Shown one piece after another: positions 1-64,000 of a stretch of 64,000 nt of DNA. This stretch comes from Chrysomallon squamiferum (Eukaryota; Animalia; Mollusca), in the NCBI GenBank assembly GCA_012295275.1, contig CM022676.1, positions 18,476,001 through 18,540,000 on the forward strand. Direction: 5' to 3'. The stretch's first letter is position 1. Every line of letters begins with the position of its first letter. Both the position numbers and the translations under genes were made by a program. Below the pieces are notes generated by a model, which worked only from the letters and a program-made list of their open reading frames with translations, did no database searches and had not been told where the DNA came from.

Positions 1-329
1 ATATAATTTTGTTGCAATCGTGGGCTTAGTAAATGATATTGCAAAAATACTACGTATTGCTAGCGTGGTTCACTAGAATGCCAGTCAGTACTCTAGAATA
101 CCTTAACATGAAATAAACCTTGTTGGATCTGCTCATGTAAGTTCAAATAAAGCCCTCGTGTTAAGAAAACCTTCTTCTATTAGCTTTCAATAGACAAATT
201 ATCATAACCGCGGCAAACACAGTAGGCGAAATTCGTGTGACAGTCCAGTTACAGATGATGGTAGTTCCATTCCTGAATTAGATGTAAAAGAATTAAGTGT
301 AGACCAACAGTTAGCTTTTTAAAAAATAT

Positions 330-905
330 ATATGTTTGAAACCGAGCAAAGAGCATCAGAGAGACAGATAGATAGAGAGAAGGAAGAAAGGGAGAAGAAT
401 AAGAAAGAAAGAGAGAGAGGATCGGGCAGTAGAGCGTGAAAGAATTAAGATTACAACAGAATGATATGAGACATTCATCAGTAGAAGGTAGCGAAACTGG
501 GAATAGTCGTTTTAACATGTCAGGAGCATACAGATCAGTACCAATATTTGAAGATGGACAGATTGATACTTTTTTCCAGTTATTCGAGCAATTAGCCAAA
601 GAGTTCGACTGGCGTGAAAGAAAGTGGGTATTGTTGCCCATGTTGAGATTTAGAGGCAAAGCTTCTGAGGCATGTAATTAATTATCTGAGTGACCACAGT
701 TCTGCACAGTGTACGTTGGTTAAGGCGGCTGTCTTAAGAATATATGAATTCCGTCCAGAAGCGAACCGGTTCACGTATAGTGAATTGAAGGAACCTGAAG
801 GTCAGTGTTATGTAGAATATTTCGCATGAAAAGCTGGATTATTTGATAAATGGGTAGCATCAGAACAGGTTGAGTCGTACGAAGGCTTTCAGGAATTGTT
901 AATAC
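330..905 (+). mobile_element. Degenerate Gypsy (Gmr1-like) LTR-retrotransposon gag/SCAN-like capsid remnant
   Basis: Broken reading VPIFEDGQIDTFFQLFEQLAKEFDWRERKWVLL..RGKASEA* then LVKAAVLRIYEFRPEANRF..EGQCYVEY..KAGLFDKWVASEQVESYEGFQELLIL, after an E/R-rich coiled-coil stretch. It matches the Gmr1-type gag pattern (F..FE..A....W....W..L....GKA / VK.A.L..YE..PEA.R) and has stops and frameshifts. 10-242 (TG...GTGACA, AATAAA at ~146) may be an LTR. Confidence 0.75.
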
Positions 906-1680
906 TATATAATGTTATATATGTATACACCTGCATTTTCTAGTGTGTGTGTATATATATATATATACACCTGTTCTCTAAATGAATGCACATATTAACA
1001 GGTAACCATTTTTTAACTTCTTTGGTATTAACAATTCCGGAAAACCTTCGTACGACTCAATCTTTTGTGATGCTACCCATTTATCAAATAATGTCGCTTT
1101 TTTTTTCTGGAAATATATATATATATGAGTATTTCACGTTAATTAATAAAAGTCAGTCAGGGCAGGGCAATTCCAGTCGTCATGGGAAAACAAAGATATT
1201 TCAGTTGGGATTTCTGCATAATGCTAATCACTTGTGTTAGTCAAGTGTTCAGGCGAGAATTGCCTTTGGTGATCAGAAACAGGATGCGCCACAGATATTT
1301 CCTCATCAGATAACCATGTGCTGCACGAGTGTTTCTATAGCGATAACAGCTTTCGGTTGGTGCTGACCTACGCAGAGGAAATCAACTGAGCCAGACATAT
1401 GTATATCCATTAGAGGTCTTCAACAAAGCAAGTGGTGGTCTCTACCAACCACAACGGAAAGTCTAACGCTATTGCTGACACTTTCTCGAGAAGATGATCT
1501 AGAGGTGTGTCGTGTATTAGATGTTTAGTAGAGTCCCTTAAAACAATATCTCACCATAGCTTATATAAAAACTCAGGGCTACATATTAAATATATTAAAC
1601 AGGAGACTTCCATCTCCGTTACACTTAGTGTATCTACCTTTTAAGGGTTACATAATAAAAATTAATAACCATACACAGAA

Positions 1681-1711
<31 letters not shown>

Positions 1712-1712
1712 C

Positions 1713-1771
<59 letters not shown>

Positions 1772-3886
1772 TACACACACACACACACACACATATATGT
1801 ATGTATGTATGTATCATCGTAAGTCGTTCGCAGTTTCTCTACTGATTTGTAGTGGTAAAATGTGTTTCATTGTTTTACACAAAAATTTCAAATTGTAGTT
1901 TATAATATGACAAGATTTATAAGTCACACAAGAGTAACTGAGATTTCGAAAATTAATTAATACAAATTTAAGTTATCATTTCTCTAGTACATTTTCCAGT
2001 CATACTTATTTTGTTATTTTGTTTTTCACTTGACAATATGGAATTTAATGTATCACACGCACCTTAAATTTTGTAGAGAATATATTCAGTAACAAAAAGT
2101 ATCCATCTCTGAAATTATCTACACTCCATAACTGATTTGCTGAAAATGCCTTTCATATTATAGCATTTATAATGCTTTGGGTATATTAAATAAGCTTTTT
2201 ATGATGACATACAATTCAATATACGACTGACACCATTAAGCGCGTTTCTATAAGATATAGATACTCGTATTTTAATCCTTATGATATTTTAAATTATGTT
2301 TACATTTCTTGTGGTGTTAATTTATTTTTATAATTCGTGAATATAACAGTCCAGATGTTTATTATTTAGCCTACTAATGTGTTGAGTGTCTCACTTCAAA
2401 GCTAGTCTTTCTTCAGTCAGAACATGTCACTGGACTCAGAAACTGAAAGTGAGGCGTCCTTCGTGTAACATACTTCTATGTACACTGGTCTGTACTAGAA
2501 TCAGCTACGTATTTTGCTACATGTTCACTGGTTATCTCCCTTCTTTGTTTGAAATACTTCAGATAACCTTGGAGAGGATCGTGGCGCTAGCTGTAGCTAT
2601 TATCCAGCTTTGCTCTTGATGATGCAGCAGATGCCATTATGATGTCTGATATTTTCTTTTAATGACAAGAGTTCAAAGGATTACATCTGAACACACATTA
2701 GCATCTATGGTCAGTTTCGACAAATGATTTCACACATTCATTATCGTGTCTAATTTATTGAAAGTTTTCTAATGATGTGACCTTAAATGATAACATATTA
2801 ACATCCATTGGCTTCTTGGGTCAGTTTGAACAGACCCTAATAGTTGTCGAAATTGGAACACTAGCCTAATACTCTAAACTAAATCAAGGTCAGTAGGTGT
2901 AAAGGATGTTGAGGAAATCAGGATATGGAATAGGTTTCATAATGCAGGCTAGCTGTTCAGTGTCGTGATCGAATTTTCAAGATGCTATAGTGCATTGAGT
3001 CATGTCAGTGTAGGTCAGAAATGTTCATCCTTTTGAACTCACATATTTAGTATGCTTAGCAGAAATGTGAACATTACTTTGGTCTAACTTGTTCCAATCT
3101 ATATGCGACATAATCATGGTTTATCGGCTTGATGACTCTGTGAACTGCTCGTTTTCTTACACTTGATTGCACTGTGACATGTAGCATTCTGATATTCAGA
3201 CCATTGTCTGGTGGGACTCTGTTGAACACGAATGATACATTAGAGGAAGAAATAAAACACAACAAAAAACAACAACAAAGAAACAAAAACAAAAAGAAAA
3301 AACCGTTAACATGAATGACAGGAGTTCTGCTTTTCATCCACAGTGACTTTGAAAGCAATACTATGTGTTGTTTTATCTGCTGTCACAAAATCAGCTTCTT
3401 GAAATAAGCTTTTCAGAGGGATTCCACTAGCAGCTTCTGACACTTATTACATTTTCTGACTTTAAATTTATTATTATTTTCGATCAGACCATTGTCAGAA
3501 CTTATTATTTATTTGAAAATTGCATTTATTAATGCCAAAATAAATTTGAATTATCTTATTCTATTGATCATAATGTTTGTAAAATAAGGAGAGTACTACT
3601 TAACTGTTAAAAAGTCATATGTCTGTGCATGGGTGTATGTGTATATATTTCAGCCGTTTAGTACATTAATATTAGAAATACTGGCAATACTGGGGATATT
3701 GCGACATCTTTATTTTACCCAATTTTACGTTTATTACCGAATATCTGTTACATAATTTTCTTTACAGGAGAAAAATCATATGTGAGTGTATACATATTTC
3801 TTTATTGTTTTGTTTGTTCTTCGTTTTTATTAAAGAAATCATACTATTCTTACTCACAGACCATATATAATATGTTATTATTTCAG

Positions 3887-4031
3887 TACCAGTGCGGTTA
3901 GTGAATGGACGAGGAAAACCAACACAAGGTCGAGTTGAGATTCAAGTGAACGGGACGTGGGGAACAATCTGTGATGATTATTTTGATGAGAAAGATGCTT
4001 CAGTTTTATGTCACATGTTAGGATTTAGTCG
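3887..4031 (+). CDS. Receptor exon: SRCR domain, first half
   Basis: tttcag| acceptor; PVRLVNGRGKPTQGRVEIQVNGTWGTICDDYFDEKDASVLCHMLGFSR (canonical VRLV.G...GRVE....WGTVCDD); |gtagct donor, phase 2. Confidence 0.95.
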
Positions 4032-4190
4032 GTAGCTGCTTCATTTATTCACCTACTTGCTTACTTTCTTACAGTAATATTTTATATAAATGTAATTTAT
4101 TTCATTTTACTGACGATGAAAGTTAGTGATGATATCTACGTGAAATACTTTTCGACAGGATCGTTAATAATAATGATGATGATGATGATG

Positions 4191-4222
<32 letters not shown>

Positions 4223-4561
4223 TATAATAATTGTTATCAGAGGAAGAAGAAAAAAGCCAACATCAACAGCAAGTACAACAAAAAGTAACAACAATAGTAA
4301 TTTCCAGCAATGAAAATCTTGAGCTTTATAGCAAATATATTCAAATCATGCTCGAATAATCAAATTTCACTGGCGATATTTACACTATCTTTTTGGTAGC
4401 AAAGCATACATATTAAACATAGCTGAAATCACTTAGAAAGTAACAAATGTCTTCTGAAAACGTCATGACTACGAGAAGATCTGTTGTCCAAAGCATGTTC
4501 AATAATATTAATTTTACTGTGCATATTATTTATTTTACAATGCATATTAATTTTATTTAAG

Positions 4562-4731
4562 TCTTCATGCAACACCATATCAAAATGCTCACTTTGGAGA
4601 GGGAACTGGACAAATATGGCTTGATGATCTGAGATGTGATGGAGATGAAGACAGTGTTGAAAAGTGTTCATTTCCTGTCTGGGGAAAACACAACTGTTAT
4701 CACTCAGAGGATGCTGGTATCAGCTGTCAAT
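4562..4731 (+). CDS. Receptor exon: SRCR domain, second half (group A, 6 Cys over two exons)
   Basis: ttttatttaag| acceptor, phase 2 matches the previous exon; LHATPYQNAHFGEGTGQIWLDDLRCDGDEDSVEKCSFPVWGKHNCYHSEDAGISCQ; |gtcagt donor, phase 1. Confidence 0.95.
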
Positions 4732-5649
4732 GTCAGTTTTCATTTGACATTTTATTTTACTTTATTTTATATAATTTGCGTGTTTGTCAGCTACAAAACG
4801 TGTTGGATGTTGTCCAAAAGATTGTATTAATAAATTTAATTCTGTAATCATCAGCTTCTCACAAAATAGTTTAACTTTTTTCATCCACATGTTTTATCAC
4901 CATCTTATATTCTGTCTTTAAATTAGTTTTCGAATGGGGAATCCTTACTCTCAAATGTCATTATCCGTTAGAAGTCTCTAGTAGCAATTGAATACATTAC
5001 GTTATGTGATTTAAGATTTTCTTTATTTATGACTTGATTTAGTTTTTTATTAGTTAATTCATGAAATAATTAATTTATTTATTTATATGTGCTGTGCTTC
5101 TGTTTTATTTCTTTGTTTATTTTAACTTCATGTTAAAATTTCTGAATGTCACAACATTATATCGTGATGAATATATGAATGCATTTTACTTTTATTTTTC
5201 CTGATATATGACAAACATACTTTCTGCAGTTTAAAGGTCCATATCGCTTGAACAAATAATAATAACCACATTTGTAGTTCCATTTATTCTTCTTTTCTGT
5301 ATGTTTTTGGCTGTACTTTATAACGGCTGGACATACTGCAGAGCCGTATGAAATTCCATCTGTCCATATGAAAAATCAATCTCATTTAATTAAAAGCTAT
5401 CTTCAGATGCATTAAACCTGCAGCATATATCAAATTTGTTTTTCTCTATTTTTACTTGAAATAAGAATGATTGTTTTTATTCACTTTTTTTTCTTTTTTT
5501 TCTGACCATAATAAATTAATACACTGAGACCATACCTTTGATTTGCTGTTATAATGATACTATTTATTTATTTATGTATTTATTTATGTATTTATTTATT
5601 TATGTATTTATTTATGTATTTATTTATTTATTTATTTATGTATTTGTAG

Positions 5650-5904
5650 ATGGGGCCCTTTCTGTTACATTCAGTGCTTCATCTCCAGGAAACATTCTTG
5701 AAGGAGATATTCTAAATGTGACCTGTATTGTTGACTGTGACTCATCTTGTGTCTACACGTGGAGAAGTGAAGATCGGTATTTGGTCAGCGGCTCTCAGTT
5801 GGCTGTTGGTCCTGTGAGCAGAAATCAGACAGGACAAATATTTACATGTACAGCAAATAGTTCTGAACGTTATGGAAGTAACCAGTTCCAGCTTAGAGTT
5901 CTTT
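5650..5904 (+). CDS. Receptor exon: Ig-like domain 1
   Basis: ttgtag|...|gtaagt, phase 1-1; EGDILNVTCIVDCDSSCVYTW...QTGQIFTCTAN, with B- and F-strand Cys, C-strand Trp and an extra CxxxC loop. Confidence 0.9.
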
Positions 5905-6478
5905 GTAAGTTCCACATTCACAGATAAACTTACAACTCTGAATACAAAAATAATATGACAAACACAGAATAAAAAAGAAAAAAAAGAAAGAAAAGAAACA
6001 ACATAAAGATAAATATCGAATCACTGTTTTCATTTTTAATTCATCTCAACAAAATATGTTATATGAAAGCATGATAATAAGGTATAGAAATATTTTAAAA
6101 TAACTATTTGTTTCAGCGGCATCTTCAAAGTTATCGCTGTTTTATTGATGTTTGTCTACATGTGAAACAAAAACTTAAGAAAATAATTTATGAAACAAAA
6201 TATTATACTATAAGTGAGTAAAGTTTAAGAACATTTACCAGTTTTTCCCGCATACACTCCCAAACCAGTAGTTTGATCTATACTAAGAATTTTTCACTAA
6301 CAATAATATCTTTTTTATTGATTATATTTTAAACTATTTTGCGTTTATCTTTATTCTGGTGTGAAATTCTAACATTTTTAAATCCAGAACTGCCTACAAA
6401 ATTTGTTTTAGTAACTGCTTTAAAGTGCAATTATGATTATTTTGTAGTTTTTATTTATTATTATTATTATCATTATTA

Positions 6479-6525
<47 letters not shown>

Positions 6526-6738
6526 TCTTAAAGTTCATTATCTTTTTTGTTGTTGATTATTTTAATCGTATCTGTAGCTTGGTAATCAAAATTATATTCA
6601 GTTTTAACAGAATAATTCAAAAAGAACAGGACAAACGTGTCTGACTAGATAGTGCTGTAGATGTGCTGACACTGTTTACCTATCGTGTTGTCAGTACTTG
6701 TATGAAAAACTCCAGCCAGATTTTGTTTTAGCTACATA

Positions 6739-7250
6739 CAGTGGAACCTCAGGTTACGAACTTAATCCGTTCCAGAACTCGGCTCGTAAACCGAAGCAAT
6801 GTCAGACACACGACACCACTCTTATGATTTACAATTATTTCCTTCTTAACTTCTACTGTGATAGATTTATAATTTCCCCCAGCATGATAGCTTTCACGTT
6901 TTGTTTTCTTCGGCATAATAAGGGTATAATAAGAATTATACACATAAAATTAGCAGCACTTTAAAAATAATGGGACCGCACAATCTCGATCCAAAAATTA
7001 AAGAGCTGCAACTGCATATCGAAGACTAAAGGCCCTAATTTATGACACATAGTTGCTGTAGGGCATGCCTCTAATCCTTACTTTGACTTCTTATCTTTAT
7101 GTTGAGGTCAAAAGAAAGCTCGTTGTGGCGTGTCGTTGTAGTTCGTAATTCGGGACATTATTCGTCATCCGAGACAAAAACTGCCGAAGATCACGGTTCG
7201 CAATCCGAATTATTCGTTCTTCGAGGCGTTCGTAACTCGAGGTTCCACTA
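6739..7250. mobile_element. Pogo/Tigger-type MITE in intron
   Basis: TA then TIR CAGTGGAACCTCAGGTTACGAAC; the other end reads GTTCGTAACTCGAGGTTCCACT; ~510 bp, no transposase. Confidence 0.85.
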
Positions 7251-7515
7251 ACATTAAGTGATAATGAAAACGTTCTTCTTTAGTTGTTTTCGTGTTTCTA
7301 TTCTAATTTACTTGTAAGTGAAAATAAAAGTTAAAGCGCTGCAGACAATGTTTATGTTTCCACAACATACAAAGATACAAAATTGTTTTTCGAGTAAAAC
7401 AACTGACATTTTGTGTACTAGTTATCGAGAGATGATACTGCTCATTAAATTACTAGTTTTTGACTGGTTTCATCTTGCACCTCAATTATCGTTGATGTCG
7501 CGTATATCATTGCAG

Positions 7516-7794
7516 ACCAAACTTCTATTACATATTTGACGTTGAACTCCAATTCTACAAAGTTAACAGTTGATGAGCTGACTCCCATCAATTTGAGATG
7601 TGAAGTTGACAGTAATCCAGCATCTCACATCAAACTGTTAAACAACTCACAGATTCTACGTGAAGTGTACAGCTCCAAGTCAGTGGAGTACAGCTGGAAT
7701 GAAGCTGGATGTCTGGATACAGGATTTTACACTTGTGAAGCAGGAAACAACATCAAGTCTGATGTCAGTCAAAGCGTTCAGCTTGTTGTTAAAT
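7516..7794 (+). CDS. Receptor exon: Ig-like domain 2
   Basis: ttgcag|...|gtaatt, phase 1-1; LTVDELTPINLRCEVDSNPAS...AGCLDTGFYTCEAGN...VQLVVK (D.G.Y.C motif). Confidence 0.92.
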
Positions 7795-8002
7795 GTAATT
7801 GCTCTTTTTAACACAAATTAGAATATCAGTAATAACAGAAATAACAACTTACAAACATAGATATATATATACACCCTTTTACACATACACAGACACACTG
7901 ACATACACAGGTACATACATGCGCGTGGAGATGTTTCTTTCTTCTTCTCATATGGTAATGTTTATCAACGTTAGTTAGCCTGACTGTCTTTCTGCCTACA
8001 AG

Positions 8003-8068
8003 GTTCACTGAGGATTCCCGAGTATATTAATTTTTATATCAGTAAAAGGGTGCAACTTGTTGTTAAAT
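8003..8068 (+). other. Candidate 66-nt cassette exon created by tandem duplication of an intron
   Basis: 7780-8020 is repeated at ~8054-8312. The segment between the copied acceptor (ctacaag|) and copied donor (|gtaact) is open, phase 1-1: (C)SLRIPEYINFYISKRVQLVVK. Confidence 0.45.
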
Positions 8069-8295
8069 GTAACTGCTGTTTTTAGCACAAATTAGGATAT
8101 CAGTAATAGTAAAATAAGAACTTGCACACACATACATCTAAATATATGTACACAAACATATACATAGAGACACATACAGAAATATATATAGAATCATGCT
8201 CAGACACATAAACACATACATGCACAATTTTTTCCTTATTCTGATACCGTCATATTTTGAACGTTAATTAGCCTGACTTTCTTTCTGCCTACAAG

Positions 8296-8592
8296 GTCCA
8301 CCGAGGATTCCTTCCAATGTGAACATAAAGAGAATCAACTCTTCTGCCATCTCAGTGTCTTGGACAGAAGAATTTAACGGCGGCTTCGTGCAAACATTCA
8401 TAGTACAGTACAGAGAAAACACGTCAACACAGTGGAACAACGTCACAGAGAAATTTCTAGAACTTGGTTTACATACAACCCATACAACAGTGATAGGGTC
8501 TTTGAAATCTTTGAAGTATCTTGTGAGAATGTTGGCTTACAATAAATACGGAGTTAAAGGTTTTACAGATGAGAGATATATTTTGATGACAG
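8296..8592 (+). CDS. Receptor exon: fibronectin type III domain
   Basis: ctacaag|...|gtacct, phase 1-1; PPRIPSNV....SAISVSWTEEFNGGFVQTFIVQYR....W....YLVRMLAYNKYG, the nephrin-like FN3 signature (W...F.GG..Q.F.V.Y). Confidence 0.92.
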
Positions 8593-8718
8593 GTACCTAT
8601 GTTAATAATGAGATAACATACATTTTAATATTCTGTTTCTTGCTTTTCCGATTCAGGAATAAATCAAAGATTTCTATTTGTTTGTTTTACTTATTTATCT
8701 GAGAGCTCATTATTGTTA

Positions 8719-8788
<70 letters not shown>

Positions 8789-9493
8789 CCTTGTTTTTGT
8801 CTTAACTATAACATTTGAAAAGAAATTGTACAGGTGAAATTTTATATAAATGATCTTAGTAACAATACTAATGATTTTCTGGGATTTGTATAGTCTTTAT
8901 GTAGTAGTTTTATTCCAGTACTGATATACACATTATTTTTAAAATATTACATTATTTTCAGTATGATATTTAAAATTCATTAGCAAACTTTTAGTTGCCC
9001 AAGAATATCAAATTGAAAACAATTCCACTTCAAATAATTGAATGTTTAAGAACATTGGCCAATAGACTGAGCAGAAACAAGGTTCTAAATTATGTTGGAG
9101 AATAAAATTTAAAAATAATCAAATAAATACATAAAGAAATAAATAAATAAATAGATAAACAAAAAGATATATTCAGTATCTTCATTTATTGATTTTTAAA
9201 ATTAGTTTCCGGTACAGCTGTACATTAATGTTAACTTATTTTAACATTGGAAGCCTTTTTGTATCTCCTGAATCACAACAATATTAATTAATAGTTTTAC
9301 AGATAATTTATTTAAAGTTGCTTTCTTTTGACTTTGGCATTTATTTCCTTACCTCTGTCGTATTTTAAACCTTTATTTCAATATAGTTACCGTGTTGTAA
9401 TACATATACCTTTAGGCTATATTTTGTCACCTGTGTCAAACACTAGTAGTTTGTATGACATATCTCTATTCAAATGAACAATTGTTGTTTCAG

Positions 9494-9607
9494 ATGACGT
9501 GTCTAATATAAATTTGATAGCAGTCGCTGTTGGATCTGGATCAGGGATTCTCGTGTTAACTCTTCTTGTTGTCGCTACTGTCTTCATATACCGTAGATTG
9601 AGAAGAG
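9494..9607 (+). CDS. Receptor exon: transmembrane helix
   Basis: tttcag|...|gttcgt, phase 1-1; DVSNINLIAVAVGSGSGILVLTLLVVATVFIY followed by the basic stop-transfer RRLRR. Confidence 0.88.
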
Positions 9608-9798
9608 GTTCGTACTGTTTCTTTCTTTTTGTTTAAGTTTCAAAGTGCAAACGTGTGTCGTAGTGCATCTTCCTCTACGTCTATGCGTTTGTGAAAGAGA
9701 TAGATCGGGAAATATGTAATACTTAAACAATCTGAGATAAATAGGAATACTCTTTGTAACAAAATTAAATTAGATGAAGTATAATATATACAATTTCA

Positions 9799-9842
<44 letters not shown>

Positions 9843-9843
9843 G

Positions 9844-9904
<61 letters not shown>

Positions 9905-10062
9905 CATCTTCCATAATAAAATAAAATGAAATTTATTTTTATAAAGTATCGTTACTTAATATAACAAATGTTGTGATACGTTTTACCAGTTCACCTCATA
10001 TTAGTTTGTGTTTGTTTGTTATTTTAGTACCTGTTATTTTTATTTAACTTTGTTCTTTTTAG

Positions 10063-10096
10063 GAAATGCAAAAGATGAACATATGCATGGAACAAG
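10063..10096 (+). CDS. Receptor micro-exon: cytoplasmic tail 1
   Basis: ctttttag| GNAKDEHMHGT |gtaaca; phase 1 in, phase 2 out. Confidence 0.7.
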
Positions 10097-10504
10097 GTAA
10101 CACTAACTCATAGTATGAATTAATGTAGTTTATTATTGTTGTAACAGTCTATATGTTGGTAAATAGTGTGTTCATGTGTAACAGTGATTGTACATTTTAT
10201 TGCCTATAAATGAATGAAAAAATGTATAATGGAAACGAAATGTTAAGAGTCTCCTGATAAAATATCTTATCCTGTTTCAATATCAGTGGTGTAACTTTCC
10301 AATCGGTTATTTGTGTGTTGAAGTGAAGCTTTCAGTTCTAAATGACGAACACAGTTCAGAGTTTTTATAACCAGTGAAACTGTAACCATAAGCAAATACC
10401 GATTGATGTCCCAAATATTTCTGTGTAGTAGCCTCTGGTTTATTGACTATCTTGTGTGAGTTGACACATTGTTGTCTGGACGTAGGTTCTCATTCGAACT
10501 CCAG

Positions 10505-13500
10505 ACAGTTGTGTTAATGACACTGCGCTGTCGTGTACAGTTGTGTTAATGACACTGGGCTGTGGTGTACAGTTGTGCTAATGACACTGGGTTGTGGTGT
10601 ACAGTTGTGTTAATGACACTGGGTTGTGGTGTACAGTTGTGTTAATGACACTGGGTTGTGGTGTACAGCTGTGTTAATGACATTGGGCTGTCGTGTACAG
10701 TTGTGTTAATAAAGCTGTGTCGTCGTGTACAGTTGTGTTAATGACACTGGTCTGTCGTGTACAGTTGTGTTAATGACACTGGGCTGTCGTGTACAGTTGT
10801 GTTAATGACACTGGGTTGTGGTGTACAGCTGTGTTAATGACACTGGGCTGTCGTGTACAGTTGTGTTAATGACACTGTACTGTCGTGTACAGTTGTGTTA
10901 ATGACACTGGTCTGTCGTGTACAGTTGTGTTAATGACACTGGGTTGTGGTGTACAGCTGTGTTAATGACACTGGGCTGTCGTGTACAGTTGTGTTAATGA
11001 CAGGGGGTCGTAGTGTACAGTTGTGTTAATGACACTGTGTCGTCGTGTACAGTTGTGTTAATGACACTGGGCTGTCGTGTACAGTTGTGTTAATGACACT
11101 GGGCTGTCGTTTACAGTTGTCTGAATGCCACTGGGTCGTCGTGTACAGTTGTGTTAATGACACTGTGTCGTCGTGTACAGTTGTGTTAATGACACTTTGT
11201 CGTCGTGTACACTTGTGTTAATGACACTGTACTGTCGTGTACAGTTGTGTTAATGACACTGTACTGTCGTGTACAGTTGTGTTAATGACACCGGGCTGTC
11301 GTGTACAATTGTTGTGTAAATGACACTGTACTGTCGTGTACAGTTGTGTTAATGGCATTGGGCTGTTGTGTACAGTTGTGTTAATGACACTGGGCTGTCG
11401 TGTACAGTTGTGTTAATGACACTGTACTGTCGTGTACAGTTGTGTTAATGGCATTGGGCTGTTGTGTACAGTTGTGTTAATGACATTGGGCTGTCGTGTA
11501 CAGTTTTGTTAATGACACTGGGTCGTCGTGTACAGTTGTGTTAATGACACTGGGCTGTCGTGTACAGTTGTGTTAATGACAGTGGGCTGTCGTGTACAGT
11601 TGTGTTAATGACAGTGGGCTGTGGTGTACAGTTGTGTTAATGACACTGGGCTGTCGTGTACAGTTGTGTTAACGAAGCTGTGTCGCTGTGTACAGTTGTG
11701 TTAATGACACTGGGCTGTGGTGTACAGTTGTGTTAATGACACTGGGCACTCGTGTACAGTTGTGTTAATGACACTGTGCAGTCGTGTACAGTTGTGTTAA
11801 TAACACTGGGCTGTCGTGTACAGTTGTTGTGTTAATGACACTGTACTGTCGTGTACAGTTGTGTTAATGACACTGGGCAGTATGTACAGTTGTGTTAATG
11901 ACACTGGGCTGTCGTGTACACTTGTGTTAATGAAGCTGGGTCGTCTTGTAGTTGTGTTAATGAAACTGGGCTGTCGTGTACAGTTGTGTTAATGACACTG
12001 GGTCGTCGTGTACAGTTGTGTTAATGATACTGTGTCGTCGTGTACAGTTGTGTTAATGACACTTTGTCGTCGTGTACAGTTGTGTTAATGACACTGTACT
12101 GTCGTGTAAAGTTGTGTTAATGACACCGGGCTGTCGTGTACAATTGTTGTGTAAATGACACTGTACTGTCGTGTACAGTTGTGTTAATGACATTGTACTG
12201 TCGTGTACAGTTGTGTTAATGACACTGTACTGTCGTGTACAGTTGTGTTAATGACATTGGGCTGTCGTGTACAATTGTTGTGTTAATGACACTACTGTCG
12301 TGTACAGTTGTGTTAATGACATTGTACTGTCGTGTACAGTTGTGTTAATGACACTACTGTCGTGTACAGTTGTGTTAATGACATTGGGCTGTCGTGTACA
12401 GTTGTGTTAATGACATTGGGCTGTCGTGTACAATTGTTGTGTTAATGACACTACTGTCGTGTACAGCTGTGTTAATGACACTGTACTGTCGTGTACAGTT
12501 GTGTTAATGACACTGGTCTGTCGTGTACAGCTGTGTTAATGACACTGGGCTGTCGTGTACAGTTGTGTTAATGACACTGGGCTGTCGTGTACAGTTGTGT
12601 TAATGACACTGTACTGTGGTGTACAGTTGTGTTAATGACACTGGTCTGTCGTGTACAGTTGTGTTAATGACTCTGGGCTGTCGTGTACAGTTGTGTTAAT
12701 GACTCTGGGCTGTCGTGTACAGTTGTGTTAATGACTCTGGGCTGTCGTGTAGAGTTGTGTTAATGACACTGGGCTGTGCTGTACAGTTGTGTTAATGACA
12801 CTGTGCAGTCGTGTACAGTTGTGTTAATAACACTGGGCTGTCGTGTACAGTTGTTGTGTTAATGACACTGGGCAGTATGTACAGTTGTGTTAATGACACT
12901 GGGCTGTCGTGTACAGTTGTGTTAATGACACTGGGCTGTCGTGTACAGTTGTGTTAATGACACTGGGCTGTCGTGTACAGTTGTGTTAATGACACTGGGC
13001 TGTCGTCTACAGTTGTGTTAATGACACTGGGCTGTCGTGTACAGTTGTGTTAATGGCACTGTACTGTCGTGTACAGTTGTGTTAATGACACTGGTCTGTC
13101 GTGTACAGTTGTGTTAATGAAGCTGGGTCGTCGTGTACAGTTGTGTTAATGACACTGGGCTGTCGTGCACAGTTGTGTTAATGACACTGGGTCGTCGTGT
13201 ACAGTTGTGTTAATGACACTGGGCTGTTGTGTACAGTTGTGTTAATGACAGGGGGTCGTAGTGTACAGTTGTGTTAATGACACTGTGTCGTCGTGTTCAG
13301 TTGTGTTAATGACACTTTGTCGTCGTGTACAGTTGTGTTAATGACACTGTACTGTCGTGTACAGTTGTGTTAATGACACCGGGCTGTCGTGTACAATTGT
13401 TGTGTAAATGACAGTGTACTGTCGTGTACAGTTGTGTTAATGACATTGGGCTGTTGTGTACAGTTGTGTTAATGACACTGGGCTGTCGTGTACAGTTGTG

Positions 13501-16500
13501 TTAATGACATTGTACTGTCGTGTACAGTTGTGTTAATGACATTGGGCTGTCGTGTACAGTTTTGTTAATTACACTGGGTCGTCGTGTACAGTTGTGTTAA
13601 TGACACTGGGCTGTCGTGTACAGTTGTGTTAATGACAGTGGGCTGTCGTGTACAGTTGTGTTAATGACACTGGGCTGTCGTGTACAGTTGTGTTAATGAC
13701 ACTGGGCTGTCGTGTACAGTTGTGTTAATGACACTGGGCTGTCGTTTACAGTTGTGTTAATGACACTGGGTCGTCGTGTACACTTGTGTTAATGACACTG
13801 TGTCGACGTGTACAGTTGTGTTAATGACACTTTGTCGTCGTCTACAGTTGTGTTAATGACACTGTACTGTCGTGTACAGTTCTGTTAATGACACTGGGCA
13901 GTCGTGTACAGTTGTGTTAATGACATTGGGTCGTCCTGTACAGTTGTGTTAATGACAGGGGGTCGTAGTGTACAGTTGTGCTAATGACACTGTGTCGTCG
14001 TGTACAGTTGTGTTAATGACTCTGGGCTGTCGGGTAGAGTTGTGTTAATGACATTGGGCTGTCGTGTACTATTGTGTTAATGACACTGGGCTGTCGTGTA
14101 CAGTTGTGTTAATGACTCTGGGCTGTCGGGTAGAGTTGTGTTAATGACATTGGGCTGTCGTGTACAGTTGTGTTAATGACACTGCACTGTCGTGTACAGT
14201 TGTGTTAATGACTCTGGGCTGTCGTGTACAGTTGTGTTAATGACTCTGGGCTGTCGTGTAGAGTTGTGTTAATGACACTGGGCTGTGCTGTACAGTTGTG
14301 TTAATGACACTGGGCAGTCGTGTACAGTTGTGTTAATGACACTGTGCAGTCGTGTACAGTTGTGTTAATAACACTGGGCTGTCGTGTACAGTTGTTGTGT
14401 TAATGACACTGTACTGTCGTGTACAGTTGTGTTAATGACACTGGGCAGTATGTACAGTTGTGTTAATGACACTGGGCTGTCGTGTACAGTTGTGTTAATG
14501 ACACTGGTCTGTCGTGTACACTTGTGTTAAAGAAGCTGGGTCGTCTTGTACAGTTGTGTTAATGACACTGGGCTGTCGTGTACAGTTGTGTTAATGATAC
14601 TGGGTCGTCGTGTACAGTTGTGTTAATGACACTGGGCTGTCGTGTACAGTTGTGTTAATGACAGGGGGTCGTAGTGTACAGTTGTGTTAATGACACTGTG
14701 TCGTCGTGTACAGTTGAGTTAATGACACTGGGCTGTCGTGTACAGTTGTGTTAATGACGCTGGGCTGTCGTTTTCAGTTGTGTTAATGACACTGGGTCGT
14801 TGTGTACAGTTGTGTTAATGACACTGTGTCGTCGTGTACAGTTGTGTTAATGACACTGTCTTCGTGTACAGTTGTGTTAATGACACTGTACTGTCGTGTA
14901 CAGTTGTGTTAATGACACTGGGCTGTCGTGTACAATTGTTGTGTTAATGACACTGTACTGTCGTGTACAGTTGTGTTAATGACATTCGGCTGTCGTGTAC
15001 AGTTTTGTTAATGACACTGGGTCGTCGTGTACAGTTGTGTTAATGACACTGGGCTGTCGTGTACAGTTGTTGTGTTAATGACACTGTACAGTCGTGTACA
15101 GTTGTGTTAATGACATTGGGCTGTCGTGTACAGTTTTGTTAATGACACTGGGTCGTCGTGTACAGTTGTGTTAATGACACTGGGCTGTGGTGTACAGTTG
15201 TGTTAATGACACTGGGCAGTCGTGTACAGTTGTGTTAATAACACTGGGCTGTCGTGTACAGTTGTTGTGTTAATGACACTGTACTGTCGTGTACAGTTGT
15301 GTTAATGACATTGGGCTGTCGTGTACAGTTTTGTTAATGACACTGGGTCGTCGTGTAGAGTTGTGTTAATGACACTGGGCTGCGCTGTACAGTTGTGTTA
15401 ATGACACTGGGCAGTCGTGTACAGTTGTGTTAATGACACTGTGTAGTCGTGTACAGTTGTGTTAATAACACTGGGCTGTCGTGTACAGTTGTTGTGTTAA
15501 TGACACTGTACTGTCGTGTACAGTTGTGTTAATGACATTGGCAGTATCTACAGTTGTGTTAATGACACTGGGCTGTCGTGTACAGTTGTGTTAATGACAC
15601 TGGTCTGTCGTGTACAGTTTTGTTAATGAAGCTGGGTCGTCTTGTACAGTTGTGTTAATGACACTGGGCTGTCGTGTACAGTTGTGTTAATGACACTGGG
15701 TCGTCGTGTACAGTTGTGTTAATGACACTGGGCTGTCGTGTACAGTTGTGTTAATGACAGGGGTCGTAGTGTACAGTTGTGTTAATGACACTGTGTCGTC
15801 GTGTATAGTTGTGTTAATGACACTGGGCTGTCGTGTACAGTTGTGTTAATGACACTGGGCTGTCGTTTTCAGTTGTGTTAATGACACTGGGTCGTTGTGT
15901 ACAGTTGTGTTAATGACACTGTGTCGTCGTGTACAGTTGTGTTAATGACACTGTCTTCGTGTACAGTTGTGTTAATGACACTGTACTGTCGTGTACAGTT
16001 GTGTTAATGACACTGGGCTGTCGTGTACACTTCTGTTAATGAAGCTGGGTCGTCGTGTACAGTTGTGTTAATGACACTGGGCTGTCGTGTACAATTGTTG
16101 TGTTAATGACACTGTACTGTCGTGTACAGTTGTGTTAATGACATTGGGCTGTCGTGTACAGTTTTGTTAATGACACTGGGTCGTCGTGTACAGTTGTGTT
16201 AATGACACTGGGCTGTCGTGTACAGTTGTTGTGTTAATGACACTGTACAGTCGTGTACAGTTGTGTTAATGACATTGGGCTGTCGTGTACAGTTTTGTTA
16301 ATGACACTGGGTCGTCGTGTACAGTTGTGTTAATGACACTGGGCTGTGGTGTACAGTTGTGTTAATGACACTGGGCAGTCGTGTACAGTTGTGTTAATAA
16401 CACTGGGCTGTCGTGTACAGTTGTTGTGTTAATGACACTGTACTGTCGTGTACAGTTGTGTTAATGACATTGGGCTGTCGTGTACAGTTTTGTTAATGAC

Positions 16501-19500
16501 ACTGGGTCGTCGTGTAGAGTTGTGTTAATGACACTGGGCTGTGCTGTACAGTTGTGTTAATGACACTGGGCAGTCGTGTACAGTTGTGTTAATGACACTG
16601 TGTAGTCGTGTACAGTTGTGTTAATAACACTGGGCTGTCGTGTACAGTTGTTGTGTTAATGACACTGTACTGTCGTGTACAGTTGTGTTAATGACACTGG
16701 GCAGTATCTACAGTTGTGTTAATGACACTGGGCTGTCGTGTACAGTTGTGTTAATGACACTGGGCTGTGGTGTACAGTTTTGTTAATGAAGCTGGGTCGT
16801 CTTGTACAGTTGTGTTAATGACACTGGGCTGTCGTACAGTTGTGTTAATGACACTGGGTCGTCGTGTACAGTTGTGTTAATGACACTGGGCTGTCGTGTA
16901 CAGTTGTGTTAATGACAGGGGGTCGTAGTGTACAGTTGTGTTAATGACACTGTGTCGTCGTGTATAGTTGTGTTAATGACACTGGGCTGTCGTGTACAGT
17001 TGTGTTAATGACACTGGGCTGTCGTTTTCAGTTGTGTTAATGACACTGGGTCGTTGTGTACAGTTGTGTTAATGACACTGTGTCGTCGTGTACAGTTGTG
17101 TTAATGACACTGTCTTCGTGTACAGTTGTGTTAATGACACTGTACTGTCGTGTACAGTTGTGTTAATGACACTGGGCTGTCGTGTACACTTCTGTTAATG
17201 AAGCTGGGTCGTCTTGTACAGTTGTGTTAATGACACTGGGCTGTCGTGTACAGTTGTGTTAATGACACTGTGTAGTCGTGTACAGTTGTGTTAATAACAC
17301 TGGGCTGTCGTGTACAGTTGTTGTGTTAATGACACTGTACTGTCGTGTACAGTTGTGTTAATGACATTGGCAGTATCTACAGTTGTGTTAATGACACTGG
17401 GCTGTCGTGTACAGTTGTGTTAATGACACTGGTCTGTCGTGTACAGTTTTGTTAATGAAGCTGGGTCGTCTTGTACAGTTGTGTTAATGACACTGGGCTG
17501 TCGTGTACAGTTGTGTTAATGACACTGGGTCGTCGTGTACAGTTGTGTTAATGACACTGGGCTGTCGTACAGTTGTGTTAATGACAGGGGTCGTAGTGTA
17601 CAGTTGTGTTAATGACACTGTGTCGTCGTGTATAGTTGTGTTAATGACACTGGGCTGTCGTGTACAGTTGTGTTAATGACACTGGGCTGTCGTTTTCAGT
17701 TGTGTTAATGACACTGGGTCGTTGTGTACAGTTGTGTTAATGACACTGTGTCGTCGTGTACAGTTGTGTTAATGACACTGTCTTCGTGTACAGTTGTGTT
17801 AATGACACTGTACTGTCGTGTACAGTTGTGTTAATGACACTGGGCTGTCGTGTACACTTCTGTTAATGAAGCTGGGTCGTCGTGTACAGTTGTGTTAATG
17901 ACACTGGGCTGTCGTGTACAATTGTTGTGTTAATGACACTGTACTGTCGTGTACAGTTGTGTTAATGACATTGGGCTGTCGTGTACAGTTTTGTTAATGA
18001 CACTGGGTCGTCGTGTACAGTTGTGTTAATGACACTGGGCTGTCGTGTACAGTTGTTGTGTTAATGACACTGTACAGTCGTGTACAGTTGTGTTAATGAC
18101 ATTGGGCTGTCCTGTACAGTTTTGTTAATGACACTGGGTCGTCGTGTACAGTTGTGTTAATGACACTGGGCTGTGGTGTACAGTTGTGTTAATGACACTG
18201 GGCAGTCGTGTACAGTTGTGTTAATAACACTGGGCTGTCGTGTACAGTTGTTGTGTTAATGACACTGTACTGTCGTGTACAGTTGTGTTAATGACATTGG
18301 GCTGTCGTGTACAGTTTTGTTAATGACACTGGGTCGTCGTGTAGAGTTGTGTTAATGACACTGGGCTGTGCTGTACAGTTGTGTTAATGACACTGGGCAG
18401 TCGTGTACAGTTGTGTTAATGACACTGTGTAGTCGTGTACAGTTGTGTTAATAACACTGGGCTGTCGTGTACAGTTGTTGTGTTAATGACACTGTACTGT
18501 CGTGTACAGTTGTGTTAATGACACTGGGCAGTATCTACAGTTGTGTTAATGACACTGGGCTGTCGTGTACAGTTGTGTTAATGACACTGGGCTGTGGTGT
18601 ACAGTTTTGTTAATGAAGCTGGGTCGTCTTGTACAGTTGTGTTAATGACACTGGGCTGTCGTGTACAGTTGTGTTAATGACACTGGGTCGTCGTGTACAG
18701 TTGTGTTAATGACACTGGGCTGTCGTGTACAGTTGTGTTAATGACAGGGGGTCGTAGTGTACAGTTGTGTTAATGACACTGTGTCGTCGTGTATAGTTGT
18801 GTTAATGACACTGGGCTGTCGTGTACAGTTGTGTTAATGACACTGGGCTGTCGTTTTCAGTTGTGTTAATGACACTGGGTCGTTGTGTACAGTTGTGTTA
18901 ATGACACTGTGTCGTCGTGTACAGTTGTGTTAATGACACTGTCTTCGTGTACAGTTGTGTTAATGACACTGTACTGTCGTGTACAGTTGTGTTAATGACA
19001 CTGGGCTGTCGTGTACACTTCTGTTAATGAAGCTGGGTCGTCTTGTACAGTTGTGTTAATGACACTGGGCTGTCGTGTACAGTTGTGTTAATGACACTGG
19101 GCTGTCGTTTACAGTTGTGTTAATGACACTGTGCAGTCGTGTACAGTTGTGTTAATAACACTGGGCTGTCGTGTACAGTTGTTGTGTTAATGACACTGTA
19201 CTGTTGTGTACAGTTGTGTTAATGACACTGGGCAGTATGTACAGTTGTGTTAATGACACTGGGCTGTCGTGTACAGTTGTGTTAATGACACTGGTCTGTC
19301 GTGTACACTTGTGTTAATGAAGCAGGGTCGTCTTGTACAGTTGTGTTAATGACACTGGGCTGTCGTGTACAGTTGTGTTAATGACACTGGGTCGTCGTGT
19401 ACAGTTGTGTTAATGACACTGGGCTGTCGTGTACAGTGGTGTTAATGACAGGGGGTCGTAGTGTACAGTTGTGTTAATGACACTGTGTCGTCGTGTACAG

Positions 19501-22500
19501 TTGTGTTAATGACACTGTGTCGTCGTGTACAGTTGTGTTAATGACACTGGGCTGTCGTGTACAGTTGTGTTAATGACACTGGGCTGTCGTTTACAGTTGT
19601 GTTAATGACACTGTGTCGTCGTGTACAGTTGTGTTAATGACACTTTGTCGTCGTGTACAGTTGTGTTAATGACACTGTACTGTCGAGTACAGTTGTGTTA
19701 ATGACACTGGGCTGCCGTGTACAATTGTTGTGTTAATGACACTACTGTCGTGTACAGTTGTGTTAATGACATTGGGCTGTCGTGTACAGTTGTGTTAATG
19801 ACATTGGGCTGTCGTGTACAGTTGTGTTAATGACACTGGGCTGTCGTGTACAGTTGTGTTAATGACACTGCGCTGTCGTGTACTATTGTGTTAATGACAC
19901 TGGGCTGTCGTGTACAGTTGTGTTAATGACACTGGGCTGTCGTTTACAGTTGTGTTAATGACAGTGGGCTGTGGTGTACAGTTGTGTTAATGACACTGGG
20001 CTGTCGTGTTCAGTTGTGTTAACGAAGCTGTGTCGCTGTGTACAGTTGTGTTAATGACACTGGGCTGTGGTGTACAGTTGTGTTAATGAAGCTGGGTCGT
20101 CTTGTACAGTTGTGTTAATGACACTGGGCTGTCGTGTACAGTTGTGTTAATGACACTGGGTCGTCGTGTACAGTTGTGTTAATGACACTGGGCTGTCGTG
20201 TACAGTTGTGTTAATGACAGGGGGTCGTAGTGTACAGTTGTGTTAATGACACTGTGTCGTCGTGTACAGTTGTGTTAATGACACTGGGCTGTCGTGTACA
20301 GTTGTGTTAATGACACTGGGCTGTCGTTTACAGTTGTGTTAATGACACTGGGTCGTCGTGTACAGTTGTGTTAATGAGACTGTGTCGTCGTGTACAGTTG
20401 TGTTAATGACACTTTGTCGTCGTGTACAGTTGTGTTAATGAGACTGTACTGTCGTGTACAGTTGTGTTAATGACATTGGGCTGTCTTGTACAGTTGTGTT
20501 AATGACACTGTGTCGTCGTGTACAGTTGTGTTAATGACACTTTGTCGTCGTGTACAGTTGTGTTAATGACACTGTACAGTCGTGTACAGTTGTGTTAATG
20601 ACATTGGGCTGTCGTGTACAGTTTTGTTAATGACACTGGGTCGTCGTGTACAGTTGTGTTAATGACACTGGGCTGTGGTGTACAGTTGTGTTAATGACTC
20701 TGGGCAGTCGTGTACAGTTGTTGTGTTAATGACACTGTACTGTCGTGTACAGTTGTGTTAGTGACACTGTGCAGTATGTACAGTTGTGTTAATGACACTG
20801 GGCTGTCGTGTACAGTTGTTGTGTTAATGACACTGGTCTGTCGTGTACACTTGTGTTAATGAAGCTGGGTCCTCTTGTACAGTTGTGTTGATGACTCTGG
20901 GATGTCGTGTACAGTTGTGTTAATGACACTGGGTCGTCGTGTACAGTTGTGTTAATGACACTGGGCTGTCGTTTACAGTTGTGTTAATGACAGGGGGTCG
21001 TAGTGTACAGTTGTGTTAATGACACTGTGTCGTCGTGTACAGTTGTGTTGATGACACTGGGCTGTCGTGTACAGTTGTGTTAATGACACTGGGCTGTCGT
21101 TTACAGTTGTGTTAATGACACTGGGTCGTCGTGTACAGTTGTGTTAATGACACTGTGTCGTCGTGTACAGTTGTGTTAATGACACTTTGTCGTCGTGTAG
21201 AGTTGTGTTAATGACACTACTGTCGTGTACAGTTGTGTTAATGACACTGGGCTGTGGTGTACAGTTGTGTTAATGACATTGGGCTGTCGTGTACAGTTGT
21301 GTTAATGACACTGGGCTGTCGTGTACAGTTGTGTTAATGACACTGGGCTGTCGTGTACAGTTGTGTTAATGACACTGGGCTGTCGTGTACAGTTGTGTTA
21401 ATGACACTGGGCTGTCGTCGTACAGTTGTGTTAATGACAGTGGCCTGTGGTGTACAGTTGTGTTAATGACACTGGGCTGTCGTGTTCAGTTGTGTTAACG
21501 AAGCTGTGTCGCTGTGTACAGTTGTGTTAATGACACTGGGCTGTGGTGTACAGTTGTGTTAATGAAGCTGGGTCGTCGTGTACAGTTGTGTTAATGACAC
21601 TGGGCTGTCGTGTACAGTTGTGTTAATGACACTGGGTCGTCGTGTACAGTTGTGTTAATGACACTGGGCTGTCGTGTACAGTTGTGTTAATGACAGGGGG
21701 TCGTAGTGTACAGTTGTGTTAATGACACTGTGTCGTCGTGTACAGTTGTGTTAATGACACTGGGCTGTCGTGTACAGTTGTGTTAATGACACTGGGCTGT
21801 CGTTTACAGTTGTGTTAATGACACTGGGTCGTCGTGTACAGTTGTGTTAATGACACTGTGTCGTCGTGTACAGTTGTGTTAATGACACTTTGTCGTCGTG
21901 TACAGTTGTGTTAATGACACTGTACTGTCGTGTACAGTTGTGTTAATGACACTGGGCTGTCGTGTACAGTTGTGTTAATGACACTGGGCTGTCGTGTACA
22001 GTTGTGTTAATGACACTGGGCTGTCGTGTACAGTTGTGTTAATGACACTGGGCTGTCGTGTACAGTTGTGTTAATGACACTGGGCTGTCGTGTACAGTTG
22101 TGTTAATGATACTGGGCTGTCGTGTACAGTTGTGTTAATGACACTGGGCTGTCGTGTACAGTTGTGTTAATGACACTGGGCTGTCGTGTACAGTTGTGTT
22201 AATGACAGTGGGCTGTGGTGTACAGTTGTGTTAATGACACTGGGCTGTCGTGTTCAGTTGTGTTAACGAAGCTGTGTCGCTGTGTACAGTTGTGTTAATG
22301 ACACTGGGCTGTGGTGTACAGTTGTGTTAATGACACTGGGCAGTCGTGTACAGTTGTGTTAATGACACTGGGCTGTCGTGTACAGTTTTATTAATGAAGC
22401 TGTGTCGTCGTGTACAGTTGTGTTAATGACACTGGGCTGTCGTGTACAGTTGTGTTAATGACATTGGGTCGTCCTGTACAGTTGTGTTAATGACAGGGGG

Positions 22501-22699
22501 TCGTAGTGTACAGTTGTGTTAATGACACTGTGTCGTCGTGTACAGTTGTGTTAATGACACTGGGCTGTCGTGTACAGTTGTGTTAATGACTCTGGGCTGT
22601 CGGGTAGAGTTGTGTTAATGACATTGGGCTGTCGTGTACAGTTGTGTTAATGACACTGGACTGTCGTGTACAGTTGTGTTAATGACTCTGGGCTGTCGT
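10505..22699. repeat. Intronic 32-bp tandem satellite, ~380 monomers, with higher-order blocks
   Basis: Consensus GTACAGTTGTGTTAATGACACTGGGCTGTCGT (period 32, e.g. 12911 to 12943); near-constant ~22-bp core and a variable ~10-bp part. Confidence 0.98.
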
Positions 22700-23728
22700 T
22701 GTCAATGTTAGTGAATTTTACACCACGCATCTTAAATGTGTTGATTAATTAACACCACTTTCTCTTAAGTGAGAAAACTGATCCTTGCTGATCCAGAATG
22801 TGCTATACTAAACATGTATAACCATATTCTGAAATGGTGATCTCAGTAGGGGATGTTTTTGATGTGATATTTGCTGCTTTCAATGTCCAATCGTGACCAC
22901 ACAGATTTCTTTAAGAGAGTGAGCGAATGCGTACATCACTCTTTGGATCCCGTTTTTCTATTCAGACAATGGAACACTGTCAAATTTACATTTTTCTTTT
23001 TCTTTTGATATCTTTCCAGTTAAGAGTAAGTGTGTGTATGTCAGTATATGTAGGCATGCCACGGACCATCTTCCTAACAAAGAGTGTCTGCCTATGAGTC
23101 TGTATGTGGTGTATTTATATATGTGATGCGTTTATGTATGTTTATGTGTATGCATGTATGTAAGTCAGCTGTCCATTTTTTTGTGTTTGTACGTGTGGGT
23201 ATATTTTGTGTGTGTTTGTGTGTATACATATATGTCTATGTGTGATGTGTGCATTTCTTTGTGTTTGTGTGTGATATGTATATGACATCTATCTGTACGC
23301 CCCTTTGTGTCGTGTTTTCATATAGAAAGATTGAACTGTATAAGAAAGCAAAATCACATAAAATAGAAAGAGTGTCTGTTCAGTAGTCATCGTGAAGAAT
23401 GATCGGCTATAATTATTTCATGTAACGCCTTTCATATTAATGTCGTACATATAAATAATGAGGATACATCGAGTTAGTTGTTTTATAGCATTTTCTTTAT
23501 GTATGTGCACGTAAATATGTTAATGTGTGGGTTTGTTTGTGTTATTATCCAAGAATCCATAAGTTACATTATTCAGTAATTTCCTTTTAATTAACTATTA
23601 TTTACTTTTATATAGTTATTTATTTTGTTAAATATATTCTTTTTCTCTCATTTTCTTATGTATGTCTTATTTTAACGTATTAGTCAATAACTGTATTGCT
23701 CTTCTTCTTATTTTTACGATTATTATTA

Positions 23729-23774
<46 letters not shown>

Positions 23775-23873
23775 TACAGAGAAATCATTTAACTTTGAAT
23801 TATGAGAAGTCTGTAAATGTTATTATTAAAACTGTAAAGTTACCTCTTAGAACGTGTCTCTTTCAAATCACAG

Positions 23874-23926
23874 GAACGTTTCTGAACCGCGGTCTAGAAC
23901 GTACGACAATCTTGTTTTTGATCCTG
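23874..23926 (+). CDS. Receptor exon: cytoplasmic tail 2 (YDNL)
   Basis: tcacag| phase 2 matches 10096; RNVSEPRSRTYDNLVFDP; strong |gtaagt donor, phase 1. Confidence 0.75.
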
Positions 23927-24454
23927 GTAAGTGCAATATTTTCTAAATGTTTATGTGAAGACTTACTTTAATGAAAGCGGTTTAAATTCTGATCGTTCAA
24001 TACATATTAAGACGTCTGTGGTGTCCATCAGGAAAGAATGAATGAAGCTACGAAAGAAAGTGATGAATGGAGAAGAAAAGAAAGGAATATGAAAGAGAAA
24101 GGTGAAAAGTAATAATGAAATATTAATAATATAAAAAAAGTACTGATTTAGATGCTGGGCTAAGAACGTGTGAGTTATTTTGCATAACGTTAATGAGATA
24201 ACATAACTAATTTATATGTTCTCCTCAGATACCCAAAGTTTAATATTTGTCTGTGATAAATACAGTGTTTATAAATTAATATTTGTGCAGTATGGCAGCT
24301 TCTTTTATAAGCACCATAAACCAATTTCTATCTTTATAGCTGTGTAAATTAGAATCTGGTGAAGTTAGGCTGTATATCGCGTTTGACATTGTTTTCTCTG
24401 TGTCACTCCTTTTTTATTTTTATTATTTTTTATTTTTTAATGTGCATGTATGTA

Positions 24455-24506
<52 letters not shown>

Positions 24507-24623
24507 ACTTTATTTAATAATCTGTTGTTGTTTTTTGTTACTTCTACGTTTAATTGTTAATGTATGACTTACTCTTTTTGAAACGAAACATAAATATGTA
24601 TGTGTTTTTATTATGTCTTGTAG

Positions 24624-24688
24624 GGAACAGTCCAGAACCGAATGTGTATGAAGTACTTGGTGTCGATGATAATGGACGAACAAATTAA
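24624..24688 (+). CDS. Receptor terminal exon (YEVL, stop)
   Basis: tcttgtag| phase 1; GNSPEPNVYEVLGVDDNGRTN* (TAA 24686-24688). Confidence 0.75.
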
Positions 24689-25819
24689 TATATCTCTTTA
24701 TTAATGTGATTACTTAAAACATCGAAACAGTTTATTATGTCACTTTTATCACACTCACACACACAAACACAAACACACACACACACACATACACACACAC
24801 ACCTATACACACAGATATGCATATATAGGATCAAATATTATAACACCTATTCACCATTATTGAATTTTATTATTGAGGAAAGCTAGTTAAATATGTATTT
24901 TTTCATTTTCATACAAGAACGCCTTTAGAGCCATTTAAAAAAAAAAAAAAAAGTATATGGATTCGATACTTCTGTTATGTTTACATGTATAGTATACAGT
25001 CTTTGTTGGTATATTTTGTGACTAACTGTGTCTATTATGATTCTGCTTAAAGTATATCTAATAGAATTGTGATTAAGTATGTCTAGTAAGATTCTCATTA
25101 AACAAAGTCTAGTACGAAAAATGTGTGGCGTTGATTTTTTGTGCGGACACATGCACTAAACTCTCTGACTTGATATCTTCTTGAGGACAGTAATTTATAA
25201 TGATGATGAGTTACTATCGCACAGAACAATATTTTTTTTAAAAGAGACTTGATTATTATCCACCGAACATAATGCAGTCCAGCAATCATGTTTATAGTTT
25301 TATTGTTTGTCGTCATAGCGAAATACAATTGAAAATAAATAAAACAGCATACAATAAAATAAAAATAAAAACTCAGTGATGAGCATTACAACTGATTTCC
25401 TTTCTTTACTTACTACAAGAGTTGTGTAACGACAGGCCACACAAATTTGCCTGTAACAGCAATATGTCCTAAACATTTCGACAACAATCAAATTTACAAA
25501 ATGTCCTTCCCTTCTTAATCCAGTTGTGCTTCTCGCATGACTATCGTCTTCAAGTCGATGCTATTTAAATATCACCTCATCTAGCGGACGTCAGAACAAT
25601 CAACTAAAGACTCAATTACATCCGAACTTACTATAACCTTAGACAGTCTTAATATGTCTGTAAACATAACTGTAACATGTTGTAGCTGTCAAATCACTGG
25701 TGAAAACCGGTCTATACAGTCATACTCAATTAGTTTGGTAAAATCAGTTATATGTTACACGTATATCTGTATGACACATTTCTCTTCATAATTATCTACA
25801 ACTACATCATTTAAAAATA

Positions 25820-26460
25820 AATAAACGTTTTATTAGAAATATACAGTGAAACTTTAAACAAGGACGTATTTTTAGAATATATTCAGGATAAGGTTAAACA
25901 AAAACTTATAAGTAGAAAATATATGAAATAACTTTAAATGAAAACGTATTATTAGAAAATATACAGGATGGCTTTAAACAAAAACACGTATTATTAAACA
26001 TATGCGTTGAAACTTCAAACAAAAGCGTCTTATTAGAAAATAGAAATGGTAATTTAAAAGAAAAAAACAAACGTATTATTAGAAAATATACAGTATATCT
26101 TTAAACAACAACGCATTAATGGAAATATGCTAGAACAACTTTAAACAAACACATATTATTAGAAACAAAAGAAAAAAAGAAACCAAAAAACAGAATGACT
26201 GAACAAAGCACGTATTATTAGAAAACTATACACGATAAATTTAAAAATGCGTATTATTAGAACATATACAGGGTAACTTTAAACAAAAACGTATAAGTAG
26301 AAAATATACACGATAACTTTAAACAAAAACTTATTATGAGAAACATACAGTGAAACTTAAACACAAATGTCATATTAGGAATATGTAGAGCAACATTAAA
26401 TAAAAACGTGTTATTAGAACTGTATGTGGTAACTTTAAACAAAAAATATATTATTAGAAA
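25820..26460. repeat. Degenerate ~40-bp minisatellite, ~16 copies
   Basis: AACTTTAAACAAAAACGTATTATTAGAAAATATACAG-like unit recurring at ~40-bp spacing. Confidence 0.85.
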
Positions 26461-28418
26461 TAGGCACCTTTATATCGTGAAGTAACTAAAACTCGTTAAT
26501 AACACACTGAAACAATATAACAAGAAACGATTTGTTTTTATCCTTGATTATAATATTCATGGATGAATGGATGCGAGTGTAAACATAAATATATACACAC
26601 ACACTCACACACACTGTATAGGAAATCTTTGTTTCGTTAGGTGCATTTCTATTACGTATATTAACTACAGATATTTTATTAACGGATTAATATATATATA
26701 TAACCTTGAAATTATCTAGTCTTTATATATAAATTAGAGAAAAGACAAAGGAAGGACAAATAATTAGATAGATATGTTTGAGTAATTATCATCAGTTAAT
26801 AAGGTGTCATTAACTACCGATATATGCTAATACATAAAGTTCTGTTTGACCATCAGTAATACTGTTTTACACGAAAGTACGCGATGACGAAATTTTAAAG
26901 GCAATTTTTAAATTGTAAAGTTCCGTTAATTTGTGGTGAAGATATGGCGAGTTCAGTGTGACAAAGTAAATCAGCTTTCAATTTTTTCCTCTCCGTGGAC
27001 TTCTATTTTTCAATCGATTCCTCTGTTTTCATCGACATCCGCAGAAATTTTCTATGTTTTCGGTTTCCACGTTGAGCTTAGAGTTCAGGCTCTGGCTCGG
27101 AATGTGTGTGTGTGTGTGTGTGCGTGCGTGTTTGTGTTATGATTGTGTGCGTGTAAGTTTCTGAGTATTTTCAGGTGTGATCGCCAGGCTGAGTATATTC
27201 ACATACATATACAGATATATAAAAACGATAGACATGTATCCATCCATACATAAATATGTGTGTGTTTGTATCTATGTATGTGTATACAAATTAAAATTAT
27301 ATTAATGTTTACATTTGATTTGTATAAATTAGTGTGTTAATACAATATCTATAGTTAACATACGGAAACGAAATATGTCTAATGAAACACAAAGTTTCAA
27401 AGATAAATATGACAAACTCTATGTCTAGGAAGGATCAAGGTACGATGTTACTGTTCACTGAAACTGAATTGCGGCTACTTCAGTAATGTGTCGTTTGACT
27501 GAACTTTGGATTTCTCGTAGACAGACACAAGAATTAACTCTTAATGGGTTGTGTGTCTGAAATCACAGAGATACTGAACAAAGACAAACTGACTAAATAC
27601 CGGAATTCACAATTATTTTGTCAGTTTAAAACTTATCAATTTTATATAGAATTGTTACAGCCATTTCTTGTTTTAACAGTGTTTAAATTTACAGGGGAAG
27701 AACTCTCGATCACAGATATTTACGTTTGTATAATTTGTTTATATATATATATATACTGCAGTCGATTATGCGCACCTCCATGTCTTTGTGCTGCATTACT
27801 GTCAGATTCTCCAAAGTGTCTGCACTTATAGTCCGCCATAATGTTTTGACCTATCTTTATTCAGTTTTGAATCCTTGATTTGTTTTTTATTCGAGGTCCA
27901 GTCTGAATACAAATTCTATTAATGGTAGATTTCAGGTCTTTTCTTTTTGCTAGTTGTACGAAATTTATCTCGTATTGTGAAAAAAGAAGCTTTTAATGTC
28001 AATCCAACATTTTCAGTAGCCGCTAACTCGTTATAGATCTTTTATCCGTCTTTATGGAAGAAAAGACGTTTACATTGGGTATTACAAATGAAATTACGCG
28101 ACATAATTTTTGTTTTGTCTAGTTTATGTGTAGCCTGTGAAAGGTGTATCGCGAACGTTGGTAATACACAACACATACTCTAGTTAAGACAAAAAGTGTT
28201 GTGCAATGTCATTAGTAATATCCAATATAAACGTCTTTGCTTCCAGAAATCGGGAGAAAATCTTCAGGAAAAACTTCTGTAGCAGCAGACACGTTTCAAA
28301 ACTAACAGCTGTGTTTCATCTCTTAAAGCACAGAGAAAGGGAAGATTTAACCCTCTGTCTGAGAGAGAAGTCAACAGCGTGTTTATTCCGAACCACGCGG
28401 AGTCTTACAATACGACTG

Positions 28419-29548
28419 ATGAAATCGATTCTCCTCAGCCAGAACCTCCTGAATTCTGTTACACCTCCCCAAAACACTCCCCCCCTGTAAATACGCAAAC
28501 CTATACTTTTAAATAGAATTTAAAACATACTATCAGAAATGTTCCTTAACTGTGAACACGATAGCAGTAAATATACATGGATCATGTTACTACTGTTATA
28601 AAAATCTGATATACAAAACGTCAGAGGTCACTTACAGGCATATAAAATGTATCTGTATGTCATATCACGCACCGGCGTCACCCTTCACTTAACAGGTTTC
28701 AAGAACAACAAGTCGAGTTGTATTAAGATTTAAACTCAAAACTTATTTTCTATATTTACGGTGTTTGATTCATGGACTTTAAACGCATTTCTATAATTAT
28801 TATTATATTTATATGAAATCGATTCTCCTCAGCCAGAACCTCCTGAATTCTGTTACACCTCCCCAATAGGAATAGGAAAAAAATTAACGTGCTAATCAGA
28901 GCAAGCTGTTGTGAAGCACGTCTGCGACGGGCACGCTTTCTGACAGGTCAGCGGGCGCGTCCGTCGCAGAAAAGAGTTTTGGGTAGGGAAAAGAATGGAT
29001 TCTCGCCACGATTGCAGGACACAAGGAAGTGTCCAGCATATCGGATCGTAACTAGTCGGTACGGATGTATCGCAGCCGCAATCCGCCCCCCGTGATATCC
29101 GGCACAATCTCTCAGCCATCACCGGGTCTGTGTTGTTTGCCGTCCTGGTTGTTCTGCTCTTTGCTGCTGTCGTTGTTTCTTTTTGGCTGACCTCGCCAAA
29201 ACACTCCCCCGTATAAATATGGAAACCTATACTTTTAAACAGAATTTAAAACGTACCATCAGAAATGTTCGTTAATTGTCAATATGATCACAGTAATATG
29301 CATAGTAATTGAGAATCTTTATTATGGAGATTTCTTGTCCTGTAAGGTTTAGAACAAAGATTTTACGTCGGATCATCAGTGTGTTGTAATATCTGTATTG
29401 CATAAATCAACCGACCTAGATACAGATAATTCGTAGGACCTTACATACCTTAAACATTCCGCAAAATACCAATGATTAGTAATAAAGCAACGTACTTATC
29501 AAGTGCTGAAATAAATCTAGACATTTAAAATATAAATTCTTGCGAATA

Positions 29549-29590
<42 letters not shown>

Positions 29591-29940
29591 GTAATAATAA
29601 TAATAATAATAATAATAATTCTCGTTCAGTAAACCAATGTGTCAACCAGCTCATGGGTAAAATAATCCAAACTGAAAATAATTTGGTCTGATAATACTTG
29701 TAGAAATATGCATGGTTCATGTAACTACTGTTAGAAAAATCTGGTATACAAAATGTCAGAGGTCACTTACAGACATATAAAATGTATCTATATGTCATAT
29801 CACGCACCGGGGTCACCCTTCACCTAACACATTTCAAGAACAACAAGTCGAGTTGTATTAAGATTTAAACTAAAAACTTATTTTCTATATTTACGGTGTT
29901 TGATTCATGGACTCTAAACACGTTTCAATAATTATTATTA
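28419..29940. repeat. Local tandem duplication (~390-bp unit); the second copy is interrupted by two inserts
   Basis: 28419-28810 aligns to 28813-28866 + ~29187-29303 + 29705-29940. Confidence 0.85.
29304..29704 (-). mobile_element. ~400-bp insertion with 9-bp target-site duplication
   Basis: AATATGCAT at 29295-29303 and 29705-29713; the paralogous empty site is at ~28565-28585. Confidence 0.65.
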
Positions 29941-30027
29941 TATTTAATATTATTATTAATATTGTTTTTATTATTATTAATATTAATATTATTATTATTA
30001 TTATTATCATCATCATCATTATTATTA

Positions 30028-30058
<31 letters not shown>

Positions 30059-30736
30059 TTTGTTTATTTATTTGTTTCTCTGTATCTTTCTTTTTGAATA
30101 TCTGCCGTCAGACATTTTGTGTTGTACTTTTTTTGTTATTATGAATATAATATTTGGACCTGAGCCAACTGTTTTTGTATATATTGTATAGCAATATTTG
30201 GACGTAAGCCAGCTCTACAATAATGCAACGTTACGTCGAAGAGAACAGTATGTGAGAATGTATGAATGTTTTTTTTTTAGGTATGTATTCACGTAAAACA
30301 AATGACAGATGAACAGAGAGAGATACATTATTTGTCATTATATTTTTCTTTCCGTGAGAATTTCTTACAACTTAACTACATTTATATATATATATATGTT
30401 CTAACGTTTTATCAATTAAATATTTAATTCATACCAGAAATTCATGCCCTGTAAGCGACACCATCACCACAAACATTGTTAGCAACAGCAGCAATCTCAC
30501 CACCACATCGTGTACCATGATGGTTTGTGGCTGCAACAAAATAATGAGAACAGTTTTCATATTACTTTTCAAGTTTTTACATTTATTCAAAATCAAAACT
30601 GATTATAGTATATAAATTCGGTACGAGAATTTGTATTTAGACTTAGGATATATTTTGTATTATTCATTACTGCCCCAGAAAACAACTGGTAATATTTCAA
30701 ATCGGGCCATGGATTATTTTTAATAATCTTTATTTA

Positions 30737-30776
<40 letters not shown>

Positions 30777-32488
30777 TATTATTATTATTATTTTGTATGC
30801 ACATAAATATATAATAATATAATCATATTTAAATACAAATTTAATAACAGATAGAGGAACACAGACAGAGAGACAGACAGAGAGAGAGAGAGAGAAGTAT
30901 GAGGACGAAGATTTAAAAAATAAAGTATCGATAATGTAATGTTGTTTATGATAAGATGATGATGATGATGATAGCGATGATGATGTAACGACAACAAGTA
31001 CTACCCAAATCAAAATGGGTTAACTCAAGGTAACTTGTGGTCACTACGCACAGCATCAGAATCATGATCATTGAACCGCAGCTGCTTATTTATAGCTTAA
31101 TGTTGTCTAAAATTACATGTTTGTCTACTTGTCATGAAAGGGTTCTCCGTTTAAACACCACATGTTGCCTAAAGATAATTCCAAGATGCTTTTCTTTCCG
31201 AAATTTCAGTAGACCAATGTATGAAGAGGTTATACTGAAAAACTGTGTGATTATCACGATTCAGCATGTTTCATCTAGTGGTAATTAGCGAAACCGCTTT
31301 TTGTACTAAACATTTTGAATCACAAAGAGAAAAGTAAAAAACCTTTTATTATTTTTTTTCAAACCACAGACTCAGTCTATAGAAATGTTGAGACACGAAT
31401 CCCATAATCAAGCAATAACTCTAGTATTTTTGTTAGTAGCATTGAAACTATAGCATGCGCTTCACCACTGATATAATAACACAGACCACAAACCTGAAAA
31501 ATATCACCTGGAAAAAAACCCCAGATGAGATTGTGGTTTTAAAACAAAATTTGAAAAATATAGTGGCAATAAAGAAGCTCTCGCTATAGATCGTATTCTG
31601 GGAAGATCAAAAATATATCCATTCATAATTATCATAATTGATTAGCAAGAAAAAAGTGTAAGTGTGAAGAGAGAAGGGAGATAATTATACTAAAATTCAT
31701 ATTCATTAATTGTTTAATTGTTAAGATTCAGACTGCGCCCATATTGATAAATGACTGCGTATCATAGTCACATTTAGTGCTATTCTGATCAATATCACTA
31801 ATAATGATTTTTTGATCGTTGATGAACCAATTATTTATATGCGTTTTATATTCAAGAATCTAAACATATTTATACCTCAAATCCTGAATTAGTTGAAACA
31901 TTTATCAGAATTGTTTGAATCAACATAGATGTTCGTATCAGAATAGCCAAACAAATGAATCAGTGTTCACTTAATCTCTATCACACAAACATCCACACAC
32001 AAACACACCCTCACACACACTATCACACTTAAATACACACGTAGCTTATGTTGGTTAGGGTTTCTGGAGTATATAATGTGACAAACTATTTTAAATGAAT
32101 AAATAAAGATAGATAGACGACATATTGGCAGATATATGCACAGGGTTTATAAACTGGCGGATAAACAGACATGGATAACAAACATACGTACTTTGCCTTT
32201 ATGTGATACTGACATGCGCCACTTGTAAACTTACATTCTGAAAGATTTTCTTCGATATTCTTGATATATTTTCTTTATCTATGTCGTACGTTCCATTCCA
32301 GCTACTAACAATACAATACTTTGAAACATGATTACCGTTACAAAATTAAACTTAGTCAGTCAACGAGCTACGTATATAAAGATAGGAATCAGGATCTAAA
32401 TCACAGTAGTTGTGTTTGACCGAGAAAAAATGTTCTGTACAGTTTTTATCAAAGAAATGTGTTTAATTCAGTGTATATGGATTTACTC

Positions 32489-32688
32489 NNNNNNNNNNNN
32501 NNNNNNNNNNNNNNNNNNNNNNNNNNNNNNNNNNNNNNNNNNNNNNNNNNNNNNNNNNNNNNNNNNNNNNNNNNNNNNNNNNNNNNNNNNNNNNNNNNNN
32601 NNNNNNNNNNNNNNNNNNNNNNNNNNNNNNNNNNNNNNNNNNNNNNNNNNNNNNNNNNNNNNNNNNNNNNNNNNNNNNNNNNNNNNNN
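32489..32688. other. Assembly gap (200 N)
   Basis: Run of N; the round length suggests a scaffolding placeholder. Confidence 1.
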
Positions 32689-32698
32689 ATCGTTGATT

Positions 32699-32802
<104 letters not shown>

Positions 32803-33392
32803 TGTACATATATACATACATATATATATATGTATGTATGTATATATATATATATATATCTGCATGTATGTATGTACATATATATATATATGTATAGATA
32901 TATAGATAAATAGATAGATACAAATGTCTCTTTAAGTAATGTATCTATTTATATATTTCACAATTCATTTGAAATTTAATGTGTTTTGTATAATTCAAAA
33001 ATATGTAATTGGGAAAACATTCGAAGATAATTAATTAATTTTGAAGTTGTATTTAATTACAAAAATTGATATGAATTTATGTATTTATTTACTTACTTAC
33101 TTAATATTTGTTTACTTATTTATTTATTTATAACATTGTATTAAATCTGATTAAATAAAGCAGAAAAGAAATTCATTTTAATCACTGATTACCTAGAGTA
33201 TTTTAAAGAAAGAAAAGAAGTCAATATTTTATGAAGCTTTCATCAAAACTATGAAGATGTACATGACGCTGTATTATTTCCTACACATTGTTGTTGTTCT
33301 TGTTAATTCTTCTTAGTAAGGTCATCTGTTTCTGCAATTACTTCGAGGAATTTAACTTTCACTAAGATTAGTATCAGTACAAGTGTACTTAC

Positions 33393-33737
33393 AGTTAAGA
33401 GCTACGTAGTTACTTCGCTGATAGTAAAAGATGCTGAAACAAGACCACTGCGTTGCATCCACTAATTTAAAAGATTTTATTTTCAGTTTGTAAATTTTTT
33501 CACTGTTTCCAGACTTCTCACAGGAACACTGGTACTGTGTAGTGTAGTTATGTGTGTTGTTTATCACACATTCTGGTTTTGTTTTTTCTGTGTTGTTATA
33601 AACTTGACAAATTTCTTTTTTGTTTCTGTAAAAGGCGACAGCTTGATCTCGAGTGAAACTTGTCACTTTACACAGAACACTGTACTCGAAGTCGTATAGT
33701 GGAAAAGTGGAATTCTTTATTAGCTGTACTTCTGATA
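33393..33737 (-). CDS. Ig-like (V-type-like, Cys-rich) domain exon of a secreted or membrane IgSF protein
   Basis: tttcag| phase 1; VSEVQLIKNSTFPLYDFEYSVLCKVTS....VAFYRN..EICQV....PECV....YQCSC....YKLKIKSFKLVDATQWSC...SNYVALN. Ends at a |gtaagt donor, or reads through to TAA at 33352. Confidence 0.75.
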
Positions 33738-33742
33738 CTGAA

Positions 33743-33781
<39 letters not shown>

Positions 33782-33832
33782 TATTAATAATAATTTTTTT
33801 TGTAGGTAGTGTTCATGTGTTCACTACAAGAA

Positions 33833-33879
<47 letters not shown>

Positions 33880-34141
33880 GAGCAAATGAATACCTCATAC
33901 CTGAGATGCGAAGGCTGAGAGTATTTAACGGTTGTCTCATGAAGACAAACCTAATTAGTTGTAAAGTCACTGATATCCGAAAGTAACTGGGCTTAAATCG
34001 TTATAATTTGTTCAGCTTTCTTTGGGTGTTTCTTTAGAAATAAGTATCCCATGTGTGAGTATACGCTCGTGTGTATGTGTGTGTGTGTGTGTATGTGTGC
34101 GTGTGTTTGTCAAAGGAGAAGAAAAAATAGTAATTGCTTAC

Positions 34142-34205
34142 CTGTACAAGTAAAGAGTAAACAGGAAAACAGAGAGGTAAAAATGATGTAACTCAAAGAG
34201 AACAT
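34142..34205 (-). CDS. Signal-peptide exon of the same IgSF gene
   Basis: tttcag|acaccATG; MFSLSYIIFTSLFSCLLFTCT; G|gtaagc donor, phase 1 matches the Ig exon. A probable upstream non-coding exon donor (gtgagt) lies at 34586-34591. Confidence 0.8.
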
Positions 34206-35022
34206 GGTGTCTGAAAGTAAATAATAATTTTAGTAGTTTATATACTTGAAGTCGTTTGGTTCATAACCATAGAGTTTTATACGATAGTGTGTGTTATATA
34301 TAATAATCATCAACATAAACAAGTGGATGTATAATTGGAGGATAGTCAAGTATATATGTTGCGTTATTAAATCTAATGAATTTTGTTGATGATAAAATAA
34401 CAACAAGAACAACAGTGATAACAACAACTACGGCTATCTCAAGATTCTTATCAATGAAGGTTATGATTATTCTAAATGAAGAAACCAATACTAATTAAAT
34501 AAACATATTTGAAGCAAACAAAAACGGCAGGAACTAAGATCGAATACTTAAATAAATAAATAAATAATAAATAAAGTATATGTCTACTCACTTTGGTGAA
34601 CTCTGTTAGTTTAATACTTCAGGCGTTCAAAGAGATTTTAAAAATTTCAAATAACCACAAAAACAAGAACGATCATACAAGTTGTCGGCTAACTTGAGCA
34701 AATGTAACAAAATAGAGAATGTTTGACTGACAGGATCAGGCACATTAAACAGCTGCCATTATGTTCAACTCTAAACGTTTAAGAACACGTTATTAAGATA
34801 TGTCAATAAAGAATAATACATTCAAAAGAAAGCCCGTTATAAAGATTCTTGCTACCTCGAGTGTGTTTACAATTCAGAGCGGTTCTAGCTTTACCTACAA
34901 GTGGAGGGCCATGTTCTCTTTGCAGTATGAAGACAGCGATATTTATTTGTTTATAAAGAGACAGAGACAGCCAGAGAAAAGGAGAGACTACGAAAGACAG
35001 AGTGATATAGTGACAGATACAG

Positions 35023-35111
<89 letters not shown>

Positions 35112-35266
35112 CTAATAAAGAACACTCCCTAGAACTGTATTTGTAAAGTTGTGGTGAGAATAGATCATTCGTGTTAATTTGATAAAGGTATAAGTTTTAT
35201 TTGAATAACGCTTTAAAAAAAAAAAAAAAAAATACGAAAGACAGAGTGATATAGTGACAGATACAG

Positions 35267-35439
<173 letters not shown>

Positions 35440-36314
35440 CTAATAAAGAACACTCCCTAGAACTGTATTTGTAAAGTTGTGGTGAGAATAGATCATTCGT
35501 GTTAATTTGATAAAGGTATAAGTTTTATTTGAATAACGCTTTAAAAAAAAAAAAAAAAAAAAAAATAGTTCGAAGTTCAGAACACGATAGAACACGATCA
35601 ACGCATTAATATCAATATTTTATAATGACTGTTATTAAATCGTACTTTATCTTTTCATAGTTTTCTAAGAAACGCTGTTCATTGTCAGTCGACATTACAG
35701 ATCTGTGTGTCAGTATATTTACAGATTGAAAATGTCTATAGAAAAAAAAAAGAACCAGGCCGACAGAGAGATTATACATAGACAAAAGCTAAACACATTT
35801 AGAGATATACACAGACAAACAGAAAGACAGACACAGAGATGGAACAAAACGAAACAAATAAAAATATTTAACATTTTATTTACGTATTTGTGTAAAAAAG
35901 ACGTACTCGCAAATTATTTCAATTGTTTTTCAGAAAGTTAAAATGTGTTCACAGCCGTAAGAAATTTATATATATATACACACCCATTTATGACAAGGAA
36001 ACACCATTTTCGGTTGTGAACTAAATGCATATATAACTAAGCGGCCGAAATATCGGCGGCAAATTTGAAACATGTTTGTTCGAACAGATGAAATATTGGC
36101 CGAGTTTTCCGTGTTTAGACTGCGTTGTTGCCTAGAAACGAAGAAATCTGTTGCCCATCGCATGATGTTTTAGATGAGCATACTCAGGCTTATATGCGCT
36201 AGTCAGCTCTGATTTATCAAACTCTGGATCAGGTTTTGTGGGAAGTATTTAGTTCGGAATGTCCCCATTTTTCCGGCCGCTATTTTTCTTATACATAAGA
36301 TTCTTATATATGAG

Positions 36315-36445
<131 letters not shown>

Positions 36446-36519
36446 TAGAGAGCGAGGGAGAGAGATGCAACAGAAAAATATGAAGTTAAATAAGTAAAAC
36501 AATAACTATGCAATAAGGA

Positions 36520-36704
36520 CAATATGTTTTTGCCATCAACTTCACGCATGAAGTACAACTCACTGTTACTCGCGTCAGAGCCAGTCACCAAACAAACCAA
36601 GTCAGTCTGTTCTCCCAGTGTTACAGTAGACAATCCAGTTAGATTGTAGGCTGTGATACCGTCACCGTCATGACCAACAACACCAGCAATAATAATAAAA
36701 AAAA

Positions 36705-36744
<40 letters not shown>

Positions 36745-37312
36745 TATTGTAAGCTATTTCAGTTGCCAATAATGTTACTCATAATATCCTACAACTACTA
36801 GAAATAATGATACTAACATTACACCTACTAAACTACTAATTTTATTAGAAAAACCACAATATTACTACTACTACCATAACTATTAATAATACTTCTACTA
36901 CTTCTGTAGTAGTAGTAATGATATTACTAACATTTTTCGACTACTAATATTACTACCATTGTTTTACTTGTACTATTACAATTTCACTACAACTATTATA
37001 CTGCTATTATTACTACTATTACAATTACAATTACTATTACCATTAAAACTACATCTGCTACACTTCTGCAAGTAATACCAAATTTTCTGCTACTACTATA
37101 ATACTATGACTACTACTATTATTATTATTATTATAGGACAACTACAAGTACTATTGCTACCTTTTGCAAACACAGATATTATATCATTATTGGGTTTTTT
37201 TGTAAACCAGAAGGCGACTGAAACATATTATTATTTAAGAAACACTTTTCTCAATAATATCTTGTAGACGTGTCACAAGAAAAAGTAACAGGTGAAGCTA
37301 TGTGACATACAT
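36520..37312 (-). pseudogene. IgSF pseudogene fragment, copy 1 (broken signal exon 37261-37312 + half Ig exon ~36520-36650)
   Basis: cacag|MYVT*LHLLLFLVTRLQ-G|atatta (in-frame TAG, GT donor missing), then cacag| phase 1 YNLTGLSTVTLGEQTDLVCLVTGSDASNSELYFMREVDGKNI, which breaks off before the second Cys. Confidence 0.6.
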
Positions 37313-37313
37313 C

Positions 37314-37504
<191 letters not shown>

Positions 37505-38393
37505 CTAATAAAGAACACTCCCTAGAACTGTATTTGTAAAGTTGTGGTGAGAATAGATCATTCGTGTTAATTTGATAAAGGTATAAGTTTTATTTGAATA
37601 ACGCTTTAAAAAAAAAAAAAAAAATAGTTCGAAGTTCAGAACACGATAGAACACGATCAACGCATTAATATCAATATTTTATAATGACTGTTATTAAATC
37701 GTACTTTATCTTTTCATAGTTTTCTAAGAAACGCTGTTCATTGTCAGTCGACATTACAGATCTGTGTGTCAGTATATTTACAGATTGAAAATGTCTATAG
37801 AAAAAAAAAGAACCAGGCCGACAGAGAGATTATACATAGACAAAAGCTAAACACATTTAGAGATATACACAGACAAACAGAAAGACAGACACAGAGATGG
37901 AACAAAACGAAACAAATAAAAATATTTAACATTTTATTTACGTATTTGTGTAAAAAAGACGTACTCGCAAATTATTTCAATTGTTTTTCAGAAAGTTAAA
38001 ATGTGTTCACAGCCGTAAGAAATTTATATATATATACACACCCATTTATGACAAGGAAACACCATTTTCGGTTGTGAACTAAATGCATATATAACTAAGC
38101 GGGCCGAAATATCGGCGGCAAATTTGAAAACATGTTTGTTCGAACAGATGAAATATTGGCCGAGTTTTCCGTGTTTAGACTGCGTTGTTGCCTAGAAACG
38201 AAGAAATCTGTTGCCCATCGCATGATGTTTTAGATGAGCATACTCAGGCTTATATGCGCTAGTCAGCTCTGATTTATCAAACTCTGGATCAGGTTTTGTG
38301 GGAAGTATTTAGTTCGGAATGTCCCCATTTTTCCGGCCGCTATTTTTCTTATACATAAGATTCTTATATATGAGATTCACACACACACGCACA

Positions 38394-38515
<122 letters not shown>

Positions 38516-38593
38516 TAGATAGAGAGCGAGGGAGAGAGATGCAACAGAAAAATATGAAGTTAAATAAGTAAAACAATAACTATGCAATAAGGA

Positions 38594-38779
38594 CAATATG
38601 TTTTTGCCATCAACTTCACGCATGAAGTACAACTCACTGTTACTCGCGTCAGAGCCAGTCACCAAACAAACCAAGTCAGTCTGTTCTCCCAGTGTTACAG
38701 TAGACAATCCAGTTAGATTGTAGGCTGTGATACCGTCACCGTCATGACCAACAACACCAGCAATAATAATAAAAATAAA

Positions 38780-38819
<40 letters not shown>

Positions 38820-39392
38820 TATTGTAAGCTATTTCAGTTGCCAATAATGTTACTCATAATATCCTACAACTACTAGAAATAATGATACTAACATTACACC
38901 TACTAAACTACTAATTTTATTAGAAAAACCACAATATTACTACTACTACCATAACTATTAATAATACTTCTACTACTTCTGTAGTAGTAGTAATGATATT
39001 ACTAACATTTTTTCGACTACTAATATTACTACCATTGTTTTACTTGTACTATTACAATTTCACTACAACTATTATACTGCTATTATTACTACTATTACAA
39101 TTACAATTACTATTACCATTAAAACTACATCTGCTACACTTCTGCAAGTAATACCAAATTTTCTGCTACTACTATATATAATACTATGACTACTACTATT
39201 ATTATTATTATTATAGGACAACTACAAGTACTATTGCTACCTTTTGCAAACACAGATATTATATCATTATTGGGTTTTTTTGTAAACCAGAAGGCGACTG
39301 AAACATATTATTATTTAAGAAACACTTTTCTCAATAATATCTTGTAGACGTGTCACAAGAAAAAGTAACAGGTGAAGCTATGTGACATACAT
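38594..39392 (-). pseudogene. IgSF pseudogene fragment, copy 2
   Basis: Same two segments as copy 1 (Ig part ends 38724; signal part 39341-39392). Confidence 0.6.
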
Positions 39393-39393
39393 C

Positions 39394-39580
<187 letters not shown>

Positions 39581-40464
39581 CTAATAAAGAACACTCCCTA
39601 GAACTGTATTTGTAAAGTTGTGGTGAGAATAGATCATTCGTGTTAATTTGATAAAGGTATAAGTTTTATTTGAATAACGCTTAAAAAAAAAAAAAAAAAA
39701 AGTTCGAAGTTCAGAACACGATAGAACACGATCAACGCATTAATATCAATATTTTATAATGACTGTTATTAAATCGTACTTTATCTTTTCATAGTTTTCT
39801 AAGAAACGCTGTTCATTGTCAGTCGACATTACAGATCTGTGTGTCAGTATATTTACAGATTGAAAATGTCTATAGAAAAAAAAAGAACCAGGCCGACAGA
39901 GAGATTATACATAGACAAAAGCTAAACACATTTAGAGATATACACAGACAAACAGAAAGACAGACACAGAGATGGAACAAAACGAAACAAATAAAAATAT
40001 TTAACATTTTATTTACGTATTTGTGTAAAAAAGACGTACTCGCAAATTATTTCAATTGTTTTTCAGAAAGTTAAAATGTGTTCACAGCCGTAAGAAATTT
40101 ATATATATATACACACCCATTTATGACAAGGAAACACCATTTTCGGTTGTGAACTAAATGCATATATAACTAAGCGGCCGAAATATCGGCGGCAAATTTG
40201 AAACATGTTTGTTCGAACAGATGAAATATTGGCCGAGTTTTCCGTGTTTAGACTGCGTTGTTGCCTAGAAACGAAGAAATCTGTTGCCCATCGCATGATG
40301 TTTTAGATGAGCATACTCAGGCTTATATGCGCTAGTCAGCTCTGATTTATCAAACTCTGGATCAGGTTTTGTGGGAAGTATTTAGTTCGGAATGTCCCCA
40401 TTTTTCCGGCCGCTATTTTTCTTATACATAAGATTCTTATATATGAGATTCACACACACACGCA

Positions 40465-40607
<143 letters not shown>

Positions 40608-40660
40608 GCAACAGAAAAATATGAAGTTAAATAAGTAAAACAATAACTATGCAATAAGGA

Positions 40661-40846
40661 CAATATGTTTTTGCCATCAACTTCACGCATGAAGTACAAC
40701 TCACTGTTACTCGCGTCAGAGCCAGTCACCAAACAAACCAAGTCAGTCTGTTCTCCCAGTGTTACAGTAGACAATCCAGTTAGATTGTAGGCTGTGATAC
40801 CGTCACCGTCATGACCAACAACACCAGCAATAATAATAAAAATAAA

Positions 40847-40886
<40 letters not shown>

Positions 40887-41454
40887 TATTGTAAGCTATT
40901 TCAGTTGCCAATAATGTTACTCATAATATCCTACAACTACTAGAAATAATGATACTAACATTACACCTACTAAACTACTAATTTTATTAGAAAAACCACA
41001 ATATTACTACTACTACCATAACTATTAATAATACTTCTACTACTTCTGTAGTAGTAGTAATGATATTACTAACATTTTTTCGACTACTAATATTACTACC
41101 ATTGTTTTACTTGTACTATTACAATTTCACTACAACTATTATACTGCTATTATTACTACTATTACAATTACAATTACTATTACCATTAAAACTACATCTG
41201 CTACACTTCTGCAAGTAATACCAAATTTTCTGCTACTACTATAATACTATGACTACTACTATTATTATTATTATTATAGGACAACTACAAGTACTATTGC
41301 TACCTTTTGCAAACACAGATATTATATCATTATTGGGTTTTTTGTAAACCAGAAGGCGACTGAAACATATTATTATTTAAAAAACACTTTTCTCAATAAT
41401 ATCTTGTAGACGTGTCACAAGAAAAAGTAACAGGTGAAGCTATGTGACATACAT
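40661..41454 (-). pseudogene. IgSF pseudogene fragment, copy 3
   Basis: Ig part ends 40791; signal part 41403-41454. Confidence 0.6.
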
Positions 41455-41455
41455 C

Positions 41456-41663
<208 letters not shown>

Positions 41664-41764
41664 GCTAATAAAAGAACACTCCCTAGAACTGTATTTGTAA
41701 AGTTGTGGTGAGAATAGATCATTCGTGTTAATTTGATAAAGGTATAAGTTTTATTTGAATAACG

Positions 41765-41802
<38 letters not shown>

Positions 41803-42566
41803 GTTCGAAGTTCAGAACACGATAGAACACGATCAACGCATTAATATCAATATTTTATAATGACTGTTATTAAATCGTACTTTATCTTTTCATAGTTTTC
41901 TAAGAAACGCTGTTCATTGTCAGTCGACATTACAGATCTGTGTGTCAGTATATTTACAGATTGAAAATGTCTATAGAAAAAAAAAGAACCAGGCCGACAG
42001 AGAGATTATACATAGACAAAAGCTAAACACATTTAGAGATATACACAGACAAACAGAAAGACAGACACAGAGATGGAACAAAAACGAAACAAATAAAAAT
42101 ATTTAACATTTTATTTACGTATTTGTGTAAAAAAGACGTACTCGCAAATTATTTCAATTGTTTTTCAGAAAGTTAAAATGTGTTCACAGCCGTAAGAAAT
42201 TTATATATATATACACACCCATTTATGACAAGGAAACACCATTTTCGGTTGTGAACTAAATGCATATATAACTAAGCGGCCGAAATATCGGCGGCAAATT
42301 TGAAACATGTTTGTTCGAACAGATGAAATATTGGCCGAGTTTTCCGTGTTTAGACTGCGTTGTTGCCTAGAAACGAAGAAATCTGTTGCCCATCGCATGA
42401 TGTTTTAGATGAGCATACTCAGGCTTATATGCGCTAGTCAGCTCTGATTTATCAAACTCTGGATCAGGTTTTGTGGGAAGTATTTAGTTCGGAATGTCCC
42501 CATTTTTCCGGCCGCTATTTTTCTTATACATAAGATTCTTATATATGAGATTCACACACACACGCA

Positions 42567-42688
<122 letters not shown>

Positions 42689-42766
42689 TAGATAGAGAGC
42701 GAGGGAGAGAGATGCAACAGAAAAATATGAAGTTAAATAAGTAAAACAATAACTATGCAATAAGGA

Positions 42767-42951
42767 CAATATGTTTTGCCATCAACTTCACGCATGAAGT
42801 ACAACTCACTGTTACTCGCGTCAGAGCCAGTCACCAAACAAACCAAGTCAGTCTGTTCTCCCAGTGTTACAGTAGACAATCCAGTTAGATTGTAGGCTGT
42901 GATACCGTCACCGTCATGACCAACAACACCAGCAATAATAATAAAAATAAA

Positions 42952-42988
<37 letters not shown>

Positions 42989-43556
42989 TATTGTAAGCTA
43001 TTTCAGTTGCCAATAATGTTACTCATAATATCCTACAACTACTAGAAATAATGATACTAACATTACACCTACTAAACTACTAATTTTATTAGAAAAACCA
43101 CAATATTACTACTACTACCATAACTATTAATAATACTTCTACTACTTCTGTAGTAGTAGTAATGATATTACTAACATTTTTTCGACTACTAATATTACTA
43201 CCATTGTTTTACTTGTACTATTACAATTTCACTACAACTATTATACTGCTATTATTACTACTATTACAATTACAATTACTATTACCATTAAAACTACATC
43301 TGCTACACTTCTGCAAGTAATACCAAATTTTCTGCTACTACTATAATACTATGACTACTACTATTATTATTATTATTATAGGACAACTACAAGTACTATT
43401 GCTACCTTTTGCAAACACAGATATTATATCATTATTGGGTTTTTTTGTAAACCAGAAGGCGACTGAAACATATTATTATTTAAAAACACTTTTCTCAATA
43501 ATATCTTGTAGACGTGTCACAAGAAAAAGTAACAGGTGAAGCTATGTGACATACAT
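42767..43556 (-). pseudogene. IgSF pseudogene fragment, copy 4
   Basis: Ig part ends 42896; signal part 43505-43556; 1-bp shorter T run near 42775. Confidence 0.6.
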
Positions 43557-43557
43557 C

Positions 43558-43668
<111 letters not shown>

Positions 43669-45715
43669 TCATTGTCATTGTATATAAGATAAAATATATT
43701 TAGTTTATTTATTCAAAATTCACTAAAATACATATTAATTTCTTCATATTCATTTTTGGTTATTATTTATTCACACATTCATTTATTAATTATTCATATG
43801 ATTATTCGTTCATCTAAATGTACATTATTAATGAATTCCTTCTCGGAGTCTTTTTGACTTGGTTTAATAAAAATAGCCTAAAATAAAAACACTATCAATT
43901 AATTTTATTTATTCTTTAATTTCGTTTTTGACTTTCTCTGTTATTAGTTTATCTTCCTTCCAAAATAAAAAAACAAAAAATAAAAAATAAATAAATAATT
44001 AAATAATAATAATAACATTCAGTCAATTTGATTAAACAAATAACCTCACTCTACATAACAAAGTGTTCTTCTTTTACTTGTTTGTCCTGCAATAGTTTAC
44101 ACGTTATCCTTTAACTGTTTGATCCTAGTCTTAATTGTGTGCGAGTACAAAGAGAGATAACTGTACTCGCTTAGTTTATTATAAAGCACACTCGAGTAGT
44201 TACACTGACACTTGAGTTCATTCTAGTAACATTGAGTAAAACAGCTACTCACAATGAATAAACATAGGTCATCTTGACTTTGTTTACATTACATTAGAAT
44301 AAATTAATACTTAACTTTGATAAAAACTATAATAAAACAAATGAAATAGCTTAGCTTTGTTAACATTATTATATAAGTCTATTTATTTGCATTATTAAAT
44401 GAAGGATCAGATTATCTCAGTATCATTCACCTTAATTTCTTTATAATATTTAATTCACACTCGACTGTATGTACACACACAGAGATAATTATGTCTACAC
44501 TAACGTAGACAAGTTATGTACAGATTGAGTGTAGTAATGATTGCACCATTTTAACGTTTTGCTTATTAAACTGAGTAGTGCTTTATATATATATATAAAC
44601 TCTTTTTAAGTATAAAAGAAGTACAACTTCATCATTCACCTCAAAATAATACCATTCACCTTTGTTAAAGCAATTCTCAGTTCAAGCATTACTGCACTCA
44701 GTCCGTGTATAACGTGTAAACATTTGTGTAGATATAATTAGACTTAACTCTACTTAAAAATCCAGAAGATGAGGCAGATTCAGTATCCGTACTACTGTCT
44801 ATTCAAGATGCTGGTTAGACGTGGTAAGACTGAACGAGAAGTCTATGTAGAAAGTTCTTGCGTTTCTGTATCAAGTTCGCCTTACTATTAACCCACGGCA
44901 AAGTGTAAGTCGCCTTCTTTATTTATTTATTTATCTATCTATTTAATTATTAAATTATTTATTTATTTACTTACTTATTTATTTATTTATTTGTTATTTG
45001 AAATAGATCAGTTGGAAGTTGAACGTATAGTTACTTTGTGGCTCCATTTTGTCAAATGATCTCGTCATAAAAGTTCTACGGTCAGTCAGCGGACTGCCGT
45101 TATTTGAGTCAAATTCTTTGTTTTACTGTTCAGATTACAGTTGACAATAAACACAGTTCTTCTAAACTTGTATACAAATTAAAGTAATTGAGATTTTCAT
45201 AAGTGGCATAATTACACGAGCATAGTCTCTATACAGTATTTTGTTAAAAACCCTGTTACATTAGAAACAGAACAACGAATTACACATGTAGATGTTTAAT
45301 TTGATGTCTGTGACAATAGCTAGGCTTTAAAAAGTTTGATACGTTGCCGATTTATTTTAGGCCACTCTGACATTACGATGAATTCAATAAAACAAAACAA
45401 AATGCGCACCGCATGTATTTAAGCATAATTCTGAGTGAGTGTATTCACTTACGTACTAACACACTAATAATAATCTTGTTCATTTAGCTGCGCATAGTGA
45501 TTACAAGAAGCGTGACATCATTGTTTATTAAGAATTAAAAAATTGAGATAATTTCATCTTGAGCGCGCGGTAGCCTGTTTACGTGCATATTGACGTCATT
45601 GTTTATGAAGTGACGTACTTGAAAAATTGTCTGCTGTTTCTGAAAAAGATAATTTTGTGTGTATGTATGTATATATGTATGTATGTGTGTATGTATGTAT
45701 GTGTGTGTATGTATA

Positions 45716-45771
<56 letters not shown>

Positions 45772-45929
45772 CTGTATCTTCCTCTTTATTTTATCTTTAT
45801 TTGGTGGATTATTTGGTGCCTTACTAGTTGAGTGGTTACGATCATAAAATGTTTATGTAATAGTCACCGAAAAGTATTTTGATTATTAATATTATAATTT
45901 TTTTTTTATTACTATTATTATTTGTGTAT

Positions 45930-46547
45930 CGTTTTTCATTCGTACAATTTAAAAGACACAATACTCGCCAGTTCAGTGTTCAAGTTTAAACAAGATTTAG
46001 TTTTAGCGGTGTGAAGTGTATTATTTTACACTGTTCATATAGAAAACAGTTCTTGTGTTTGTTATTCCTATATTGTTACAAACTGTGACAGTAATTTTAT
46101 CAAATTAATTAGTTATTCATAACAAATTATAAACTTAGCGCCTTTGTTTCAATAATTACAACAACCACAGAAATAACTTAACTGGCAGAGTTTTAAATTA
46201 CGTATAATTTTCAAAGGTATTACGAGAACTCATTCTTTTCTTCTCAAAACGTGATAGACAGACAGATTACAAAGTAGCTGTATTGCTAACAATAGTTGGT
46301 ATATAATAATTAGGTGTTATATTGGGAAATTAATTTAATTTATTGATCGATAGTAATAACATTTACAACATTTGATTATTTACGCAGTTTGAATTTATGC
46401 TATATCATTTCTTATTTTCAATTTGTATTCTACTTGTTTGTTGCTTTTTGAACTTGTTATATTGTTCTTCTTCCTCTTCTCCTCCTCCTCCTCCTCCTCC
46501 TCCTCCTCCTCCTCCTTCTTCTTCTTCTTCTTCTTCTTCTTCTTCTT

Positions 46548-46578
<31 letters not shown>

Positions 46579-47211
46579 TTATTATTATTATTAGTATTAG
46601 TATTATTATTTGTACTGTATGGCGAATTGTATAAAATGTTCTGTTCTCAGATATTATGGATGATCTTTGACCTCCTCTCTCATTAATACGTACAAAGAAC
46701 AAAACATAATGATTGAGATCTGAAAAACGTGACTAGGTACTAAACTGGATACACCTCATGAGGTCTGTACACACGTGTTTTTAATCGCGGTTTTACAAAT
46801 CATATTTAGCCTTTACTTTGCTGTGCACGCTCGACTTAGTTTAAGCAATACATGATACCTCACAAGAGATCTTAGACTCGTGTTTTAAATCTTGATGTAA
46901 GAGATTATGTTTTGTCTTTTGTTTACTGTGCACGTTCAAGTTATTTTAAATAAGAGAGTGATTCACAATGATCTAGGAGGCGGGTGACAGGGCCGGTACT
47001 GAGATTTGTAGAGAGAGAGATAGTTAAAAAAAAATTATATATATATATATATATATATACAAACAAAAAACATGATGAGTTAACAACGTCGAAGTAACAA
47101 CTGAATTTTTTTAGTCTTCTTTTCACTATTGCGCAGGTTTTATATACACATGCATATTTTTTTTTCTGTATGTTTATATATATATGACACTACATAGTAC
47201 TCACAAGAAAA

Positions 47212-47294
<83 letters not shown>

Positions 47295-47506
47295 GTATGG
47301 TTTTTTATTCGTACAGTTTAAAAGACATGATAGTGGTGTGTTCAGTAAACGTGATGAGTTAACAACGTCGAAGTAACAAGTGAATTTTTCTAGTTTTCTT
47401 TTCACTATCTCTAAAGCTTTGATTCATTGCGCAGGTTTTATATACAAAGACATTTTTGTTTTCTGTATGTTTATATATATATGACACTACATAGTATTCA
47501 CAAGAA

Positions 47507-47589
<83 letters not shown>

Positions 47590-48217
47590 TATAATTATTA
47601 TTATATGTATGGTTTTTTATTCGTACAGTTTAAAAGACATGACAGTCGTGTGTTCAGTATTCAAGTTTAAACAAGATTTATTTTTGCCCGGATAAAATGT
47701 GTTATTTTACACTGTCCATGTACAAACCTGCTGTTGTGTCTTATTAAAATATTGTTACAGACTGTGACAGTCATTTTATAAAATTAAATAGTTATATATA
47801 ACAAAGTATAAAGGTAGGGCCTTTGAATTAAGAAATCTGTATTTATTTTTGTCAACGTGTTAAATTAAAATACTTAGAAAATAATTATGTATAATTTTGA
47901 ATGTACTACTGTTACTCACATAATAGTTAATCTTTTCTTCTCAAAATGTTGTACACAGACAGATTACAAAGAAGCTGTATCTCCAACAATCCTTGACATA
48001 TAATAATTAAGTGTTTGATTGGGAAATAAATCTAATTTATCGACTGACAGTAATAACATTTACTCAGTGAAAATCTTAGACGCGAGTTTTAAATGCAGGT
48101 GTTACAGATTAGGTTTTGTCTTCTGTTTACTCTGCACGTTGAAGTCAGCTTAAACAAGGGACTGATTCACAATAATCTAACGTGAGGGTGACAGGGCCGG
48201 TACTCAGATTTGTAGAA
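45930..48217. repeat. Nested tandem duplications
   Basis: Older pair: 45930-46367 + 46870-47012 vs ~47612-48217, with ~500 bp extra in copy 1. Younger pair: ~47072-47346 vs ~47352-47657. Confidence 0.8.
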
Positions 48218-48795
48218 ATAATATTGCAAATGTTTTTCTGTGTCTGTTGCTTTATTTATTTATTTATTTTTTTATATTTTTATTTATTATTTTTTTATTT
48301 ATTGAAATTGAACAAAAATTATTTTTTGTGGAGCTTTTCGCTTTTCGATCCACATTCGTTGAGAAAGACAGAGAAAGAGATTTCCTGCATGAACTAAGTT
48401 CCTGTTTTTGTTGTTTAGAAAAATAGTTATGAACAATGACTCACTGGCTAACACTACTTATTTTGTTTTGTAAATGGCAAAAGTTCTGTAAAGATTAGAA
48501 TCTAGCTTTCAGAGGCACTACATTTTACACAGATCTTAATAAACGCAAGAGTATTTTTATGTTTTATACTGTGTGGATAATAGTTATTTGATGACGTCAG
48601 ACAGTGGTTGGAACCAGAGCCGAATTAACAACGTAGTAGATGTAGCAAATGTACGGGTTTGTTTTCTATTCTTTTTTTTTTCTTTTTTTTGCTAATGTGT
48701 GTGTATATGTGTTTATGTGTGTGTATGTTTATATGTGTGTGTATGTATAATTGTGTGTATGTGTGTATATGTGTATATGTGTGTGTATATGTGTG

Positions 48796-48828
<33 letters not shown>

Positions 48829-49039
48829 GTATAGATATGTTTAATAAAGAGTGAATACTGCTCTGACTGTGGAAAACAGACGTGACGGGTAGATACCTGT
48901 CTGTGTATGTTTATATATATATATATATATTTATATATGTAGAATATCGACTCAGACACATATATACATACATAGATACATACATACATATATACATACA
49001 TACATACATACATACATACATACATACATACATACATAC

Positions 49040-49082
<43 letters not shown>

Positions 49083-50530
49083 CTCTCCCAAAAAAGAAAC
49101 GCAAAATTGCTGATTTCTTAGATACCTATTGTAAATTGACACATATCGATGTACAAACTATGAATATAAATGACATTTGGTTATTCAAACGTATAGCTTT
49201 TGTTAAAGTCGCCAAAAAGCAGGTAACGCAAAATAAAGGCTATGATCGTGTTTATGAGCCAAAACGTCCCCGAATGCAAACCACGTTACCAGTGCAGGTG
49301 CACGTGTGGCACATGAAAGTTGAATACGAGGGTTATAAACATGCAAGGTTTTCGAAAACTTCTATTCATTATTTTTGTTCTCACCCAACATCAAACAAAT
49401 GCCACGACTGAGTGAACCGCAACGAAACAACACCATCGGCCGTTAACAAGCTGGCGAATCCTTCTCGGCCGTAGCCCGGGTGTTCCATGTATCCCCAGGC
49501 ACCATCTTGAGATTATAGTATAGGTTCCATCGACACCAAACAAAACGTGACCGTCCCAGATCAGGTAGACCACGTGCAACCACCAGGGCCCAAGGACCGC
49601 TACATACGGGTACTTCATCTACGGAAAAGAAATACCATGGCAACCTCTAATGCTTCAGCAATACCAGGTATGTGTAGAATATCGGCTCAGACAGTGCGCA
49701 ATTGTTTACGTGATGCAGGTATTCGATCCAGACGGCCTGTAAGAAGAGTGGTTTTGACTCAAGAACGTTGTCGACTACGAAGTCAATGGTGTCAATCTGT
49801 CTGGTTTAGTGACGAGGCTCAATTTCTGCTTCGTTCAGCTGATGGAAGATGTCGAGTTTACAGACGTCGTGGTGAACGTTTTGTTGTAAACTGCATACAG
49901 GAAGCTGACAGATTTGGCGGTGGTAGTGTGATGGTGTGGGCAGCAATCTCATACACTGGCATGACCAACCTGCAAGGCAACTTAACGGCTCACAGATACC
50001 GAGATGAAATTTTCCAGCCATATATCGCTCCAGTTATGAATAATGGTAACGCTGTATTCCAGCACGACAATGCGAGACCACATACAGCCAGACTCACAAC
50101 AGCTTACCTGCACAACTATAACATTCAGGTCCTGCCCTGGCCCTCTAAATCTCCGGATTTGAACCCTTTAAAACATTTGTGGGACGATTTTGATAGACGA
50201 CTGAGGCAGCATCAACCACAGAATCGTGGTGAGTTGGCATTATTACTACAGACAGAGTGGGCCACCATTCCACAAGGTGTAACTCGTAATGTCATTACTG
50301 CCATGGGAAGAAGATGTCAGGCAGTTCTGGACTCCCACGGTGGGCACACAAGGAATTGAAATTACACTGTTATATCCTAGAACTTTAACCTTTTCAAAGT
50401 AATACCATCAATATTAATGAATTGCGAAAGTGTGTGTAAAATGTGAATATTCATCTGCTTTTTGTTGATCCATTACATAGATATTCCCAATGTCAATAAA
50501 ATCTACTTTTGCGTTTCTTTTTTGTTAGAT
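49083..50530 (+). mobile_element. Tc1-family DNA transposon (IS630-Tc1-mariner, DD34E), inactive
   Basis: TIR core CAAAAAAGAAACGCAAAA (49089-49106) and TTTTGCGTTTCTTTTTTG (50507-50524); TA-rich flanks; ~1.45 kb. Confidence 0.93.
49399..50359 (+). pseudogene. Tc1 transposase pseudogene
   Basis: MPRLSEPQRNNTIGR* (TAA 49444), then ISAQTVRNCL, WFSDE, GGGSVMVWAAI, FQHDNARPH, WPSKSPDLNPLKHLW. There are 34 residues between the second D and the third catalytic position, which is K (AAA 50171) instead of E. Confidence 0.92.
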
Positions 50531-51447
50531 ATATATATATATAACACACACACATATACATATATATATATATAAACAGAGACAAAACGGATACCTAATT
50601 ACGTTTAAATTGCAGTGAAAAATTATGTGTAGTTATTGACAATGCTAATTACTATATCAATTATTTGTCTTTCGTTCTGGAATTTACATTCAGTATCCGA
50701 AGTAGACAGCATCCGGATTAGTCACGCCAGGGTTTGTAATTTGATAGGAAATGCCCCCCACCTCGTGGAATAGCAGAGTGCATAGCATCCCTGTTACTCC
50801 TATCTTCTAGCACACCACTGGCATAGACAGTTAAATCTCAGTCAGAAGGGAAATGTTTATATACAAACAGTTTCTGACTACTACAGCAGGTTTTATCAGT
50901 ACTTTAATTAATTATTGTTTATGAAGGAAGCTGGTCAATAAATAATCTCAAATCAGACTTTGGCTCTTTTTATTTTTCAGTTGTGTATCACAAGTATGGG
51001 ACTAGAGGTTTTTGTAGCTGCAGCTAAAAAGAAAGTCAGAAAAACCTGAAATTTTAAGGTTGCGGCAGGATAAAATATTTTTGCTGCAATTTAACAGACA
51101 TACTGTAATTGAAACTGTTGTTAAACAGAAACATAAATAATTTTGGGCAAAAAACCCCAACAGTTTGACCCATTTCTAATGTGGAAATATTTGTTATTCA
51201 TAACAAAATCACATATGGAAGGAATGTTTATAGTGAGATGCAGTTACAGACACAATCACTACTGCTATATGTGTGGTATATTAGGAGGGGTTTGTGATTT
51301 ACAGGGTTTGTGATTTACAGGGTTTGTGATTTCCTGCTACACTAGTTTATACACAAATCTCGGTTAGTCCAAGGTTCTTTTTCGCCGAGTGCACTGTGTG
51401 TGTGTGTCTGTCTCTGTGCCTGTGTGTCTGTCTCTGTGTGTGTGTAT

Positions 51448-51486
<39 letters not shown>

Positions 51487-52299
51487 ATGAAATAATTTAA
51501 AACAGATTATTTGTTTATTTTTTAAAGTTAACTTATTATCAGTGTTAGTGAAATCAAGGGCAAGCTAATATACATGTGTGTACGTATATATGTATGCATG
51601 TTTTTTTGGTTGCATACGTACACACACAAATAATATTTCTCACTCTGAACAGAATAGAAACAAATAAATACATAAATAACAAAAAGTAAATAATAATACC
51701 TGACACATTTATTTCTATATCTTTGTAATTCACCTGTTTACAAATATAAACACAAATTAAATACAAAAATAATTCATAATAAAAAAATACAAATTTATTT
51801 ATCTGCTTTTCGTTTATTTATATCTCATCTATAAATAAATAAACAAAGAGTTGCTAGTCTTAGTAAAAGAAAATGGATAAATAAATGAAATAACAGTTCT
51901 TATTTTCATGTCTAACAACCAGGAAATACATACATAATGTATCTACATATTATATTTCATATACAAAAAACAAAATAAAAATAAAATAAACCAAAAAGAA
52001 AAATGCATAAATAAATAAGTAAATAAATAAATAATAACAGTAACATAATAAATAAGAAATGAGATGTTTATGTACATCATGCACGTGTTAGACAGAAATC
52101 AGTTCATTAGAAATCAAAAAATTCAAATCAAGTGTGTATGACGTCATCACTGCTGTCTGACGTCATCAGAAATACAAAACGTAAACAAACATAAATAAAT
52201 AAATAAATAAAAACAAATAAATAAATAAATAAACAAATAAATAAAAATAGAAATACTACGTCAGTGATGATTAAATTTGTATTTGAACGATGTTGTTTT

Positions 52300-53344
52300 T
52301 TACACTAAAAATAACAAAGCAGGTATTTGTCCTATGTCCACACGTGTAACAAGTCGTCTGTCACTGTGTTTAGATCTGCGTGACTCAGAAAATCTACAAA
52401 CAAAAGAGTCTACAACAATTTCTGATTTACTAACACATCCACGCCCTGAGTCTCTTCCCTTAACATGAACAAACAAGCTGTACTCAGTGTCTTTAGTAAT
52501 CTTCACTGGACGTCTGAACACGACGTCATACACGTGAGACACGTGTTCATATCTCTGTGTCAGTCTAGACCCGTGCAGTATTTTGTCTGTTCTTGTGTCA
52601 GTGACGAAGGCGCTGACGTCGTAGTTTCGTGGTACAAGTTGACCGTACAACTGAAATCCGCGAAGTAAAGCGTTTTTGTTCACAGAGAAAGTAATGGCGT
52701 CATCTACTTCACCAGAAAATGTCCAGTAACCAAACCTACCAAACCTGTTTATTTTAATCTGTGTTTTCATCATTGCGGTTCTCTTGTTTGAGTTGAAAGG
52801 TGAAACATCTTCATCACTGCTCACCAAGTGTTTCAAAATCTTGTTTTCTTCTGTCTCAGTGAGTATGTGAGTGGGTGTCACGTGTTCTACAAAATACGTC
52901 TGATCGAGTAATGGATAACGCACGTGCTTCACGACCTCTCCCAGTGCTTCGCGCATGTTTTTTTCACTCGTCTCTCTCCCTTGCTTCCTGCACGCGCTCT
53001 CAGCCCACTTCACAGCGGCTTCGAAAACATTTTTCTCTTCTGCTATCAGTTCCTCTGATCGTACGATCTCAACCAGACATTCGTGACAAAGATCGGTGAC
53101 TTCATCCGACTTCAGAACTTCGTCGCCATTTTTCAAAATGTAGTCCAGACTTTTTCTCCTCAGATGATGTTCATCAAACAGGTGAGCTTGTTCCAGCACG
53201 ACGCACGCATTCTGTGACGACAACGACGACTCCAAATAATGTGTGCATTCATCTTCCAGTGTCGTGACTATGTACTTCTTCGATAGATACAGCAGACCGG
53301 TGACGTTGTCGCCTGTTAGGACGACGTCATCCGTATAAAGATAT
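52300..53344 (-). CDS. BTB-BACK-PHR protein (BTBD1/2/3/6-like), coding exon 2
   Basis: atacag| phase 2; YLYTDDVVLTGDNVTGLLYLSKKY...EKNVFEAAVKWAESAC...LGEVVKHVRYPLL (BACK)...RF....W..SGEVDDAITFSVNK..LLRGFQLYG...F.FSES.......GQIPALLF* (PHR). Confidence 0.93.
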
Positions 53345-53549
53345 CTGTATAAAAGAAGTAGAGTAAGACTTTAAAACGTGAGATAATTATGTGAGATTAA
53401 TTAATTAGAAAATAATTAGATTACTAACAAAAACTGTATTGTTATCAACGTTTCTGTCTGTATGTATGTCTCACTTCCTCACTGTGTTCGTACGTGTGTT
53501 TCCATGTTTATGTGTGTATGTGTGTGTGTGTCTGTGTGTTTTAACATAC

Positions 53550-53806
53550 TTTAAAAACTCTGAAAAGATGTCTGCCTTCACTTCCGGTATCACAATATCT
53601 GATTTTTCGCGAAGTTCTCCAGTCAACATCTGACAGAAAACTTCGCTTCGAATGATCAGAATTAAACGATGCGCATCGACAGCAGTTTTATGTTCCCCAA
53701 CTAAAAATCTGACGTCAGTGTGAGTTTTCGTAAGAAAAACGTGTTCAAGGCTTTCTTTCAGATTCTTCCCTGTCTGCCAACCTGAGACTGAAGTTGAGGT
53801 GGCCAT
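53550..53806 (-). CDS. BTB-BACK-PHR protein, coding exon 1 (spliced product 433 aa)
   Basis: ttgtag|tgaaaacATG; MATSTSVSGWQTGK...TDVRFLVG...AHRLILIIRSEVFCQML.GEL...IPEV...F..FLK; |gtatgt donor, phase 2. 257+1045 nt = 434 codons. Confidence 0.93.
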
Positions 53807-54995
53807 GTTTTCACTACAAACAATAATAATAATAATAATGATAATAATGGAATGAGGAGAGAAAGAAATTGTTCACACATTCAACTATATCAATTCTTAC
53901 AGCGAAAATAAATACAAAAAAAAAAAAAATAATAAATCGGAAAATGAAAAGGGAAATAAAAGAAAACGAATAAATATATAGAAAACCGATACACTATAAA
54001 AAGAAATAAATTATGCTTATATGAACGATTAATATGATGGTGTCGACGACAACATTAATTATTATTATCATTATTATTATAAACAGACATGTCTGGTCAC
54101 ATCAGGTAAACAAACGAATTTCAAATAGCAATGTACTTATGGCCATTTATATCAATTTACTCCTCGAAAACACAAAACAAATTTCCCTCTGTGATACATC
54201 TAAAACGAAACATTATGTAAGAAAAAAGTAAGAAAATAAGAAAAAATAGAGAAAGAAGATGGGATGGTTTTAAAGTAGAAACAATAAAAAACACATTGTA
54301 ATCTCAAAACTTCCTGATCGATAATTTCTGATAAGCGACTACTTTCTGTTTAACCTCAACTATAGAGTGCAGGTATAACCGATCTAAAAATAAAATAAAA
54401 CATATAGCAAAAGCCGTTAATAAATAATAGGGTTGTAATAATAATAATAATAATAAAAACATACAAAAGATAAGTTTAAAATTTATATATCCTTGAGGAC
54501 GATGTGATAAATTCACTGTTAATACATTGTGCACATAAGTGCGGAAATAAAAGAAAAAAAGAAGCATTGGTCTACATTATGAGAAGAAAAATAATAGCAA
54601 TAACGACGCTACATTAAAAAACAACCACAACCGAATTACTTCCAATAAACCAAATAAAAAGGAAATAGAAAGAAAATCAGTATATGAGATAATATTATTA
54701 AATTCTTCATCCGTAAGATCCATACACCAGAATTGTAAATACAATTTCGCTATCTGACAATACATTTTCAAGTCAGGCTTTATGTAACCTTTTCCATGTC
54801 AATATAAAAGAACACCTCACACTATAATGACCTATTTGTTAGAGAACTAACTCTGATATACCTAAAAATAATTAAACTAAGAAGACTCGAATCATTAAAA
54901 CATAATAAATTATAAAATATCACCCGCTTTCAACATGGCCGACTTATTTCACTTCTGCTTTGTTTACGTTTAGCTCCACTGATAAACACGTTGAC

Positions 54996-55003
54996 TGACG
55001 TCA
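54996..55003. promoter_or_regulatory. Palindromic CRE (TGACGTCA) upstream of the BTB gene
   Basis: Exact octamer with a neighbouring half-site ACGTCA (~55013), ~1.2 kb upstream of the ATG exon. The motif match is the only evidence. Confidence 0.3.
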
Positions 55004-55162
55004 AACATCTATACGTCATCAAGTGTCACTTCTCAGATTTCAGTGTCAGATTATAATAAACAAATCATGTACGAGACACGTACACTCATCTTAGACTCAT
55101 TTTCCCTTAAAGCAGATTATATTCATTTAATGCAGTCCTATTGCATTGTTTACATTCGTGTT

Positions 55163-55197
<35 letters not shown>

Positions 55198-55775
55198 AAT
55201 AATAATAATTTAAAACGAAAAGCGGAAAAACAAGAGTAAACTATTAGTTTATAACTATATCGATGCCAACTGCAATCGATAATTTCTTTGAAACGAGTAC
55301 TTTCTGTTTAATAATTCTACTATTCAAAACTGAGATATAAATAAATAAACAGAGAAACAAATAAATAAATAAATTGAATTAATTAATTAATTACAATAAA
55401 ATAAAATGAATACATTAATAAATATATAAAATAAAAGGAAATAATCACATACATAAAAATATTGCATAGAGACAACAATAACAACAATAATGGAATTAGT
55501 TTAACACTACTAATAATGATACTCTCGCAACAACGGCTGCTACTCCTATGCTGCTGCTACAACTACTGCTGCTGCCACTTCTACTATTGAAACTTCTACT
55601 ATTACATATCCTGCTACCATTACAACTACCACTAATGTTATTATTATTACTTCTGCCACAAATGTGTATTTATTTATATATTACGAACAGTATTTATTTT
55701 TCTGAGGGAGTAAGATATAGAAATCAGATCTAACACACACACACGCACACACATACACACACGCACACATATAGA

Positions 55776-55807
<32 letters not shown>

Positions 55808-57491
55808 CAACAACAACAACAACAGCATACTAAAGGTTTTTTTTCTAATCTTATCGTGTGCATGTCTTATTTCTCTGACGATACTCACGTGACCAGTCTA
55901 TCAAGATAGAGCTAACACGTGACTGTTTGTTTCTTATGTAGGTCAGATAAAAACAGTGTGTCACACGAGAACAAAGCTATAGCTGGGTGTTATTTACAAC
56001 GATCTGACAAATTCATTGTTAATGCAGTGTCTGCGTATAAGAGTAGAAATGAACAGAAAACGTGTGAAATTATTTAAACTGTGAGAAGATATATAATCTC
56101 AATAACGACGATAATGACAAACAAAATAACAACAAAATTACTACCAACAAACAGACTCTTAAATTAAAAACAATACAATTCTACGAGCTAACATTATTAT
56201 TACGTTAATATTGGCTCGTTCCATACACTTGGTGGTAAGTAACACTACGTTGTCAGACAATATACTTTTCAAGTCCGGGTCTACATTATACATTTTCGTG
56301 TCTTTTAAAAAATATCGCACTATAATGATCAGTTTGCTTGTCACATCTACAACTATAACAGCAATATTGTTTTTATGTTTGCCATTGTAGATGAAAGCAA
56401 ATGCAATATTTTATACACTGGTTGGAACAGATGATAGACCAATACGAAAGCTAAGTTAAACGAAAGGGAAGAATGAAAAGATGACAAAAAGAAGAAACAA
56501 ATGAAAGAAGGAAGAAAGTATATAATAAATGTTTTAATTAACGACACTGTAAACACATTTTGTTTACTGATTTGTGTGTGTGAAACTTGCTGTTAAGGAC
56601 TGCTGAAATAAAATGAGAGTAAATCTGCAGTCGCCACATCAAGGGTTCTTCTTTCCAATTAGCAGGAAGTGCCATTTTATATAGACAATTAGATGAACAG
56701 AGTAATATGTATCAACCATTGGCTCTCTTTAAGCAATATACTATTTTTGTTTCTTTTTAATTTGTTTAGATGTTATTATTATCAACCAGTTTCATATATA
56801 AACAAATTACGACTAGAAACCGTGTGCTGGTCAAGACTAATGAAAAGCAATCACGATATAAACGATAAATAATCAAAAAAATCTGCGAATTTCTAACTTG
56901 TATGATTCATATTAGCCTTTAGGACACTTTCATTCATAATAACGTTTTTCAGATAGTCTGGTTCAGTATTAAGATACTTATTGACAATACAGATAAAGAG
57001 AGCGCTACAGGGTGAACATAAATGGTGTAGAAAATATGTCATTGCAGAAACAAAGAGGGTTGTAAGAGATTGGCAGAAGAGGGTGTTTAGTTAGTTGTAA
57101 TGTTGTTTAAAAACAGGTTTTTCACGTTCACAGACTGATGACTCGTAAAGGATAGTGTTTATTCAGGACAGTCTTTAAACAGGATATTACTTATACAGGA
57201 TACTATATTTACATGAAAATGTTTACAGGAATTAGCAATCTTAACGTTAAATTTAATCTTAAACCGACACTAATACCAAACCTTAATTAACTCTAAATAC
57301 AACAACGTTTCTGATATTACTGACTTGAATCCTATCTCTACATCTGTGCATCTGAACCAGTGAATAAACATCATGATAATTTTATCTCAAAGTGTATTAT
57401 TATCCTAATACAACCCGAACTATCACTCTAACCTTAATGTTATCACATCACAGATCTTAACCTACATCAAACAAACAAACAAACAAGCAAA

Positions 57492-57522
<31 letters not shown>

Positions 57523-57655
57523 AATAAAATAAAATGAACCGTTACATCCCGATTAAGAATATATAATTTCTGGACAACCGATTTTCAAATCCTGATATAA
57601 ATAATTATATTCAAACAGACACACACAATCGCGCGCACTCATCCATTGATAGACA

Positions 57656-57839
<184 letters not shown>

Positions 57840-60287
57840 AATAATGCTTCCTACCTTTAAGACCTTCCTGGTGAGAATTTCTGTTTGACGGTTTTTCTGT
57901 AGATCACTGAAGTGAGAATCTAAAAATAAATAAATAAATAAATGAAACATATTACATGTTCAATACTGCTGATTTATTTTAAGAAAATAATAGCACGGTA
58001 TACATTAAGTCACAATGAAATGCAAACTACCTTCAAATCTCAAAACGGCTGTCTGCTTACACAAAATACGTGCTTGTTTGTTAGTGGTTTTACTGGAGCT
58101 GGCAACACGTCACTGACATAATTTCTGTGTCGCTGTTAATAAACGTGTCTGCTGATAACCACGTGACTGAAATCTGACGTGCTACAACTCGAAATGTGAG
58201 TGACGGTAGATGTATGCATATCTTTTGTGACGTATAATTTGTGAAGCGTTTGCACATTCCTAATATTCAATACTTGTAACATAAATATTATAGTAAGAAA
58301 CACCCTTAATTACATAATGGCAAAAATAAAATAGAAATATAAAATAAAACTTTTTTCAATCCATAAATAGATGTGACATACTTATATTTCATACAAATAA
58401 TTTTGCCCAAATAGTTCAGTTTTCTTCATGTCTAGTTGTTTCATTGTTTATCTTGCAAGAATATTCTTATCCATGTGATAACACATGTTCATAATATCTT
58501 AGAATCCATTTAAGGTTAGTTGTTGGTGTTTGCATTGTGATTTAACTGCTTGGCAATTAACAACATTAAATATATTATGCTATCTTTTATTATTATTTAT
58601 TTTACAATATCATGAATATGTAGAAATTTTATCATCATTTATCAAAATTAATATTTTATAAAACTAGATTATTATTGTTATTATTATTATAACATAGGTA
58701 AGATAGCAAAACAGTTTTAAAACAGTTGTAAATCATCATTTTATTATTATTGTTTTTTCCCACTTTGTTTTTAAAATTTCTTGACTGATTAACAATAGTT
58801 ATCTATACTTAACATTATAATCCAGCCATTACATTTCTAATGTATTTACTGCAGTCATTTTTATTAAATAAATTTATTTATATGTTACTTACATGTACTA
58901 ATTTATGAAGCTGGTCTAAGGGGAGATAACTTGTTATTTAATGTGATATATTTTGGGGGTTTTTGCGGGGAGGAATTATTCATTATTTTATTATTATTTC
59001 ACAGTTAAAATGATTATTTGCATAATTTAATTTTTAATGTCATGTACTTCAAATGTTCATTTTTGGTACTAAATGTAGATAATGTTTGGTTTTATTTTTC
59101 TTACTGACTAGTTATTAATAACTTTACTGTAATGATCAAGACTAATGTTTCAATAAGTAAACTAAACTATACATTTTCACTTTATTTTTTGAAATATTCT
59201 GGTTGCCATATATTAATTATTTAATATTAAATTGTACAATTTTTTTTTCTATTTTTTTTCCCATTATAACCTAGTTATATATATATCTTAAATTGTTACA
59301 CTGTGTTTCTGCAGAAACGATATATTAATTTGGAATATAATAATTGAATATTTAAGATTTTTGAGAGAAAATTTGAATATTTTATGAAATAGATTTGTTC
59401 TGTTTTTAACATGTAGATGTACTTGCTGGACAAATTTTAAAACTAGCTAGAGAAAAGTAAAAATCTTACACATATAAAAAAACAAATTTATTTTGAGACT
59501 GTCATTTCTTTTAAATATTTCTGATATTATTAGTAAGCTATAAACAGTATGATAACATAGTATTTATATATTTGTGAAGAAAGTTGAAATCAGAACTGTG
59601 TTCTAATAAATCAAAAACAAGATTTGATCATACACTGCTAAAATTCATTAGTAGCAGAATGGTATTAACCACATCAGTCATCTTTAACAAATATATTATA
59701 TTCTGCTGTTGATATGTCATGTATGCATGAATAAAAATACTTCAGATTTGTATTTTGTAAACACAGATATGAACACCTTCACTGTGTAGCACACAAAAAC
59801 CTTAGTTAGTAAATCATAAAACAAAACATTTCACTTTATATTTGATCATAGAATTTTGAAATAAATAAAAGTACAGTGACATTATGAAATTAAAGCATTA
59901 AAATATTCAGCTAATTAGAATAAATGCTAAATCTTGATCAATAATAATAATAATAGTAATGATAATAATAATGATAATAATAATAATAAATGCCGCCCAT
60001 TAGTTATTTACAGATATCAGTTTGTTTAATGAGGTTTAACAAACTGTAAGATTTCAACTAAATACAACCCCTGAAGGCTAAACTTTATAATGAAGTTTTG
60101 TAACAGAACTGGTCTTGTAATCATAAATAGAACAATTTTTATAACTACACTAAAGTCTTACATTATAGTCAAGTTTTACCACTAAATAGAAATCTTACAA
60201 ATAGAAAAAAGTTCTATTATTAAACTAAGGTCGTATAAATTAAAATTTGTATAAAGTTTTGTAACAAAAATAAATCTTATAGCTCAC

Positions 60288-60551
60288 CTTCTTGTAAACT
60301 CTACTGGTTTGCTGTTTACATTATCCAGCACAAACAAACTTTGTCGGTTTTATGCTAATTTGTTTCAGAAATCACGTCAGGTCTGTCAGTTACAATAACA
60401 ATGTCACTGATGCTACTGGTTGCTGTACAAGTGGCTGGGACTGAATGACACTGGCTGCTTGCAATGCAGTTGTTGTCTGATCAGGACACTGTATCACATT
60501 AACTGCCGATGTCACCGATGCAGCCTGCTGCTGCTATACAACTGTCTGCAT
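60288..60551 (-). pseudogene. Decayed exon encoding a Q/V/T/S-rich low-complexity segment
   Basis: Strong acceptor (cttttttattcactcag|) and donor (AAG|gtgagc), 264 nt; MQTVV*QQQAASVTSAVNVIQCPDQTTTALQAASVIQSQPLVQQPVASVT; stops in all three frames. Confidence 0.4.
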
Positions 60552-61364
60552 CTGAGTGAATAAAAAAGAAAAGTTGTAAAAAATAAAAATCACTAAAGAG
60601 TATGGTCATACAGATTCCACTGGTGACATTTCTTAAACAGAAAACTACACATAAAATGAAAACAATTTAAAATGTTTTACCTCGGCTATATACTGCATTT
60701 CACATTTATTAGTTCACTTACATCTCCTTGCTTAACACCTGTCATCTGAGTGTTTGTGTCACATTCCATAAACTGCACTAGGCTTTCTTTCTTCTTATCA
60801 GAAAACAGTCAACACTAGAGTGTGATAAAGTAGTGTTTTGTTAATAGTGTTAAAATAACTTACAACAAACAGCAAAGTCTTTTACTTCTAAGCTCAAGTT
60901 TATAACAGTTCGGAGACATCAACAAAGATGTCTAAATCAAATTACAATTCTCTATGTTAATATTTACACAGCTTCGTTAACATTTTAAGACAAAAGTCAG
61001 TCATACTTGAGAAATACTAATGAAAACTCACACACCGATACACCCACACACAAACACAACTGATAGGGTTTACCTTCATATTCTTGATTACTGCATATTT
61101 CTGTAAAGTGAAAACATGTTAAAAGTAAATTCATTTTACTTATATCTGAATAGAAATGTGATTTCTTTTTTTCTACAAGTTATAATAGAAGAAGCATTTG
61201 CTCGTAGTCCGATATGTTTCACGTGTCGGCTTACATTAATTTGCCAACATTTAAAAATAAATATATATATATTTTTTAACTAAAATAGCCATACAAAATT
61301 TGTCCTAGTCATTCAAATGAACTCATAAGAAATGTTCAAACAAACTTTGACAAAAATGGAATTA

Positions 61365-61434
<70 letters not shown>

Positions 61435-62061
61435 GCGGGTAACTAACCCTAGTGGAACTGAAATGGAAAATCAATAGCAAATTCTAGGTAATAGCGTTAT
61501 CTCCCATGACTAATTGCTCAGTCAACCAACCGATAATTCTTTAACCTAACGGTTTAATAGTTCCCTAGAAATGTTCGCTGGTGTGACCTTAGCCAATTAA
61601 TGTTCGAATGGAAGAAGAAAAACAATAGCAAATACTTCGTTACAGATTTATCTCCTACGATTACTTGTTCCGTTAACAAACCGATAACTTTAACATATCG
61701 GGCTGGAAGTGCTCGCTGGCTTCATTGTAGCATTAGTGTTTATAAATATAAGTTGGCAAATTAAGGTCAGCCGATACGTTCAACTTATGGAACTACAAGC
61801 AGTTATTTTATGTGAAATAAATACTTGCGATAAAATTATTAACAGTGGCTCTTATGTTATAACCTGTAGAAAACATCGGTCAAAAAAAAATAATCTGTTT
61901 AGGGCGACTAACCCATAGTTTTTGTTTCTATAATTTCCCGGTCGCCTAAACCGAACATATCACTAATTCAGTAATTGTATCTTGTGATAACTTTTAATAT
62001 TTTGTGACATTGGCTGTTACCTGTTGAACTTCATAACTTCAATAAGTTATAAAATCTGTAC

Positions 62062-62095
<34 letters not shown>

Positions 62096-62557
62096 GAAAC
62101 AAGAGCAACAACAACAATAATAATAAGAAGAAATAAATTTTACAGTGCACTAAATATACGTGTATATATTTTTTTTCTCTGACGATGCTTCAATAACACG
62201 TGACGTTTGTTTGTGATGTACGTGAGATAAAAATAGCATGTCACTGCTATATGACAAATACAAAGGTATACTAGGGTGTTATTTACAACGATCTGACAAA
62301 TTCATTGTTAACAAACTCTCTGCCCATAAGTGTAGAAATGAACCGTGAAAATATGAAATTATTTACATTTGTCATCATTTCAATAAAGACGATATAGACA
62401 ACCCAATCAATAGCAGCGATAGAAACAAATACAATAACATATTATACACTGGTTGAAACGGGTGATATTTCAAAAGGAACGTTAGGTAAGAAGGAAGGAA
62501 CTAATGATGAAAAAAAGAAAGACTGAGATGAACACACGCAAAGAAATAAAAAATATA

Positions 62558-62634
<77 letters not shown>

Positions 62635-62854
62635 TAAATTAAATTAAATTAAATTAAATTAAATTAAATTAACACAATATAAAACACATTGTAGTTTCAA
62701 ATTAGTTACCTGAAAAATTTCTGATAATTTCTGTTTAACTCTGCTATTGATCACAGAGATCAGGGATCTATAAATAAATAAATAAATAAAATGACATAAA
62801 GTAAAGCGAAGTAATCAGATATAGCATAAACTATAAACGGTACACTGAATTCTA

Positions 62855-63195
62855 GAGATACCGGACCAATTATCCGGCGTCCTGAAATCCCGAAAGACCA
62901 GAAAACCAGAACTTTTTCCCGACGTAATTTTCATACTTTGCGCGCGCGGGTTTTGTCCTCACCAGACCGGAACTACTCTTTCAAGCCACGTGCTGTTCAT
63001 TCACTCGCCGCATTGTTTACGTGTCGAGCTCTCACAGTTGTGTATCGTCAATTTTCTTTCTTTATTTATTAATTTGTAATTTGTTTATGCCTAATTATTC
63101 AGGAATTTAGATGCCTTGGGACCAGAAAACCGGAAAATCCAGAAATTCCGAATGCCTCAGGCCCCAAGGAGTCCCGATAATTGGTCCGGTACCTG
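62855..63195. mobile_element. Tc1/mariner-pogo class MITE
   Basis: TIR core TACCGGACCAATTATC and GATAATTGGTCCGGTA, TA on both sides, internal CCAGAAAA(C/T)C sub-repeats, 341 bp. Confidence 0.85.
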
Positions 63196-64000
63196 TATTT
63201 AGGTGATAGTATTACAACTACTGCTACTGCAACTGCTACTACTACTACTACAAAAATAATAATTATTATTATAATGACGATACCATTATTATTTTTATTT
63301 CTTATTCTTATTTTTTTATTTAATATTGTTGTTGTTGGTGTTGTTATTATCAACTATTCTTCGATATTCCCCATAAACCAGTGTGTTAGGTTTATGAAAA
63401 AAAAAATGAAAAAAAACGCGTTGAAGAAAATTCACACAAAAAATGTATAGCCTTTACAAAATAGATTACAAGTTCAAAATGTCTGATCTGATTTAAGTAA
63501 AAGTAATAACAGTACGGCATATATTAAATTACAATAAAATACACAATACCTTCAAATTTCAAAATGTCCGTCTGCCTGAGAAAGTACGTTCTTTCTTGGT
63601 GAGTGTTTTCCTGGAACTGACAACGTCCTGTTTGACAGGTCACTGAAATATCTTCTGTGTATCGCTGCTTACAATGTCGTCTGCTCATAAACACGTGACT
63701 GAAATCAGATGTCGTACAGGTCACGGCACCTTTAGCGGTAAATAAATGCACATATTTATTACATACAATGCGTGCCGTGTAATGTAAGTGTGTTTCAAAC
63801 CTGTTAAATATATATATTTTTCATTACTTATTTTGTGTGTTAAACATTTATTTCTCACACTATATTGATGAAAAACTGATCGCTAACAAGTGTCTGTTAT
63901 GTAGGTCAGATTAAAATAGTGTGCTAATTTTTACTACAAAACACAATCTCCTTTTCATGGTCTTTTGTATACTCACTTCTGTTGAATTCCTCAGCGAACA

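What the first reader, a model, noticed from the sequence alone, without database searches (positions are those of the whole stretch)
3887..24688. SRCR-Ig-Ig-FN3 single-pass receptor with an ITAM-like tail
Seen: nine GT-AG exons join with consistent phases into ~470 aa without stops. The order is group A SRCR, two Ig, FN3, TM, then a ~50-aa tail containing YDNL-VFDPGNSPEPNV-YEVL. Known: SRCR domains bind microbial surfaces (MARCO, DMBT1), Ig-FN3-TM is the nephrin-like scaffold, the ITAM consensus is YxxL/I-x6-12-YxxL/I, and YxN binds the Grb2 SH2 domain. Inference: a scavenger head was exon-shuffled (all extracellular domain boundaries are phase 1) onto an IgSF signalling stalk, giving a candidate invertebrate pattern-recognition receptor coupled to Syk/SHP/Grb2. 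I do not recognise it as a named gene. The ORF track misses the SRCR and TM exons and does not give the tail in its true frame.
Basis: partly seen in the sequence, partly recalled or inferred. Interest (0 to 1): 0.8.

Follow-up and report, generated by a model that had tools for sequence, protein, structure and literature searches.

The report
Snail scavenger-headed immune receptor gene
A nine-exon gene, likely from a deep-sea vent-type snail, encodes a surface protein with a scavenger (SRCR) domain on an immunoglobulin-fibronectin stalk and a two-tyrosine inner tail; it is a variant of a large snail receptor family and likely senses microbes and signals through those tyrosines, which is untested.

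Summary
Observation confirmed. Nine AG/GT exons (3887-24688, +) give 469 aa with no internal stop: SRCR, Ig, Ig, FN3, TM, 55-aa tail. An RNA contig of a relative (88% alike) bridges SRCR to Ig1. The tail junctions have no RNA support, and no signal-peptide exon was found.

The closest relatives are an expanded Gigantopelta aegis (vent snail) Ig-FN3-TM family. Two RefSeq models in it already have SRCR heads (XP_041372560, XP_041372972), so the architecture is a subfamily, not unique. The SRCR keeps all 8 cation-binding side chains mapped from human DMBT1.

The ITAM reading is only partly supported. YDNL-x12-YEVL fits the loose consensus only. Of 17 relatives' tails, 10 carry a normally spaced pair (5 strict) and none has this spacing. 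SHP recruitment has no motif support.

Best reading: a calcium-dependent scavenger receptor with phosphotyrosine signalling (0.55); endocytic sorting is the main rival. The scan has noted ITAM/ITIM Ig receptors elsewhere in this genome, but no SRCR-headed one. New variant of a known kind.

The parts
3887..4031 (+). Exon 1 of the model: first half of a group A SRCR domain (needs an upstream phase-1 exon, not found)
   Evidence: Pfam PF00530 E 1.7e-12; AG/GT sites; joined to the next exon in 3 of 3 RNA runs of relatives
4562..4731 (+). Exon 2: second half of the SRCR domain
   Evidence: PF00530 E 1.1e-13; bridged to Ig1 by one RNA contig, 88% alike
5650..5904 (+). Exon 3: Ig1, the family's C-x3-C-x3-C Ig type, strongly diverged
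   Evidence: PF00047 E 1.3e-4; at most 41% identical to 18 G. aegis domains; long branch
7516..7794 (+). Exon 4: Ig2, well conserved with the Ig-only subfamily
   Evidence: PF13895 E 1.2e-8; up to 77% identical to G. aegis proteins
8003..8068 (+). Possible 66-nt in-frame phase 1-1 cassette exon made by a roughly 280-bp tandem duplication that copied the FN3 acceptor and the Ig2 donor
   Evidence: Direct repeats 7752-7834/8026-8108 and 7962-8018/8255-8311; open frame of 21 whole codons between AG and GT; use not shown
8296..8592 (+). Exon 5: FN3 domain
   Evidence: PF00041 E 2.4e-7; 46-57% identical to G. aegis family FN3
9494..9607 (+). Exon 6: transmembrane helix and basic stop-transfer residues
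   Evidence: Best matches are the TM segments of the SRCR-headed G. aegis models, 50% over 30 aa to XP_041372560
10063..10096 (+). Exon 7: 34-nt juxtamembrane tail exon (predicted)
   Evidence: AG/GT sites and phase fit; no RNA joint seen
10505..22699 (.). Intronic tandem array, 32-bp unit, about 380 copies
   Evidence: Tandem Repeats Finder
23874..23926 (+). Exon 8: carries the first Tyr motif YDNL (also YxN) (predicted)
   Evidence: CAG/GTAAGT sites and phase fit; no RNA laid; only weak likeness to a relative's motif, rank 11
24624..24688 (+). Exon 9: carries the second Tyr motif YEVL and the stop codon (predicted)
   Evidence: top window match to the family's last Tyr motif; poly(A) hexamers from 25097 onward

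Best explanation
This is an intact, 5'-incomplete SRCR-Ig-Ig-FN3-TM gene of an expanded snail receptor family, and its product likely binds acidic microbial or matrix surfaces through calcium on the SRCR head and likely signals through its two tail tyrosines. Shown: gene anatomy, family kinship, spliced SRCR-Ig transcripts in a relative, conserved cation-binding residues. Inferred: a glycosylated three-domain stalk lifts the SRCR; multivalent ligand clusters the receptor; a Src-type kinase phosphorylates YDNL and YEVL; a Syk/Shark-type tandem-SH2 kinase docks on the widely spaced pair or across two receptors, and YxN may bind a Grb2-type adaptor; the output would be phagocytosis or an ERK response. 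The gene probably arose by exchange of phase-1 exon modules within the family.
For: Anatomy. SRCR-Ig1 RNA bridge. The eight SALSA/DMBT1 cation side chains (D1019, D1020, D1023, D1026, D1058, D1059, N1081, E1086; PMC7043408 passages) map by motif and spacing to D29, D30, D33, D36, D69, D70, N92, E97; 8 of 8 are kept, matched fully by none of the 7 G. aegis SRCR repeats checked. Tyr-motif tails are a family trait: 10 of 17 tails have YxxL/I/M-x7-YxxL/I/M and 13 of 17 have YxN. Oyster CgIgR shows that a mollusc Ig receptor with an ITAM binds bacteria and recruits Syk (PMC6994640 passages). Spacing of 6-12 is an accepted ITAM range (PMC9731471 passage). A CEACAM5-annotated family is reported as expanded and immune-related in G. 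aegis (PMC7895826 passage); 3 of 27 hits carry CEACAM-like names, so it may be this family. Modularity: identity to G. aegis differs by domain (Ig2 77%, SRCR 57%, FN3 57%, Ig1 41%), the TM is closest to SRCR-headed models, and an RNA contig joins one SRCR to another.
Against: No ligand, expression site or binding partner was tested. The spacing fails the strict ITAM consensus (x6-9 in bioRxiv 2022.03.04.482883) and there is no acidic residue at -2 or -3 of the first Tyr. No relative shares the spacing (0 of 17), and SRCR-headed relatives have no ITAM. The tail exons lack RNA support. The RNA evidence is from one study and from non-identical copies. Domain trees do not resolve the gene's place: FN3 groups with the SRCR-headed models at bootstrap 40, and Ig1 is an unplaced long branch, so direction and timing of shuffling are not shown. 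The domain-wise identity differences could be unequal rates rather than exchange.
Confidence: 0.55

Rival explanations
1. It is an uptake receptor: the two YxxL motifs act unphosphorylated as tyrosine-based sorting signals that carry SRCR-bound cargo to endosomes and lysosomes, with no Syk-type signalling.
For: Both motifs fit the YxxL sorting consensus (recalled, not from a call). The pair is not conserved as an ITAM, and the closest SRCR-headed relative repeats single YDTL motifs far apart. Lysosome genes are prominent in the symbiont organ of peltospirid snails (PMC7895826 passage).
Against: Relatives keep normally spaced ITAM-type pairs and YxN motifs, and the last Tyr motif here matches the second half of such a pair. 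The two roles can coexist.
Confidence: 0.2
2. It is an epithelial adhesion or matrix/mineral-binding protein rather than an immune sensor; the SRCR binds glycosaminoglycan, chitin-associated matrix or mineral, and the tail signals adhesion.
For: SRCR genes are expanded and highly expressed in mantle and scale epithelium of the scaly-foot snail (PMC7142155 passages; PMC7736800 passages). The same cation site binds hydroxyapatite and heparin in SALSA. Ig-FN3 stalks are typical of adhesion molecules (Atlas neighbours NCAM, fasciclin-2; scores under 0.9, leads only).
Against: The Pfam table of those DMBT1 copies holds no 'fibronectin' or 'immunoglobulin' term (file 9), so this is not that array type. 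Fast divergence, copy-number variation and Tyr-motif tails fit immune receptor families better (inference).
Confidence: 0.15
3. The locus is a partial or decaying duplicate, or the model mis-joins exons 8-9, so the protein with this tail is not made.
For: No signal exon found upstream in the window. A 13.8-kb intron precedes the Tyr exons. No RNA contig identical to this copy spans its junctions. The region shows fresh duplications.
Against: No stop or frameshift in 469 codons, all splice sites canonical, all structural Cys and cation ligands kept. Exon 9 matches the family's terminal motif. The window starts only 3.9 kb upstream, so 5' exons may lie outside it.
Confidence: 0.1

Closest known systems
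Gigantopelta aegis RefSeq models XP_041372560.1 ('DMBT1-like') and XP_041372972.1/XP_041372971.1 ('DSCAM-like'/'titin-like')
   Same: SRCR head(s), the same Ig type, FN3, and a related TM segment; SRCR 54-57%, FN3 about 50%, TM 38-50% identical.
   Different: They have 3-4 SRCR and one to six Ig-FN3 units, lack the Ig2-type domain, and have no ITAM in the predicted tail. They are automatic predictions with no description found.
G. aegis Ig-only members of the same family (hemicentin-, nephrin-, CEACAM-like labels; 27 proteins)
   Same: Ig2 70-77% identical in full-length matches; same FN3; Tyr-motif tails, one subgroup ending in a motif like exon 9's.
   Different: V-like Ig head instead of SRCR (0 of 27 carry PF00530); an extra Ig between Ig2 and FN3; Tyr pairs spaced by 7, not 12.
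Oyster CgIgR (PMC6994640, passages read)
   Same: Mollusc single-pass Ig receptor with a two-Tyr tail; shown to bind bacteria and recruit Syk.
   Different: Five Ig domains, no SRCR or FN3 described; its quoted ITAM has an 8-residue spacer and acidic lead-in. No homology test was run.
Hydractinia Alr family (bioRxiv 10.1101/2022.03.04.482883, passages read)
   Same: Expanded invertebrate Ig-FN3-TM family with exon shuffling and ITAM/ITIM tails.
   Different: Cnidarian allorecognition genes with V-set heads; no SRCR in the passages read. A parallel, not shown to be homologous.
Vertebrate SRCR proteins: DMBT1/SALSA, MARCO, SCARA5, CD163; teleost SRCR-Ig-TM models
   Same: SRCR fold and cation sites. 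Fish database models combine SRCR, Ig, TM and Tyr-rich tails.
   Different: No FN3 in the fish SRCR-Ig hits; MARCO and SR-A are type II collagenous trimers and DMBT1 is secreted (recalled). Likely independent assemblies.

Membership tests
Group A SRCR domain | Pfam SRCR match with six conserved cysteines | tested here: met
   PF00530 above cut-off on both exons; Cys 28, 41, 73, 83, 93, 103
Group A SRCR domain | Cation-binding acidic residues of the ligand site | tested here: met
   8 of 8 side chains, mapped by motif and spacing from PMC7043408 passages; no structure was folded
Group A SRCR domain | Ca-dependent binding of microbes or polyanions | not testable with these tools
   Needs a binding assay
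ITAM-bearing receptor | Strict consensus YxxL/I-x6-8(9)-YxxL/I | tested here: not met
   Spacer is 12
ITAM-bearing receptor | Loose consensus YxxL/I-x6-12-YxxL/I | tested here: met
   range as in PMC9731471; 0.035% of 200,000 shuffles
ITAM-bearing receptor | Pair conserved in homologues | tested here: not met
   0 of 17 tails have this spacing; 5 of 17 have a strict x7 ITAM, 10 of 17 if Met is allowed
ITAM-bearing receptor | Phosphorylation and Syk-type recruitment | not testable with these tools
   No genome held to check for Syk; binding needs experiment
ITIM/ITSM receptor | S/I/V/L-x-Y-x-x-I/V/L or T-x-Y-x-x-V/I in the tail | tested here: not met
   No match in the model's tail
Peltospirid expanded Ig-FN3-TM family (G. 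aegis; CEACAM/nephrin-like labels) | Best matches of Ig2, FN3 and TM lie in the family | tested here: met
   27 of 27 Ig2 hits are G. aegis; named FN3 hits at 49-57% are G. aegis; TM best hit XP_041372560
Peltospirid expanded Ig-FN3-TM family (G. aegis; CEACAM/nephrin-like labels) | Orthology or monophyly with the SRCR-headed subgroup | tested here: inconclusive
   FN3 tree support 40/91, Ig1 unplaced
Scaly-foot snail DMBT1 tandem array | SRCR repeats without Ig or FN3 | tested here: not met
   This gene has Ig and FN3; the array's Pfam table lists neither term
Nephrin/SYG-2 orthologues | Long Ig array plus one FN3 and cross-phylum sequence conservation (recalled) | tested here: not met
   Only two Ig domains; no hit outside G. 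aegis for Ig2 (word-limited search)

The most novel reading that the evidence does not exclude
Vent-type snails carry a germline mix-and-match receptor kit in which phase-1 exon modules (V-like Ig or 1-4 SRCR heads, variable Ig/FN3 stalks, several Tyr-motif tails) are recombined between paralogues, and this gene is a version that wires a calcium-dependent SRCR sensor directly to Syk-type activation to control or eat bacteria, including symbionts.
Probability: 0.25. Interest if true: 0.7.

Novelty: new variant of a known kind. Interest (0 to 1): 0.42.

Why it matters
Invertebrate SRCR proteins are often called pattern receptors, but few have an evident route to signalling. A short single-chain receptor with an intact SRCR ligand site and a Tyr-motif tail makes that link testable with one domain and one peptide. 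It also shows that a family hidden under scattered automatic names in vent snails varies its heads, stalks and tails, which bears on how chemosymbiotic snails might recognise bacteria. The parts and the logic all have precedents (oyster CgIgR, Hydractinia Alr, fish SRCR-Ig models), so a specialist would find it useful rather than very surprising.

Tried and rejected
No whole genome is held, so paralogue count, the 5' exon and a Syk gene could not be checked. Search with SRCR exon 2: 77 generic SRCR proteins, none from G. aegis and none with FN3. Search with Ig1: 0 of 50 candidates passed. Metagenome locus scan with Ig2: 377 pattern matches, none confirmed. Of the 150 FN3 hits listed I scanned only 12 with Pfam (the ten new ones at 46% identity or more, plus two at 33%); 2 of 12 had SRCR, and most of the rest are long multi-FN3 proteins at about 30% that were not scanned. 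Signal-exon search: ten ATG-to-donor candidates at four places, none convincing; a profile of relatives' signal peptides found nothing upstream. Hidden Tyr exon: three weak exon candidates in tail-side introns, none with a YxxL; profiles of the family's YEDL and YSSL motifs found no match at the tail exons. Domain trees were unresolved. Atlas searches with parts of XP_041372560 gave only scores under 0.9. No fold or complex job was run; phosphotyrosine binding cannot be modelled with those tools. RNA contigs do not cover exon 7 joints; this is not evidence against them. Literature: no paper held all of SRCR, fibronectin type III, immunoglobulin, ITAM, invertebrate; a six-term search returned one unrelated paper; searches showed no description of this architecture in the listings. 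The architecture tables in the supplement of PMC10855680 were not readable and may list SRCR-Ig-FN3 proteins; file 13 of PMC7142155 was not searched.
Full report
Observation. I rebuilt the gene from coordinates. Nine exons on the + strand (3887-4031, 4562-4731, 5650-5904, 7516-7794, 8296-8592, 9494-9607, 10063-10096, 23874-23926, 24624-24688) have AG acceptors and GT donors, phases 2,1,1,1,1,1,2,1, and give 469 codons and a stop. Pfam on the single exons finds SRCR twice (two halves), Ig twice and FN3. The SRCR has six cysteines, so it is group A. The tail is 55 residues with YDNL at 441 and YEVL at 457. Two such motifs arise in 0.2% of 200,000 tail shuffles, and a loose ITAM in 0.035%, uncorrected for choosing the exons by eye. 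The first exon opens with a phase-1 acceptor, so the gene is 5'-incomplete; no convincing signal exon lies in 1-3886. Intron 7 is 13.8 kb and mostly a 32-bp tandem array.

RNA. Three coded runs of one study hold related sequence. Their contigs come from paralogues or a relative, not this exact copy. They join the two SRCR exons in 3 of 3 runs, Ig1 to Ig2 in one, and Ig2 to FN3 in one with a short side of 28 letters. One 230-nt contig carries 118 letters of SRCR exon 2 followed by 106 letters of Ig1 at 88% identity (table 8), which shows SRCR-to-Ig splicing in the family. Another contig joins one SRCR to the start of a second (table 5c), and others continue from the end of Ig2 into sequence absent here that reads like the family's extra Ig (table 7; my reading).

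Family. The Ig2 exon retrieves 27 proteins of 77 candidates, all from the vent snail Gigantopelta aegis, 70-77% identical in full-length matches, with mixed automatic names and no SRCR. They are V-like Ig, several more Ig, FN3, TM and tail. The FN3 exon searched against the unnamed representatives gave 1271 hits, 150 listed. I scanned 12 of them and two have SRCR heads: XP_041372560, four SRCR-Ig-FN3-TM, and XP_041372972, three SRCR and five Ig-FN3 units, with a six-unit isoform; both are G. aegis. Their TM segments are the best matches to this gene's TM. So the organism is likely a peltospirid-type snail (inference), and the SRCR-on-stalk design is a subfamily within an expanded family. Identity to G. 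aegis differs by domain: Ig2 77%, SRCR 57%, FN3 57%, Ig1 41%, against medians among G. aegis copies of 82, 80, 64 and 70%. This fits module exchange but also unequal rates; trees of FN3 (37 rows) and Ig1 (38 rows) did not place the gene with support. A roughly 280-bp duplication in intron 4 copies both neighbouring splice sites and creates a possible in-frame 66-nt exon at 8003-8068, a sign of local recombination.

Ligand end. In SALSA/DMBT1 the side chains D1019, D1020, D1023, D1026, D1058, D1059, N1081 and E1086 hold three cations, and mutating D1019 or D1020 abolishes binding to a bacterial protein, heparin and hydroxyapatite (PMC7043408, passages). By motif and spacing these map to D29, D30, D33, D36, D69, D70, N92 and E97 here; all eight are identical, which none of the seven G. 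aegis SRCR repeats checked matches in full. Solved MARCO, SCARA5, SR-A, CD163 and DMBT1 domains match both exons. The head is therefore likely a working Ca-dependent binder, but the same site binds microbial, matrix and mineral ligands, so it does not prove an immune role.

Tail. The pair has a 12-residue spacer. That is outside the strict consensus (x6-9; bioRxiv 2022.03.04.482883, passages) and at the edge of the loose one (6-12; PMC9731471, passage); that human FcgammaRIIA uses 12 is recalled, not checked. There is no ITIM or ITSM. Of 32 G. aegis family proteins examined, 17 had a predicted TM and a tail of 35 residues or more by my heuristic: 5 have a strict ITAM, 10 have one if Met is allowed, 13 have YxN, and none has the 12 spacing. 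XP_041372560 has Tyr motifs 29 residues apart, and the XP_041372972 model has no tail Tyr. Exon 9 matches the family's last Tyr motif (rank 1 of 103,550 positions with a 9-residue profile, rank 2 with 13 residues) but has lost the terminal YxN. So Tyr signalling looks like a family trait, while this exact pair is particular to this gene and may have been formed by bringing two one-Tyr exons together (inference).

Mechanism. Most likely (0.55) the receptor binds polyanionic surfaces through calcium, clusters, is phosphorylated, and recruits a Syk/Shark-type kinase or a Grb2-type adaptor. The precedent is oyster CgIgR (PMC6994640, passages). Rivals are pure endocytic sorting (0.2), adhesion or matrix binding (0.15), and a partial or mis-joined gene (0.1). 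Only the anatomy, kinship, relative's splicing and residue conservation are shown.

Prior knowledge. G. aegis has an expanded CEACAM5-annotated family among its immune genes (PMC7895826, passages); whether it is this family is an inference from 3 of 27 names. Scaly-foot snail DMBT1 arrays are described (PMC7142155, PMC7736800, passages), and their Pfam table names no Ig or FN3. Sponges combine SRCR with FN3 or Ig (PMC6208332, passages), and a survey of 1747 SRCR genes does not name this architecture in the passages and section read (PMC10855680; supplement unreadable). Fish models combine SRCR, Ig, TM and Tyr-rich tails. My searches found no paper describing SRCR-Ig-FN3-TM with an ITAM-like tail in a mollusc; the library lacks most subscription papers. 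Earlier notes of this scan report ITAM/ITIM Ig receptor pairs in the same genome and nothing SRCR-headed; I did not test them.

Verdict. A real, apparently undescribed variant of a known kind: a lineage-expanded invertebrate Ig-FN3-TM receptor with Tyr-motif tail, here with an SRCR head. Interest 0.42.

Noticed in passing
window:33355-33780 (-) and units near 36.6, 38.7, 40.8 and 42.9 kb (-): A second gene on the minus strand: an exon at about 33397-33735 weakly resembles the family's V-like head (tblastn E 0.006; no Pfam Ig hit), and four near-identical 2.07-kb tandem units each carry the same short Ig-like half exon. A 200-N gap lies at about 32489-32688. It may be a real exon array or an assembly artefact.
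   Followed up: partly
window:6611-6780: One RNA contig of a relative joins the end of Ig1 to this intronic stretch and then to Ig2. At 170 nt it would shift the frame; it overlaps the start of what looks like a repeat element. A possible truncating cassette exon in a paralogue.
   Followed up: no
window:52303-53770 (-): BTB-BACK-PHR gene (Pfam), the BTBD6-like type reported as expanded in vent snails (PMC7736800 passage).
   Followed up: partly
window:49390-50420 (+): Tc1-like transposon with HTH_Tnp_Tc3_2 and DDE_3 matches in a 282-codon open stretch.
   Followed up: no
window:28240-29300 (+): Rearranged, partly duplicated fragments, one reading as a transmembrane-like segment near 29090-29200 and one as an 80-codon open frame after an AG at about 28247 with no Pfam match; possibly remnants of another receptor gene.
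   Followed up: partly
window:10505-22699: 12.2-kb array of a 32-bp unit (about 380 copies) inside the intron before the Tyr exons. Not tested for hidden micro-exons.
   Followed up: no
P0025 (G. aegis): A family member whose tail repeats a roughly 38-residue block with ITIM-like and YxN motifs four times, suggesting tail-exon amplification.
   Followed up: no
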